64,000 bases of DNA from an uncultured Alphaproteobacteria bacterium (GTDB taxonomy: Bacteria > Pseudomonadota > Alphaproteobacteria > Rhizobiales > Hyphomicrobiaceae). Location of the stretch: positions 1,688-65,687 of the forward strand of contig CAVTVO010000037.1 in assembly GCA_963738065.1 (NCBI GenBank). The letters are read 5' to 3'. Position numbers and translations under genes: made by a program. Shown here in pieces: positions 1 through 64,000 of the stretch. Below the pieces are notes generated by a model. It saw only the letters and a list, made by a program, of their open reading frames with translations, made no database searches and was not told where the DNA came from. Numbering within the stretch: position 1 is the first letter of the stretch; each line of letters starts with the position of its first letter.

Positions 1-2
1 GC

Positions 3-353
3 GTGGGTCAGTCGCGTTGGCTGATCTATCTGAATTTCGGCTTTGGCCGGCAAGCGCTCAGCGCCACGTTGCGGCGAGTCGACGGCGAGGCGCTGCTGGG
101 CGCGCCGCCGAGCGACCCAAAGCAACTCGAAGGCAAGCTCCTGCGCGTCAGGGGTTGGATCGAGCGCCGTCATGCCGGCGGCGTGTCGCGAGCGGGCGGT
201 CCGGTGATCGACCTTTCGGCGGCCGGCATGGTCGAGGTCGTGGACGAACCGGCCGCAACTTCGGGTGGCGCGCCGAGGCCGCGGTCCGAGCGCACCACCC
301 CGCGCGTAGCCCCGAAAGCAAAACCGCCCGATCTCATCGAGACCGGGCGGTAG
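3..353 (+). CDS. 3' end of a gene entering from upstream; C-terminal part resembles thermonuclease (SNase)-like proteins, followed by a Pro/Ala/Arg-rich tail
   Basis: ORF 3..353(+) open at window edge; ...YLNFG...LEGKLLRVRGWIERR...GPVIDLSAAGMVEV; recognition from memory only. Confidence 0.3.
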   Translation: MGQSRWLIYLNFGFGRQALSATLRRVDGEALLGAPPSDPKQLEGKLLRVRGWIERRHAGGVSRAGGPVIDLSAAGMVEVVDEPAATSGGAPRPRSERTTPRVAPKAKPPDLIETGR

Positions 354-386
354 CTGAAATGTCGTGCAGGGGGCGAGGCGTTCGCG

Positions 387-1462
387 TCAGGCGGCCTTGA
401 CCTCGGCCTCCTCGGCGGCGAGGCGGCGACCGCTGGCGCTCTTGGACAGCACCTCGGTGATGCGCTGCACCGCGCCGCGCTCGTCGAGCTTCTCGACCGC
501 CGCGATCTCGCGCGCCATGCGGTCGAGCGCGTCCTCGTAGAGCTGGCGCTCGGAGTAGGACTGCTCGGGCTGCGCCTCGGAGCGGTAGAGATCGCGCACG
601 ACCTCGGCGATCGACACGAGATCGCCGGAGTTGATCTTGGCGACGTACTCCTGCGCGCGGCGGCTCCACATCGTGCGCTTGACGCGCGCGCGGCCCTTCA
701 GGGTCTCCATCGCCTTCTTGACGACGGCCTCGTCGGAGAGCTTGCGCATGCCGACGCTCGCGAGCTTGCCGGTGGGCACGCGCAGCGTCAGCTTCTCCTT
801 GTCGAAGTTGATCACGAAGAGCTCGAGCGCCATGCCGGCGATCTCCTGCTCCTCGATGCCGACGATGCGGCCGACGCCGTGCGCCGGATAGACGATGAAC
901 TCGTTGGCCTTGAAGCCGTGCCGCTGGCTGACCGGCTTCTTGTTGCGCGCTGCGCGCCGCCTGCTGGCGGGCAAGCGCGGCCTTCTCGGCGACGTCGCCT
1001 TGGGGGCGTGCGCTGCCGTGATGGCCTGGCCCGGGTGCTTGGACACGGCGGCCGGCATCCGGCGAACGGCCGCGGGCGCCGCGGCATGGCCCGGCATCAT
1101 CGTCGCTTTGTGCGCGATGGCCTTGGGCGGCACGGTCTTGGGCGGCACGGTCTTGGCCGTCGGCGCCGAAACGTGCTTTGTCCCCGGCGGGGTCTTTGCC
1201 ACGGTCTTCACGACCGCCACGGTCTTCACGACTTGCGGCTTGACGGCTGCCGGGGCCGGTTTCTTGGCCGGCGCTTTCCTGCTCTGGTCAGCCTTGACGG
1301 CGCCGGCTTTGCGGCAGTCTTGCTCTGAGGCTTGGCCGGTTGCCCCTTGCGCGTGGCAGCCTTGGCTGAAGACGCGGAGGCGCGAGCGCCCGGCTTGGGC
1401 ACAGCGTGCTTCCTGGCGACAGCCCTCTTTGCCGCGTTCTTCGGGGTCGTTTTCCGTACCAT
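387..1462 (-). pseudogene. carD: CarD/CdnL-family RNA-polymerase-binding regulator with ~190-aa Ala/Lys/Pro-rich N-terminal extension; one frameshift near 1300 as sequenced
   Basis: ORF 387..1229(-) carries FKANEFIVYPAHGVGRIVGIEEQEIAG...MWSRRAQEY...SGDL (CarD_TRCF + CdnL C-domain). The same frame stays open upstream with AKP repeats, and ORF 1226..1525(-) supplies MVRKTTPKNAAKRAV... Frames join at ~1298-1303. Confidence 0.85.
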
Positions 1463-1917
1463 GTCGCTCGTCTCACTTTGACAAAGGTTGTATTTCCAGT
1501 CTTCACGCGCATTACGTGTAGGCACTGAGCGTTGGCGCGCACGCGGGCGCGGACTACCGACGCGTCGTCGTCCTCCTATGTCTCAGCTGCGTTTCCTGGC
1601 GGCAGATCCAACCGGCACCACCAAGCCTTCGCGCCTGCATTTTATGGCTTGGCTGCCCAAACTGCGGCGCAGGTGCTCAACCTGTTGCGCAGGGGGTAAA
1701 CCGCGTTCACATACGGTTTTCAGTTCCGACTTTGTTCATGCCGACACCACCAAAACCAATATAACACAAACTTCACGCATTTTGAAGCGTCAGGGCGTGC
1801 TCGCAATGCTGGCACCGCGGCCGTGCTTAAGTGCCGGCAACGAGTGGAGAGAAAATTGTACGCAACTTTTGCGTGCACATCCGGTCAAACTGCGCTAGGC
1901 CTCGATCTGCCGTGCTC

Positions 1918-2256
1918 TTAGTCTCCGGAGCCCGGCTCCTCGGAGAAGTATTTCTTGAATTTGTCCTTCTCGTCCTTGAACTCATCCGCGTCGGGCGGCG
2001 CTTCCTTCTTTGAGGTGATGTTCGGCCATTTTTCGGAATACTGCCGGTTGAGCTCCAGCCACTTCTCGAGACCAGGCTCGGTATCGGGCTTTATTGCCTC
2101 GACAGGACATTCCGGCTCGCAGACACCGCAATCGATGCACTCGTCGGGGTGTATGACCAGCATGTTGTCGCCCTCGTAGAAGCAGTCTACGGGGCAGACC
2201 TCGACGCAATCAGTGTACTTGCACTTGATGCAGTTCTCGTTGACGATGTAGGTCAT
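1918..2256 (-). CDS. fdxA: 7Fe ferredoxin (3Fe-4S + 4Fe-4S), FdxA type
   Basis: [29 protein letters not shown]...[12 protein letters not shown] cysteine pattern; 112 aa. Confidence 0.95.
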
Positions 2257-2383
2257 TCTGTCTCAAGACCCGCTGCGCGGCTGGACCATCGCTAGCCAGG
2301 AGCGCACGCCCATTTGTCGGCTGTTCTGGTGCCACAGATGATCGGCTTGGTGCAAGCGGCAATCATGATCGAGCACCGGCCGT

Positions 2384-2803
2384 TCACCCCTCCTGCTTCG
2401 TCAGCCGGTCGGTAAGGCGCCGATCCCTTTTGGTGGGGCGGCCGGTGCCCTTCTCGCCCTGCGGTCCGGGCGTCCCCCGCGGGATGCCGCTGCCCAGCGA
2501 CGAGACCACCTCGTAGAGCTGGCGCGCCTGCGGCGCCGGCCCCCTGCGCAGGCCCGGCGCAACGATCCTCAGCACCTCGACGCGCCCGCGCGTCGCGATG
2601 GTCAATACGTCGCCCGAACGCACGGAATGGCTAGGCTTGACGGCCTTGGTCCGGTTGACCCGCACCTTGCCGTCCTGCACGAGCTGCGCGGCCACCGTGC
2701 GGGACTTCGTGATGCGGGCAAACCACAGCCATTTGTCGAGCCGTTGGACCTCGCCTGCAACTGCCCCCGGGGTCACGGACGTATTCTCTTCGCTACCGGT
2801 CAC
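2384..2803 (-). CDS. RNA-binding S4 domain protein (Hsp15/HslR-like)
   Basis: QRLDKWLWFARITKSRTVAAQLVQDGKVRVNRTKAVKPSHSVRSGDVLTI = S4 alpha-L motif. Confidence 0.85.
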   Translation of the reverse strand: MTGSEENTSVTPGAVAGEVQRLDKWLWFARITKSRTVAAQLVQDGKVRVNRTKAVKPSHSVRSGDVLTIATRGRVEVLRIVAPGLRRGPAPQARQLYEVVSSLGSGIPRGTPGPQGEKGTGRPTKRDRRLTDRLTKQEG

Positions 2804-2858
2804 TGCGCCGGCCCGCGATCGATGCTTGGCGATCCATGCGACCTGACTCTAGCACCCC

Positions 2859-5800
2859 TCAATCCTGGCTGCGCTTCTCCAGAGCCGCCTTGAGGGAGCT
2901 CAGCGCTGCGAACGGCGAATCGGGATCGAACGCGGTCTTCGACGAGGGGGGATGCGCCTGCATTGGGGGACGCGGCCGCTCGTCGCGCTGCTTCCCCGGC
3001 TTTCGACGCGCGTCGCGGCGGTGCGGCGGGCCCTTGCCCTCTGGCTGGGCTGAGGGGCTTGGCGGGCGGGCGGCTCGCGGGCCGCGCGCGCGCTGGTGCT
3101 TCTGGGCGTCTGCGAGTGCCGTGTGCACCCTCCTTGCGACGTTCGGGCTGCGCTCGACCATTGCGCTCGGGCTCGAACGCCCGACCCTTGCGCCGCGGCC
3201 GCCAGATCTCTTCCCACCGTTCGGCGGCGGCTTCGGGCACAGACGGCGCAGCGGGGGTGGGACCTGCGGCCTCGGGCGGTTGCTCGGGCACCGGAGCGAG
3301 CGAGACCGTCGGCGGCTCCGCGGCGCCCGTTGCGGCATCGCCAGCCTCACCCGTGCCATTGGACGGAACGGCTGCTGCCGCCGCCTCCGCGGGCGGTGGC
3401 AGGCTCGCCTCCGCCTCGACCTGGGGTGCGGCGGCGCGGCGCTCGGCCCAGAAGCCCAGCGCCTTCAGGACGTGCCCCAGCTCACCAGCCGAGCAGCCGA
3501 GTATCGAGATCATATCCGGCGTGGCCTTGAAGGCGCCATCGCCGGTGGCCCCCTTCGGAGGCGCGCTCGGATTGGCACTATCGGGCCGCCAGCCGAGCAG
3601 CGGGCGGATCAGGTCGGCAAGCCGCTCCAGCATGTCGATGCGCACCGCGCGGGGGCCGCACACATGGAAGCCCGCCACGCGATAGAAGGCGGACAGATCA
3701 GCCGCCCCGGCCGGAACCGCCACCGAGGTGAGGCCCGCGCGCGGCAGCTCGGGCATGGCCTCCAGCGCCGAGCGCGTGCTCGCCGCCGCGCTTCAAGACC
3801 CACAGTATGGTGGCGAGCTCCGAGGACGCCGGCTTCAGCAGGGCCGGGAAATAGATGTTGAAGGCGCCAAAACGAACCCCGTACTTCCTCAACTGGGCGC
3901 GCGCGGGCTGGTCGAGAGAGCGGATCTCTTCCGCGACGCTCTCGCGCCGCAGGACACCGAGATTCTCTTTGAGGCGGAAGGCGATGCCGCGCGCGAGGCC
4001 GGCGATGTCCTGGGCGGCGCCGATCTCGACCAGGGCTTTCAGCCGCTCGCCGATCAGCTCGGCGATCCAGGCGTTCAGGCGCTCCTGCACCTTGGCCCTG
4101 TCCGGCGCGGCCAGATGCTCGTCGGCCAGCAGGACGACGGCCGGCTTGAGCGGGTCTTCGCCGGCCTCCAGCCGCGCAATCTCCACATCGCGCCACAACA
4201 CAGCAGCCGAGCGCGTGAGCTTGAAGGCATCGCTCTTGGCCGACACCACGCGCCGCACGCGCATGGCGAGCTCTCTGGTCAGCACATGGGTCGCGGCATG
4301 GCGCGTGGCCTTGCCGTGGATGCCCTCGGCCTGCGCGTCGGGAAAGAAGCGAAACCCCTGCAGCCGCCCGACGAAATGCTTCTCGACGTGAACCGCCCCG
4401 TCCTCGGCGATCTCGGCGTAGAGCTCGTCCTTCTCCTTCAAGCCCTTCATGAGCGCGCTGGTGCGCCGGTCGACGAAGCGTTGCGTCAGCCGCTCGTGCA
4501 GCGCATCCGACAGGCTGTCCTCGATGGCGCGGGTGCGCTCCTGCCAGTGCTCGGGGTCGACCAGCCAGTCGACGCGATTGGACACGAAGGTCCAGGTGCG
4601 GATGTGGGCGATGCGGGTTGCAAGCGTATCGATGTCGCCGTCGGTGCGGTCGGCGAGCGCCACCTGCTGAGCGAACCAGTCCTCGGGGATGCGCTCCTCC
4701 GCGCCCATCAAGAACTTGTAGAGGGTGGCGACCAGCTCGGCATGGTTCTGCGTCGAGATCTTGCGGTAGTCGGGAACCTGGCACACGTCCCAGAGACGGT
4801 TGACGGCGATGCGCGAGGCGGCAAGCGCCACGACCTCGCGATCATGGCTGACGTTCTCCAGCGCCTGCATGTCGTCGGCGATGCGGGCACGCGCGAGCCG
4901 GATCTCGCGTGGCGATTCGCGCAGGCTGTCGCGCAGCCGGTCGAGCGTGGCGAAGTCCAGATCGCGATTGCGCCATTGCAGCGACTTGACGGGCTCGAAG
5001 GTGTGCGTCTCGAGCCGATCGATCAGGTCGGCAGAGAACGGCTCCACCGCGCCGGTGACGCCGAAGGTGCCGTCGTTCATGTGGCGGCCGGCGCGGCCGG
5101 CGATCTGGGCGAGCTCGGCCGGCATCAGCTCGCGGTGCACCTGCCCGTCGAACTTGCGCGTGCCGGCGAAGGCGACGTGGTCGACGTCGAGGTTGAGCCC
5201 CATGCCGATCGCGTCCGTGGCGACGAGGAAATCGACGTCGCCCGACTGATAGAGCGCCACCTGGGCGTTGCGCGTGCGTGGCGACAGGGCGCCGAGCACG
5301 ACCGCGGCGCCGCCGCGCTGGCGGCGGATCAGCTCGGCAACCGCATAGACCTCCGATGCCGAGAACGCGACCACGGCGGTGCGGGGCGGCAGCCGCGTGA
5401 TCTTCTTCTCCCCGGCGTAGCTGAGCTTGGAGAGGCGCGGGCGGGAGATGAAATTGGCGCCCGGGATCAGATCGCTGATGGCCTCGCGCATGGTCTGCGC
5501 GCCGAGCAGCAGCGTCTCGTGACGGCCGCGCACGTGCAGCAGCCGGTCGGTGAAGACGTGGCCGCGCTCGGGATCGGCAGCGAGCTGCACCTCGTCGACG
5601 GCGAGGAAGTCCACGTCCACCGTGCGCGGCATGGCCTCGACCGTGCACACCCAGTAGCGCGGGCGCTCGGGCTTGATCTTCTCCTCGCCGGTGACGAGCG
5701 CCACGTTGCCGGCGCCGGCGCGCGCAGCGATCTTGTCGTAGACCTCGCGCGCAAGCAGGCGCAGCGGCAGGCCGATGATGCCGGTGTCGTGGCCCAGCAT

Positions 5801-5890
5801 GCGCTCGATCGCCAGATGCGTCTTGCCGGTGTTGGTGGGCCCGAGCACCGCCGTGACGTTGCGGATGCGGCTGGCGAGGTCGAGGCTCAT
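2859..5890 (-). pseudogene. Large superfamily-2 ATP-dependent helicase (Suv3-like helicase-related protein of alphaproteobacteria) with Arg/Pro/Glu-rich C-terminal tail; at least 2 frameshifts as sequenced
   Basis: ORF 3698..5890(-) has GPTNTGKTH Walker A, DEVQ, and ATDAIGMGLN...AGRAGR motifs. The C-terminus continues in ORF 2800..3756 (MPELPRAGLTSV...RIDMLERLADLIRPLL) after a shift at ~3766. The final ...DPDSPFAALSSLKAALEKR is in ORF 2859..3359. Confidence 0.85.
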
Positions 5891-6214
5891 TCGCAGCTGT
5901 CCTCAAGGACGAAATCGTGCCCCAGGGCATTGCAGAGTGATGTGACAAGATCAAGAGGCTACGACGAAAAAACGCTGGCCGCAGGACAGTTCCACGATCA
6001 CGGCGGAACGGCGAGCGCATTTGTGGGCGAGCACGCAAATGGCGCGTCGTCGGGGCCCATCATGGCGGTTGCTCCGGCGCTCGAATGGAAATGCGCCGCG
6101 CGTGCAGCGACCCCAAACTCTTCCTATGGACTGCCGATCCAGCCCGCGTGCTCGATCAATCGCTGCGGCAACAACGAAAGTGTCGCCGCTATGGCGGAGA
6201 GCAAGGCGTCCGCG

Positions 6215-6436
6215 CTACGGCTGGTCGTCCTCATCCTTGAAGCCGACGAATATCCAGCCCAGCGATGTCGCCAGCACATAGGCGCCGAGCCCGGCAGCGA
6301 GGAAGAGGTAGACCTGCGTGGGTGGTGCCCGGCCCAAGGACAGCCAGGTCATGAGGCCATAGGCCGCCGGCAGGCACAAGATCAGCGCCAGCACGACAAA
6401 GAGACGACGAATTACCGCGAATGTGCGTCGCCACAT
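6215..6436 (-). CDS. Small two-helix membrane protein, unknown function
   Basis: 73-aa ORF; two hydrophobic stretches (LFVVLALILCLPAAYGLM, VYLFLAAGLGAYVLATSLGWIFV). Confidence 0.45.
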   Translation of the reverse strand: MWRRTFAVIRRLFVVLALILCLPAAYGLMTWLSLGRAPPTQVYLFLAAGLGAYVLATSLGWIFVGFKDEDDQP

Positions 6437-6546
6437 CGCCCGTTTCCTCCGCCATCATCTCATGCACGATTTGCCGAATCGAGTCTCGATTGACGCTACC
6501 CAGACTAAAGCGGTCCTCGACCTCTGAACAGCGCCCTGGGGCAGGA

Positions 6547-7242
6547 TCACTCCGTCTCGGCGATTTCCTGCAACACCTCCGTATTGCACAGCAGCTTGGA
6601 GCCGGTGCGCGCGATCCCGCCCATATCCTGCAGCATGGTAAGCGCAATGTTGACCTTGGGGCGGCTGGCGCCGATCAGCAGTGCCAGCTCGCCTTGCGAC
6701 ATGCCCAGATCCAGCGGCACCGCTTCTCCCTCGGCGCTGGGTGACTGCAGCTTCAGCGCCGACAGCAGCAGCCGCGCCAGCCGCACTTCGATACGGTGCA
6801 GCGCGATTGCCTCCAGGCGCTGGTCCGTCTCACGCAGTCGGTTGCACAGGAAATGAATGGCAGCCAACGCCACCTTCGGGTTGTTCTCGATCAGCTCGAG
6901 CACTGCTCGCTGTGGCAGCGCCATGGCTTGCACGCGGCTGATGGCGGTGGCGCCGGCGGTGCGCTCGCCGCCGTCGAGGGTGGCGATCTCGCCGAAGATG
7001 CTGCCGGGCCCTGCGTGCGCAAAGGAAAGCTCGCGACCGTCGCTCGAAAGGATCGACAGGCGGATCTTGCCATCGAGCACGAGGTAGATCTCGCGGCCGG
7101 GGTCGCCGCGCGAGAAGATCATCTGGTCGGGCTCGAACTGCACGCGCCGCATGCGGCCGGCAATGGCCGCACGGTCGACCTCGGCCAGGGACCCGAACAG
7201 GGCACTCTTGCCTAGCAACTCCACTATAGCCTGCGGCTCCAT
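6547..7242 (-). CDS. Crp/Fnr-family transcriptional regulator (cNMP-binding domain + HTH)
   Basis: MEPQAIVELLGKSALFGSL...IFSRGDPGREIYLVLDGKIRL...FGEIATLDGGERTA...MSQGELALLIGASRPKVNIAL; start chosen at ATG 7242 inside ORF 6547..7419. Confidence 0.9.
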   Translation of the reverse strand: MEPQAIVELLGKSALFGSLAEVDRAAIAGRMRRVQFEPDQMIFSRGDPGREIYLVLDGKIRLSILSSDGRELSFAHAGPGSIFGEIATLDGGERTAGATAISRVQAMALPQRAVLELIENNPKVALAAIHFLCNRLRETDQRLEAIALHRIEVRLARLLLSALKLQSPSAEGEAVPLDLGMSQGELALLIGASRPKVNIALTMLQDMGGIARTGSKLLCNTEVLQEIAETE

Positions 7243-7467
7243 CGCCTGGATCCCTGTTGTCGCCTGCCTTGCCCCAATCATGCAGGCGAGGCGGGGCCGG
7301 TGTCGAGGGCGGAAAGCGAGACTCCCCAATCGTTTGTGAATAGGCCCGAACGCCGGCCAAGGTGGCAATGTTCCGTGCGAAACAGCGGAAGCGGAGGATT
7401 TCGGCGACATTTGCGGCAACAGTCAGGCGGCCAGCGCCGCCCATCACCTCAATCAGCGGAGGATGCC

Positions 7468-7659
7468 ATGCGCCTCGTCGATGTCCTGCTCGCCAGCATC
7501 ATGCTGGGTCTGGCCATGGGCCTCGTGCACACGGGATTGCCAGGCTTTGGCGCACACGCCGGCAACCCTGAAGCTGGCATCAACTGCGGCCAGTCCAAGT
7601 GCGAGCGGATGACCTGGATCAGGACCCCCCTGACGCCGCGTCTCTCCTACAGCGAATAG
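7468..7659 (+). CDS. Possible small exported peptide (63 aa), unknown function
   Basis: GGAGGA 5 nt upstream of ATG 7468; N-terminal hydrophobic MRLVDVLLASIMLGLAMGLV; no family recognised. Confidence 0.3.
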   Translation: MRLVDVLLASIMLGLAMGLVHTGLPGFGAHAGNPEAGINCGQSKCERMTWIRTPLTPRLSYSE

Positions 7660-7686
7660 CCCACAGCTCAGCTTTCCCTGCCCCCG

Positions 7687-7696
7687 CCCCCCCCCC
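7687..7696. repeat. C10 homopolymer (within CCCCCGCCCCCCCCCCGGCCC) in intergenic DNA
   Basis: read directly at 7681-7700. Confidence 0.9.
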
Positions 7697-7892
7697 GGCC
7701 CGTCGGCTGGTCCCTCCCCAGGACCACCGGCGGGCCAATTGCGCTCGGCATGGCAGATGTGCAATTGGGCCCCTCAGCGCTGCCCATCAGGCGCCGGGCC
7801 GAGACGCGAAGAGACCGCGGGTCGGTCGTCGACCCGCGGTCGCATAGCTTTCGTACTTGGCTTTCGCAGTGCGCCGGTCTTGCCGCGCTGGG

Positions 7893-8999
7893 CTACCGCC
7901 GGAAGAAGGCGTCGACCCGCATGCCCGGCATCAGGGGCACGGTGCCATCCATATCGACGAGCACCTCCATCACCTCGACGTCGGTGGCCCGACGGGCGCC
8001 GCGCGAGCCCATGCGGGGCAGGGCGAGGGAAGGAGCGATCTCCGCCACCTTGCCTTCGAATTCCTGGCCCGGGTAGGCGGTGTTCTTCACAAACACCCGC
8101 TGGCCGACTTTGATCTTGGCCACGTCGTGCTCGTCCACCTCGGCGCGGACGCGCACGGCCGCGTCGCCCATCACCACCAGTGGCAGCTCGGGCGAAGGCC
8201 CCACCATCTCGCCGACCTTGGCGTTGACCTGCAGCACCTTGCCGGCAATCGGGGCGCGTATCCGCGACTTGTCGAGCAGCAATTCGGCGAGCGTCACCTC
8301 GGACCGGGCGGCGATCAGCCCTGCTTCCAGGCGGTTGGGAGCGGGCGTGCCGGCCCGCGAGATGGCCGAGGCCAGGGAAGATTGCTCCTGACGCAGGCGG
8401 TCGATAGCGTCCGCGTGACGGCGGCGAGCCGAGGAAAGCCGCTGGCTGTTGGGGTTGGTCCGATCGGCGGAGATGGCGTCATCGAGCTCGAAGCGTGCGC
8501 TCATGACGGCCCGCTCGGCATTGTAGACGGCGTCCTCGGCCTTGTTGATGCTGTCGCGACCGGCGGTGGCCGACTGGCCATCGCGCTCGCGCTTGCGCAC
8601 GGCGGCCTCGGCCTCGGCGGCCGTGAGCCGGGCGCGGGCCTCCTTGTCCTCGATCCGCACCAGAACCTCGCCCTCGGCCACCCGGTCGTTCATGTGCACG
8701 GAAACCTTCTCGACCCGCCCGCCGACTGCGGCGCCGATGCGGATTGTGCCGGAGCGTGGCTCGACGCGCCCCGGCGCCGCAGCCACCCAGGCCAGCTGCG
8801 CCGATACGGGCGCCGATGCCGAGGAGCTCGTGGACGCGCTGGGAGAGTTGAATTTGATCTGGATGGGGTTGCCCGGCGTGATGATGAGGGCGACCGCAAA
8901 GCCGGCAAGGCCCAGCGAGGCCAAGCCCGTAATTATGGCAAGCTTCCTGGCCATTCCGCCTCCCCGCCGCGCGTTTGCCAAATGCTGGTCGGCTGTCAT
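7893..8999 (-). CDS. HlyD-family periplasmic adaptor (membrane-fusion protein), no cognate transporter adjacent
   Basis: N-terminal TM (LAIITGLASLGLAGFAVALII), coiled-coil middle, and IRAPIAGKVLQVNAKVGEMV...VFVKNTAYPGQEFEGKV beta-barrel motifs. Start is uncertain (8999 or 8954). Confidence 0.8.
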   Translation of the reverse strand: MTADQHLANARRGGGMARKLAIITGLASLGLAGFAVALIITPGNPIQIKFNSPSASTSSSASAPVSAQLAWVAAAPGRVEPRSGTIRIGAAVGGRVEKVSVHMNDRVAEGEVLVRIEDKEARARLTAAEAEAAVRKRERDGQSATAGRDSINKAEDAVYNAERAVMSARFELDDAISADRTNPNSQRLSSARRRHADAIDRLRQEQSSLASAISRAGTPAPNRLEAGLIAARSEVTLAELLLDKSRIRAPIAGKVLQVNAKVGEMVGPSPELPLVVMGDAAVRVRAEVDEHDVAKIKVGQRVFVKNTAYPGQEFEGKVAEIAPSLALPRMGSRGARRATDVEVMEVLVDMDGTVPLMPGMRVDAFFRR

Positions 9000-9332
9000 C
9001 GCAAGGCCGCCTGTCGATTGCATGGCTCGGTCCTCATTTTATGGGGCTGGGCTCCGCAGCACAAGGGACGCGGGCCGGACGTGCCCTGTCTTAGGGGTCT
9101 CCGTCGCGCGTCGCTGTTTCACGCGAAACAACGACGCTGCTTGATGCTCGACTCTTTCGCGAGGCGCGCACGTGGCACGAGAGCCGCTGCATCCGTTTGG
9201 CCGCGCGCATCGCGCACGCGCAATATCAGGCAAACAGCTGTGCGCGGATCGGCAGGCCACACTCGCCCGCGCCGTCACGCGCGCAGGGATGCCAGGGAGT
9301 GCGCGACGTATGGCGAGATCACCAAGCTCTGG

Positions 9333-10766
9333 TCAGGGTTTGACCGCTGGCGCTTTCCCCTCCCCGATATCCCAGTAGAGCCCGGCCATGAGCGCGGCAG
9401 CCGAGCGCGAGAGGCTGAGCAGGATGTGCTCGTCGGGCGCATGCTGGGAGCAGGAGGGGTAAGAGTGTGGCACCCAGATCGTGGGAATCTTCAGGATATC
9501 TGTGAAGACGTCGTTGCAGATCGAGCCGCCCGATTGTGGCACCACCGCCGGCTTGGCATTGGCGGAGCGTTGCAGCGACGCAGCTGCAAATGCCGCCCAG
9601 GGGTGATCAGGCTCGGTGCGCGTGGCGGCAAATCCGCCGCTGTTGACCGAAGGCGGCGCCATCACCTTCACGGTGGTGAACCCGTTCTCATCGAGATGGC
9701 GCTGCAGCGCCGGCACGATGCCGTCGATGGCTGTGCCGGCAACGAACCGCAGCTGGCAGTTGGCAACGGCCTTGGGCGGAATGGCGTTGACCGGCCGCCC
9801 AGGCGTGCCGGTGGTGAAGGCGAGGATGTTGAACACGTTGGAGGCATAGACGCGCTCGGCCGGCGTCAGCCCGGGCTCGCCCCACCAGGGGTCGACCGCC
9901 GGGCCCTCCTCGCCGCCGTCGACCTCGACATCGGCCAGGCACTCCTTGACGGCCTTGCTCATCGGCGGAGCTCTCAAGGCCGGCACCAGCAGCTCGCCCG
10001 TCGGCCCGACGATGGCGGCGAGCGCATGGGCCAGGATGATGCCCGGATTGGCGATCAGCCCGCCCCAGTTGCCGGAGTGATGCCCGCCCTCGCGCAGGTC
10101 GCAGACGAGATCGAAATTGAGCGCGCCGCGGCAGCCGAGCGTCATGGTCGGCCGCTCGGGCCGGACGCGCGGCCCGTCCGAGGCGATCAGCACGTCGGCG
10201 GCGAAGTCCGCCTTGTGGGCGGCCACCAGCTCGGCCAGCCCCTTGGAGCCCGACTCCTCCCCCATCTCGATGATGAACTTGGCGTTGAAGCCGAGCCGGC
10301 CGCCCCGCTCCGCGCGCACGGCATCGAGAGCCGCCATGTTGAGCGTATGCTGGCCCTTGTTGTCCGCAGTGCCGCGGCCATAGAGGCGGTCGCCGTCGCG
10401 CGTGGTGATCCACGGGCCCTTGCCCTTGGTCCATTGGTCCTCCAGGCCGCGGATGACGTCGCCGTGGCCGTAGCCGAGCACGGTCGGCAAGCTTGCGTCC
10501 TCCATGCGGGTGGCGAGGAGCACAGGACCTTGCCCCGGCAATGGATTGTCGTAGATGCGGGTCGTGAAGCCGAGGCGCGCGAAGGCGGGCGTCATCTCCT
10601 GATCGAGGTAGCGCCGCAATTCCGGCAGGCTCGCGGGCAGCAGCTGGCTCTCGGTCTTGAAAGCGACGCGGCGCGCCAGCTCGGCCTCGAAGCCTCCACC
10701 CTCGATGTAGCCGCGGGCGCGGGCAATGGCGCCGGCGCGCGTTGGTCTCGCTGCGGTCTCGGTCAT
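9333..10766 (-). CDS. M20-family metallopeptidase (ArgE/DapE/CPG2-like dipeptidase)
   Basis: 477 aa intact; LGYGHGDV, GRGTADNKGQ, EMGEESGS metal-ligand motifs. Confidence 0.9.
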   Translation of the reverse strand: MTETAARPTRAGAIARARGYIEGGGFEAELARRVAFKTESQLLPASLPELRRYLDQEMTPAFARLGFTTRIYDNPLPGQGPVLLATRMEDASLPTVLGYGHGDVIRGLEDQWTKGKGPWITTRDGDRLYGRGTADNKGQHTLNMAALDAVRAERGGRLGFNAKFIIEMGEESGSKGLAELVAAHKADFAADVLIASDGPRVRPERPTMTLGCRGALNFDLVCDLREGGHHSGNWGGLIANPGIILAHALAAIVGPTGELLVPALRAPPMSKAVKECLADVEVDGGEEGPAVDPWWGEPGLTPAERVYASNVFNILAFTTGTPGRPVNAIPPKAVANCQLRFVAGTAIDGIVPALQRHLDENGFTTVKVMAPPSVNSGGFAATRTEPDHPWAAFAAASLQRSANAKPAVVPQSGGSICNDVFTDILKIPTIWVPHSYPSCSQHAPDEHILLSLSRSAAALMAGLYWDIGEGKAPAVKP

Positions 10767-10834
10767 TCGGGTGAACCTGCCTCAAGCGCCTGCGTCGGGG
10801 GTGTGCCGCGCAAGCATCGCTTCTATGACTGTCT

Positions 10835-10954
10835 TCAGGGTGTGCGAGTTGGGTCGCTCTTGAAGTCTTCGATTGTTGTGTTGGCAGCTATCGCATGCAA
10901 GATTTCGATTTCTGCAAGGCAGTCCCGGATCGCGACGGTCGGATCCTTAACCAT
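10835..10954 (-). pseudogene. Truncated HEPN/DUF86 toxin remnant (39 codons, then stops in the continuing frames)
   Basis: My translation is MVKDPTVAIRDCLAEIEILHAIAANTTIEDFKSDPTRTP*. Its ATG overlaps the MNT stop (ATGA at 10954). Only ~185 nt remain before the M20 gene start, versus ~115-140 aa for intact DUF86. Confidence 0.5.
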
Positions 10955-11253
10955 CACAGAACTCGAACCGCGTCCCGCTCGATGCTCTCGCGCATCAAGG
11001 GATGAAGGGCGTTCCTGGTCGTAATATTGACCGGAATGCCAAGGGCCCCAGACATCTCCTCCTCGAGCTTCATGAGAAGAAAGATGTTTGGAATCTTCTC
11101 GCTCTGGTCGTAGTCGATGAAGAGGTCGAGGTCGCTGTCGGGCCGCTGATCTTCGCGTGCCCGCGAGCCAAAGATGAAGAGGCCCGTCGCCCCGTTCTCG
11201 CGCAGGGCGTCGTCGTATGTCTTCAGAACCTCGATCAGCGCACGTCTATCCAT
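10954..11253 (-). CDS. Nucleotidyltransferase-domain protein (MNT-type antitoxin)
   Basis: LFIFGSRAREDQRPDSDLDLFIDY = GSxxR...DxD minimal NTase motif; 99 aa. Confidence 0.8.
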   Translation of the reverse strand: MDRRALIEVLKTYDDALRENGATGLFIFGSRAREDQRPDSDLDLFIDYDQSEKIPNIFLLMKLEEEMSGALGIPVNITTRNALHPLMRESIERDAVRVL

Positions 11254-11316
11254 GTCTCCTACACATTGCCACAAGAGGTGTGTGTAGGCGAGGCATCCAC
11301 CGTTGCCGATGGCCTC

Positions 11317-12081
11317 TCAGGCGATCGTCACCCCGCCGTCGGCGACAATCACCGCCCCCGTCATGAAGGAGGCCGCCTTCGAGGCCAGGAAGGCGACGAC
11401 GCCGCCGATCTCCTCGGGCTCGCCGATGCGCCGCAGCGGCGCGGTCGCGACGGTGCGCTTGAGCCGCTCCGGGTCCTCCCACAGCGCGCGCGCGAAATCG
11501 GTCTTCACGAGGCCCGGCGCAACGCAGTTGATGCGCACGTTCTTTGGGCTCCACTCCACAGCCAAGCTCCGCGTCAGCTGCATGTCGGCAGCCTTGGAGA
11601 TGCCGTAGGCCCCGAGCTGCGCGCTGCCGCGCAGGCCCCCGATCGAAGAGACGATGACGACGCTGCCGCCGCCCCTCTCGGCCATGCCGGGGATGGCGAG
11701 GTTGCACAGCCACAGGTTGCTCTTGATGTTGGAGCTCATGATCTTGTCGAAGGCATCGTCGGGAATCTTCTCGAGCGGCCCGAAGTAGGGGTTGACGGCG
11801 GCGTTGCACACGAGCGTGTCGATCTTCCCCCACTGCTTCAGCGTGCCCTTGACCAGGCCCTCCACCTCCTCCCGGCGCGAGATGTTGCAGGGGATGACGA
11901 TCGCCTCGCCGCCGGCCGTGCGGATGCCGGCTGCCACCGCCTCGCACGGCTCCGCCTTGCGGCTGGAGATGACGACCTTGGCGCCGAGCGAGGCCATGAT
12001 CTCGGCGGCCGCGCGGCCGATGCCCTTGCTGGAGCCGGTGATGACGGCCACCTGGCCGGTAAGATCGAAGGGGTTCGTCAT
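11317..12081 (-). CDS. SDR-family oxidoreductase
   Basis: VAVITGSSKGIGRAAA (TGxxxGIG), NAA, YGISKAA catalytic YxxxK; 254 aa. Confidence 0.9.
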   Translation of the reverse strand: MTNPFDLTGQVAVITGSSKGIGRAAAEIMASLGAKVVISSRKAEPCEAVAAGIRTAGGEAIVIPCNISRREEVEGLVKGTLKQWGKIDTLVCNAAVNPYFGPLEKIPDDAFDKIMSSNIKSNLWLCNLAIPGMAERGGGSVVIVSSIGGLRGSAQLGAYGISKAADMQLTRSLAVEWSPKNVRINCVAPGLVKTDFARALWEDPERLKRTVATAPLRRIGEPEEIGGVVAFLASKAASFMTGAVIVADGGVTIA

Positions 12082-12192
12082 GGTTCCCGGTCGCCTCCCT
12101 AACCCTTACGTTAACTTATTGCCAAGGCCGCTGTCCGCGCCTAGTTTCGGCTCATAATAGTGACCGGCCCGACAATCCGACAAGGTACGGCG

Positions 12193-13872
12193 ATGGGAGA
12201 GGGACGCCTCTGGGAGAAGAGCTATCCGCCCGGCGTGCGCTGGGATGCCCCGATCGCGACCTCGACCTTGCCGGCGCAGTTTGACGCCTTCACCCGCAAG
12301 TGGGCCCACAAGCCGGCCCTGGAATACCGCGACCGGCAGACGAGCTACGCCGAGCTGCGCGCCGAGCGTCGAGGCGGTCGCGTCCGGCCTGATGGACCTG
12401 GGCGTAGGCCCGGGCACGACGGTTGCGCTCTACCTCCCCAACACGCCGCTCCATCCCCTCTGCTTCTTCGGCGCGCTCAAGGCCGGCGCGCGCATCGTCC
12501 ACCTCTCCCCGCTCGATGCCGAGCGCGAGCTCGCCCACAAGCTCGAGGACTCGGGCGCGCGCACCCTTGTCACCACCAACATCGGCTCCATGGCGCTGCT
12601 GGCCCAGAAGCTGAAAGCCGACGGCCTCCTTGATCATCTGATCGTCGGCGACGATACCGCCTTCGGCCCTTCCGCCGTCCCCACCACGCCGATCGCGGCC
12701 GATGCCTCCGTCATCCGGTTCGAGGCGCTGCGCGAGGCCGGCGCCAAGAAGCTGCCGCGGCCGTGGCCGGCGGCGACCGTCGATGACATCGCCCTCCTGC
12801 AGTACACCGGCGGCACCACCGGCAAGCCCAAGGGCGCCATGCTCACCCATGCCAACCTGAGTGCGGCCTGCTCGATCTACAAGCTGTGGAGCGATCCCCA
12901 GCGCATCTCCATTCCGGGCGAGGACAAGGTGATCTGCGTCCTCCCCCTGTTCCACATCTACGCCCTGACCGCGGTGATGCTGCGCACGCTCAGCGAGGGC
13001 AATGAGCTGCTCCTGCGCGTGCGCTTCGACGTCGAGACGACGCTCAGGGACATCGAGGTGAAGAGAGCGACCGTCTTTCCCGGCGTGCCGACCATGTGGA
13101 TCGCGCTCGCCAACACGCCCGGCATCGACAAGCGCGATTTCTCCTCCCTGCGCTATGCCGGGTCCGGCGGCGCCGCCCTTCCCGTCGAGGTGGCCGAGCG
13201 CTTCCAGAAGCTCACGGGACAGCGCCTCGGCGGCGGCTGGGGCATGACCGAGACCTCGCCCGCCGGCACGGCCATGCCGCGGGAGTGGACCGGCAAGGCC
13301 GGGTCTGTCGGCCTGCCGCTGCCCGGCATCGATATGGACATCGTCGCGCTCGACGATCCCCGTCGCGTGCTGCGACCCGGCGAGAAGGGCGAGATCCGCA
13401 TCAAGGGCCCCAACGTCACCAAGGGCTACTGGAACGCGCCCGAGGAGACGGCGGCCGCCTTCGTCGACGGCTACCTGCTGACCGGCGACATCGGCACCAT
13501 GGACGAGGACGGCTACTTCTATCTCGTCGACCGCAAGAAGGACATGATCATCTCCGGCGGGTTCAACGTTTACCCTCGCACCATCGAGGAGGCGATCTAC
13601 GAGCACCCCGCCGTGGCGGAGGTGGTGGTGGTCGGCGTGAAGGATGCCTATCGTGGCGAGGCAGCAAAGGCATTCGTGCAGCTGAAGGCTGGCGCTCGGC
13701 CGTTCACCCTCGACGAGCTGCGCGGCTTCCTCGCCGACAAGATCGGCCGGCACGAGATGCCGGCGCACCTGGAGTTCCGCGACGCCCTGCCGAAGACCGC
13801 CGTCGGCAAGCTGTCGAAGAAAGAGCTGATCGAGGAGGAGCGGCAGAAGACCAAAGCCCACCGCCGAGTGCA
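12193..13872 (+). pseudogene. Long-chain/medium-chain acyl-CoA ligase (AMP-binding, FadD-like); frameshift ~12362; no in-frame stop before the thiolase ATG
   Basis: The N-terminus MGEGRLWEKSYPPGV is in frame 1. The body in frame 2 has LQYTGGTTGKPKGAMLTH, GWGMTE, TGDIG..DEDGYFYLVDRKKD and GKLSKKEL. The 3' limit is uncertain because a REP element occupies the spacer. Confidence 0.88.
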
Positions 13873-13875
13873 CGT

Positions 13876-13966
13876 GTCATCCTCGGGCTTGTCCCGAGGA
13901 TCCAGCGAACCGCAAGCGCCGGAGCAAGCTGAGAAATGGATGGTCGGGACAAGCCCGACCATGACA
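13876..13966. repeat. REP/MITE-like element: two inverted 28-nt units GTCATCCTCGGGCTTGTCCCGAGGATCC / GGATGGTCGGGACAAGCCCGACCATGAC
   Basis: Each unit is itself a hairpin, and the units are inverted relative to each other. The same family is seen at 62735-62825. Confidence 0.8.
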
Positions 13967-13990
13967 ACGCTAACGAAGAGGAACTCGACC

Positions 13991-15173
<1,183 letters not shown>

Positions 15174-15184
15174 GGGAGAGAGCC

Positions 15185-16393
15185 ATGGACCTGCGCTTCA
15201 GCCCCGAAGAGAACAAGTTCCGCGAGGAGCTGCGCACCTTCTTTCGCGAGAAGGTGCCGGCCGAAATCCGCAACAAGGTCATGGAGAGCCGGCACCTCGA
15301 CAAGTCGGAGCTGATAGAGGCGCACAAGATCCTGCACGCCAGGGGCCTGACCGTGCCGCATTGGCCCAAGGAATGGGGCGGTGCCGACTGGACGCCGGTG
15401 CAGCACTACATCTACACCGAGGAGCTGCAGTTCAACGGCGTGCCGCAGCCGCTGCCCTTCAACGTGTCGATGTGCGGTCCGGTCGTCATCGCCTTCGGCA
15501 CGCCGGAGCAGAAGAAGCGCTTCCTGCCGCGCATGGCGGCGCTGGACGACTGGTGGTGCCAGGGCTTCTCCGAGCCCGGCGCCGGGTCCGACCTCGCCGG
15601 TCTCAAGACCGCGGCCGTGCGCCAGGGCGACCACTACATCGTCAACGGCCAGAAGACCTGGACCACGCTGGCGCAGTACGCCGACTGGATCTTCTGCCTC
15701 TGCCGTACCGATCCCAGCGCCAAGAAGCAGCTCGGCATCTCGTTCATCCTGATCGACATGAAGACGCCGGGCATCACCGTGCGGCCGATCCAGACCATGG
15801 ACGGCGGCCGCGAGGTCAACGAGGTGTTCTTCGACGACGTCAAGGTGCCGGTCGAGAACCTGGTCGGGCAGGAGAACCGCGGCTGGGATTGCGCCAAGTT
15901 CCTGCTCGGCAACGAGCGCACCGGCATTGCCCGCGTCGGCTACTCCAAGCAGCGCGTGCAGCGCATCAAGGAGCTGGCAGGGCGGGTCAAGGCCGGCGAT
16001 CGGCCGCTCATCGACGACGAGCGCTTCCGCGAGAAGGTGGCGGCCGTGGAGGTGGAGCTCAAGGCGCTCGAGATGACGCAGATGCGCGTGCTCTCCGAGG
16101 ACCGCAACCGCAAGGACCGGCTGCCCAACCCCAAGTCGTCGATCCTCAAGATCAAGGGCAGCGAGATCCAGCAGCGCACGACCGAGCTGCTGCTGGAGAT
16201 CGCCGGTCCGCTGGCGCTGCCCTACCAGCCCGAGGCCGACGATCCCGAGTTCGGCTCCAACGAGCCGCCGCTCGACCTCGATTGGGCAGCTCCCGCGGCG
16301 CCGGCCTATTTCAACTACCGCAAGACCACGATCTACGGCGGCTCCAACGAGATCCAGCGCAACATTCTGGCCAAGGCCGTGCTGGGCTTCTGA
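15185..16393 (+). CDS. Acyl-CoA dehydrogenase
   Basis: MDLRFSPEENKFREEL...WWCQGFSEPGAGSDLAGL...YIVNGQKTWTT...IYGGSNEIQRNILAK; intact, 402 aa. Confidence 0.92.
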   Translation: MDLRFSPEENKFREELRTFFREKVPAEIRNKVMESRHLDKSELIEAHKILHARGLTVPHWPKEWGGADWTPVQHYIYTEELQFNGVPQPLPFNVSMCGPVVIAFGTPEQKKRFLPRMAALDDWWCQGFSEPGAGSDLAGLKTAAVRQGDHYIVNGQKTWTTLAQYADWIFCLCRTDPSAKKQLGISFILIDMKTPGITVRPIQTMDGGREVNEVFFDDVKVPVENLVGQENRGWDCAKFLLGNERTGIARVGYSKQRVQRIKELAGRVKAGDRPLIDDERFREKVAAVEVELKALEMTQMRVLSEDRNRKDRLPNPKSSILKIKGSEIQQRTTELLLEIAGPLALPYQPEADDPEFGSNEPPLDLDWAAPAAPAYFNYRKTTIYGGSNEIQRNILAKAVLGF

Positions 16394-16402
16394 TCTAGAG
16401 TC

Positions 16403-16524
16403 CCCTCTCCCCATTCTTTTCAGAATGGGGAGAGGGTTAGGGTGAGGGGCAGAGCCTTGCTCCGGCGTGGCGTTTGACGCTGCCCCTCACCCCGACCCTC
16501 TCCCCGTGAAGGACGGGGAGAGGG
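16403..16524. repeat. Cluster of three REP-type hairpins; the first lies directly after the ACAD stop and may serve as terminator
   Basis: CCCTCTCCCCATTCT-TTTC-AGAATGGGGAGAGGG (16403-16436); GGTGAGGGGCAG...CTGCCCCTCACC (16441-16492); CCCTCTCCCCG-TGAAGGA-CGGGGAGAGGG (16496-16524). Confidence 0.75.
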
Positions 16525-16545
16525 TGGAAGACGGAGTAGCAGTCC

Positions 16546-17166
16546 GTGACTATCGAGACCTGGCTGGCCTTTGCCGCCGCTTCCGCGGTGCTGCTCGTCG
16601 TCCCCGGGCCCACCATCCTGCTTGTGATCTCCTACGCGCTCGGCCAGGGGATGCGCACCGCGCTTCCCGTCGCGGTCGGCGTGGCGCTTGGCGACTTCAC
16701 GGCCATGACGCTGTCGATGCTGGGCATCGGCGCCCTGCTGGCCACCTCCGCCCTCCTCTTCACGGCGCTGAAATGGGCCGGCGCGGCCTATCTCGTGTGG
16801 CTCGGCGTTCGCTTGTGGCGGGCAGGCGGGACGCTCGAGGCCACGCCCCGCAGCGACGCCAGGCCCGCGCTGCGCATGCTGGGCCATGCCTGGCTGGTGA
16901 CCGCGCTCAATCCCAAGAGCATCACCTTCTTCGTGGCGTTTCTGCCTCAGTTCATCGACCAGGCCCGCGATTTTGCGGCGCAGATGCTGATCTTCGAGGC
17001 AACCTTCATCTGCCTCGCCTTTGCCAATGCCATCGGCTATGCGCTCGTCGCCGCGCGGGCGCGTCGGCTGGTGCGGAGCGAGCGTGCGGTCGGGATCTTC
17101 AATCGCATCGGCGGCTCGTTGCTGATCGGCGCGGGCGTGGCCGCGGCCAGCCTGCGCAGCTCGTAG
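16546..17166 (+). CDS. LysE/RhtB-family amino-acid exporter
   Basis: GTG start; TWLAFAAASAVLLVVPGPTILLVIS...ALNPKSITFFVAFLPQF; 206 aa. Confidence 0.9.
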   Translation: MTIETWLAFAAASAVLLVVPGPTILLVISYALGQGMRTALPVAVGVALGDFTAMTLSMLGIGALLATSALLFTALKWAGAAYLVWLGVRLWRAGGTLEATPRSDARPALRMLGHAWLVTALNPKSITFFVAFLPQFIDQARDFAAQMLIFEATFICLAFANAIGYALVAARARRLVRSERAVGIFNRIGGSLLIGAGVAAASLRSS

Positions 17167-17211
17167 CCGACACCAAAATCGCGCTTCGCCGGCGCCACGG
17201 GAGGATGGCCA

Positions 17212-18362
17212 ATGGATTTCGATCTCAACGACGAGCAGCGCCAGCTCAAGGACAGCCTCGAGCGGCTGCTCAACGACACCTACGGCGACCTCAACAAGCG
17301 CCATGGCTACATGAAGGAGGCGAAAGGCTACAGCGCCGCCCTGTGGAAGCAGTATGCGGAGCTGGGCCTGCTGGCGGTGCCGTTCGCGGAGGAGCACGGC
17401 GGGCTCGGCCAGGGCCTCACCGAGACCATGATCCTCGCCGAGGCGTTCGGCCGTGCGCTCGCCATCGAGCCGTATCTCGCCACCATCGTGCTGAGCGGCG
17501 GCGCGCTGCGCCACGCCGGCAACGCTGCGCTCCTCGAGGAGCTGGTGCCCGCGATCGTCGAGGGCAAGATGACCCTGGCGCTGGCACACCAGGAGCGTCA
17601 GGCGCGCTACGACATCGCCGACACCGCCACCACCGCGCGTGCGGACGGCAAGGGCGGCTACACGCTGGAGGGCGAGAAGAACGTCGTCCTGCACGGCGAT
17701 CACGCCGACAAGCTGCATCGTCACGGCGCGCGTGCAGGGCGGCCGCACCGACCGCGCCGGCATCGCCCTGTTCCTGGTCGACGCCAAGGCCAGCGGCCTC
17801 ACGCGCCGCGGCTATCCCACCCAGGACGGCATGCGCGCAGCCGACGTGACGCTGTCGGCCGTCCGCGTCGGCCCCGAGGCCGTGGTGGCGGGGCCCGACA
17901 AGGGGCTCGCGGTGCTGGAGCGCGTCGTCGACGAGGCCATTGCCGCGCTGTGCGGCCGAGGCCGTCGGCGCCATGGCCGGGCTGCACGAGCTGACCGTTG
18001 AATACCTCAAGACGAGGAAGCAGTTCGGCGTGCCGATCGGCTCGTTCCAGGTGCTGCAGCACCGCGCCGTCGACATGCTGACCGCGCTGGAGCAGGCGCA
18101 CAGCATGGCCTACTACGCCACCATGATGGCGGCCGAGCCCGATGCCGGATTGCGCCGCAAGGCCATGTCGGCCGCCAAGGTGCAGATCGGACGCGCGGCC
18201 AAGCACATCGGCCAGGAGGCGATCCAGCTGCACGGCGGCATCGGCATGACCATGGAGTACAAGGCCGGCCACTACTTCAAGCGGCTGACCATGATCGACA
18301 TGGCCTTCGGCGACGCCGACCACCACCTGCGCGAGCTGGCCCAGGCCGGCGGCCTCGGCTGA
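17212..18362 (+). pseudogene. Acyl-CoA dehydrogenase (second subunit/paralog); two frameshifts (~17715, ~17954) as sequenced
   Basis: ORFs 17212..17994 (frame 1), 17639..18001 (frame 2) and 17940..18362 (frame 3) join as ...HGDHADKL|IVTARVQGG...AIAALC|AEAVGAMAGL...IQLHGGIGMTMEY. Confidence 0.88.
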
Positions 18363-18380
18363 CGCAGCGCCGTCCTCGCC

Positions 18381-19576
18381 TCAGATCACGCCGTCGCGGC
18401 GCAGCGCCGCGACCTCCGCCTCGCCGTAGCCGGCCTCGGCCAGGACCTCGGCGGCGTCGGCGCCGGGCAAGCCGGCAGGTCGCGTGACCTTGCCGCCGCC
18501 GTGCGCCAGCCGGAAGCCCGAGCCCACGAACGTGAGCTCCCCGTAGGGCGTCTCGACCCGCTGCAGCACGTCGCGATGGGCAAGCTGCGGATGGGCCACG
18601 ATCTCGGGGATCGTCCACACGCGCGAGCACGGCACGTCGGCCGCGGTCAGCCGCGCCTCCCAGGTCTTGTCGTCGGCCTCGGCCAGCACCTCCTCGATGA
18701 TGCCGCGCAGCGCCGCATCGTTGGCGAGGCGCGCCGGCCAGTCGAGGAAGCGCGGGTCCTTCGGCAGCTCCGGGTCGCCCGATCGCCTTGGACAAGGCGA
18801 GGAACTGCTTGTCGTTGTTGACGGCGAGCAGGATGTGTCCGCCCTTGCACTTGAACACGTCCGCCGTCGGCAGCCGGCTCTGCGCCCGGTTGCCGAGCTG
18901 ACCCTGCACATGGCCGCCGACGGTGAAGTCCGTGACGTAGGTGGTGAGGAACGTCAGCGCCGCATCGAGCATGGCGACATCGACCAGCTGGCCCTTGCCC
19001 GTGTGCGTGCGCTGGTACAGCGCGCTCGACACCGCGAACGCCGCCGTCATGCCGCCGATGGCGTCGCACACGGCAAACCCCGCCCGCATCGGCCCGCGTC
19101 TCGGCAAAGCCGGTGACCGACATGATGCCGCTCATGGCCTGGATCTTGCCGTCGTAGGCAGCCGTCGTGCGCTCCGGACCGTTCTGCCCGAAGCCGGAGA
19201 CCGCGCAATAGATCAGCTGCGGATTGAGCGCGGAGAGTGTCGCGTAGCCGAGCCCGAGCTTGTCCATCACGCCGGGGCGAAAGTTCTCCATCACCACGTC
19301 GGTCTTCGCGGCCAGCCGCTTGGCGATCTCGATCGCCTTGGGCTTGGTGAGATCGAGCGCGAGCATGCGCTTGTTGGCGTTGATCCCCAGGAAGCCGGTG
19401 CCGAGGTTGCGCGCCGCCCACTCCTTGTTGGGGGGCCCGCGCCGCATGTCGTCGCCGCCGGGGCGCTCGATCTTGATGACGTCGGCGCCCAGCAGCGCCA
19501 GCTGGTAGCTGCCGAAGGGCCCGGCGAACACCTGCGTGAAGTCGAGGATGCGGACGCCGGCGAAGGGCTGGGTCAT
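18381..19576 (-). pseudogene. Family III CoA-transferase (CaiB/BaiF-like); two frameshifts (~19100, ~18780) as sequenced
   Basis: MTQPFAGVRILDFTQVFAGPFGSYQLALLGADVIKIERPGGDD..., then ...MRAGFAVCDAIGGMTAAFAV..., then ...RVWTIPEIVAHPQL...; assembled from ORFs 18647..19819, 18277..19107 and 18381..18911. Confidence 0.85.
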
Positions 19577-20564
19577 GCGGCGCCGGCTTTCGCCTTGTCC
19601 TGCCGTGCCCTGGGCCTTGTCGCGCTGCAGCCCCAGGTCCTCGCGCAGGCGCGTGGCCACCTGCTTCTGCTTGTCGAACTCGGCGCGGCGGCGCGCGATC
19701 TCCTCCGGCGACATGCGCGCCACGTTCTGGAAGTCGAGCTTCCAGTCCGGGCTGTCGCTCCACGCCAGCGGCGACTGCACGGTGGTGCGGGCGGCCGGCG
19801 CGGTCTCCAGCACCTTCAACGCCAGCTCCAGCGTGAACGCCTGCGATTGCGGGTCCTTCGGTCGCCCCGCCGCATTGCCGAGCGGAAAATCGGAGAAACA
19901 GCAGGCGCGGCACGCCGACGTACTCGACGATGTCCTTGGCGCAGCCCATCACCACCGTGGCGATGCCGGCCGCCTCGAGCGCGCGGGCCGCGAGGCTGGC
20001 GCTCTGATGGCACACCGGGCAGTTCGGCAGCAGCAGCGCAGCGTCGACGCGATCCTCCTTGCAGCGCGCCACGATCTCCGGGCAGTCGACCTCGAGCGTC
20101 ACGCGATGGCTGCGATTGGTCGGCAGCCCGTGGAATCGCCGTGCCAGCTCGCCGATGCGGCCCTGCTTGGCTGCCGCCCGCAGCGCGGGAAGGGGGAACC
20201 AGGTGCCGGGGTCCTCGGCCGTGGTGTATTTGCGGTCGATGCCGACGTGCGAGATGCGCAGGTCGTGATCCCTGGCCGTGTCGCCGGAATAGACCTGATA
20301 GAATTTGGCCGCCGAATTGTAGGGCGCGCCCGGCCCCTGATCGCCCTTGTCGGGCTGGTAGGGTGCCGCCGTAGTGACGATCGCGACCCGGCACTCCTCG
20401 AGTTTCTTGCCGAGCGGCTGGAACGGCACCTCGGCGTAGTGCGCCCACTCGTAAGGCGCGCCGTAGCCGAGCGTCACGTAGTAGTCCCGGATGCGCTGCA
20501 TGTAGGGGATCGGCGCATCGTGGGCCGGCGCGAAGCCGAATGCCTCGCTGCGTTCATTGGACAT
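19573..20564 (-). pseudogene. Glycine/sarcosine/betaine/D-proline reductase component-B-like protein (GrdB/PrdB family, non-selenoprotein form); frameshifts ~19897 and ~19600
   Basis: GGAGGAG RBS precedes ATG 20564. MSNERSEAFGFAPAHDAPIPYMQRIRDYY...LLLPNCPVCHQS...GCAKDIVEYVGVPRLLF|SDFPLGNAAGRP.... The stop would overlap the CoA-transferase ATG (ATGA). Family call is from memory. Confidence 0.65.
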
Positions 20565-20717
20565 GATCTGCGTCTCCTCCGGCAACCGGGCTTGCCCGCA
20601 TTGTCCGAGCGTTTGCCGCGCTCCGCAAGGGCCGGGCGCATGCTAGTGGCGAATGTCGGACCGTCCCAATAGGCTGTCCTCCAATTCAACCGGCCGCAGC
20701 GAGGAGCGCCCAACCCA

Positions 20718-21623
20718 ATGACCAGCAACAGCGAGCAAGCCGTCACCTACAAGTCGCACGACCGCATCGCCACCATCACCATTGCCAAGCCCGAGCGCAT
20801 GAACCGCATCGATGCGGCCGTGGTGGAGGGCCTGCACCAGGCCTGGCGACGCTTCATGGGCAGCGAGGAGGACCGCGTGGCGATCCTGACCGGAGCCGGG
20901 GACAAGGCCTTCTCGGCCGGCGCCGATCTCAGGTCGCCGCCCAACGACCTCTACCGCGGCATCCCGGGAGTCGGTGTGCCCGTCGACAAGCCGGTGGTCG
21001 GTGCCGTGGCCGGCTGGGTGGTCGGCGGCGCCATGGTGCTCACCACCATGTGCGACATCCTGATTGCGGCCGATACCACGCGCTTCTCCTATCCGGAGGT
21101 GAAGGTGGGGTTCACCGGTGGCATCATCACCAATCTTGCCTCCCGCATCCCGCACAAGATCGCCATGGAGCTGTTGCTGGTCGGCGAGCCGATCGACGCC
21201 AAGCGCGCCTACGAGGTCGGCTATGTCAACAAGATCGTACCGTTCGCGGAGCTGATGCCGACCGCGCTCGACTACGCCCGCCGCATCGCTGCCACCGCTC
21301 CACTCCCCTCGCGCGCGCTCAAGCGCTTCGTCGCCGAGTCCCTCCCCAAGGGCCCCACCGAGCTCGCCGGCATCGCCCGTGCCCAGACCGACGCCATCTT
21401 TGCGAGCGAGGACTGGGCCGAGGGGCGCACGGCCTTCGCCGAGAAACGCCCGCCGGTCTATCGCGGTACGGTGACCCATCGTGTGTTGATGAATGGTCAG
21501 TGGGAGCGCGCGCCGTCATGCCCGCCAAGCGAAGCGGAGAGCGGGCATCCAACCCCCAATCTCAACGGTGCAGTCCACCTCTGGATTCCCGCCGCGCACT
21601 TCGCGCCTGCGGAGGTGAGATGA
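20718..21623 (+). CDS. Enoyl-CoA hydratase/isomerase (crotonase) family; last ~40 codons read into REP sequence
   Basis: ITIAKPERMNRID...LTGAGDKAFSAGADL...GWVVGGAMVLTTMCDI...EGRTAFAEKRPPVY; the tail ...SCPPSEAESGHP is REP-derived. Confidence 0.85.
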   Translation: MTSNSEQAVTYKSHDRIATITIAKPERMNRIDAAVVEGLHQAWRRFMGSEEDRVAILTGAGDKAFSAGADLRSPPNDLYRGIPGVGVPVDKPVVGAVAGWVVGGAMVLTTMCDILIAADTTRFSYPEVKVGFTGGIITNLASRIPHKIAMELLLVGEPIDAKRAYEVGYVNKIVPFAELMPTALDYARRIAATAPLPSRALKRFVAESLPKGPTELAGIARAQTDAIFASEDWAEGRTAFAEKRPPVYRGTVTHRVLMNGQWERAPSCPPSEAESGHPTPNLNGAVHLWIPAAHFAPAEVR

Positions 21624-21693
21624 GTGGAGATGGTGAGATTGGGGACTTCGCGAGCCCCAACCTGCGTCATCCCGGCGAAGGCCGGGACCCATG
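21515..21693. repeat. REP hairpins in a ~600-bp gene-poor spacer
   Basis: GTCATGCCCGC-N15-GCGGGCATCC (21515-21550) and GTCATCCCGGCGAAGGCCGGGACCCATGG (21666-21693). Confidence 0.7.
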
Positions 21694-22146
21694 GCACTCG
21701 CGCTATGGCATTGGGCTCCCGCCTGCGCTTCCCCTTGCCGATGTGAGGTCGTGAGACGGTGAGTTGGAGCTCTGGAGCGGTCTCGGCGATGGAACTCCCC
21801 CATTGCCGCAGGGCGGCCCGTTATCTCACCACTCACCAGCACGATCGCCCCGCAGGCCTCAGCCTCGAGGGTTGGAGAGTGAGGGAGCAGGGCGCCAATG
21901 CCTGGCTCGGGATTCCAAGGGCAAGCTGACATCAGCGCCCTGCGCGGCCTCGAGGCTCCAGCGAACGGCTCCGGCGAGTAACCCAACCGGCCTCGGATAC
22001 GCTGGGCTCCGGCTGCGGCCGGACCCTCGTTGCGCCCCCGCCTCGCGCTACCGAGACGCCTCGCGATGGCGCCCCTCGTTGAGCCGGGGTGAGCGCAATA
22101 TGACTCGGCTTTGAAGGGCGGGGATAAGCGCGAGCTTGGTGGAGGA

Positions 22147-22173
22147 GGTGTCAGACCCTCCGGGTCTGACACC
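22147..22173 (-). terminator. Perfect 12-bp stem-loop 44 nt downstream of the cupin gene stop (no U-tract)
   Basis: GGTGTCAGACCC-TCC-GGGTCTGACACC. Confidence 0.4.
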
Positions 22174-22216
22174 ATGGCTCGACCTTGTCGGCCTCGAGCA
22201 GGCCACCGCAGCTTCC

Positions 22217-22639
22217 TCACTCCGCCGCCTCGGCCTTGGCCGTCGGCCCTTCGACCACGCGCGTCTTGAAGTCCGCCGGCGACACGATCTCCAGCACCTC
22301 GAAGTCCTCCGAGCAGGCGATCTCGCGATGCTTGATCATCGGCGTCTGCAAGATGCAGTCGCCCTTGCGGATGGTCTTCTGGCCCTGGCCCTCGTACTCG
22401 AAGGTGGCCCAGCCGTTCATCACGTAGACGAACTGGAAGTCGCACTCGTGGATGTGCCACTGCTGCACCTCGTCCTTCATCTTCTTGCCGTTGTGGCGGA
22501 TGAGGTGCGCGACATAGTCGCCCTTGGTGCCGCCCTTGATGCCGAGATCGCGGTACTCGAAGATCTCGCGCAGGCCCGGCGTCCACTTGGCGTCCTTGGC
22601 GAGGTCGTGCACGAATTTCCAGTCTTTCTTCTCGGCCAT
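22217..22639 (-). CDS. Cupin-domain protein
   Basis: 140 aa; ...QQWHIHECDFQFVYVMNGWATFEYEGQGQKTIRKGDCILQTP... two-His cupin motif pattern. Confidence 0.75.
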   Translation of the reverse strand: MAEKKDWKFVHDLAKDAKWTPGLREIFEYRDLGIKGGTKGDYVAHLIRHNGKKMKDEVQQWHIHECDFQFVYVMNGWATFEYEGQGQKTIRKGDCILQTPMIKHREIACSEDFEVLEIVSPADFKTRVVEGPTAKAEAAE

Positions 22640-22718
22640 CGCTTCCTCCTTGGCTTGCTGGGTCGAGTGGATGTTACGCCGATGCTCCCCGGCCGGCTAC
22701 GGCGCCCAAAAATAGCTG

Positions 22719-23575
22719 TCAGGCCTTCGGCGTCCCGCCCGGCCACACCGGCGACGCGGCGAGATCGGGCCAGCCGATCGGAGCTTCCGAGGCCGCACGC
22801 GCCTGGGCGATCGGCGCGGTCTCGTCCCACTTCGAGGCGACGTAGCGGTTGCCCGTCACCCCGTCGGCCGCTGCCGAGCACAGCCACACGATGGGATGGG
22901 TCATCTTGACTGGCGGGATCAGGTCCGACCGGCGGAACCCCGAGCTCTGCGGCACCATCGGCGTGTCGGCGGGCCCGCCCGGCACCACCACGTTGACGGT
23001 AATGCCGTGCTCGGCGAACTCCTTTGCGTGGCCGGCCGCCATCGCCTCGAGCCCGGCCTTGACCGGCCCGTAGGGATGGAACCGGCCGCGCAGCATGGTG
23101 AAGAAGCTGGTGGTCACGTCGATGATCCGGCCCCAACCCGCGCGCTTCATGCCCGGCACCGCCGCGCGCGTCATATACCATGCCCCCGACAGATTGACGG
23201 CCACGAAACGGTCCCAGACCTCAGGCGCGACCTCGTCGATGCCGACTGGATTTTTCATGTGGTCCTCGCGGATCGTGCTCATGCCGAGCGCGCCGTTGTT
23301 GACCAGGATGTCGAGCGCCCCGAACCGCGCCTGCGTCGCCTCCACCGCGGCGGCGCACGCGCGCTGATTGGAAATGTCGAGGGCGCGCGTCGCGAAATTT
23401 TCGCAGAATGCCCTGCCGTCGCCATGCGCTCGCCAAGCGCGGCAAGATTGGCTTCGGCGACGTCGCAGGCCATGACGGAGGCGCCCGCATCGAGCAGCGC
23501 CCTGGTCACCTCGCGGCCGATCCCGCCTGCTGCGCCCGTGACGAGCGCGGTCCGCCCGGTCAGTGGTCCTGCCAT
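22719..23575 (-). pseudogene. SDR-family oxidoreductase; frameshift ~23400 as sequenced
   Basis: The N-terminus RTALVTGAAGGIGREV is in ORF 23279..23575. The body ...ILVNNGALG...YGPVKAGLEAM...PGGPADTPM is in ORF 22719..23345. Confidence 0.8.
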
Positions 23576-23742
23576 CGCTGCATCCTCCCTTTACCGTCTC
23601 GCTTGCGCGAGGTTGGCCTCCGGCAATGCCGTGGGCTCCGCCATACTGCCATCAAGCCAGGACGATCGTCGACACGCGGGCACAAAAGAAAAGCCCCGCC
23701 GAAGCGGGGCTGCAGTGAGGACGCCTCGTTTGCTCGCAGGGC

Positions 23743-24075
23743 TCAGACGGCCTCTTTCAGTTCCTTGGAAGCCCGGAACGCGATCTTCTTGCTGGCCTTG
23801 ATCTTGATGGCCTCGCCGGTCGCCGGGTTGCGGCCCATGCGCGCCGGACGCTTGCGCACCTGCAGGATGCCGAGACCGGCGATGCGGATGCGCTTGCCCT
23901 TCTTGAGGTGCTTGGCGATGTTCTCGACCATGGCGACGAGCATGGCGTTGGCCTGCTTCTTGGGCACGTCGTGGGCCTCGGACAAGGCTGCGGCGAGGTC
24001 ACGCAAGGTGACGGTCGGCGCCTTCGGCTTCTTCACGGCCGTCGGCGTAGGGATGGATGGCTCGATCTTCTTCAT
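23743..24075 (-). CDS. HU/IHF-family nucleoid protein with ~20-aa Lys/Pro-rich N-terminal extension
   Basis: ...LRDLAAALSEAHDVPKKQANAMLVAMVENIAKHLKKGKRIRIAGLGILQVRKRPARMGRNPATGEAIKIKASK. Confidence 0.9.
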   Translation of the reverse strand: MKKIEPSIPTPTAVKKPKAPTVTLRDLAAALSEAHDVPKKQANAMLVAMVENIAKHLKKGKRIRIAGLGILQVRKRPARMGRNPATGEAIKIKASKKIAFRASKELKEAV

Positions 24076-24252
24076 GGTGCTGCCCTTGGTTGCGATTTGC
24101 GCTGAATGGGGACGGGAAATGCATTGAGAATCAAGCGAATATTGAGATTCGCGGCATCTGCATACAAGGCACGCGCGCGCGCCGCGCAATTCGTTGCGGC
24201 GTGACACGCTTGCAACGCTTTGTGCAGGCCCGCAAGGGGCAGAGCGATCAGC

Positions 24253-25014
24253 TCACAGGTTCTTGCCCGCGGTCCAACCCCCGTCGACGATCAAGGTCGT
24301 GCCGGTGCAGAAGCTCGCCTCGTCGGAGGCCAGGAACAGGATGGCCTTGGCGACCTCGTCGGGCTCGCCCCAGCGCGCCATTGCATGCAGGTTGCGGATG
24401 CGCTGCGCCTGCTCTGCCTCCTGAAAGTAGCGCTCGGTGAGCGGAGTGCGGATGACGCCGGGCCCCACCGCATTGACGCGGATGCCCCTCTCGCCCAGTT
24501 CCATCGCCATCTCCTTGGTGAGGCCGACGACGGCGTGCTTGGAGGCCGTGTAGGCGGGCCGGTTCGACGCCGCCACCACACCGAGCGTGGAAGCCAGATT
24601 GACGATGGCGCCCTTCCCACCCTTGGCGATCACGGCGCGGGCGAAAGCCTGCGAGCACAGGAACGTGCCCGTGATGTTGACGCCCATGACGCGGTTCCAC
24701 TCCTCGAGCGACAACTCGAGGACGGAGGCGATCTCGCGTACGCCGGCCGAGTTCACCAAGACGTCGAGCCGGCCGAGCCGCTCCGCCGCCCAGGCGACGA
24801 AGCCCGACACGGCCTTCGGGTCGACAACGTCGAGGTTGAAGGCGTGGGCGCGACCGCCGGCCTTGCGCACGGCCTCTGCAACCCGCTCGGCACCCTTCTC
24901 GTCCCGGTCGCCGACGCCGAGGATTGCGCCCTCGCGCGCGAACGCGTGCACCACTTTCTCGCCGATCCCGCTCGCCCCACCCGTGACGAGCACACCCTGG
25001 TCCTTGAAGCGCAT
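24253..25014 (-). CDS. SDR-family oxidoreductase
   Basis: VLVTGGASGIGEK...NSAG...YTASKHAVVGLT...PGVIRTP; 253 aa. Confidence 0.9.
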   Translation of the reverse strand: MRFKDQGVLVTGGASGIGEKVVHAFAREGAILGVGDRDEKGAERVAEAVRKAGGRAHAFNLDVVDPKAVSGFVAWAAERLGRLDVLVNSAGVREIASVLELSLEEWNRVMGVNITGTFLCSQAFARAVIAKGGKGAIVNLASTLGVVAASNRPAYTASKHAVVGLTKEMAMELGERGIRVNAVGPGVIRTPLTERYFQEAEQAQRIRNLHAMARWGEPDEVAKAILFLASDEASFCTGTTLIVDGGWTAGKNL

Positions 25015-25192
25015 CTGTCGTTCCTCCGAGAACTGTCGGCTGGCATTTCGCTGCCATACCGTTGCACCTACCATGCAAGCTGCCCGAGCGCGAATTGCTC
25101 CGCAACGCTCATTTTCCGCAGCCTGGCGGGGGAGGGACGGTCCGGACGGGGAGGTAGTCTGCGCGGTAGCGCAGCGCAGATGGTGCGCTGCC

Positions 25193-26167
25193 TCACCGCT
25201 CCAGCGCAGGCCTTCGCAGCGCGCGCGCTGCAATCGTCCCGCGCTGTTGGCCTTCGACGCTCCGGGCCTCCGCGGTTGGGCCGGCGCGGTAGCGCGGAAG
25301 ATCGTCCGCGAGGCAGTAGACGAGGCAAAGTGCCAGGCTCGCCCAGACTGCCGCAGTGAAATAGAGCGACATCCAGGCGATCTCGTCCTTCCAGTGAGTG
25401 AGGTCGTGCGTTACGACCCAGCGCGTGCACGCGTCGCGGAGACCCTGGACCGGCCCGAGCATCTCGCGCCCGCCCGCAATGCCGTCGCGCCACCGGCCAA
25501 GGTACATCGGCACGTCGATGGTTATGAGGAAAGCCAGATACCCCGCAATCCCGATGACCGCCGCGACGAGGCCCAGGCGAACGATGCCCTCGAACTCCGG
25601 CAGCAGGCGGCACACGGCGATGCCCACCAGGAGGAAGGCGACGGCCCAGATCGAATTCTCGATGGCGTTGGCAAGATAGTTGGTCGTCAATACCCCGTAC
25701 CACGAGCAGCACTGCGCCACGACGATCAGCGGCACGATGATCGAGGCCACGGCCAAGGTGGTGTCCGCCCCGGCTACCCAGCCGAGCTGGGCCAGCACGA
25801 TGGCCCATTGCGCGGCGAAGGAGACCTCGGCAACGGTCGCCACGGACCGGCCGACGACGACGCTCGACAGCCAGGTATCGAACAGGCAGATCCTCTGCAC
25901 GTCCGCGCGGGGAAGGGCCGACCTGAAGGCGCAGCCGAACACGTAGGCCGCGCACAGGAACAGCATGAGCTCGATGCCAGTGGCATTGCCCTGGGCGCCC
26001 GTCGCCGCCATCGAGAACTGGCGATAGAGCAGGAACCACAGAGCGATGTTGCCGGTGCTGGCCAGCGTCAGCAACGCCCACCACCACGCCAAGGGACGTG
26101 ACGACCCCTGCCATAGCGTTCTCATCCGCCCGCTCCGCGCGTTGTCGAACTGACACCAAACCTTCAT
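25193..26167 (-). CDS. Polytopic membrane protein (~7 hydrophobic segments), unknown function
   Basis: ORF 25193..26347(-); plausible starts at 26167 (MKVW) or 26125 (MRTLWQ); no family recognised. Confidence 0.55.
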   Translation of the reverse strand: MKVWCQFDNARSGRMRTLWQGSSRPLAWWWALLTLASTGNIALWFLLYRQFSMAATGAQGNATGIELMLFLCAAYVFGCAFRSALPRADVQRICLFDTWLSSVVVGRSVATVAEVSFAAQWAIVLAQLGWVAGADTTLAVASIIVPLIVVAQCCSWYGVLTTNYLANAIENSIWAVAFLLVGIAVCRLLPEFEGIVRLGLVAAVIGIAGYLAFLITIDVPMYLGRWRDGIAGGREMLGPVQGLRDACTRWVVTHDLTHWKDEIAWMSLYFTAAVWASLALCLVYCLADDLPRYRAGPTAEARSVEGQQRGTIAARALRRPALER

Positions 26168-26220
26168 GGTAGTGTCACGTAACGCGATGGACGAGAGAAT
26201 TGTTTCGCAGCGCGCGGGCC

Positions 26221-26334
26221 TTACGGCACCTCGATCCGCACCGCGACCGCCGCGCTGGCGATGACGGCGGGGTCGTTGTTCTCCGGGTCGGCCACGTCGA
26301 CCTGCTCGCTGACGCCGATGCAGTTGAGCCGACC
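26221..26334 (-). pseudogene. Start-less 37-codon fragment duplicating the C-terminus of the Lin0512-family gene 28196..28546
   Basis: My translation is GRLNCIGVSEQVDVADPENNDPAVIASAAVAVRIEVP*, preceded by an in-frame TGA. Compare ...GGLDVADPENNDPAVIASAAIAVRIEVG* in the intact gene. Confidence 0.65.
26227..26300. repeat. Left copy of 74-bp direct repeat (71/74 identical to 28202-28275)
   Basis: Hand alignment: CACCTCGATCCGCACCGCGA(C/T)CGCCGCGCTGGCGATGACGGCGGG(G/A)TCGTTGTTCTC(C/G)GGGTCGGCCACGTCGA. Confidence 0.9.
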
Positions 26335-26410
26335 TCAGCGCCGCCAAACGTGGGACGCCGAGGAGGAAGTCCTGACGTGTGGCTCCTCTTTGCCAACGAT
26401 AGCTGCGGTG

Positions 26411-28048
26411 CTATTTCGCGATCGTTCCGCTCCGTGTAAGCGTCCTTGCGACCCTGAAGCCCAGGAAATGATAGCGATCATCCGCTCCAAAGAGAGTGTT
26501 GCGAGCGGCGGATCGAAGGTGTGGCGCGATGCTGCCCCAGCCTCCGCCACGCGAAACACGCGTTGTGCAAGCCCCCGCGAGCCAGGCAGAGCCATCTGAG
26601 GGCGCGCCCTCGTAGTTCGCGTGTCCGCAATCTTCGACCCACTCCCACACGTTGCCGATCGTGTCATGCAGGCCAAATGCATTGGCGGCAAATTTTCCGA
26701 CAGGAGCCGTGCGCACGTAACCGTCGCGACACTCAGCGAGCGGTCTGGCGGATAATTTGGAGGCATCCGTGGAGTCGGCAACGTTGCCGAACTCGCACAA
26801 CCGCATCTCGCTGTCGCCGAAGTGGTAACGCGTGTGACTGCCGGCTCGCGCGACATATTCCCATTCCGCCTCGCTCAAGAGACGATACTCCTTTGCGAGC
26901 GTCTTCGACAGCCAGGCGACGTAGGCCTTGGCATCCCGCCAGCTGACGCAGACCGCCGGGTGATCGCCCTCCTGTTGGAAGCCGGGGGACCAGAAGGAGG
27001 CACTCAGATTGATTGGGATATTCTTGTTTGGGTCGAAGTTGCTGCAGGTCTTGGGAGCCGTATGGTTCGTCTCCTGCATGAAGGCCTTGTATTGGTCGAA
27101 CGTCACCTCGAACTTTCCGCTGGCGAAGGCCTTGGCGATTGTCACCGAATGCTGCGGAGCCTCGATTTTGGAGTGGCCGGGTTCCGTTGGCGCCGATCCC
27201 ATGAGGTAAGAGCCAGCCGGAACCAAGATCATGCGCGGACAATCTCTGCACTCCTGGAACTCCTGCTTTGGCGCAAGCTGCTGCTCTTCCGCGGCGGTGA
27301 GCACGCGGTCCAGGGGTGGTGTCCAAATTGCTGGCGCGGATTTCTTCGCCTCCAGTTCGCGGCGCCGTTGTTCGGCACGGTTCGCCTGGCGCTTGGCCGT
27401 CGCGTCGCTCTTCAACTTGTCAGCTGCCGCGCGAGCAGCTGCGTCTTCAGCCTTCCTGGAGGCTTGCCGCTCCGAGCGCGGTTGCGACGGCGACGGCGCA
27501 AACGCGCCCAGAACATAAGCCGACACCAGTACGATGAGCGCCAACACTGTGCTCGATACCGCAATCAAGCTCCGGAGCTTTGGTCGCTGCAGCAACGCTC
27601 CGATATCCTTCTCCAAGGCATCCATATCGCTTGGGAAGTTCTCGTGCGTGATGGTGATTCCCTGCCGTCGTGTCAGGCCGCGCAGGTCGGCGGGCAATTC
27701 GCCGGCTTTGGGCATGCGGGCGCCGCCGACAAGGAGAGGGATCACGGCGATATCGCGCTTGAGTGCACGAGCAACTTCGAGCCGGATGAAGTCGTCGGGA
27801 TCTTCCAGGCGACGATTGCCTTCCGCATCGCGGGCATCGACCCATCGAGGCCCAATCACTGCCAGCATGATCGCGGACTGCTTCAGGTGGCGGTCCAGCA
27901 CCTGGTGGAAGTCGCGGCCGCGCTGGATGCTGTCCACATCCATAAAAAGCTGCCGGCTGCCAAAGGTGCGCTGCAAGCGTTGGTAAACACTGCGTGCGTC
28001 ACCGGCTGTGTCGTCGCGCCGATAGCTGATGAAGATCCGCCCAACCAT
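26411..28048 (-). CDS. TIR domain - single TM helix - coiled-coil linker - FGE-sulfatase/SUMF1 domain protein (545 aa)
   Basis: IFISYRRDD...DFIRLEVARAL (TIR_2 pattern with conserved Glu); LIAVSSTVLALIVLVSAYVLGAF (TM helix); CPRMILVPAGSYLMGS, HPAVCVSWRDAKAYVAWLS, GNVWEWVEDC, RVSRGGGWG, GFRVART (FGE fold). G+C is lower than the flanks. Confidence 0.85.
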   Translation of the reverse strand: MVGRIFISYRRDDTAGDARSVYQRLQRTFGSRQLFMDVDSIQRGRDFHQVLDRHLKQSAIMLAVIGPRWVDARDAEGNRRLEDPDDFIRLEVARALKRDIAVIPLLVGGARMPKAGELPADLRGLTRRQGITITHENFPSDMDALEKDIGALLQRPKLRSLIAVSSTVLALIVLVSAYVLGAFAPSPSQPRSERQASRKAEDAAARAAADKLKSDATAKRQANRAEQRRRELEAKKSAPAIWTPPLDRVLTAAEEQQLAPKQEFQECRDCPRMILVPAGSYLMGSAPTEPGHSKIEAPQHSVTIAKAFASGKFEVTFDQYKAFMQETNHTAPKTCSNFDPNKNIPINLSASFWSPGFQQEGDHPAVCVSWRDAKAYVAWLSKTLAKEYRLLSEAEWEYVARAGSHTRYHFGDSEMRLCEFGNVADSTDASKLSARPLAECRDGYVRTAPVGKFAANAFGLHDTIGNVWEWVEDCGHANYEGAPSDGSAWLAGACTTRVSRGGGWGSIAPHLRSAARNTLFGADDRYHFLGFRVARTLTRSGTIAK

Positions 28049-28195
28049 ACGCCGCCCTTGGCTTTCCGTCTTTAACGATCAAAATAGCCTCAAATCCATT
28101 GCGTGTCGTAAGGCGAATGCGCAATGCCGCCGACAGCCGATGCTGCTTCGCAACCTGAGTCGCTGTGGGCCAGTCAGTAGTGGGAACGCCGGCCT

Positions 28196-28546
28196 CTATC
28201 CCACCTCGATCCGCACCGCGATCGCCGCGCTGGCGATGACGGCGGGATCGTTGTTCTCGGGGTCGGCCACGTCGAGGCCGCCCTTGACGGCCTTCACGGT
28301 GACGTTGCCGACGGGCAGCGAGGCTTTCACCTTCTCGAGGTCGACCTTCTCCGGCCGCTGCACGCCGATCGTCACCTCCACGTCGAGCCTCTTCTTGTCG
28401 ATCTGCAACGAGCGGATGAAGGCGAGCGAGCTGTGATGCAGCGCGTCCTGCACGGCGCGCAGGGCGGCCTTGGTGTAGTCGCAGCCGTGCAGGTCGTTGC
28501 CGGAGCCCAGCTCCAGGATGACACGCGTTCTCGGGGTTTGGGCCAT
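28196..28546 (-). CDS. Lin0512-family conserved hypothetical protein (TIGR02058-like)
   Basis: MAQTPRTRVILELGSGNDLHGCDYTKAALRAVQDALHHSSL...; 116 aa. Confidence 0.7.
   Translation of the reverse strand: MAQTPRTRVILELGSGNDLHGCDYTKAALRAVQDALHHSSLAFIRSLQIDKKRLDVEVTIGVQRPEKVDLEKVKASLPVGNVTVKAVKGGLDVADPENNDPAVIASAAIAVRIEVG
28202..28275. repeat. Right copy of the 74-bp direct repeat (inside the 3' end of the Lin0512-family gene)
   Basis: see 26227-26300. Confidence 0.9.
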
Positions 28547-28554
28547 GGCGATCC

Positions 28555-28897
28555 TCAAGCGATGTCGAGGCTGACGATGGCGCAGGCGTTGGCGATCAGC
28601 GTGCCGTCGGTGCCGGCATCGTTGCGGATCTCGAGGCCGCCCTCGACCACGGTCACGGTTCCCTTGCCATAGGGCAGCACGGCCAGCACCTGCGCCTTGT
28701 CGACCAGCTCGGGTCGCGGCACGCCGATGTGCACGTCGACCATCATCGCTTCCAGCGGCTGGCCGAGCGCAGTGGCGATCGACAGCGAGTTGTGCCAGAG
28801 CGCATCGCGCAGCGCCCGGCAGGCGGCCTTGGTCGGGATCCGTGCCGCGGATGTCGGTGCCCATGCCGATTTCGAGCACCATGCGCTTCTTGGCCAT
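28555..28897 (-). pseudogene. Second Lin0512-family paralog in tandem; frameshift ~28836 as sequenced
   Basis: MAKKRMVLEIGMGTDIRGTDP| continues in ORF 28555..28746 (MMVDVHIGVPRPELVD...GGLEIRNDAGTDGTLIANACAIVSLDIA). Confidence 0.65.
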
Positions 28898-28906
28898 CGC
28901 TCTGCC

Positions 28907-29296
28907 TCACGCCGGCTTGCGTTCGAGCAGCTCGATGGAGATGCCCTCCGGCCCGCGCAGGAAAGCGATGCGCACGCCGGGGCGGATGTCGTTGGGCTCC
29001 ATCGTGAACTCGGCGCCTTTGCCCTTGAGCTCGGCGACGATGGCGTCGATGCCCGTCACCTGCAGCCCGAAGTGGTCGAGCCCCTGGTAGGGCGTCCGCG
29101 GCGGCGGGTTGACCTTGCCGTCGGGCAGAACCTCGGCGATGAACACGTTGGCGCCGCCGACTTTCATGTCGATGCGCGGCTTGCCCTGCTGCATCGAGCG
29201 GATGATCTCGGCACCGAACATGCGCTCGAAGAATGCGGCGGTGGCCTCGGGGTTGGGGCTGCGCAGATGGACGTGGTCCCAATTGAACTTGGCCAT
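28907..29296 (-). CDS. VOC/glyoxalase-family protein
   Basis: MAKFNWDHVHLRSPNPEATAAFFERMFGAE...GLDHFGLQV...IELLE; 129 aa. Confidence 0.85.
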   Translation of the reverse strand: MAKFNWDHVHLRSPNPEATAAFFERMFGAEIIRSMQQGKPRIDMKVGGANVFIAEVLPDGKVNPPPRTPYQGLDHFGLQVTGIDAIVAELKGKGAEFTMEPNDIRPGVRIAFLRGPEGISIELLERKPA

Positions 29297-29421
29297 GCGG
29301 TTCTCTCCTCGAGGCGACCGTCCTGAGCGGTCGTGAGCCCAGAGTGTAGCACCACGCAGCGCCGACGCAGCATGCTTGCGCAGGGATTGCGCGGGGCGGC
29401 AAGATCGCGCAGAGGGGCAAA

Positions 29422-30102
29422 CTAGCCCGCGCCGCCTTGACGGCGAGCCAGGACGTCGGCGGCCAGCGCCCGGGTCACCTTGCGGTGCGCGGCGAGTGCC
29501 TGCCGGTCGATATCGGCGACGATGGCGGCGGCGGCCTCCATCGATTGTTCCATGTGCAGCGCGATGTAGTTGACGACGTGTGGCTCGACGGCGAGCTGGC
29601 GGTCGGCGAATTGCTTGACCAGCACCGCTTTGAGCAGAGCCTCGTCGGGCGGATCGATGCTCACCACCGGCAAGGCGCGCAGACGCGAGCGCAGATCGGG
29701 CAACGCCACATCGAGCTCGCCCGGAGCCCGGCGGGAGGTGAGAAGCATCGACAGCTTGTGCTCCCGAACGAGGTTCAGCAGGTGGAAAAGTGCGCGCTCC
29801 TCGCGGACACCGGCGTGCAGATCCTCGACCAGCATCGCGGCGCTGGCGCTGGTCACATCCTGCTCGCCGAGGGTGGCCGCCGCGAACGCCAGCGCACCCG
29901 AGCGCAAACGCCAGACGTTGGCGAGATGCGTCTTGCCGGCACCGGGCGGGGCAATCACCACCACCGACCGATAGGGCCAGTCGGGCCAGCGATCGATGAC
30001 GTCGCATGCCGCCTGGTTCGACCGGCTGACGAGGAAATCCTCGGCCCCGAGCGCCGGCCGGTGCGGAAGATCGAGCGTGAGCTGGCCCGGCAGGCCGGTC
30101 AT
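29422..30102 (-). CDS. hdaA: DnaA-related replication regulator HdaA
   Basis: QLTLDLPHRPALGAEDFLVSRSNQAA...VVVIAPPGAGKTHLANVW...LLLTSRRAPGEL...DLRSRL; ATGA overlap with the upstream perM-like gene. Confidence 0.8.
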   Translation of the reverse strand: MTGLPGQLTLDLPHRPALGAEDFLVSRSNQAACDVIDRWPDWPYRSVVVIAPPGAGKTHLANVWRLRSGALAFAAATLGEQDVTSASAAMLVEDLHAGVREERALFHLLNLVREHKLSMLLTSRRAPGELDVALPDLRSRLRALPVVSIDPPDEALLKAVLVKQFADRQLAVEPHVVNYIALHMEQSMEAAAAIVADIDRQALAAHRKVTRALAADVLARRQGGAG

Positions 30103-31199
30103 GGCTGGCCTTTGCACTTGTCCTCGGCCGGCGATGCGACCTCGCTGCCTTTGTACACCGAGCTGCCGAGGTAGACCTGCACGGCGAAGCGCACAAGCAC
30201 CGCCACCGCCGCCGCCAGCGGCACCGCCACCAGCGTGCCGACCAGGCCGAACAGGTAGCTGAACACGAACAGCGCGAGGATCAGCCACACCGGATGCAGG
30301 CCGACCTTCTGGCCGACGAAGCGCGGCGAGAGAAACGCGGTGTCCATGGCCATGCCGCTGATCAGCACGGCGCACGCCTTCAACAGGGGCCCGAGCTCAG
30401 GCCATGACTGCACGATGGCGAGGCTTGCCGTCACGATCAGCCCGAGCGTCCAGCCGACGATGGGAATAAATCCGAGAATGCCGGTGGTGAGACCGACCAG
30501 CAGGCCATAGTCGATGCCCGCCAGGCTCAGGCCAACGGCGTAGTAGAGGCCGAGCACCAGGCAGATGGCGCCCTGGCCACGAATGAAGGCGGCGACCGCA
30601 TCGTTGATCTCGCCGGCAAGCCGGCGGATGGTCGGAGCGTGGTCGCGCGGCAGCGCATGGTCGATGCGCTCCAGCATGGGGTGCCAGTCGACCAGCAGGT
30701 AGAATACCACCACCGGCGTGATCAGCAGCAGCGAGGCGAAGTTGAGCAGCGCCAGGCCGCGGCTCCACACCGAGGCCACGATGGCGCCGGCGGTGGCCGC
30801 CCAGTTCTGCGACTGCTCGGCCAGGGCCTTGTCGACCGCGGTCTGGAAGGACGGGAAGCCTGGCCCCAGCCACTCACGCCCATAGCGCTCGAGGAAGGCC
30901 TTGAAGCGCTCGGTCTCCGCCGGGAGCGCCGCCACCAGCTGCCGCACCTGCTCGACCAGGATCGGCACCAGCAGGACGAGCGCCAGCACCATCAGCACGC
31001 CGGCCACGCCCACGATCAGCGTTGCCGCCCAGGTGCGGTTGAAACCATACGACTGCAGCCGATCGGCCAGAGGGTTCAGGAAGTAGGCGCCGACGACGGC
31101 GACCACGAACGGGAGCAGGATGTCCTTGAGCATAGCGACGGCCAGCACGACGATGGCGAGCGCCGCCAGCCAGAACCAGAGCTGCCTTCCCGCCCGCAT
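30099..31199 (-). CDS. AI-2E family transporter (PerM/YhhT-like permease)
   Basis: 366 aa, about 8 TM segments; ...FIRGQGAICLVLGLYYAVGL...GFIPIVGWTLG... Confidence 0.85.
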   Translation of the reverse strand: MRAGRQLWFWLAALAIVVLAVAMLKDILLPFVVAVVGAYFLNPLADRLQSYGFNRTWAATLIVGVAGVLMVLALVLLVPILVEQVRQLVAALPAETERFKAFLERYGREWLGPGFPSFQTAVDKALAEQSQNWAATAGAIVASVWSRGLALLNFASLLLITPVVVFYLLVDWHPMLERIDHALPRDHAPTIRRLAGEINDAVAAFIRGQGAICLVLGLYYAVGLSLAGIDYGLLVGLTTGILGFIPIVGWTLGLIVTASLAIVQSWPELGPLLKACAVLISGMAMDTAFLSPRFVGQKVGLHPVWLILALFVFSYLFGLVGTLVAVPLAAAVAVLVRFAVQVYLGSSVYKGSEVASPAEDKCKGQP

Positions 31200-31243
31200 G
31201 ACCCCTCGCCTCGCCCGGCATGTCGCAGCCCGCGCCGCGACCC

Positions 31244-31807
31244 TCAATCCGGCGCCACCTTGCCGGATTGGTAGCCCGCCATGTGCATAAACCAAGCCCT
31301 GAGGTACGCCGCCAGGGAGAGAAGGGTGAGTGCTCCCGTAATCCACACCAGCGCCGTCCGCGTGCCGTCGAGGCCCAGCGCGAACGCCCCGTCGGCCAGG
31401 ACCGTGGCCGCCAGCACGATCTGGGCAAGCGTGTTGACCTTGCTGACCGCGAGCGGCCGGATGCGGACGCGCTGATCGAGCAGCCAGGCGAGCAGCACGG
31501 CCGCGACGATCAGGATGTCGCGGCTGACCACGGCGATCACCAGCCACAGCGGCAGCTCGTTGCGTGCGCCGAGAGCAATGAAGATGCTGACGAGCAACAG
31601 CTTGTCGGCCAGCGGATCGAGGTAGGAGCCGAGCTCCGTGCTCCAGTTGTAGCGCTTGGCGAGAAAGCCGTCGACCGCGTCGCTGATGCCGGCCGCCACG
31701 AACACGAGGAAGGCAAGCCTATTCTGGCCGCTGAGCAGCAGCCAGAAGATCACCGGAACGGACATGATGCGTCCGAGCGTGATGAAGTTCGGTATATTGA
31801 TGTTCAA
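31244..31807 (-). CDS. pgsA: CDP-alcohol phosphatidyltransferase (PgsA-like)
   Basis: DAVDGFLAKRYNWSTELGSYLDPLADK = D(x)2DG(x)2AR...G(x)3D(x)3D motif; 187 aa. Confidence 0.75.
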   Translation of the reverse strand: MNINIPNFITLGRIMSVPVIFWLLLSGQNRLAFLVFVAAGISDAVDGFLAKRYNWSTELGSYLDPLADKLLLVSIFIALGARNELPLWLVIAVVSRDILIVAAVLLAWLLDQRVRIRPLAVSKVNTLAQIVLAATVLADGAFALGLDGTRTALVWITGALTLLSLAAYLRAWFMHMAGYQSGKVAPD

Positions 31808-31922
31808 TGGCGACCGGACGTTTCCTGTGACAGACGTCAGAATTGAGCGCCGCTAGACCGGCTGGAATTTGCTCGCCCGCCCCGCCGAAGCATAGCCCCC
31901 GGGCGGCAGCGCCGTCGAGCGA

Positions 31923-33016
31923 CTATTGCGGGGTGAGCACCCAGTTGCCCGCGGCATTGCGCAAGCTCAGGCCCTGCTGCGCCAGGGCCTCGCGCGAGCC
32001 GTTGCGCGCCTTCCGCATAGCGCAGCGTCACGCGCGCACCGCGCGCGGAAAGTCCCGCTACCTCCAGCTCCTCGACGCCGGGAGTGGCGCCGAGCTTGCG
32101 GCTGATGTCCTGCCATTCGCTCATGCCACGGAACTCCACCGCGATCAGCAGGTCGGTGTCGCCGCCGGCGGCCGCCCCGCCGCCGCCGCGCGATTTGATC
32201 GCCTTCCAGCGGCCTTCCAGGATGCCGAGCGAGACGACGGCGGCGAGCTCGCTCGTGTAGCCGGGGTCGCTGGCATCGATGCGGTAGGCGCGCTTGAGCG
32301 TGAAGGCCCCGACCGCATCTCGGCCGCTCAGCGTCACATTGAGGCGATTGGTGCTGGTATCGCGCTCCGCCACGGCGATCAGCACATATTCGCTGCCGTA
32401 GGCGGCAACCAGCGCGCGGATCGCCCGGCCGTCGCCTCCGGACAGGGACTCGACGGCGGCCGGCGCAATCTCCTTCTTGAGCTTTTGCAGCTTGACGGGC
32501 GCCAGCGCGTGGTCGAGGTCGAGGCCTTTCCAGACGTCGGTCCACGCCGGCGTGCTCATGCGGCGGGGCGGTGCCGGTGCGCCAGAGAGGGATGAGGATG
32601 ACGGCGGGGGCCTGCTCGTCCGTGAAAGGGATGCCCTCGCGGCGCAGCAGATCGCGCACGGCCTTCGACTGGAACGAGAAGTCGAGGCTGGCGATGTAAT
32701 CCGTGGAGGAGTTGCGCTCGGAGCGGACCCTGACGCCCTCGATGAGGTCGCCTGCCGGCACGTCGGCAAGCTGCTTGATGCGCGCATAGGCCGTAACCCT
32801 GACCAGCCGCTTGAGCAGGGAGCGGAAGGCGGCCTGCTGGCCGTCGGCCAGCGCCTTCTCCTTGGCGGCGACGGCATTGTCCGCGCGCGCCTCGACGGGA
32901 TAGTTGCCGACGGTGAACACCTCTTCGGCGGCGCTAGCCCCGTGCGAGCCACCGACCGCGATCGATGCAGCAATCGCCAGCAGCAGGGTCTGCCGGTCGA
33001 ATCCGACGCGCCGCAC
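31923..33016 (-). pseudogene. DUF2066-like exported protein; frameshifts ~32580 and ~31990 as sequenced
   Basis: Signal peptide [29 protein letters not shown], then [34 protein letters not shown].... Later parts are in ORF 31837..33141, and the end is ...AQQGLSLRNAAGNWVLTPQ*. Confidence 0.6.
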
Positions 33017-33183
33017 CGCCCCTCGCGCACGTGCCTGTGTGGTCGCTCATTCCCCGCCCTTCCACCCCGTCGATCCACTGCTACGGGGCGCTCCGACCCT
33101 ACCGATTTCCCGCCCGGGTCTGCTATGCCCGCATACTCCAAAGACCATTGGGGCGAAAGTTGGGACGAGGCCGCAGGACCGCC

Positions 33184-34300
33184 ATGCCAGGACGCCGGCC
33201 AGCAACCGTCCGTCGATCTCCTATCGCGACGCTGGCGTTGATATCGACGCCGGCAATGCCCTGGTGGAGGCGATCAAGCCGCTTGCCAGGTCGACGCGGC
33301 GTCGGGGGGCCGATGCCGACCTCGGCGGCTTCGGCGCTTTGTTCGACCTCAAGGCCGCTGGCTTCGAGGACCCGATCCTGGTGGCGTCCAACGACGGCGT
33401 CGGCACCAAGCTCAAGATCGCCATCGAGACCGGCCTGCACGCCACCATCGGCATCGACCTCGTCGCCATGTGCGTCAACGACCTGCTGGCGCAGGGCGCC
33501 GAGCCGCTGTTCTTCCTCGACTATTTCGCGTGCGGCAAGCTCGACGTGGAGACTGCGCGGGCGGTGGTGGCCGGCATCGCCGAGGGCTGCCGCCAGGCCG
33601 GCTGCGCGCTCAGCGGCGGCGAGACCGCCGAGATGCCCGGCATGTATGCGCAGGAGGACTATGACCTCGCGGGTTTTGCCGTCGGCGCGGTGGAGCGTGG
33701 GCAGATCCTGCCGCGCACCGATGTCGTTGTCGGCGACAGGCTGATCGGTCTTGCCTCCTCGGGCGTGCACTCCAATGGCTATTCGCTGGTGCGGCGGCTG
33801 GCGGCAGCGGAGAAGCTTGCCTGGTCGCGCGCCCGCGCCGTTCGATACGGCGCAGGACGCTGGCGGAAGCGCTGCTGGTGCCGACGCGCATCTACGTGAG
33901 GCCGGTGCTGGGTGCGATCCGCGCGACACAAGCCATCAAGGCTGTCGCTCATATCACCGGCGGCGGGCTGTCGGAGAACCTGCCGCGCGTGCTGCCAGCG
34001 GGCTTCGCCGCCCATGTCGATCTCGCAACCTGGAGGGCGCCGGCGGTGTTCGGCTGGCTCGCGCGAGCCGGCAGGCTCGACGACGCGGAGATGCTGCGCA
34101 CCTTCAATTGCGGCATCGGCCTCGTGCTGGTGGTGGCCGGGGACCAGGCGGATGGCGTGGCAGCGGCGCTCGCGGCTGCCGGAGAGGCGCCGATAGCTAT
34201 CGGCGAGATCGAGGCTGGCCGCGGGGCCAAAACGCAAGCCAAGGGCAAGGGCGAGGCGGAGGCCGTGCGCTACTCGGGCAAGTTGAGCTTCCAGGCATGA
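33184..34300 (+). pseudogene. purM: Phosphoribosylformylglycinamidine cyclo-ligase (AIR synthetase); at least 3 frameshifts (~33200, ~33825, ~33858)
   Basis: ...[23 protein letters not shown]...GGFGALFDL...[12 protein letters not shown]...[10 protein letters not shown]...[11 protein letters not shown]...[11 protein letters not shown]...|[11 protein letters not shown]...HITGGGLSENLPR. Confidence 0.92.
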
Positions 34301-34951
34301 CCAGCAGGAAGCGCGTCGGCATTCTCATCTCTGGGCGCGGCTCCAACATGGCCGCGCTGATCGAGGCGGCGCGTGCTCCCGACTTTCCCGCCGAGATCGC
34401 CGTCGTCGTCTCGAACCGGCCGGACGCGCCCGGGCTAGCGCGCGCTCGCGCCAGCCGGCATCGAGGCCGCTCGCCATCGACCACAAGCATTTGCCACGCG
34501 CGAGGCCTTCGATGGCGCGGTGGAGCAGGCCCTCCTCGCGGCGGGGGTCGAACTCGTCTGCCACGCCGGCTTCATGCGCATCCAGAGCGAGGCCTTTGCC
34601 GCGCGCTGGCTCGGCCGGCAGCTCAACATCCACCCCTCCCTGCTCCCGGCCTTCAAAGGGCTCAACCCGCATCAGCAGGCGCTCGATGCCGGCGTGCGCA
34701 TCTCCGGCTGCACGGTGCACTTTGTCACACCCGAGCTCGATGCCGGCCCGATCGTCGCTCAGGCGGCCGTCCCGGTCGCTGCGGGAGACAGCGTCGAGAC
34801 GCTGGCTGATCGAATCCTGACTGCCGAGCACAGGCTTTATCCGTTGGCGCTACAGCTGGTTGCGGGAGGCGGTGCGCGGCTGGAGGGGGGTCGCGTGGTT
34901 TTGCAAGAGAGCGTTAACTCGCAGGAGTGCTTAATCTCCCCGCCCCTCTGA
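34297..34951 (+). pseudogene. purN: Phosphoribosylglycinamide formyltransferase; several indels within 34440-34495
   Basis: ATGA overlap with purM; RVGILISGRGSNMAALIEAA...VVVSNRPDAPGL...|...VCHAGFMRI...LNIHPSLLPAFKGLNPHQQAL...GCTVHFVTPELDAGPIV. Confidence 0.9.
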
Positions 34952-35153
34952 GGGGCCGGGTAGACGCCACACCGGTGCGAAAAAACCGCGCGCCGGCGGC
35001 GTCAAATATGGACAGGCCGGAGAGGCCGATGCTACCAGTCGGATCAATCGGCTGGCGAGAATTTTCAATCGCGCCAAGGGCCTGGTCGGGGAGACGAGGG
35101 GGAGGATCGCGCGAGCGGCGGACACCGCCGCGCACCGTTGCGTGCTTTTGAGG

Positions 35154-36539
35154 ATGAAGCCTTTGTCAACGGGGTCCGTGGAGATGAACGCGCCGGTTTC
35201 CCATATCGATCAGCTGGGCGAGGAATCCTCCGTCTGGTTCCAGCTCTCGCCGCTGCTCAAGGCGCCGAACAATCCTCTCACCATTCTCATGCGGATGGCC
35301 GAGCGCTACGGCGGCGTCATCCCCGTCAACATGGCCAACCAGCGCATCGTGCTGCTCACCGAGCCCGAGCACTTCAAGCGCGTGCTCGTCACCAAGGCCG
35401 ACGACTACATCAAGTATTTCGACGGGCTGAAGCCGATCTTCGGCAAGTCGATGATCACCCACGACGGCGTGCTCTGGCAGAAGATCCGCATGCCGCAGCA
35501 GCCGGCGTTCCACCCCGACATGTTCGCCGAGTACATCCCCTATTTCCTCGCCGCCATCCGCACCAAGATGGAGCTGTGGGCGCGCTTGGCCCAGACCGGC
35601 GAGACCTTCGAGATGGTGGAGCAGACCTGGACGCTGGCCGCGGACATGATCTGCAAGGCGCTGTTCGACCGCGAGATGCCCTTCAACCCGCACTTCGTCT
35701 TCAAGTGCGTGAAGACCTACACCGACGTGATGAACCACAAGGCCATCCGCCTCAAGAAGGTGGCCGGCGAGGAGTTCGAGATCACGGAGGAGAACGCCGC
35801 CAAGGCCATGGAGGTCTGGGGCGGGGTGCCGCCGGAGGTGTTCGCCGCCGATCCGCGCGAGCAGCGCGAGCGCACCCTGCTCAAGATGATCGAGGCGGCG
35901 GTCGCCGATCCGAGCATCCCCGAGTTCGACCAGCAGCAGGCCATCGACGAGCTCAAGCAGTACCTTTGGGCCGGCACCGAGACCACGGCGCTGACCTTGG
36001 CCTGGGCGCTCTACGAGACGTCCAAGCGCCCCGAGGCGGCCGAGCGCATCCGCCGCGAGGGCGAGGCCGTCTACGGCGACCGCGAGCCGACGGCGGCCGA
36101 CTACTCCGCGCTCGCCTACACCCGCGCGGTGATCCAGGAGACCATGCGGCTCTATCCGCCGATCTGGATGCTGATCCGCGTCGCGGCCAAGCCCGACGTG
36201 ATCGACGGCAAGGAGATTCGCGTCGGTGACCGCATCGCGCTGTTTGCCTACGGCGCCCACCACAGCCCGAAATACTGGAAGGACCCGGAGGCATTCAGCC
36301 CCGAGCGCTGGCTCGGCGACGCCGCCAAGAAGCGCATCCCCTACACCTACCTGCCCTTCGGCGGAGGCAAGCGCTCCTGCATCGGCGGCGCCATGAGCCA
36401 GGTGGAGAACACGCTGGCGCTGTCGATCCTGCTGCGCCGCTTCCGCCCCGAGTACGTCGGCCGCGAGCCCCCCGGCATCAACGCCACCGTCACGCTCACC
36501 CCCAAGGGCGGCCTGCCGTTCAAGATCCGGGCGAGCTGA
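35154..36539 (+). CDS. Cytochrome P450
   Basis: WAGTETTA (I-helix), ETMRLYPP (ExxR), FGGGKRSCIGGAMS (heme Cys loop). Start is uncertain (35142, 35154 or 35184). Confidence 0.92.
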   Translation: MKPLSTGSVEMNAPVSHIDQLGEESSVWFQLSPLLKAPNNPLTILMRMAERYGGVIPVNMANQRIVLLTEPEHFKRVLVTKADDYIKYFDGLKPIFGKSMITHDGVLWQKIRMPQQPAFHPDMFAEYIPYFLAAIRTKMELWARLAQTGETFEMVEQTWTLAADMICKALFDREMPFNPHFVFKCVKTYTDVMNHKAIRLKKVAGEEFEITEENAAKAMEVWGGVPPEVFAADPREQRERTLLKMIEAAVADPSIPEFDQQQAIDELKQYLWAGTETTALTLAWALYETSKRPEAAERIRREGEAVYGDREPTAADYSALAYTRAVIQETMRLYPPIWMLIRVAAKPDVIDGKEIRVGDRIALFAYGAHHSPKYWKDPEAFSPERWLGDAAKKRIPYTYLPFGGGKRSCIGGAMSQVENTLALSILLRRFRPEYVGREPPGINATVTLTPKGGLPFKIRAS

Positions 36540-36974
36540 GCTGAGGTTCCCACAGCCCGGGCCGCAGCCGCGCGATCGCCTCGACCTCGATCAGGAACTC
36601 CGGCTTCACCAGCCGGTTGATGACGAGAGCGTGTTGGGCGGATACTTGCCGCCTGGGAACAGCTTCGGGAACAGCGCCGCCCGCGCCGACATGAACGCTG
36701 GGATGAAGTCGGCGCTGGTGATGTAGGTCGTGAGCTGCACCACCTGCTCGAAGTCGGCGCCGAGGTCCTTGAGGATCTTGCCCAGGTTGTCGAACACGAC
36801 CGGCACCTGCGCCGCGACATCTCCCACACCCACCGGCGTGCCCTTCGCATCGATGGCGACCTGCCCGGCGATGAAGGCGATCTCGCCCGGCGTCATGCGC
36901 GCGACATGGCTGTACATGCCCTGCGCCGGCGCGGCGCTCGGCGGATTGACATAGGTGACGCCTGACTTGGCCAT
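36520..36974 (-). pseudogene. RidA/YjgF-family protein; frameshift ~36625; reconstructed 3' end overlaps the P450 stop by ~20 nt
   Basis: MAKSGVTYVNPPSAAPAQGMYSHVARM...IAFIAGQVAID...VVQLTTYI...PPNTL|VVINRLVKPEFLIEVEAIA. Confidence 0.8.
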
Positions 36975-37194
36975 GGTGTGCTCCTGTATGACCGTGGTCG
37001 GGCGAAGCTTAGCGCGTTTGCGGTCTGGAGCCAGCATCCGTATCCAAAAGCCGACCTGCGCGCGTTGCGGTGCGTGTCAGCTACGCCTCTCGGCATCTCA
37101 GGGGTCGACAGAAACTGGATCGGTGCATATGGCCGAGCGGCGGGCCGAAGTAACCGCCTGCTGCTTCATGGCGGCAATAAATGCAATCCGGCGC

Positions 37195-37920
37195 TCAAAG
37201 TTTGAAGCCGGCCATCTGGCCGTCATTGTAGAACATTTTCACGGTATCGAGCGAGAACTCACCGAGATCCTTGCCCGCCGTCGCGAGCTTCTTGAAGATG
37301 TCGGGAGTGACTGTAATGACATGACAGCCGATCTCGTTCGCCTGGAATACATTGAGAACTTCGCGGGGGCTTGCCCAGATCACCTCCATGCCGCCGGCCG
37401 CGTTGCAAGCCTCAACCGCGTGGCGCATGAACGGCAAGGGGTCACGTCCGGTGTCGGCAATGCGCCCTGCAAAGACCGAAACATAGGAATGCTTCGTACC
37501 TTTGAGGGCGTCCACCACCTCGTCGATCTGCGGCACCGTCAAGATGGCCGTGATGTTGAGCTGCACTCCTTGCTTCACCAGCCGGCGGATCAGCGGTGCC
37601 GCGCTTTGAGTTTTTGTATTGGTGACCGGGATCTTGACGAAGACATTGCTTCCCCAGGCCGCGATCTTGAGAGCCTGCCGCTCCATATCGTCGAAGTCGT
37701 CGGTAAATACCTCGAATGAGATCGGCCGGTCCTTGATCTGCGTCAGGATGTCCTTGGCGAAGCCTTCGTAGTCGGAGAGACCCGCCTGTCGCATCAGCGT
37801 TGGATTGGTCGTGAAACCTTTGATCGCCTTGTTGGCGTAAAGCTCCAGCATCCGCGCCTTGTCGGCGCCGTCAGCAAAGATTTGGATCTTTAGCGCCGCA
37901 ACACTCGGTTTCATGACCAT
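37195..37920 (-). CDS. Transaldolase-family protein (short, Fsa/TalC-like)
   Basis: KIQIFADGADKARMLELYANKAIKGFTTNPTLM...NVFVKIPVT...LNITAI...YVSVFAGRI. Confidence 0.85.
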   Translation of the reverse strand: MVMKPSVAALKIQIFADGADKARMLELYANKAIKGFTTNPTLMRQAGLSDYEGFAKDILTQIKDRPISFEVFTDDFDDMERQALKIAAWGSNVFVKIPVTNTKTQSAAPLIRRLVKQGVQLNITAILTVPQIDEVVDALKGTKHSYVSVFAGRIADTGRDPLPFMRHAVEACNAAGGMEVIWASPREVLNVFQANEIGCHVITVTPDIFKKLATAGKDLGEFSLDTVKMFYNDGQMAGFKL

Positions 37921-37926
37921 CCCTTT

Positions 37927-38499
37927 CTACGGTATCGCTGCGATGAGGTCCGGCACGGCCGCTGCAAGCGACGTCGTGGCAATATCGGGCTTCTCCGGGC
38001 GCCGCTCGGCATAGCCATAGTCGAGGAAAACGGTGCGGCAGCCCGCTGCTCGTCCCGCCTCCACGTCCCGCCATCGGTCACCGACCATGAAGCTCGTGGG
38101 GAGATCGACGTTCCATCTCCGTGCCGCGGTGAGAAGAAGGCCGGGTTTCGGCTTGCGGCACTCGCATTCATCCGCATCGTCATGCGGGCAGACGCAGACT
38201 TCGTCAAGCCCCAGCCGCATCTGCAGCTCTGCATTGATGGCGTCGACCATCCCTTTTTCCGTCTTGCCGCGAGCGATATCGGGTTGGTTGGTCACGACGA
38301 TGAGCAGAAATCCGGCCCTCTTGAGACGAGAGCAAGCATCTTCAACGCCTGGCAGCAGGACCATCTCGGCCAAGGATGCTGGCGGATAAGGCCGGCGGTT
38401 GCGGACCTCCGCGGCGACGAGCACGCCATCGCGATCGAGAAAGACCGCCCGGCGCTGCGTGCTTGCTTCGCGCATGGCCGTATCCGCAGGCATCGACAC
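37927..38499 (-). CDS. gmhB: HAD-IIIA phosphatase, GmhB-like (D,D-heptose 1,7-bisphosphate phosphatase family)
   Basis: VFLDRDGVL...VVTNQPDIARG...CPHDDADECECRKPKPGLL...MVGDRWRDVEAG. Confidence 0.8.
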   Translation of the reverse strand: MSMPADTAMREASTQRRAVFLDRDGVLVAAEVRNRRPYPPASLAEMVLLPGVEDACSRLKRAGFLLIVVTNQPDIARGKTEKGMVDAINAELQMRLGLDEVCVCPHDDADECECRKPKPGLLLTAARRWNVDLPTSFMVGDRWRDVEAGRAAGCRTVFLDYGYAERRPEKPDIATTSLAAAVPDLIAAIP

Positions 38500-39096
38500 C
38501 TAGCGAACGGACTCCCATTTGGTCGCCGCAGCCTTGAGCGCTGGATGGCTGACCAACAGATGCCAAATGACCGCCGCGATGCCTTCTGTGTGCGGGGTCA
38601 CGCGATCGGAGTACAGAGGCGGAATGACGACACACGCGGTCGCATGCACCTTCGTGTAGCCGCCGTTGCGACCGACGATCCCATAGATGCTCGCACCGCA
38701 AGACTTTGCGGTATCGATCGCGCGCATCAGGTTGACGGACACGTTCTTGGCCTTGTCGCCCCCGCCCACGGAGAATATCAGGAGGGCGTCGCGCGCAGTG
38801 ATCCGCGAGCCCTTGAGCCATGCCTCAAACACCGTCTCCCAACCCTCGTCATTGGTGCGCGCGGTGAGCTCGGAGACATTGTCGGTTGGTGCATAGGCTT
38901 CGAAGGCGCAGATTTTGCGAAAGTCATTGACGGCATGGCTCGCATGCCCAGCCGAGCCGCCGACACCGAGAATGAAAAGCCGGCCTCCCCTGTCTCGAAC
39001 GTCGGCAAGTCCGCTTGCAACCGCTTCGATCACGGAGACATCCAGCGCGGAGAGGATGTCGGTCGTTTCCTTCAGAAACTCGGACGCGAAGGACAT
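38500..39096 (-). CDS. gmhA: SIS-domain sugar-phosphate isomerase, GmhA-like
   Basis: GGRLFILGVGGSAGHASHAVNDF...LLIFSVGGG...; its stop abuts the gmhB-like start. Confidence 0.75.
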   Translation of the reverse strand: MSFASEFLKETTDILSALDVSVIEAVASGLADVRDRGGRLFILGVGGSAGHASHAVNDFRKICAFEAYAPTDNVSELTARTNDEGWETVFEAWLKGSRITARDALLIFSVGGGDKAKNVSVNLMRAIDTAKSCGASIYGIVGRNGGYTKVHATACVVIPPLYSDRVTPHTEGIAAVIWHLLVSHPALKAAATKWESVR

Positions 39097-39346
39097 GGTG
39101 CTTTTCTCGAGATGTCGAAATTTGCGTGCTCGCGAGACCTGGCTTCAGTCGGGCGGCGGGTGGGCACGTACGGCGCGACGGCGATCTCGGCAGTCTGGTC
39201 CGTCGAGCTATCGTGCACTCATCTGGCCTCGAACGAACGACGGCATTTCGCATGTATTGCGCCCAAGGCAGTGGATAGAAGAGTGCTGCTATCCCTGTCA
39301 AGGGCGTGGCCGCGCTCACTTGTGTGGGCCGGCCGAGGAGGAGAAT

Positions 39347-40219
39347 CTAGTCGTGCGCGCCAGAGTGAGTGCCGATCTCGAGCAAGACGATTTCCGGCGG
39401 AGTGCCAATGCGGATCGGCAGTCCGCTCGTCCCGATGCCGCTGGTAACATAGAGCAAGCGGCCGTCCTTCTCCACGAGCCCGTAAGCCCAGTGCCGGGGA
39501 GCCCGGCTAGCAGTAATCAGCGCACCAATTCCGGGGAGCCTGATTTGCCCGCCGTGGGTATGTCCGGCCAGCGTCAGGTGCGGTCCTTGCGGGACGTGGG
39601 CAAACCAAATCGGATCGTGTGCCAACACGATGGTCGGCTCGTTGCCGAGGCTAGCAAGTAGTGCATGGGCTGAAGGACGCATGATGCGGGCATCAGGGAT
39701 GCCAACGATGTGGAAGCTTCGGCCTTCGAAGTCGGCACTCCGACGCTCGTCATCGAGCACCTCGATTCCGGCCTTCCGCAACGCGTCGGCGATCTCCTGC
39801 TCGCCATATGCGATGTCGTGGTTGCCGAGTACAGCAAACCGGCCAACGGGACCGACAAGATCGGCCAGGATCGACGCCACGACCCGCGGTGGCACACGGC
39901 CGCCGCCGAATAGCTGCATGTTGACATAGTCGCCCCCGAGCAGCACGAGATGGGGGCGAAGCTTGTTGGCCTCCGCAACTATCGTGCGCAACCGCGCAAC
40001 GTCGCGCGCGTGGGAGCCGGTGTGGAAATCGGACAGCAACGCGACACGCAGTGGCCGCGACCAAGCGGGCCAACCTGCGAGTTGGAGTGCGAGTTGCCGG
40101 ACAACGAGGGGTTGGGCGCGGCTGAGACGCTCGAATAGGCCTTTTCGGCCGCGCTCGTCCGTGAATGGCGGCCGCAGCAAGTCACGGACGAAGCGGTCAT
40201 ACGACATGCACGCAAGCAT
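39347..40219 (-). CDS. Metallophosphoesterase (YaeI-like)
   Basis: LSDFHTG...LLGGDYV...LGNHD...LAHDP...GHTHGGQ motifs. Confidence 0.8.
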   Translation of the reverse strand: MLACMSYDRFVRDLLRPPFTDERGRKGLFERLSRAQPLVVRQLALQLAGWPAWSRPLRVALLSDFHTGSHARDVARLRTIVAEANKLRPHLVLLGGDYVNMQLFGGGRVPPRVVASILADLVGPVGRFAVLGNHDIAYGEQEIADALRKAGIEVLDDERRSADFEGRSFHIVGIPDARIMRPSAHALLASLGNEPTIVLAHDPIWFAHVPQGPHLTLAGHTHGGQIRLPGIGALITASRAPRHWAYGLVEKDGRLLYVTSGIGTSGLPIRIGTPPEIVLLEIGTHSGAHD

Positions 40220-40401
40220 GTCTTGCCAGCTTGACCCGCCAAGTGGTCGCCGCGGCCGGTGCCGCCCTCAGGAGCATTGGATTGCGCCGCAGATGATTGT
40301 GGCCGCGCGTGCGGCGCATTGCGGTCGAGATCGATGCGCCTTCTCGGCGCGTTTGCAGCCCAGTCCCGATGAGCGCGACGTGCATCGCCCCAACCCCCAC
40401 C

Positions 40402-41709
40402 TTATGCCTTGGGATGCCTACCTCGGCCGATCGCGTCATATGCGAAGCCGAGGCCGGTAAGCTGATCGGCATTCCACAGGCCGGCCGTGTCGAGCACGTA
40501 AGGCTTGGCCATGCGGCTCTTGATCGCCGCGAAATCGAGATCGCTGTATTCCTTCCATGGGGTCATCAGAACCAATGCATCCGCTCCGCCGACCGCGGCG
40601 AGCGGATCTTCGAAGAAGGTGAATTCGGAGTGCGCCCTCAGCTCGTCCCTGCTGGCGCGAGGGTCGTGCGCATTCACTTTGGCACCACGCCGCAACAGGT
40701 CGCCGATCACCTCGATCGCGGCGGATCGGCGCAACGTGCTCGTATCGGGCTTGTAGGTGAGCCCCAGCACGGCCACGCGCGCGGTGGCGAGATCGGGGAT
40801 GACTTGGGCGAGCTTGCGCACGACCAGGTGGTTCTGCTCCGAGTTGGCAAGCCACGCCCCGTCGAGCAAAGGCGTGCCGAGATCGAAGCGCCGGCCGAGC
40901 CGACGCAACGTCTGCATGTCGCGCGCGAGCGTGCCGCCGGAGAAGCCCAGTCCCGGCAGCAGCATGGCCTTGGTGCCGACGCGCGGTTCCAATCGCAGCA
41001 ACTCGCCGACACGCTTGCCATCGGCGCCGACCGCGTCGCAAAGGTTGCCGAGCTCGTTTGCGAAGCAGATGCTCAGCCCGAGGAAGCCGTTGAGCGCGTG
41101 CTTCATCATCTCCCCGGTGCGCACGCTCACCTGATGCCATTTGTCGGCGAGTGGGCCGATGATCGTCAGCAGGCGCTCGAAGGCGGCCGGGTCGTCACAT
41201 CCGATCACCGGCAACGCCGGTGCCATGAAGCGCTCGATGGCTTGGCCGAGCCGGAGATTTTCCGGCTGGTAGGCGATCGTGGCGGATGCGTTCGGCGCGA
41301 CCCTACTCACCAAGTCCTTCAGCGCGCCGCAGGTCCCGACCGGAACTTGTGCCGTCACGAGGATGACCGCGCTCGGCTGTAGCGCTGGCGCAACGGTTTC
41401 GAGGGTCTGGAATATCTCGCTCAAATCGCTCTCGTCGTTCTCGTCCACCGGGGTATCGAACATGACGAACACGAAGGGGGTGTCGCGGACGGCTTGTGCA
41501 TGATCCGTCGTGAAGGCCAATCGGCCGGAATTCACGCCCTTGGCGATCAGGTCGTTCAGCCCAGGCTCGAACAGCGGTGCCTGACCTGCCTGCAGGCGCG
41601 CCACGCGTTCGACATCCCCATCCGCACCGATCACCTCGTGGCCCATCTCGGCGAGGCACGCGGCACCGACGACGCCCTGGTGCCAAAGGCCGAGAACGGC
41701 AATCTTCAT
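40402..41709 (-). CDS. Nucleotide-sugar dehydrogenase (UDP-glucose/GDP-mannose dehydrogenase family)
   Basis: MKIAVLGLWHQGVVGAACLA...; ...GLGFSGGTLARD...; GLTYKPDTSTLRRS. Confidence 0.88.
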   Translation of the reverse strand: MKIAVLGLWHQGVVGAACLAEMGHEVIGADGDVERVARLQAGQAPLFEPGLNDLIAKGVNSGRLAFTTDHAQAVRDTPFVFVMFDTPVDENDESDLSEIFQTLETVAPALQPSAVILVTAQVPVGTCGALKDLVSRVAPNASATIAYQPENLRLGQAIERFMAPALPVIGCDDPAAFERLLTIIGPLADKWHQVSVRTGEMMKHALNGFLGLSICFANELGNLCDAVGADGKRVGELLRLEPRVGTKAMLLPGLGFSGGTLARDMQTLRRLGRRFDLGTPLLDGAWLANSEQNHLVVRKLAQVIPDLATARVAVLGLTYKPDTSTLRRSAAIEVIGDLLRRGAKVNAHDPRASRDELRAHSEFTFFEDPLAAVGGADALVLMTPWKEYSDLDFAAIKSRMAKPYVLDTAGLWNADQLTGLGFAYDAIGRGRHPKA

Positions 41710-41770
41710 CGGACCCACACCTGGCTATCGGGCTTGTCGAGCATGTGGCGAATTGCGATTCGCACCGAGT

Positions 41771-41800
41771 GATCGCGAGGTGCCTGATCGCGAGGTGCCA
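41771..41800. repeat. 2 x 15-nt tandem duplication GATCGCGAGGTGCC(T/A) in the divergent spacer
   Basis: read directly; 29/30 identical. Confidence 0.9.
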
Positions 41801-42135
41801 TCGTGTTGGCTAGGTTCGAGCCGAGCAATCCCGCTCCGCCAAGGACGAAGCGGTTCCCTATGGCCCAAACGAGGGGGACCGTCAACGACGAGCTGGACGC
41901 ATGGGCAGAACACCGACCAAGACGGCGACAGACGAAACGCGACGCCCTGGAGCCGAGCCACGTCCGCTGCTTCAAGGTTGTGAACGATCCGCGGTTCGAA
42001 GCCCCAGATGCCTTCGAAGGTGTCAATTCGGACTACCAAGCGCTAGACTTGAGCGGACTGTTTTGCAGACCAGGCTCACCGGGCATGCCCGACCGTTCAT
42101 GGAGCACCCTGCATGATCTGGAGGAATAGTTTGCG

Positions 42136-42849
42136 ATGCAGTGCGTGATCCTGGCTGGGGGACTGGGGACTCGGATCAAGGGGCGCAGCGGTGAGCTCCC
42201 GAAGGCCCTGATCCCTGTGCTCGGCAAACCTTTCATCTTCTATCAGCTGGAGTGGCTGGCGCGGCAAGGCGTGCGGCAGGTCGTCTTGTCGGTCGGTCAC
42301 CGGGGAGCGGCGATCACACAGGCTGTCGGCGACGGAGCAAGGTTCGGCGTCTCAGTGGCGTATTGCGACGAGGGCGAGGCGCTGCGCGGCACCGGGGGAG
42401 CCTTGCGGCTTGCCGCCGATCTCAATTTGCTGAACCCCGGCTTCTTCGTTCTCTATGGCGATTCTTACCTTCCGATCGAGCTTGCGCCCGTCTGGCTGAC
42501 CTCAGACGAGGGACGGGTGTGCACGATGACCGTGATGCGCAATTCCGGAAGATGGGACCGCAGCAACGTTGTTCTGCGCGATGGCGAGGTTCTCTACGAT
42601 AAATTTGCGTCCGGCCAGGCAGCTATGGAAATGGAGCATATCGACTATGGTTTAACCGTTTTGCGACGCGATGTAATCGTGAGCGAAATCGCCGCAAATG
42701 AGGTGATGGACATGGCGAGTCTTTTGCACACGCTGAGCGTTACCAAGCGATTGCGCGCCTTCGAAGTGTTCGAGCGGTTCTACGAGATAGGGTCGCCGGA
42801 AGGCCTCGATGATTTCGAGGCCTATGTCCGCGCCGGGGGGACAGGTTAG
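42136..42849 (+). CDS. Sugar-1-phosphate nucleotidyltransferase (HddC/GMP-like)
   Basis: GGAGGA RBS at 42120; MQCVILAGGLGTRIKGRSGELPKALIPV...VLYGDSYL... Confidence 0.85.
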   Translation: MQCVILAGGLGTRIKGRSGELPKALIPVLGKPFIFYQLEWLARQGVRQVVLSVGHRGAAITQAVGDGARFGVSVAYCDEGEALRGTGGALRLAADLNLLNPGFFVLYGDSYLPIELAPVWLTSDEGRVCTMTVMRNSGRWDRSNVVLRDGEVLYDKFASGQAAMEMEHIDYGLTVLRRDVIVSEIAANEVMDMASLLHTLSVTKRLRAFEVFERFYEIGSPEGLDDFEAYVRAGGTG

Positions 42850-43044
42850 CAACCCGTGCTCGGGGGTGCTGGGAGCACGCCGCCATGTTGGCAGCTCGTG
42901 GCGAGCATGCGGGACCCTGCCCAGCGCGCGTCAACGGCCGCTAAATCAAGGAGTGCCATGATGGCAGGGCACGGCTCGCCTATGGCAGCGGTGCTTTCGA
43001 GCTGGTAAAGCCTTGGAACGAGGCAAAGCAAGGCATCTCACCCC

Positions 43045-43642
43045 GTGAAGCGGCAAGCCACAATCGATCGCTCCACCAAGGAGACCAAGATCAAGGCCAG
43101 CGTCGATCTCGACGGGTCGGGGGCCTACGACATCGCGACCGGCATCGGCTTCCTCGACCACATGCTGGAGCAACTCTCGCGCCACTCGCTGATCGACATC
43201 ACGCTGAAGGCCAAGGGCGACCTGCACATCGACTTCCACCACACCACCGAGGATGCCGGCATCGTGCTGGGCCAGGCGGTGGCCAAGGCGCTGGGCGACA
43301 AGCAGGGCATCGCGCCGCTATGCGTGCGTCCACCTGCCCATGGACGAGGTGCTGACGCGGGTGGCAATCGACGTTTCGGGGCGGCCGCACCTGGTCTGGA
43401 AGGTGGCCTTCCCGACGCCGAAGATCGGCGAGATGGACACCGAGCTGTTCCACGAGTGGTTCCAGGCCTTCGCCATGAACGCCGGCATCACCCTGCACGT
43501 GGAGACGCTCTACGGCGCCAACAGCCACCACATCGCCGAGACCTGCTTCAAGGGCCTGGCCCGCGCGCTGCGCGAGGCCGTGGCGATCGATCCGCGCCAG
43601 GCTGGGCGTGTGCCGTCGACCAAGGGCTCGCTCAGCGTCTGA
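43045..43642 (+). pseudogene. hisB: Imidazoleglycerol-phosphate dehydratase; frameshift ~43312 as sequenced
   Basis: [18 protein letters not shown]...[14 protein letters not shown]...[11 protein letters not shown]...|[13 protein letters not shown]...[16 protein letters not shown]. Confidence 0.92.
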
Positions 43643-43822
43643 GCTGCATTCCCGGACGTCGAGTGTCCGCCCCGCAGGCGGTGCGAAACGATCCGGGATC
43701 CTGCCCGACGCAATGTGGATCAAGCCTCCCGCAGCGGTTCAAGATGGGGACGGCGGGACCACGGCTCTGCGCGCGGCGTGCTCCGGCCGGGGATGCAGGG
43801 GCCAGGACCGGGGATGCAGGCC

Positions 43823-44857
43823 TCAGCCAAACTTCAGCAGGCCCAGCTTGGCCAGGATGAAGCCGTGCGCGAAGCTGAACACCAGGCCGACGACGAGGAA
43901 CAGCAGCATCGGGCCCCAGCGCAGCTTCAGGATGACGCGCCACACGTAGAGCTGGAAGGCGATCGTCAGCCCCATCACGGCGAGCCCGAAGATGATCGGC
44001 AGGACCAGCGAGCCCGTCAGTGCCCACAGCACCATCTTCACGAGATCCGCCGCCGAGACGTAGAAGGCGGAATACATGTTGGCGTAGATGTTGGATGCCA
44101 CCACCAGGTTGCGCGCGCTCGGCGCGTAAAGCGACTTCGGCAGCGCATACATCACCATGAAGCCGAGCACGCCGCTGACAATGGCGACGAGATGCATCAC
44201 CGTGCTGCTCTCGAGCGCCTGGCCCTGCGCCACGATCGGATAGCTGACGAGGCTGCCGAGCCGCATGATGACCTCCTTGTGGAGGAACGGCACGATCGTC
44301 AGGAAGGCCGCGAACGCCAGCAGCGACTGGTAGAGCGCCTTGCGATCCTCGACCACCAGCTGGCGGATGCCGCGCAGCGGCGCGTGCAGCGTCGTGAGCA
44401 CGCGCATGAGATCGCCGAGGCCCACCATCTTGAGCAGCTGCTCGATCGGGACGTCGTCCGCTTCGCCGTGGCTAACGGGTGTCGACTGGGGCGCTGTCGC
44501 CAATTCCCCTCGCGCGGTCGGCTGGCGCGGGGGCGGCAGGGCCCGCGCAGCAGGTCGAGCGACCGGAGGAGCGGCCGGCCGTTGCGGCCTGCCGGACAGA
44601 CTGCGCAGCAGCTCGGCAATCGAGGTTTGGTAGTCGGCGAGCAGTATCGGCGTCGAGGCATCGACCACGGTGCGGGTGATCTGCTCCCACATGCCGTGGG
44701 CGAGCACGAACGTGCCGTTGCTGGAGTTCAGATCTTCCAGCAGATAGCCCCCGCCCGGCACCGTCGAGATGCGCGCGTGCGCCCGGCTGACGTAGGCGAA
44801 GTCCGACGGCACCTGGATATCTGCGCTGGATCCGTGCCTGCCGATAACAATTCTCAT
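43823..44857 (-). CDS. FHA-domain protein with Pro-rich linker and C-terminal ~5-TM membrane domain
   Basis: [29 protein letters not shown]...[12 protein letters not shown] (G-R...S-x-x-H...N-G FHA signature); the C-terminal 190 aa are strongly hydrophobic. Confidence 0.8.
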
Positions 44858-45086
44858 GGCCGACCGATGCTGCTGATTCGCTGCCCGTGCAGTTTAGCGA
44901 GGAGAGGACGGGAGCTAGCGGCGGGTGCGCAACGAGCTGTGGACGTGCGGCAGGCGGGCAACGCAATCCGGCTTGTCCTTTGGCATACCGGCGCCGATGC
45001 AACCGATTTAACCAGCTTTTGTGCGGCTTTGTTAACGCTTGGGGCCGACAGTGGGCGCTTGCGTGTCCAGCGTTCAATCGGTCTCC

Positions 45087-46889
45087 ATGCTCCTCTCTCC
45101 CAGCTTGCGCGAAGCCCTCGGTCACGTCGTCGCCATCGGCGGCTCCAAAGGGAGGGTCAAGCTGGTGCCGCCGGCCAAATCGGGCAAGCCCGACGATCCC
45201 CATGTCACGGTCGGCAAATTCCTCGCCATGCACTCCGCCCTCTCGACCGTGGTTGGCGTCATCACCGACGTGGAAAGCGACGGGCTCGCCGGTGACGGCC
45301 ACCTGATGGCGAGGATCGACCTGTTCGGCGAGATCCGGCGCGGCGATGGCGGGCGGCCCTCCTTCCAGCGCGGCATCACCAACTATCCCGTCGTCGGTGA
45401 CAAAGTCGACCTGCTCGGCAGCGACGGCCTGCGCGCGGTCTACGACACTGCCGGAGCGGACGTCATCAACATTGGCCACCTGCAGCAGGACAGCACCGTT
45501 GGCGCCTACATCAAGGTCAACGAGATGCTGCGCAAGCATTTCGCCTTCTTCGGCTCGACGGGCGTCGGCAAATCGAGCGGCGTTGCCGTCATCCTGCGCC
45601 AGGTGCTGGAGGCCAAGCCCGCGCTGCGCGTGTTCCTGGTCGACCCGCACAACGAGTATGCCCGCTCCTTCCGCGAGAAGGCGCAGGTGCTCAACCCCAA
45701 GAACCTCAGGCTGCCGTTCTGGCTCTTCAACTTCGAGGAGACGGTCGACGTGTTTTTCCGCGGTCGACCGGGCCTTGATGAGGAGGTGGAGATCCTCTCC
45801 CACGCCATCCCCCTCGCCAAGGCGCAATTCGCGCTGGCCCACGGCGGCGGTGGGCAGACGCTGCGCAAGATCGATCCGACTGGAACCTCCTTCACGGTCG
45901 ACACGCCCGTGCCCTATCGTCTGTCCGACCTCGTCAGCCTCATCGACGAGCGCATGGGCAAGCTCGAGAACCGCTCCTCGGCCAGCAAGTACAGCCGGCT
46001 CATCTCGCGCATCGAGACCGTGCGCAAGGACCAGCGCTACGCCTTCATGTTCGACAACGCCAATGCCGGCGGCGACACCATGGCGGAGGTCCTGACCCAG
46101 CTCTTCCGCCTGGTGCCCGACGGCAAGCCGATGACCGTGATGCAGCTCGCCGGCTTTCCGGCCGAGGTGGTCGATTCGGTGGTCTCGGTGCTCGGCCGCA
46201 TGGCGTTCGAGTTCGGCCTCTGGAGCGACGGCGCGGTGGAGCTGCTGTTCGTATGCGAGGAGGCCCACCGCTATGCCCCGGGCGACCGGTCGATCGGCTT
46301 CGGTCCGACCCGCAAGGCGATTTCCCGCATTGCCAAGGAGGGTAGAAAGTATGGCGTGTTCCTGGGCCTGGTAACGCAGCGCGCGGCCGAGCTCGATGCC
46401 ACCATCATCTCTCAGTGCAGCACGCTGTTTGCCATGCGCATGGCCAACGAGCGCGACCAGCAGGTGATCCGCGCCGCCGTCTCGGACGCCGCCGCCAGCC
46501 TGCTCGAGTTCGTGCCCTCGCTCGGCACGCGGGAGACGTTCGCGTTCGGCGAGGGCGTCGCACTGCCGACGCGGCTGCGGTTCAGCCAGCTCGCCGCCGA
46601 GCACATTCCCAGGAGCGAATCGGTGAGCAGCAGCGAGCTTACCGACGCGAGCATGGGCATCGATGCCGCCTTCGTCGAGCGGGTGGTCGAGCGTTGGCGC
46701 GGCGCCACCATGGGCAACAAGCGCAAGGTGGGCGACAGCCTAAACGGAGATCCCGACAAGGCGAACGTGCCCCCGCTCGAGACGGAGAGGGCGCTCCTGC
46801 GGGATGTGGCGGTTGCCATGCGCCGCGAGCCGGCCTCCGATGCAGCCAACGCGGGCCCGGCGACGTCGACCAGGTCCCTGCGCAAATAA
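45087..46889 (+). CDS. HerA/FtsK-superfamily ATPase (DUF87-like, N-terminal HAS-barrel)
   Basis: HVVAIGGSKGRVKL...VGVITDVE... (barrel); FAFFGSTGVGKSSGV (Walker A); LLFVCEEAHRYAP (Walker B); GVFLGLVTQRAAELD. Confidence 0.8.
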   Translation: MLLSPSLREALGHVVAIGGSKGRVKLVPPAKSGKPDDPHVTVGKFLAMHSALSTVVGVITDVESDGLAGDGHLMARIDLFGEIRRGDGGRPSFQRGITNYPVVGDKVDLLGSDGLRAVYDTAGADVINIGHLQQDSTVGAYIKVNEMLRKHFAFFGSTGVGKSSGVAVILRQVLEAKPALRVFLVDPHNEYARSFREKAQVLNPKNLRLPFWLFNFEETVDVFFRGRPGLDEEVEILSHAIPLAKAQFALAHGGGGQTLRKIDPTGTSFTVDTPVPYRLSDLVSLIDERMGKLENRSSASKYSRLISRIETVRKDQRYAFMFDNANAGGDTMAEVLTQLFRLVPDGKPMTVMQLAGFPAEVVDSVVSVLGRMAFEFGLWSDGAVELLFVCEEAHRYAPGDRSIGFGPTRKAISRIAKEGRKYGVFLGLVTQRAAELDATIISQCSTLFAMRMANERDQQVIRAAVSDAAASLLEFVPSLGTRETFAFGEGVALPTRLRFSQLAAEHIPRSESVSSSELTDASMGIDAAFVERVVERWRGATMGNKRKVGDSLNGDPDKANVPPLETERALLRDVAVAMRREPASDAANAGPATSTRSLRK

Positions 46890-47125
46890 CCTGGGCAGAA
46901 GGCCCGCTCAGAGGCGACCTTTAGCCGCAAAAACAGGCAGATACGGCGATCAATTAAGGCGGCGTCGGCCTGCGTCGCAGTGCCACGCAGGTCTGCTCAA
47001 ACTTGGACCGCAATCTCACGTACTGAAGCGGCACCAATCTTAACGAACACCGTTGATGCTGCCGTTCAGGAAGCGGCGTTGCGGATATAAGCGCCAAGCT
47101 GGCGACGGGACGAGGCAGCCTGTAG

Positions 47126-47836
47126 ATGAGTTCGCGGAAATTTGGGCGTGCGTACGCGCGGTGTCAGGTCTTGATCGACTTCGATGGCACCATTGCCCCC
47201 GACGACCCCACGGATTGCCTGCTCGAGCGCTTCGCGGACCCCGCCTGGCGCGGCGTCGAGGAGGCCTGGCAGGGCGGACGCATCTCGTCGCGCGAGTGCA
47301 TGCAGCGTCAGGTCGAGCTCTTGCGGGCGACGCCCCAGGAGATCGATGCGGCGATCCGCCAGACGCGCATAGACCCAGCGTTCCCGGCATTCTTGAAGTT
47401 CTGCTGGGCCCGAGGCCTCCAGGCCATGGTGGTCTCCGATGGGTTCGACCGCGTCGTGCGCAGCGTGCTGGCAGCCGCGGGGCTTCCGATACCCTTCTTC
47501 GCCAACAAGCTCGAGTGGTGTGGCGGCGACCGGTGGCGGCTGGCGTTTCCGCATTCGCAGCCGCAATGCCGCGTCGCAAGCGCCAACTGCAAGTGCTCGC
47601 ACGGCATCGGTCGCTCGACCTGCAGGACTGTGGCCGTCGGCGACGGCCGCTCCGACTTTTGCATGTCGACGCGCGCCGATTTCGTCATCGCCAAGGGGAC
47701 GCTCGCCGCCTTCTGCCGCAGCCGTGGGCTGCCGCATCGTCCCTTCGAGAACTTCTCGGACGCGGCCGCTCACCTGAGCGCTTGGCTTCAGTCCGACGCG
47801 CTCGACGCGCCGGCGCCGGTCGCGTCGGCCGGTTGA
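47126..47836 (+). CDS. HAD-superfamily phosphatase (MtnX/PSPase-like)
   Basis: VLIDFDGTIAPDD...VVSDGF...VGDGRSDF motifs I-IV. Confidence 0.7.
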   Translation: MSSRKFGRAYARCQVLIDFDGTIAPDDPTDCLLERFADPAWRGVEEAWQGGRISSRECMQRQVELLRATPQEIDAAIRQTRIDPAFPAFLKFCWARGLQAMVVSDGFDRVVRSVLAAAGLPIPFFANKLEWCGGDRWRLAFPHSQPQCRVASANCKCSHGIGRSTCRTVAVGDGRSDFCMSTRADFVIAKGTLAAFCRSRGLPHRPFENFSDAAAHLSAWLQSDALDAPAPVASAG

Positions 47837-47890
47837 GGACATCCCAGTGACGAGCAGCTCTCGACCCCTCATCGACTTCGGACGGTAGCC

Positions 47891-48748
47891 GTGGACTCAG
47901 CAGACGTTGCGGACCGGGGCTATCGCTTTGCGGGAGGGCGGCTCGGCGTCCTTCTCATTCACGGCCTCGGCGGCACGCCGATGGAAATGCGCTTCGTCGC
48001 GCAGGGTTTGGCGCGGGCGGGGCACACGGTGCATGTGCCGCAGCTCGCCGGCCATTGCGGGAGTGTCGAGGACCTCAAAGCAACCAGCTGGCTCGACTGG
48101 TACGTGAGTGTGGAGGAGGAGCACGACCGGCTGAAGCAGCAATGCGATCGGATCGTCGTCGGCGGGCTTTCGATGGGTGCGATTCTGGCTGCCTACCATG
48201 CCGCCCGCCACCCGGAGGATGTCTTCGCCCTGGCGCTCTATGCGCCCACCCTGCGCCTGGATGGTTGGGGCATCCCCTGGTACAGCAAGCTGTTCGATCT
48301 CGTGCACTACAAGTGGTTCGCCGACCTGTTCCTGTTCGCGGAAAGGGATCCTTGGGGCATCAAGGACAAGCGCCTGCGCGAGCTGGTCAAGACAGCCATC
48401 CTGAGCGGAGACAGCGCGCAGGCCGGCATCGCCGCGCTGCCGGGCAGCCTGATGCTGGAATTGCGCTGGCTGGTTCAGGAGACGAAGAGGAATGCGGCCC
48501 GCGTCCGGCAGCCGACACTCGTAGTGCATCCGCGCGACGATGACCGGGCGGGCCTCGGCAACATGAAGTTCCTGCAGGAGAAGCTCTCCGGCTTGGTCGA
48601 GACGGTCATCCTCGACGACAGCTATCATATCGTCACGCTGGACCGGCAGCGGCACCTGGTGGTGGACCGCACGCTCGATTTCATCACCCGCTCCCAGCAG
48701 TTTGCCGGCGACTTTGCCGCAGTGGCACCCTCATACGTTAGCGGCTGA
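47891..48748 (+). CDS. Alpha/beta-hydrolase (esterase/lipase-like)
   Basis: GTG start; LLIHGLGGTP...VGGLSMGA (GxSxG)...DDSYH. Confidence 0.8.
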   Translation: MDSADVADRGYRFAGGRLGVLLIHGLGGTPMEMRFVAQGLARAGHTVHVPQLAGHCGSVEDLKATSWLDWYVSVEEEHDRLKQQCDRIVVGGLSMGAILAAYHAARHPEDVFALALYAPTLRLDGWGIPWYSKLFDLVHYKWFADLFLFAERDPWGIKDKRLRELVKTAILSGDSAQAGIAALPGSLMLELRWLVQETKRNAARVRQPTLVVHPRDDDRAGLGNMKFLQEKLSGLVETVILDDSYHIVTLDRQRHLVVDRTLDFITRSQQFAGDFAAVAPSYVSG

Positions 48749-48863
48749 GGTCTGAAGGGGCGGCCGAGCCAAGCCCTCCAGGCCATGGTTGCCGCTCAAA
48801 CCCTCTCGCCTTCCCGGTCCGATCCGATTAGAACGGGGCGACACAACAGCCGGGCGCAATCCC

Positions 48864-49334
48864 ATGCTGACGTTCACCGTTCACGAGCCGCCCAATCCGC
48901 CAGCCGACCGGGTCGACCGGGCGGAGAGCCTGGTCTTCGTCAAGGATGGCTTCTCCTGGCTTGCGGCTCTGTTCGCCCCGCTGTGGCTCATCGCCCATCG
49001 GCTGTGGTGGCCGCTGCTGGGCTACCTTCTGCTGGCCGGGAGCTTCGACGCGACGAAGCGCCTTGCCGGCGTCGATCCCCGTTGGACTGGGATCGCCATG
49101 CTCGCCCTCAACCTGCTGGTCGGCTTCGAGGCTGATACCCTGCGGCGCTGGGCCCTGGAGCGACGCGGCTGGCGCATGCTGGGCTCTGTCACCGGCAAGA
49201 CGGCCGCGGAATGCGAGCGCCGCTTCTTCGAGACTTGGTTGCCGAGCCAGCCGATCATCGCCCCGCGCACGGAGCCCAAGCCCCCCGGCGAAGGCCGCTG
49301 GCGCATGGGCGGGCTTCTCGGAGCGCGCTCCTGA
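48864..49334 (+). CDS. DUF2628-like membrane protein, commonly found between hisB and hisH in Rhizobiales
   Basis: [49 protein letters not shown]...; family call from memory. Confidence 0.6.
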
Positions 49335-49350
49335 CACGAGCAGCCGTCCC

Positions 49351-50004
49351 ATGCAGCGCCTCGTCATCATCAACTACGGCTCCGGCAACCTGCATTCGGC
49401 GGCCAAGGCCTTCGAGCGCGCCGCGCGCGAGAGCGAGGTCGATATCGCCATCGAGGTGAGCGCCGATCCCGCGGCGGTGACTTCTGCCGACCGCATCGTG
49501 CTGCCCGGCGTCGGTGCCTTTGCCGACTGCAAGGCGGGCCTCGAGGCCGTGACCGGCATGCGCGAGGCCCTGGAAGGCAGCGTGCGTGGGAAGGGCCGGC
49601 CGTTCCTTGGGATCTGCGTCGGGGCACAGCTGATGGCCGAGCGCGGCCTGGAGTTCCGAATCACGCCGGGGTTCGGCTGGATCAAGGGTGACGTTGCGGC
49701 CATCGAGCCCAAGGACCCCGGCCTGAAGATCCCGCACATGGGCTGGAACACGCTGCGGGTGGTCAACCCGCACCCGCTTCTCGCGGGCATCAAGACGGGA
49801 CCCGACGGCCTGCACGCCTACTTCGTCCACTCTTTCCACCTGGTCCCGACCGACCGCAGCACGCTGGTGGCGGAGGCGGACTACGGTGGACCGGTGACCG
49901 CGATGGTCGGGGTCGACAACATCGCGGGCACTCAGTTCCACCCGGAGAAGAGCCAGACGCTGGGCTTGCGGCTCATCTCCAACTTCCTGAAGTGGCGGCC
50001 TTGA
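49351..50004 (+). CDS. hisH: Imidazole glycerol phosphate synthase, glutamine amidotransferase subunit
   Basis: [17 protein letters not shown]...LPGVGAF...GICVGAQLM...PHMGWN...FVHSF...GTQFHPEKS. Confidence 0.93.
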
Positions 50005-50033
50005 GGGGCTGGGGGAGGGGAACCCCCCGGGGG

Positions 50034-50363
50034 TCAGGCCGCCTGGGCTTCAGGCAACGCAGCGACAGGGAACGCAACGACATTGCCGATCTCGGCGCCG
50101 CTCTCCTGGCGCCGCTTGCGGAACCATCGGAGCGCCGTGTTGAGCAGGAGGGCGTTGGCCTCGACCTGCTGGATCAACAGGCCGTCTTCGCCGTCGAGGT
50201 GCGGCTTGAGGTGGCGCTCGAGGGCATCGGCCCGCTCGCAGGATTGCACATACCAGGTTGTGTCGAGCGGGCGAGCCCAGGCTTCGCCAAGCTGCATGAT
50301 GGCGCCGGCGAGGCTATGACGGGCCGGGGAGGCGAGATCGTAGGTGATGAGATAGGTGCGCAT
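50034..50363 (-). CDS. Small hypothetical protein (109 aa)
   Basis: The C-terminal part of ORF 50034..51407(-) reads as a real protein: [41 protein letters not shown]...LLIQQVE.... No family is assigned. Confidence 0.45.
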
Positions 50364-50523
50364 GTGGGGTCTCGTGGGCGGCGAGAGGGGAGTAGGTATC
50401 GCTCCGGCCGACGCACCACAGGGCCGGAACGTAGAGAGAACATGCCGCGATTCGCCAAGCGAGTCGAGCAAGAGTTCTGAATTTGTTCCTATCCAGCCAG
50501 GCGCCTCCAGCGAGGTCAGCGCT

Positions 50524-50871
50524 TCAGGCCTGCTCGTCGTCCAGGCAATCGAACAGCCCCGGCTGCAGATCGGAGGGAACGCCCCGCGGGATGCGCCGAT
50601 GCGGGCCGTAGTCGATGCGGTCGACGAGGCCAGGATAGCGCTCGCGGAAAAGCTCCAGCGCCTTGTCCCGGCTGCCGGGAAAGCGCTTCTGTTCCCAGAC
50701 CTCATAGAGCCGGCGCGGATCGCACCCGTAGCGGATGAGGAGGTCTTTGCGCCGGATGCGGAGCCAGCGCGAGATCCAGATATCGATGGCGTCGGCCTCC
50801 GAGAGCCGGCGCTGGGCCGGGGATGGAACCGGGGGCGTCGCGACGACGCGAGCTTGACGGACGAGCAACAT
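50524..50871 (-). CDS. Small hypothetical protein (115 aa), possibly HTH-like
   Basis: C-terminal part of ORF 50524..51861(-): ...[48 protein letters not shown]...; no family assigned. Confidence 0.45.
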
Positions 50872-50919
50872 GCCCCATTGTGCGCGCACGAAGATAGCAA
50901 AGTGATGGCCGCCGCCCGC

Positions 50920-51648
50920 ATGATCCTGTTTCCCGCCATCGACTTGAAGGACGGCCGCTGCGTGCGCCTCGTGCGCGGCGAGATGGGCAAAGCCACCGTT
51001 TTCAACGACGACCCGGCGGCGCAGGCAAGAGCCTTCGAGGCCCAGGGATTTCGCTGGCTGCACATCGTGGACCTCAACGGGGCCTTCGCCGGCAAGCCCA
51101 TCAATGCGCCGGCGGTCGAGGCGATCCTTGGCGTGGTGTCGGTCCCGGTGCAGCTCGGCGGCGGCATCCGCGACCTTGCCACCGTCGAGACGTGGCTCGG
51201 CAAGGGCGTGCGCCGCGTGATCCTCGGCACGGCGGCCGTCAAGAACCCCGAGCTGGTATGCGAGGCCTGCAAGGTGTTCCCGGGGCGCATTGCGGTCGGC
51301 ATCGATGCCAGGGGCGGGCGGGTCGCTGTGGAGGGCTGGGCGCAGACGAGCGACCTTTCCGCCGTCGAGCTGGCGCGGCGGCTCGAGGGCTGCGGCGTCG
51401 CCGCCATCGTCTACACCGACATCGACCGCGACGGCGTGCTCCAAGGCCTCAACCTGCCGGCCACCGCAGCCCTGGCGCGGGCAACGTCGATCCCCGTGAT
51501 CGCCTCCGGCGGCCTTGCCGGCATCGCGGACATCGAGGCTCTGCTGCGGCCCGAGCATGCTATGCTCGAAGGCGCAATTGCCGGCCGCGCCCTCTACGAC
51601 GGCCGGCTCGATCCGCGCGAGGCGCTGGCCCTGCTTGCGAGGCAATAG
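50920..51648 (+). CDS. hisA: ProFAR isomerase
   Basis: [18 protein letters not shown]........DP...A..F...[11 protein letters not shown]...GGGIR...[11 protein letters not shown]...YTDIDRDG; alternative ATG at 50905. Confidence 0.93.
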
Positions 51649-51693
51649 GCGGCCCGCTTCATACGCAGGCCGCGAAGTGTTACGTTGTCGTCC

Positions 51694-52312
51694 ATGCAGC
51701 AGGACGCGCCAAAGACAGCCCTTAGAGCATTGATGGACGCAGCGCCGACCGAACCGGATGCATTTCTCATCTGGTCGTCGCAGCGCAAGCGTGAAGAGGG
51801 GAAGTTTGAGCTGTCGCGGGGGCGGGTGAGTTGCAAGATGATCAATGCGTCGAAGGGACATGCTCGCGTTTGCAGGAACCTACTCGTCGCATTGGATCGC
51901 ACGTTGGATCCGGAACGCTTCGATACCAGCGCCGCGGATTTTGCGGTCCGAACGCCATTCGGATTGCGCAGCCCTGATATCGTTGTCGATGCTGCGGATA
52001 CATCAGGCGCGCTGCTTGCCACTCGTGCGCCACTCTTCATAGCCGAGGTGCTCTCGCCCTCGACAACCGGCACCGACTTCACTGAGAAACTGCGAGGAAT
52101 ACACCGCGATCGATTCGCTGAAAGCGCACCTCATCTGCAGTCAGGATGAGCCTCGTGCGTGGGTGTGGCTGAGACAGGCCGATGGGAAGTGGCCGACGAA
52201 GCCGACAGAGATTGCCGGCCGCGATGGCACAATCGCGCTGGACAGCCTCGCGATCGAGCTCGCCATGGCCGCAATCTTCCGCGGCATCCCCGATCCGCCG
52301 ACGCTTCCCTGA
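51694..52312 (+). pseudogene. Uma2-family (DUF820) putative endonuclease; frameshift ~52096 as sequenced
   Basis: ...FELSRGRVSCKMINASKGHARVCRNLL...RSPDIVVD...LFIAEVLSPST...D...KL|[27 protein letters not shown]... Confidence 0.7.
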
Positions 52313-52321
52313 TTGCGACAC

Positions 52322-53105
52322 ATGCTCAAGATTCCGGCTCATCCCCTGCCTCGATGTCAAGGACGGGCGCGTCGTCAAGGGTGTCAACTTCGTCGACCTG
52401 AAAGACGCCGGTGACCCTGTCGAGGCCGCCGCCGCCTACGATGCGGCCGGCGCCGACGAGCTGTGCTTCCTCGACATCACGGCAAGCCACGAGAACCGCG
52501 ACACGATTCTTCACATCGTCGAGCGTACGGCCGAGCGCTGCTTCATGCCGCTCACCGTCGGCGGCGGCGTGCGCACCACCGAGGACGTCCGCAAGCTCCT
52601 GCACGCCGGCGCCGACAAGGTGTCGATCAACACGGCAGCGGTGCACCGCCGCCAGTTCGTGGCCGAAGGGGCTGACAAGTTCGGTGCCCAGTGCATCGTC
52701 GTCGCCATCGACGCCAAGCGCGTGTCGAAGCCCGGCGAGCCATTGCGCTGGGAGCTCTTCACGCACGGCGGCCGCACGCCTACCGGGCTCGAGGCGATCG
52801 CCTATGCCCGCGAGGTGGTTGGGCTCGGTGCCGGAGAGATCCTGCTCACCTCGATGGACCGCGACGGCACGAAGAAAGGCTTCGACCTCGAGTTGACGCG
52901 GGCGATCGCCGACGCGGTAACGGTGCCGGTTGTCGCCTCGGGCGGCGTGGGCACGCTCGATCATCTGGTCGAGGGCGTGCAGGTCGGCCACGCCAGCGCC
53001 GTGCTGGCTGCCTCGATATTCCACTACGGGGAGTTCAGCATCGCCGAGGCCAAGCGCTACATGGCCGCCGCAGGTATCGCCATGCGGCTCGATACGCCTG
53101 CCTGA
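52322..53105 (+). pseudogene. hisF: Imidazole glycerol phosphate synthase cyclase subunit; frameshift at codon ~4 (~52333)
   Basis: ATGCTCAAGATTCCGGCTC, then [30 protein letters not shown]...FLDITAS...PLTVGGGVR...[12 protein letters not shown]...ASGGVG. Confidence 0.93.
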
Positions 53106-53118
53106 CCCGCGTGCCGCA

Positions 53119-53655
53119 TTACTGCGGCTGCGGCTGGCCGGCCTGCTGATCGGGTTCGTCGAGAGGGTTGCGTCCAGGCGGGCGACGATGCTCGCGCCAG
53201 CCCGGGAAGGCGTGCCGCTCCTCGGGCGTGAGGTTTTCGGCGAGCTTGACGTAGAGGTCCTGCACGGCCTGCCGAGCCTTGTTCTCCGTCTCGGCCTGGC
53301 GCGACTGCGCAGATCGGAACTGCTGGCGGTCGAAGGGCTCGGCAATCAGGGCCTTGATGGTCTCCTCGCGTGCAGCGCGCACGGCGCGGCGGAAGGGGCG
53401 GACGTGGCTGCGCTCTTCGGCAATGGCATCCCACAGTGCCTTGCGCCGCGGAGCGGGAAGCGTGCTGGCATAGCCCAGCAAGTTGGGAATGACGATCCTG
53501 CCGGCCATGTGTGGATGAGGCCGGAAGCGCCACACCGCACCCGCCACCAGCCCGACGATCACCAGGTTGAGCGCCAGGGAAGCAATCAGCCCCACCTGCA
53601 TCCAGCGCGGCGCCGTCTGCACCGACCTCGGCCTGGGTGTGCCAACATCGCTCAT
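53119..53655 (-). CDS. Periplasmic Spy/CpxP/heavy-metal-sensor-like protein with N-terminal anchor
   Basis: TM segment WMQVGLIASLALNLVIVGLVAGAV, then a helical domain with an LTPEER (LTxxQ-like) motif. ATGA overlap with the upstream anti-sigma gene. Confidence 0.6.
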   Translation of the reverse strand: MSDVGTPRPRSVQTAPRWMQVGLIASLALNLVIVGLVAGAVWRFRPHPHMAGRIVIPNLLGYASTLPAPRRKALWDAIAEERSHVRPFRRAVRAAREETIKALIAEPFDRQQFRSAQSRQAETENKARQAVQDLYVKLAENLTPEERHAFPGWREHRRPPGRNPLDEPDQQAGQPQPQ

Positions 53656-54200
53656 AGCAGGTCCTCATCCAACAGGTCGACTTGCGCGACGGTAGGCCCG
53701 CGAGAGCTGAGTGTCATGCCTGTCAACTGCTCGAGTGCCGGCAGCATCGACTGCGGCACGTTGGAGAGACCGAGAAAGATGCCTAGCAGCAGCGAGGCAA
53801 CGAGTGCACCTGCCACGCCGCCGAAGGCCGTTCTGGTGGTCAGCCGCTGCGCCCGCTCACGCAGGCTGGAGAGCCGCACGACATTGTCGGCAACGGGCAC
53901 CGCAGCCGGCGGCGCCGCCTCGACCCTAGTGGTCGCCACGATGCGTGGCGAGCGCCGCGCCGCGGCGACGACGCGCTCCGCTATGGCTGCCTCCTGGGCC
54001 AGGGTGGGCAGCGGAGCGCGCTCCAGCGTGCGGTCCAGCGCCTCCGCCTCGGCGAGGAGACGCCGCGCCGCCCGATCACGCGCAACCAATTGGCCGGCAC
54101 TGGCCCGCGCCTCCACCGGCCAGCGCGTGCGGTCGCTGCCGTAGACGTCGAGCAGCCGCTCGAACTCGGCAATCGTCATCGTGTTGCTCGCATTGCTCAT
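53652..54200 (-). CDS. Probable anti-sigma factor (single-pass membrane protein)
   Basis: Position between the ECF sigma and sensor genes; cytoplasmic helical N-terminus; TM segment FGGVAGALVASLLLGIFLGL. Confidence 0.55.
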   Translation of the reverse strand: MSNASNTMTIAEFERLLDVYGSDRTRWPVEARASAGQLVARDRAARRLLAEAEALDRTLERAPLPTLAQEAAIAERVVAAARRSPRIVATTRVEAAPPAAVPVADNVVRLSSLRERAQRLTTRTAFGGVAGALVASLLLGIFLGLSNVPQSMLPALEQLTGMTLSSRGPTVAQVDLLDEDLL

Positions 54201-54288
54201 CTCGGCACCCGCTTATCTCATTCTTCTTTCTTCCGTCGGCCTTTTCCGACCTGTATTCGTCTCGATTTGCCTGTGCCCGAGCGGCGGC

Positions 54289-54903
54289 TCACGGCTCGCT
54301 CTCTGGCATCAGCTCGCGCCACTCCTGCTTCAACGAGACCTTGAGCGTGCGGCGCGCCCGCGCCAGCAGCGACTCCACCGCCTCGTCCGATATGCCCATC
54401 GCCTCGCCTACCTCGATCTGGCTCATGCCCTCGTAGTGAAAGAGGGTGAGAGCCAGCCGCTGCCGCTCGGGCAGCGCCTTCAATGCCGCATCCACACGTT
54501 GGCCAAGCTCCCGCTCGGCCAGGTGCCGCATCTGGGTTGCCGGCTCGCTCTCCTCCGGCACAGCCTCTACGACCGTCGTGTTGCGGCGCGCCCGCACGCG
54601 GTCGATGCACAGGTTCGACACTACCCGCCTCAGCCACGGCCGCACGCCACCGGGACCGAGCTCCAAGGCGCCCGCATTGCGCCAGAGCCGCAACAGCGTC
54701 TCCTGCGCCACATCCTCGGCCTCCGCGTCGTCTCTGAGCATGCGCCGCGCAACGGCAAGCACGGTCTGCAGGTGGCGGTCGACGAGGCCACGAAAAGCCT
54801 CTGTCTCGCCCGCCGCCACGCGCGCGAGCAGTGCCGTCTCCTCGATACTCTCGTCAGGTCCGGACCGCGGGAGCGGCCCAGACCCGCTTTTCTGCGCAAG
54901 CAC
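54289..54903 (-). CDS. ECF-type RNA polymerase sigma-70 factor
   Basis: Region 2 ...AEDVAQETLLRLW...; region 4 ...ALPERQRLALTLFHYEGMSQIEVGEAMGISDEAVESLLARARRTL. Confidence 0.88.
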   Translation of the reverse strand: MLAQKSGSGPLPRSGPDESIEETALLARVAAGETEAFRGLVDRHLQTVLAVARRMLRDDAEAEDVAQETLLRLWRNAGALELGPGGVRPWLRRVVSNLCIDRVRARRNTTVVEAVPEESEPATQMRHLAERELGQRVDAALKALPERQRLALTLFHYEGMSQIEVGEAMGISDEAVESLLARARRTLKVSLKQEWRELMPESEP

Positions 54904-54950
54904 GCCGATGCCTCTCGAGTGTCGTGCTCCTTGCCAACGTCCTCTAGAGC

Positions 54951-55859
54951 TTACCTCAAAAGGCCACGGCCGCGCATCATCGGCGGCAGGTCGGCATCGG
55001 TGATCCTGCCGTCGCCGTCAACATCGAGATCGGCGAAGCGCTCCTTGGCGAAGCGGTTGAACTCGTCCTTGGTGACCTTGCCGTCGCTATCGCCGTCAAA
55101 GCGGCGGAAAAAGCGCTTGGAGGCGGAGGCGATGCGTTCGGCGGCAGCCGGCTCCAGGTCCTTGGCATCGATGAAGCCGTCCCCGTTCTTGTCGAGGCGG
55201 TCGAACGCCCGATCGGCGCGGCCAATCAGCCGCCTCAGGTTGAACCGTCCGCGATCGCTCTCGCCCCTGCCGGGCTCCTCGGCGCCTTTGCCGGCGTCCT
55301 TGCCGGGTTCCTGGGCGGCTTGCTTGCCGTCCTGGCCGTCTCGCTGCCCGTCCCTGGCGTGATCCCTCCACTCGCGGAAGCGTTCACGCAATCCGGGGCG
55401 GCCGTCGCCATCGAGGTCGCGCATGGCGAAGCGGTCCTTGCGCGCCTTGGCAAACTCGTCCTTGCTGATGCGGCCGTCGTGGTCGGCGTCGAACCGCTTG
55501 ATGAAGCGCTTGACCCAGTAGTCGGCACTCTCCTTGGCGAAAGCCTCGAACTCCGCGCGATCGACCACGCCGTCGTTGTTCTTGTCGAGGCGAGCAAACG
55601 TCGGGTCGCGGCGGGCAAGGAACTCTTCGAGCGTGATCACGCCGTCCTTGTTGGAGTCCATCTCCTTGAGGCGCTCGCCGAAACGCACCGTCGAGCCGCC
55701 AAACAGGTCTCCGCCGCGCTCGCCCAGCATCGGGCCGAACATCGGGCCGCCGGGGCCGCCCCGCATCGGCCCGCCGGCGCGGAAGTGGGGGGCCGAGATG
55801 GCTGCTACGCTTCCTGCCGCCAGCAGAATGCCTGCGATCAGCACGACTTTCCTGGACAT
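54951..55859 (-). CDS. Secreted multi-EF-hand calcium-binding protein
   Basis: Signal peptide MSRKVVLIAGILLAAGSVAAISA; at least 6 loops of type DSNKDGVITLEEF, DKNNDGVVDRAEF, DADHDGRISKDEF, DKNGDGFIDAKDL, DGDSDGKVTKDEF, DVDGDGRITDADL. Confidence 0.8.
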   Translation of the reverse strand: MSRKVVLIAGILLAAGSVAAISAPHFRAGGPMRGGPGGPMFGPMLGERGGDLFGGSTVRFGERLKEMDSNKDGVITLEEFLARRDPTFARLDKNNDGVVDRAEFEAFAKESADYWVKRFIKRFDADHDGRISKDEFAKARKDRFAMRDLDGDGRPGLRERFREWRDHARDGQRDGQDGKQAAQEPGKDAGKGAEEPGRGESDRGRFNLRRLIGRADRAFDRLDKNGDGFIDAKDLEPAAAERIASASKRFFRRFDGDSDGKVTKDEFNRFAKERFADLDVDGDGRITDADLPPMMRGRGLLR

Positions 55860-55958
55860 CGTTCTTGCCACTCCTGGGCTGGTGGGATCGACGGGGTCCG
55901 GCGCTCTCGATCCATTGCCCCGAAGAACGGCGGTGCGCGGCCCTTTCCGTCGGCCTGC

Positions 55959-58896
55959 TCAGGTCACGAGCGCCTCGAAAAGGCCCGCAACCTCGCCTTC
56001 CCGGGCCGCAAGCTCTGCCTCCAGGTGCCGGAAATCGGGAGCTTCCCCGGCGCGTGCCAATAGGGCCTTGAGGCCCTCGGGGGCCTTGGCCGGCTCGAAC
56101 GGGCCGTCGAGGCACAGCCGCAGCACCTGGGTAAGGTTATTGAGCAGCCGGGCAGCCGGCAGCAGCGCCTCGGCCGCGGCGGCCGGTAGCAAACCCGCAG
56201 CACTCAGACCTGCAGGCCGCCACGGTGCTCTGGCCGAGCACGTCTGGGTTGCGCGGCGGCGTTCACGAGTTGCAGGTACTGGGCGATGAACTCCAGATCG
56301 ACCAGGCCGCCGCGCACCTGCTTCAGCTCCCAGATGTCGTCGGTGCCCTTCTCCTTGGCGATGCGCGGCGCGCATGTCGCGCACGTCGGCGGCGACCTTG
56401 GCGCGGTCGCGCGGCTGCCAGGAGGCGTCGCGGATCGCCGCCTCGACGCGCCGCCCTGCAGCGCCGGCGGCCCGGCGACGACGCGGGCGCGCGTCAGCGC
56501 CAGATGCTCCCACGTCCAGGCCTCCTTGGCCTGATAATGCGATGAAGCTCGACAGCTGCGTGGCGACCGGACCCTGCTGGCCCGACGGCCGCAGGCGCAT
56601 GTCGACCTCGTAGAGCGTGCCCTCCGCGGTCGGCGACGACAGCGCGCTGATGAGGCGCTGCGTCAGCCGCGTGTAGTACTGCGTCGGCGCCAGCGGGCGC
56701 GCGCCGCTCGACTGCGTCGCGTCCGGATCGAAGTCGTAGACGAGGATGAGGTCGAGGTCGGAGGCCGCCGTCATCTCGCGCCCGCCGAGCTTGCCCATGG
56801 CGATGACGGCGGCGGCGCCGCCCGGCACGCGCCCGTGCGCGCGCTCGAGCTCGCGCTCGGTCGCGGCCTGCAGGTGCCCGATGAGGCGCTCGGCCAGCAG
56901 CGCGTAGGCGCCGCCGGCCTGATTGGCCTTGATGGCGCCGGAGAGCACGCGGATGCCGATCAGGAACTGCTGCTCGCTGCCGAACACGCGCGCGCGGTCG
57001 AGCACGTATTGCATGTCGTGCTCGCCCGCGCCCGATCTCGGCGGCGATCAGGCGATCGAGCTCCTGCCCGGTCGGGCAGCTGCCGAGCATGCCGGGATCG
57101 AGCACGGCATCGAGCACGCCGGCGGCGCGCACAGGATGCGCGCGAGCCGCGGCGCCGTGCCCATGATGTCGGCGAGCAGCCGCAGCAGGCTCGGGTTGGC
57201 GCGCAACAGCGAGAACAGCTGCACGCCCGCCGGCAGCTCGGACAGGAAGCGGTCGAAGCTCGATGAAGCGCGCGGTCGGGATCGGCGGTATCGGCGAGCG
57301 CCGCGATCAGCGCGGCTGCACCTCGGTCAGGAGCTCGCGCGCGCGCGCCGTGCGCACCGCCGGATAGCGGCCGTGGTGCCAGCCGCGCACCAGCGCCAGC
57401 ACCTCGCGCGGGCTGCGTGTAGCCCATCTGCTTCAGCGCCGCGACCGTGCCGGGATCGTCCTGCCTCGCCGGCAAACACCATGTTGACGCCCTCCGGCGT
57501 CAGCTCGGGGCTGTCCTCGAACAGGCGCCGCGTAGTGGCGCTGCACGCGTCTCCAGCCGCTGAGTCAAGCGCGCGCGCGAAAGGCCGCGGCGTCGGCATA
57601 GCCGCAGAAGCGAGCGCAAAGCTCGACAGCCGTGCGGGGTCCTCGGGCACCTCCTGCGTCTGCTCGTCGGCGACCATCTGCAGCCGGTGCTCGACCGCGC
57701 GCAGGAAGAGGTAGGCCTCGCCGAGCTCGTCGCGCGACCGCGTCCTTGATCCAGCCGCGCGCCGCCAGGCGCGTGAGCGCCTCGAGCGTCTGCGGCGCGC
57801 GCAGGTCCGCGCTGGCGGCCGCCGGCGATCAGCTGCTGCGTCTGCACGAAGAACTCGATCTCGCGGATGCCGCCGCGCCCGAGCTTGATGTTGTGGCCCG
57901 CCACCGCGATCGTGCCGAAGCCGCGGTGGGCGTGGATCTGCCGCTTCATGGCGTGGATGTCGGCGATGGCCGCATAGTCGAGGTACTTGCGCCAGATGAA
58001 GGGCGCAAGATCCTGCAGGAGCGCGCGCCCCGCCTCGAGATCGCCGGCCACGGGCGCGCGCCTTGATGAGGGCGGCGCGCTCCCAGTTCTGGCCGAAGCT
58101 CTCGTAGTAGATCGAGCGCTGCCTCCGTCGACAGCGCGAGCTGGGTGGCGCCGGGATCGGGGCGCAGGCGCAGGTCGGTGCGGAACACGTAGCCGTCGCC
58201 CGGTGCGCTCCTCCAGGAGCTGCACGAGGTCGCGCGTCAGGCGCACGAAGAACTCTGCGGCTCGACCCCGGCGCGCAGACGGATACGATCGAGGTCGTAG
58301 AAGACGATGAGGTCGATGTCGCTCGAGTAGTTGAGCTCGTCCGCGCCGCACTTGCCCATGGCGAGCACGATGTAGCCGTGCGGGCCCTTCGCCCTGCCCA
58401 GCCGCCGGCGCTGCGCCGCCTGGCGGAACAGGAACGGCACGGCGCGCCAACGCCGCGTCCGCAGCTTCGGTCAGCGCCGCGGTGACGGCCAGCACGCGCC
58501 ACACGCCGGCAAGGTCGCAGAGCGCGGTCAGCAGCGCGACATCGGTCTTGAACAGACGCGCAGCGCGCGCATGGCGTCGGCGGTCGTCTCGGCCGTTGCG
58601 AGGGCGTCGGCAACCTTGCGGCAAAGCTCGTCGAAGCGTTCCTCGGGGGCGGCCGACAGCATTGCCAACAGCCGTGCGGGGTGGCGCTCGATGAGCATGG
58701 CGAGATAGGGCGAGGCACCAAGCGTTCCGGCAAGCAGGTCGCGCACGGGTGGCAGAGCGATGAGGGGGCCGAGGGCGCCAAGCTCGGGCTCCTGGCCACA
58801 GCGGAGGTCGAGGTCGCCCAGCACGCGCTCGGCGCGCTCGCGGTCGTGGACGACGGGTGCGGCGGCGATGCGAGAATGGAGAGGCGCGCTGGTCAC
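55959..58896 (-). pseudogene. glnE: Bifunctional glutamine-synthetase adenylyltransferase/adenylyl-removing enzyme; about 10 frameshifts as sequenced
   Basis: Two NTase cores (LAMGKCGADELNYSSDIDLIVFYD and IAMGKLGGREMTAASDLDLILVYDFD), plus FRTDLRLRPDPG and YEVDMRLRPSG, are spread over ORFs in all three minus frames. Confidence 0.88.
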
Positions 58897-59016
58897 TTTC
58901 AAGAACCACGTTGCATGTCGCGCAGCGTGACAGGTGTCACGAGAACCTGCGAGTTGGCGGCAAGACCGACCACAAAATCGACAGCATCGCAACGGCCGGG
59001 CCGACCGGCTTGGAGC

Positions 59017-60549
59017 CTACTCGGCGGCGATCTTGCCGGAAGCGGCCGCTGTGCGAGCGATGGCAGCGATGGTGTCGCGAAGCGCCTGTCCCTCCGGGTC
59101 CTTGCTGGCGGCCAGGCGCGCCTGCAGCACGGCGTCGGCGAAGTGCGCGCGGGGCAGCGCGCCTGCCAGCATCGGCTCCACAACGCCCTCCATGATCGCC
59201 GTCCAGTTGGCGAGTCCGCGCTTGTAGGTGTCGGCGTAGCCTCGCACCAGGGCAGCGGTCGCCACGACCTCGCGCGCGGCCCCGGCATCGAGGGCCAAGG
59301 TGCGAGCGACGAGGCCGAGCCAACGCTCCACCCATGCCTCCTCCTCGGCAAAGCGCAGCGTGCGCGGCCGCCAACGCCTCAGACCCGCCAGCACTTTGAG
59401 GCGCAGGAAGCCCGAGAGGCGCGTGGTCGTGACTTTGAGAGGCCAGGCGCGATCATGGCGGATGCGTGCCAGCGCCCAGCGGCCGAGCCGCGGCGGCAGA
59501 AGGCCGAACACCTCCTCCGGCCCCGGCTTCAGGTATTCCGTCACGTCGACGATGTCGCCCGCCTGCGCCTTGGCCTCCCGCGCGACGCGGGCTAGGCGGG
59601 CCTCACGCAGCTTCAGCTGGGCGACGCGGATCACGTCCTCCACGCTCATGCGCAAAGCGAGCTGGCGGGCGAGCTCGCCGATGAAGGCGCCATCCGCCCC
59701 CGGCGCGGCCGACAAAGCGGCTGACGCGCTCGAGGTAGCGCCCGGCGTAGGCGTGATCCTGGTAGTCGGCGAGGCGCTTGACGCCTTCGGCGAGGACGGC
59801 GTGGGCTTCGGCCGGGAAGGCCGCGACCGATCTCGGTGGGCAGAGCCCTTGCCGACGACGCGGCTCCATGCGCGCGGAGCTGCGTCTGCGCCACGAGCCT
59901 CTGCCCGCCCGTCGGGACCGCGGCCTGCAACCCCGCCTCGAAGCCGCGCAGGTTGGCGTCCACCGCCTTGCCCTCGGCGCGGATGGCGGCTCGGAAGGCC
60001 TCGGCCGCAATGGGCAGCACGCCGGAGGCGGCAACGGCGCCCAGCAGCACGGCATTGAGCGGGCTCCTGCGCTCGACGCGCGACGGCGGCGAAATCGGCG
60101 ATCGTGGCGCGGTGCGAGAAGCGCCGCGCCAGCTCCAGCATGCGCGCCTCGTCGAGCCGGCCGTCGCCCATGGCCGCCTTCTCGTCGATGGTGAAGACGC
60201 GCGCCGAGGAGGCGATCAGCACCGTGCGGTCCGGCGTGACGAAGCCGGCGGCGATGGCGCGCGTCGCCTCCAGCAGCTCGCTCGCCACCACCAGGTCGAC
60301 CTCGCCGGGCGCCGCGTTGAGCGCCAGCATCGGGCGCTCGGCCGCCGAGCGGTGGCGCTCGCCGGCGTCGGGCACGAGCTCGAGATAGTAGGTGGTGGCC
60401 CCCGTGCGCTGGGCGACGCCCGGGATGGAGGTGCCCTGCACGAAATGCCCGGCAGCGATGGACGCACCGTGCAGCCAGGATGCCAGCACACCGCCGCCCT
60501 CGCCGCCGAGCGCGGCGATCAGGACCTTGATGGGCTTGGCTTCCGCCAT
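59017..60549 (-). pseudogene. iorB: Indolepyruvate/arylpyruvate ferredoxin oxidoreductase beta-type subunit; at least 4 frameshifts
   Basis: GGAG RBS; MAEAKPIKVLIAALGGEGGGVLASWL...GTSIPGVAQRTGATTYY.... The middle is in ORFs 59646..60050 and 59603..60055, and the C-terminus returns to the first frame. Confidence 0.8.
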
Positions 60550-60553
60550 GACC

Positions 60554-62715
60554 TCACTCCGCCGGTGCCAGAGCATGGCGCGCGCGCCGCGCCCGCCGCC
60601 CAGGAGGCGGATCAGGGCCGCCGACAGCCGCGCGCGTGATGCGGTCCCAGCAGCGTCGGGTTCTGGATGATGTCGATCTGGGCGAAGGAGGGGCACAGCT
60701 GTGCCGCGTGCGCGACCTCTCCGCACAGGCCGCAGCCGACGCAGTCGTTGTTGACGTGGGCGATCGGGTCGGTGCGCAGCGGGTCCTCGTTGGGCTTGAT
60801 GGTGAGCGAGGGACAGCCCGACAGGCGGATGCAGGAATGATCGCCGGTGCACACCTCCGGGTCGACCCAGAAGCGCGTGCGCACCACGCGTTTGCCCGCC
60901 GCCACCAGCGCTTGCGAGCTCCGGGCGGATGCGGCGCTGCCGAGCCAGCTGGCACTCGCCGTCGGCGATGATGACCTTGAGGCCCTTGTGTCCCGTGCGC
61001 AGGGCCTCGCGCAGGGTGTTGCACCACGCCTGCCACGCCATAGGTGCGCACGCGCCTGATCCACGGCACGCCCAGGCTCTTCAGCGCCGCCTCGATGTCG
61101 AGGCCCTTGCCGCGGCCGTCCTGCTCCTCCTTGGAGGAGAGGATGTCCTGCTGGCCGGTGGCGCTGGAATAGCCGTTGTTCATGACGACCAGCACGCTGT
61201 CGTCCTTGTTGAACACGGCGCCGGCGACGCCGGTGATGAGGCCGTTGTGCCAGAAGCCGCCGTCGCCCATGACGCTGATCGGCCGGTTGGCCTGCGTGCC
61301 GGACACCGCCGCAGCCGAGGCGAGCGACATGCCGTAGCCCAGGATCGAGTTGCCCTGGTTGAAGGGCGCGAAGGTCGCAAACGAGTGGCAGCCGATGTCG
61401 GCCGAGACGTGCACCGGCCCCATCTCGCGGCGCAGCAGCTTCATGGCCGAGAACACGGGCCGCTCCGGGCAGCCGGTGCAGAAGGTCGGCGGCCGCGGCG
61501 GCAACGGCGCGCCCAGCGCCTTGTCGACCTCGGCCCGCTGCGCCTCGACCTTGGCGATCCACTGGTCGAGCGCTGGCGTGATGCGCCCGTAGCGGGCGCA
61601 GAAAGCCGACAGCCCCTTGCCGACGACGAGCGGCGTGTACTCGCCCGCCATGGGCAGCACGTCCTTGCCGTGCAGCGCGCGTGTTGAGGTCGGCCTTGCG
61701 CAGGATCTGGCCGATCGCCTGCTCGAGGAAGTCGGGCGCGCCCTCCTCGATGACGAGCACCGCCTTCTTGCCGGCGCAGAAGTCGACGATCTCCTCGGGC
61801 ACCAGCGGATGCACGACGTTGAGCACCAGGGTCGGCAACGCCACTGCGCCGTCGACGTCGCTCAAGCCGGCCAGCGCCAGCCGGCCGTTGAGCACGTTGA
61901 AAAGGCCGCCCTGCACGATGATGCCGATGTCGCCGTCGGCCGGGCCGAAGCGCTCGTTGAGCGCATTGCTCGACGATGAAGCGCCGCGCCGCCGGCAGCC
62001 GCCGCGCCACCTTGTCGGCTTCCTGGCGGAAGGTGGCCGGCGGATGCGCCAGCCGGTCGTAGTTGAAGCCGGCCGGCTCGAGGCGGTGCTTGGCCGAGTG
62101 GCGCGGCCGCCACGTTGTCCTTGGCGAGGAAGCTGCCGAACATGTGGCAGGCGCGGATGCGCAGCTCCAGTATGACCGGCGTGTTGGAGGCTTCCGACAG
62201 CTCGAAGCCCTTCTCGACCGCGCGCACCAGCGTTGGCAGATCGGGACGCGGGTCGATCAGCCACAGCGAGGATTTCATCGCGAAGGCGTGCGTGCGCTCC
62301 TGGATGACGCTGGCGCCCTCGCCGTAGTCCTCGCCGACGATGATGAGCGCGCCGCCCATGCACGCCCGGAGAGGCGAGGTTGGACAGCGCGTCGGCGGCG
62401 ACGTTGGTGCCGACGATCGACTTCCAGGTGACCGCCCCGCGCAGGGGATAGTTGATGGAGGCGCCGAGCATGGCGGCGGCGGCGGCCTCGTTGGTGCAGG
62501 TCTCCAGATGAATGCCGAGATCGCCGAGCAGGCTCCTCCGACTGCACCAGCACGTCGAGCAGGTGGCTCACCGGCGCGCCCTGGTAGCCGCCGACATAGG
62601 CGACGCCCGACTGCAGCAGCGCCTTGGTGACGGCCAGGATGCCCTCGCCGTAGAAGGTGTCGCCGGCGCCGAGCCGCAGGCTCTCGATCTCCTTGTGGAA
62701 CGAGACTTCAGCCAT
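60554..62715 (-). pseudogene. iorA: Indolepyruvate ferredoxin oxidoreductase alpha-type subunit (TPP + 2x[4Fe-4S]); at least 5 frameshifts
   Basis: MAEVSFHKEIESLRLGAGDTFYGEGILAVTKALLQSGVAYVGGYQGAPVS...; ...GDGGFWHNGL...; ...CTGDHSCIRLSGCPSL...CVGCGLCGEV.... Start 62715 is preferred because the upstream ATG at 62739 lies inside a REP unit. Confidence 0.8.
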
Positions 62716-62734
62716 CGCTGCCAGCTCCTGGCTT

Positions 62735-62825
62735 GTCATTCCGGCGCTTGTCGCCGGGATCCACCATGACGGTCGCGCCGGCTGCACGTTGAGAGATGGA
62801 TCCCGGGCACGAGTTCCGGGATGAC
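62735..62825. repeat. REP/MITE-like element, same family as 13876-13966
   Basis: GTCATTCCGGCGCTTGTCGCCGGGATCC ... GGATCCCGGGCACGAGTTCCGGGATGAC (inverted 28-nt hairpin units). Confidence 0.8.
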
Positions 62826-62854
62826 AACGGCAGCCGTCAGCTCCGACCAGAGCA

Positions 62855-63381
62855 TCAGCCGAGCTCCGCCATGACCTTGCGCAGGGTGCGCAGCAGTCGA
62901 GCGCTTGTCGCGCGCGCCGACGATGCGGTCGAGGTTGCGATCGTGGCGGGCGGCGCATTCGGTCAGGCCGCCGCAGCATCGCCTCGTCCGGAGGGAGTCA
63001 GCGAGAGGTGATAGCTGCGCCGATCGTTCTCGAGCCGCTGACGCGGCGATCAGGCCGCGGCGCTTGAGATCGCGCAGCGCCGGCGTGAGCGTGGACTTGT
63101 CCCGGCCGGCGGCGCGGCTGAGCACCGTCTGGCTGATGCCGGGGTTGCGGCCGATCAGCGTCAGCAGGGCGAAGCGGCCGGGCGGCAGGTCCACCTCGCC
63201 GACCTCGCGCGGCGAACGCCTGGAAGGAGGCGATCTGCGCCATGCGCAGATGAAAGCCGATCCACTCCGCCAGCGGTCCGTAGTCGATGCCCTCGACGAG
63301 CGCGCCTGAACCGCCGCGCTCGCGCGCGGCCACGCCAGCGGGTTTGCGACCCAACGTAAGCGATTGCACCACCTCTGCCAT
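62855..63381 (-). pseudogene. MarR-family transcriptional regulator; at least 2 frameshifts
   Basis: ...WIGFHLRMAQIASFQAF... | ...LPPGRFALLTLIGRNPGISQTVLSRAAGRDKSTLTPALRDLKRRGLI... | ...LLRTLRKVMAELG*. Confidence 0.75.
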
Positions 63382-63582
63382 CCTCGCTACGGCCAGAGGC
63401 TATTCGCCCGCGCGCCCCGCCTAGCATATCCGAAGTGTAGCCGAACCAAACGTCAAGCCGCGCCAGGTAGTTTTATATCCGACTAAGTTCCCTTTACAAG
63501 TTACCTGATATCGGGCTCAATTGCGCGCATACAAACAAGGCCGGGTTACCGACCCAACCAGAGGGAGCTCGAGGAGGAGACG

Positions 63583-64000
63583 ATGCGCACGCGCATGACT
63601 GGAACCGCATTCGCTCTGCTGGCAGGCGTTGCGGCTACGACGGTGTTGAACGCGGCGCCGGCGGCGGCGCAGGACAAGACCTTCGAGCTCAAGCTGTCGC
63701 ACTGGGTGCCGCCATCGCATCCGCTGCAGAAGGCCCTCGAGGACTGGGGCAGCTCGGTCGAGAAGGCCTCCGGCGGCACTATCAAGTACAAGGTGTATCC
63801 CGTCTCAGCAGCTCGGCAAGGCCTTCGACCACTACGACATGGCGCGCGACGGTATCGCCGACGTCACCTACATCAGCCCCGGCTACCAGCCCGGGCGCTT
63901 CCCGATCATCGACGCCGGCAACCTTCCGTTCATGATGTCCAACGCCAAGGGCGGCTCGCAGGCGCTCGACGACTGGTACCGCAAATATGCCGGCACCGAG
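63583..64000 (+). pseudogene. TRAP-transporter DctP-type substrate-binding protein, 5' part (runs off window); frameshift ~63803
   Basis: GAGGAGGAGA RBS. My translation is MRTRMTGTAFALLAGVAATTVLNAAPAAAQDKTFELKLSHWVPPSHPLQKAL...IKYKVYP|QQLGKAFDHYDMARDGIADVTYISPGYQPGRFPI. Confidence 0.8.

Follow-up and report, generated by a model that had tools for sequence, protein, structure and literature searches.

A predicted single-pass TIR-TM-FGE protein encoded in a low-G+C islet between two copies of a Lin0512 gene end

The 64,000-nt stretch of DNA analyzed here (hereafter, the window) carries an intact gene whose product combines a TIR domain, a transmembrane (TM) helix and a formylglycine-generating enzyme (FGE) fold. 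This gene is bracketed by two copies of the 3′ end of a Lin0512-family gene. The locus comprises the following features:

25193..26167, minus strand: membrane-protein gene, downstream of and adjoining the left repeat; no Pfam or NCBIfam match
26213..26300, minus strand: left repeat copy, an orphan Lin0512 3′ end (...AAVAVRIEVP*)
26301..26410, minus strand: 110-nt spacer from the stop of the TIR-TM-FGE gene to the left repeat, without similarity to anything found
26411..28048, minus strand: TIR-TM-FGE gene, intact, 545 aa (ORF list; Pfam TIR_2 and FGE-sulfatase; AlphaFold pLDDT 86.9)
28049..28195, minus strand: 147-nt spacer upstream of the TIR-TM-FGE gene, 57.8% G+C
28187..28275, minus strand: right repeat copy, the functional Lin0512 3′ end (...AAIAVRIEVG*) plus about 9 nt
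28196..28549, minus strand: resident Lin0512-family gene (LIN2), intact, with its 3′ end repeated (Pfam Lin0512_fam, 8.9e-37; GC3 0.93)

A sequence-only reading of this DNA had described 74-nt direct repeats flanking the gene (26227-26300 and 28202-28275), which we reproduced with 71 of 74 positions identical (blastn, E = 3e-31). The full homology (26213-26300 versus 28187-28275) covers about 88 nt with ragged ends and extends past the stop codon by about 9 nt; blastn found no third copy in the 64-kb window. The identities given to the two copies were also recovered: the right one is the true 3′ end of the Lin0512 gene, and the left one lies within a start-less frame of 37 codons (26224-26334, stop at 26221-26223) with an in-frame TGA directly ahead of it (26335-26337). 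Since tblastn detected no Lin0512 homology upstream of 26300, we rejected a decayed third Lin0512 paralog as the source of the left copy.

The resident Lin0512 gene shows up to 93% amino acid identity to Hyphomicrobiales MAGs. The membrane-protein gene has more than 7000 homologs, and its relatives lie in other contexts, with their homology starting from about 26184. An upstream Lin0512 paralog carries a frameshift, located in a homopolymer. Within the 147-nt spacer, the 57 nt proximal to the TIR-TM-FGE gene are conserved at the locus of the nearest homolog (blastn, window 28105..26445 versus L084), and they likely form a 5′ UTR or promoter travelling with the gene. No sigma-70 consensus was found in this spacer, and neither a terminator nor an Rfam match in the 110-nt spacer; a known RNA, promoter or terminator was thus rejected for both.

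The islet between the repeats (26301-28201) has a G+C content of 61.5%, compared with a window mean of 67.3% (SD 2.5%, same-size windows), and 1.6% of same-size windows are as low. The low-G+C islet described earlier therefore holds in direction, while the size given for it (50-58% versus ~70%) was a line-level extreme and overstated. The dip coincides with the repeat boundaries, and GC3 is 0.72 in the TIR-TM-FGE gene versus 0.87-0.93 in the adjacent genes. Elsewhere in the window, the region at 36-43 kb is equally low in G+C and other genes also have a GC3 of about 0.72. Low G+C was rejected as a family trait because the gene equals or exceeds the G+C of its flanks in five other genomes and never falls below it. 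With only about 70% identity, the nearest homolog lies in a different genomic context and is native to a genome whose G+C is about 59%. Altogether, the dip at the repeat edges, the five-genome comparison and the G+C of the homolog's genome support the foreign origin proposed earlier, and the gene was probably acquired horizontally from a lower-G+C lineage.

We further investigated how such a gene may have entered. In line with the sequence-only reading, which saw no integrase or transposase, neither of these nor any other recombinase lies within ±10 kb of the gene. Aligned in inverted orientation, the islet ends reach a best score of 12 where shuffled sequences average 15, and a transposon or IS element was rejected on the lack of a transposase and of terminal inverted repeats. 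An integrase-mediated island was rejected as well: the att-like repeat and the deviant composition agree with one, but the integrase is absent within ±10 kb and no tRNA is present in the 64-kb window.

The sequence-only reading had proposed insertion with duplication of the target, that is, a mobile unit entering the Lin0512 3′ end and creating a target-site duplication of 74-88 nt in situ, the copies of which diverged later. Such an event would explain why the direct repeats bracket the low-G+C segment exactly, and, within the 74-nt core, it is the left, non-functional copy that has the derived state at all three substitutions. The lack of mobility genes and of terminal inverted repeats speaks against it, and duplications of 74-88 nt are not typical of transposition. 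The distribution of the differences between the copies is also unfavorable: they affect 5 of 15 positions at the last codon, stop and 3′ UTR versus 3 of 74 in the core (p = 0.003), and this remains the case when a two-fold higher rate is allowed at the gene end (Poisson p = 0.008). The last codon, stop and 3′ UTR are where Lin0512 orthologs differ. Because the differences cluster at this variable gene end, an insert carrying its own Lin0512 allele fits better than duplication of the target, which we consider unlikely.

According to the preferred reading, the gene and its margins (about 150 nt on the upstream side, about 110 nt on the downstream side) would have come from a lower-G+C lineage on circular or linear DNA bearing its own Lin0512 end, and would have recombined where the resident Lin0512 gene ends. 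Candidate routes are a Campbell-type or att-type single crossover, or homology-facilitated illegitimate recombination, and the outcome would be a resident Lin0512 3′ end left behind as an orphan fragment. The locus would then be a neat, small-scale case of one gene being acquired with no recombinase involved.

The empty site expected in relatives was sought by four routes: a Lin0512-based genome scan, a membrane-gene metagenome scan, exact-protein look-ups and the closest membrane-gene relatives on long contigs. None was seen among 80 Lin0512 loci, 80 membrane-gene loci and the two closest long contigs. All four routes failed because both flanks are non-syntenic everywhere: none of these 160 loci and two contigs shares both flanks, and neither an empty nor a filled site was observed. 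One candidate empty site (L180) was rejected, as the glyoxalase beside its membrane gene is not homologous to the glyoxalase of the window. A second Lin0512 end or a TIR-FGE gene at the Lin0512 locus was found in 0 of 80 relatives, and we thus rejected a recurrent insertion hotspot. No donor locus with Lin0512 next to a TIR-FGE gene was found among the loci examined.

The same lack of synteny implies that the neighborhood is a lineage-specific mosaic, which would agree with there having been no insertion at all. The gene would then be a long-standing resident of deviant composition, and the orphan a remnant left when a decaying, rearranging region underwent a local duplication or deletion. The frameshift in the upstream Lin0512 paralog and the window genes with a similarly low GC3 also fit this scenario. 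Nevertheless, we consider it quite improbable: composition steps at the repeat edges next to genes of high GC3, the five other genomes show no G+C deficit of the gene against its flanks, Lin0512 homology stops at the repeat, and the nearest homolog is distant and lies in another context.

An assembly chimera, in which a low-G+C segment of another organism was joined at a common Lin0512 sequence during metagenome assembly, appears highly improbable. The source is apparently of metagenome type, the only member of the protein cluster coming from one 86-kb contig, and the nearby homopolymer frameshift hints at sequencing error. However, such a join switches once within a shared repeat, which leaves unexplained why two copies exist that have diverged and why one is cut short at codon 92, next to unrelated sequence. 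Moreover, both flanks are host-like in composition, and the same strand and gene order resume beyond the islet.

The protein encoded by the islet is organized as an N-terminal TIR_2 domain, one TM helix, a stalk (helical or of low complexity) and a C-terminal FGE-sulfatase fold:

27638..28048, minus strand: TIR domain, residues 1-137, predicted cytoplasmic (Pfam TIR_2; SARM1 TIR alignment)
27776..27778, minus strand: codon of Glu91, candidate catalytic residue (SARM1 alignment; coordinates checked)
27512..27568, minus strand: TM segment, residues 161-179 (LIAVSSTVLALIVLVSAYV; KD19 = 2.43, the sole such peak)
27338..27475, minus strand: charged helical stalk, residues 192-237 (AlphaFold helix, pLDDT about 91)
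26444..27241, minus strand: PvdO-like FGE-sulfatase (C-type-lectin-type) domain, residues 270-535, predicted periplasmic (Pfam; PvdO 5HHA; Foldseek)

The AlphaFold model shows the TIR domain (1-137), a helix that includes the TM segment (138-180), a disordered hinge (181-191), a second helix (192-237) and the FGE fold (250-540). Most of what the sequence-only reading had said of this protein was borne out. The intact ORF was recovered from the ORF list with all the motifs cited, and the single TM helix placed at ~165-187 corresponds to the one hydrophobic segment at 161-179. The probable coiled coil at ~190-250 stands as a long helix, its coiled-coil state being something that a single-chain model cannot show. 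A TM segment separates the TIR and FGE domains in 24 of 26 and 19 of 21 relatives (two sets), and the linker and stalk are hypervariable in length and composition in the family alignment.

The analysis also supports the topology suggested earlier, with the protein predicted to be a type II single-pass inner-membrane protein whose TIR domain is cytoplasmic and whose FGE domain is periplasmic. This prediction rests on a positive-inside bias (82 K+R on the TIR side versus 34 on the FGE side in 24 relatives), on the placement of all 8 Cys within residues 267-494, in the C-terminal part, and on the nearest structural relative, PvdO, a Sec-exported periplasmic protein of pyoverdine maturation (PMC9305348). 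The CxxC motif of the FGE-fold domain (encoded at 27239-27250, minus strand) and a second Cys pair are at least 90% conserved among family relatives.

The TIR assignment is backed by a Pfam TIR_2 match (PF13676; 45.6 bits, cutoff 28, residues 5-123), by alternating strands and helices with pLDDT >90 across most of residues 1-137 in the AlphaFold model, and by an end-to-end alignment with the SARM1 TIR (E = 1e-4). The domain carries a FISYRR motif (YRR codons at 28016-28024, minus strand) in which Y9, R10 and R11 are invariant in 26 relatives. The conserved Glu noted earlier, Glu91, aligns on the Glu of SARM1 'HKEIVTAL' (KDWVHKEIVTAL), which we take to be the catalytic E642, and is invariant in the 26-sequence family alignment. 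Glu91 is thus a candidate catalytic Glu, a residue needed for NADase activity yet no proof of it. TIR NADases are switched on by ordered self-association.

The protein shares the TIR fold, FISYRR and a Glu at the catalytic position with SARM1-type and bacterial TIR NADases, including Thoeris, CBASS and Pycsar effectors. These bacterial effectors sense in the cytoplasm, via a second protein, a nucleotide signal or a fused cytoplasmic sensor, whereas in the window protein the TIR is membrane-tethered and its sole companion domain is predicted to be extracytoplasmic. Matches to PADLOC ThsB1 (E = 6.6e-6, over 70 residues only) and NCBIfam ThcB4 (33.9 bits versus a cutoff of 220) are sub-threshold, and the annotated neighborhood has no ThsA-like or cyclase partner and no SIR2, SLOG or Macro gene. 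Thoeris membership was rejected on the weak TIR matches and the lack of an adjoining ThsA-type effector.

The FGE-sulfatase fold, read earlier at ~270-540, was confirmed by a full-length Pfam match (PF03781; 201 bits, 3e-59, residues 270-535) and by Foldseek matches to bacterial and human FGEs (E = 1e-19). Alignment to human FGE places 'GGSYMCHRSYCYRYR' opposite 'GGGW...GSIAPHLR', with no Cys at either catalytic position. The domain therefore has the fold but lacks the copper-binding catalytic pair (human C336/C341), and we rejected its identity as a true FGE/SUMF1. Its closest relative is PvdO (PDB 5HHA; E = 9e-57, about 50% identity, Foldseek TM 0.90), which shares the F-x-D-C-x-x-C-P-E-M motif and likewise lacks the Cys pair. 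PvdO is soluble and single-domain, whereas the window protein has a TIR domain and a TM helix in place of the signal peptide. Membership in PvdO was rejected: the domain scores 247 bits against the NCBIfam model NF051459 (dihydropyoverdine dehydrogenase), with an equivalog cutoff of 500, and no PvdP, PvdM or PvdN gene is present among the ORFs annotated in the window (±10 kb and 36-45 kb).

An FGE-type fold can act purely by binding. Tsi3 neutralizes a T6SS effector in this way (bioRxiv 10.1101/2021.05.21.445229); it is a non-enzymatic FGE fold that binds a foreign protein delivered into the envelope, and its top structural relative is also PvdO. Tsi3 stands alone beside its effector and vgrG, while the window domain is fused to a TIR and no tse3- or vgrG-type T6SS gene lies in the annotated neighborhood. 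FGE-type lectin folds also serve as variable ligand-binding domains of diversity-generating retroelements (DGRs) and as predicted sensors of STAND/vWA conflict systems, always at the C terminus (PMC7159879; 10.1101/2023.09.22.558884; PMC13581612). Because the Cys pair is missing and both Tsi3 and the DGR folds bind, we infer that the periplasmic domain is a binding module rather than a formylglycine-generating enzyme.

The architecture is not unique: it belongs to a large database family. Among the 120 best database matches, 51 are TIR_2+FGE proteins, nearly all with a TM segment between the domains, and the same FGE subfamily follows a caspase in 14 and a kinase in 4, two of the latter with a cytoplasm-TM-FGE layout. 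C-terminal domains other than FGE also occur on the TIR+TM chassis. Members of the family abound in Alphaproteobacteria of soil, for example Bradyrhizobium and Hyphomicrobiales. FGE-type lectin domains C-terminal to TIR, caspase or STAND modules had already been predicted (PMC7159879; bioRxiv 10.1101/2023.09.22.558884), and the window protein resembles the FGS/CLec conflict-system sensors, where such a fold sits behind TIR, caspase, kinase or STAND (Kaur et al. 2020, PMC7159879). Unlike those systems, the window gene has no NTPase, vWA/MoxR partner, EAD or DGR; as a lone gene, it is the simplest form of this architecture. We rejected the gene as a DGR target: no template repeat matches its last 600 nt anywhere in the 64-kb window, the annotated window ORFs include no reverse transcriptase, and the one beside a relative (L179) is of group II intron type, without TR/VR.

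No partner gene is conserved across seven sampled neighborhoods of the family. The survey of homologs for defense islands suggested earlier was positive at one of the seven (L081, conflict-island-like) and negative in the rest, most being metabolic or housekeeping; the window likewise has no defense gene near the TIR-TM-FGE gene. None of 72,556 plasmids matched at least 80% of the protein and viral contigs matched TIR or FGE only separately, so that we rejected a plasmid- or phage-borne gene. We found no experiment on any family member in the literature.

Our overall explanation, to which we give an even chance, is that the locus encodes a single-pass TIR-TM-FGE sensor-effector of foreign origin, brought in by an insert bearing its own Lin0512 end. 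Periplasmic binding could plausibly switch on a cytoplasmic TIR NADase. An extracytoplasmic ligand, perhaps a phage protein, a toxin protein or a molecule derived from the envelope, would bind the FGE-fold domain and alter how the stalk and TM helices oligomerize. The TIR domains would thereby enter the ordered assemblies required for NADase activity, and NAD+ cleavage would lead either to depletion with growth arrest or to production of a signal nucleotide. The single conflict-like neighborhood in seven and the weak Thoeris matches count against a sensor-effector.

PvdO is regarded as a putative oxidoreductase, which makes an enzymatic role in the periplasm possible. The protein could thus be a membrane-anchored periplasmic enzyme or scaffold with a PvdO-like envelope or metabolite role, its TIR acting in interaction or oligomerization with no immune or NAD-cleaving function. 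The kinship to PvdO, the mostly metabolic or housekeeping neighborhoods and the structural rings that FGE folds also form (PorK/GldK matches) are consistent with this alternative, which we nonetheless hold to be improbable. The PvdO score is about half the cutoff and no pyoverdine genes accompany the protein, while PvdO is always found with PvdP in pyoverdine clusters and is inactive and cofactor-free when purified (PMC6206403). Furthermore, the family-wide invariance of Glu91 and YRR is hard to explain for a mere adaptor.

Returning to the sensor-effector, we tentatively suggest, as a possible if doubtful extension, that proteins of this family each act alone as an outside-in immune receptor and are, in their logic, the bacterial equivalent of Toll-like receptors. 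The PvdO-like domain would recognize an invader, or damage made by it, before anything enters the cytoplasm; the trigger might be the receptor-binding protein of a phage, an injected toxin (T6SS or colicin-type) or fragments released from the envelope. Ligand-driven clustering would then switch on the SARM1-type TIR NADase. Receptor Ser/Thr kinases and Toll-like receptors similarly combine an extracytoplasmic binding domain, a single TM helix and a cytoplasmic output, which is also a TIR in Toll-like receptors, and kinase-TM-FGE relatives exist within the FGE subfamily of the window protein. In contrast to Toll-like receptors, the window protein is oriented N-in/C-out and its TIR is of the enzymatic SARM1 type instead of the adaptor type. 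The likeness is an analogy, not whole-protein homology.

To our knowledge, all characterized bacterial TIR systems and nearly all characterized antiphage sensors detect their trigger in the cytoplasm, and we know of no TIR defense system for which gating by an extracytoplasmic ligand has been demonstrated. Because it joins an enzymatic-type TIR and a periplasmic binding fold in one protein, with no partner gene needed, the family would offer a compact test case for whether bacteria practice extracytoplasmic immune sensing and how gating of a TIR NADase from across a membrane could work. The domain syntax is common to the kinase and caspase fusions, so that a result on TIR-TM-FGE would generalize to them.

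The open reading frame at 26411..28048 on the reverse strand is intact at 545 aa and contains all the motifs that the sequence-only reading had quoted from it. Both proposed domains match Pfam profiles: TIR_2 at residues 5-123 (45.6 bits against a cutoff of 28) and FGE-sulfatase at residues 270-535, where the entire model is covered (E = 3e-59). Among solved structures, the best match to the TIR domain is the TIR of the NADase SARM1, with an end-to-end alignment (E = 1e-4). The two have in common a FISYRR motif near the N-terminus, and the glutamate singled out earlier as conserved, Glu91 (RLEVARAL), aligns on the catalytic glutamate of SARM1, in HKEIVTAL. The C-terminal domain is about 50% identical to the periplasmic pyoverdine maturation protein PvdO (5HHA, E = 9e-57); true FGEs are only distant relatives, and comparison with them shows that it is missing the FGE catalytic cysteine pair. 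The NCBIfam PvdO model scores 247 bits, far under its equivalog cutoff of 500.

A confident structure model built on 26 full-length relatives (pLDDT 86.9) places the TIR domain at residues 1-137 and the FGE fold at 250-540; between them lie a long helix with the hydrophobic segment (138-180), a disordered hinge and another long helix (192-237). Its best Foldseek match is again PvdO (TM 0.90, normalised to PvdO). In the family alignment, Y9, R10, R11, W69 and Glu91 are invariant and two cysteine pairs, a CxxC (C267/C270) and C474/C494, are at least 90% conserved. The linker that joins the transmembrane segment to the FGE domain is hypervariable, both in its length and in its composition.

The proposed transmembrane architecture, with TIR inside and FGE outside, is supported by several signals. 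Exactly one strong hydrophobic segment separates the domains in 24 of the 26 relatives, as in 19 of 21 further TIR+FGE proteins. Summed over 24 relatives, lysines and arginines in the 15 residues next to the segment number 82 towards the TIR domain vs 34 towards the FGE domain. The eight cysteines of the window's protein all fall in its C-terminal part, and PvdO is exported by Sec, as determined experimentally (PMC9305348). Together, these signals point to a cytoplasmic TIR and a periplasmic FGE domain, as predicted from sequence.

This architecture had been thought unique, which is wrong as far as databases and predictions are concerned. Among the best 120 of more than 6000 matches, 51 clusters combine TIR_2 with FGE-sulfatase, 14 a caspase with FGE and 4 a protein kinase with FGE. 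The layout of cytoplasmic domain, transmembrane segment and FGE recurs in two of the four kinase fusions; the caspase fusions have an N-terminal signal-like segment only. The TIR module alone retrieved many TIR proteins with a transmembrane segment, some with other C-terminal domains, and the glutamate motif is kept in 97 of the 120 listed matches. The protein belongs to a large and so far uncharacterised family, and its nearest homolog is only 68-70% identical. No plasmid match covered at least 80% of the protein, viral contigs gave TIR or FGE matches separately and never the whole protein, and PADLOC returned weak TIR-level similarity only, to the ThsB and SAVED-TIR models.

We found no published account of a TIR-TM-FGE protein in the literature, where its domain logic is nevertheless already described. 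The "FGS" module, of C-type-lectin fold and always C-terminal, is paired with a wide range of N-terminal domains in predicted conflict systems, and DGRs often diversify it (Kaur et al., PMC7159879). Among DGR targets are proteins in which a TIR, STAND or kinase module is joined to a CLec domain, some of them predicted to be periplasmic (preprint, 10.1101/2023.09.22.558884), and FGE-sulfatase-like sensors occur among defence STANDs (PMC13581612). An experimental precedent for the fold acting by binding rather than by catalysis is Tsi3, an FGE-like immunity protein of a T6SS whose protective effect comes from binding to its effector (10.1101/2021.05.21.445229). PvdO itself is a putative oxidoreductase that was inactive and without cofactor when purified, and it always co-occurs with PvdP (PMC6206403).

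The family represents a variant of TIR effector proteins that spans the membrane. A periplasmic PvdO-like domain might bind a ligand, binding could alter the association of the stalk and transmembrane helices, and the cytoplasmic TIR domains would then assemble and cleave NAD+. That the family serves as outside-in immune receptors in this manner is possible, though we consider it less likely than not. The leading alternative is a periplasmic enzyme or scaffold, anchored in the membrane, in which the TIR serves only for interaction; the invariance of the glutamate makes this alternative less likely.

The gene is solitary, with no conserved partner across seven family-member neighbourhoods. A survey for defence islands found one conflict-like neighbourhood, in Bradyrhizobium sp. 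AUGA SZCCT0283 (JAFCLU010000031.1, 1-17650), and no such setting in the other six. In the Bradyrhizobium locus, a 1414-aa TIR_2-nSTAND1-WD40 protein lies directly downstream of the family member, and two PG_binding_1 proteins and a DUF4231/SLATT_1 protein lie upstream. Another locus, L179, abounds in transposases and group II intron reverse transcriptases, and the five others are metabolic or housekeeping. About 1 kb upstream of the L179 family member, amid transposase fragments, a 510-aa reverse transcriptase (4482-6014) was checked as a candidate DGR and rejected, as it carries a group II intron maturase domain. A small DUF3551 gene (99-103 aa) immediately precedes the TIR-FGE gene, in divergent orientation, at two loci (L083, 7597-7908, and L182, 7566-7865); since TctC is found near both, this adjacency is probably shared synteny and not a functional pair. 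The window has no DUF3551 counterpart.

The islet that holds the gene is bounded by these features:
25193..26167, reverse strand: conserved multi-pass membrane protein with no Pfam or NCBIfam family
26227-26300: left copy of the 74-nt direct repeat
26301-28201: islet with the TIR-TM-FGE gene
28202-28275: right copy of the repeat
28196..28549, reverse strand: intact Lin0512-family gene
28555-28897, reverse strand: upstream Lin0512 paralog

The repeat copies are identical at 71 of 74 positions, as reported from sequence (blastn E = 3e-31, with no third copy in the window), and gapped alignment widens the homology to 26213-26300 vs 28187-28275, about 9 nt past the stop codon. The right copy is indeed the end of the Lin0512 gene, and the left one a start-less frame of 37 codons immediately behind an in-frame TGA. 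The dip in G+C also stands, but is smaller than first estimated: 61.5% in the islet vs 67.3% in the window (SD 2.5% for windows of the same size). Only 1.6% of windows of islet size are equally low, all others within a second region at 36-43 kb. GC3 is 0.72 in the TIR-TM-FGE gene vs 0.87-0.93 in adjacent genes; several other genes in a crude window-wide set have values near 0.72-0.75. The upstream spacer (147 nt, 57.8% G+C) shares its conserved proximal 57 nt with the nearest homolog's locus.

Foreign origin of the gene is supported. The compositional step falls on the repeat edges, and the nearest homolog is compositionally native to its own genome, whose G+C is about 59%. Four more genomes were compared, and in none is the gene's G+C under that of its flanks; low G+C is therefore not a family property. 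Of 80 species-level loci that have the Lin0512 pair, none shares the window flank on either side, and none carries a TIR-FGE gene or repeats the Lin0512 gene end. The flank is likewise absent from 80 metagenomic loci of the membrane gene and from the two long contigs with its closest relatives; DNA homology with membrane-gene relatives starts only at ~26184. Exact-protein look-ups gave no match. Databases contain more than 7000 homologs of the membrane protein, the majority of them from soil metagenomes, and its relatives at 81-84% identity lie in wholly different gene contexts, with DNA homology limited to the gene.

We consider the target duplication proposed earlier doubtful. Within the conserved coding core, 3 of 74 positions differ between the copies, against 5 of 15 around the last codon, stop and 3' UTR (Fisher p = 0.003; Poisson p = 0.008 even with the gene end evolving twice as fast), exactly where orthologs diverge from one another. 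Two alleles, one resident and one borne by the insert, fit this better than duplication in situ followed by decay. A transposon or a decayed third Lin0512 paralog is unlikely, because the islet ends have no terminal inverted repeats and Lin0512 homology stops at the repeat. An assembly chimera is also unlikely, as a chimeric join would not yield two diverged copies, one truncated at codon 92. A circular DNA bearing ~88 nt of the Lin0512 end could have entered by a single crossover, Campbell-type or att-type, which would reproduce the islet structure without a resident recombinase, as would homology-facilitated illegitimate recombination. A donor arrangement, with the Lin0512 end beside a TIR-FGE gene, was not found. 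Taken whole, the observation itself is confirmed and the sequence-only reading of it partly supported, with architecture, topology and foreign origin as the supported parts.

Within 10 kb on either side of the islet, we confirmed the absence of integrases and transposases and found no defence gene. Genes there are metabolic and housekeeping only (acyl-CoA enzymes, SDRs, HU, glyoxalase, Hda, AI-2E transporter, CDP-alcohol phosphatidyltransferase, PurM, P450). The window lacks tRNAs, and the surroundings of the islet gave no Rfam match.

The upstream Lin0512 paralog carries a frameshift near 28835 (codon ~22), one extra base in a C-run (gatCCCgacc) where relatives read ...GSDPTKAACRAL... in a single frame. 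It joins both paralogs into one called ORF of 233 aa (28196..28897); either the paralog is a pseudogene or the assembly has a homopolymer error here. The second lower-G+C region (~36400-43200, minimum 60.0%) may be another horizontally variable segment, given its GC3 of ~0.72-0.75. Its genes form a cluster of sugar-nucleotide or polysaccharide type (transaldolase-like, HAD phosphatase, SIS isomerase, metallophosphoesterase, UDP-glucose/GDP-mannose dehydrogenase, nucleotidyltransferase). Finally, a stop-free frame of 1409 aa at 12164-16393 on the forward strand contains AMP-binding, Thiolase_N and all three acyl-CoA dehydrogenase domains, and represents an unusual fusion protein or else neighbouring genes whose frames coincide by chance.
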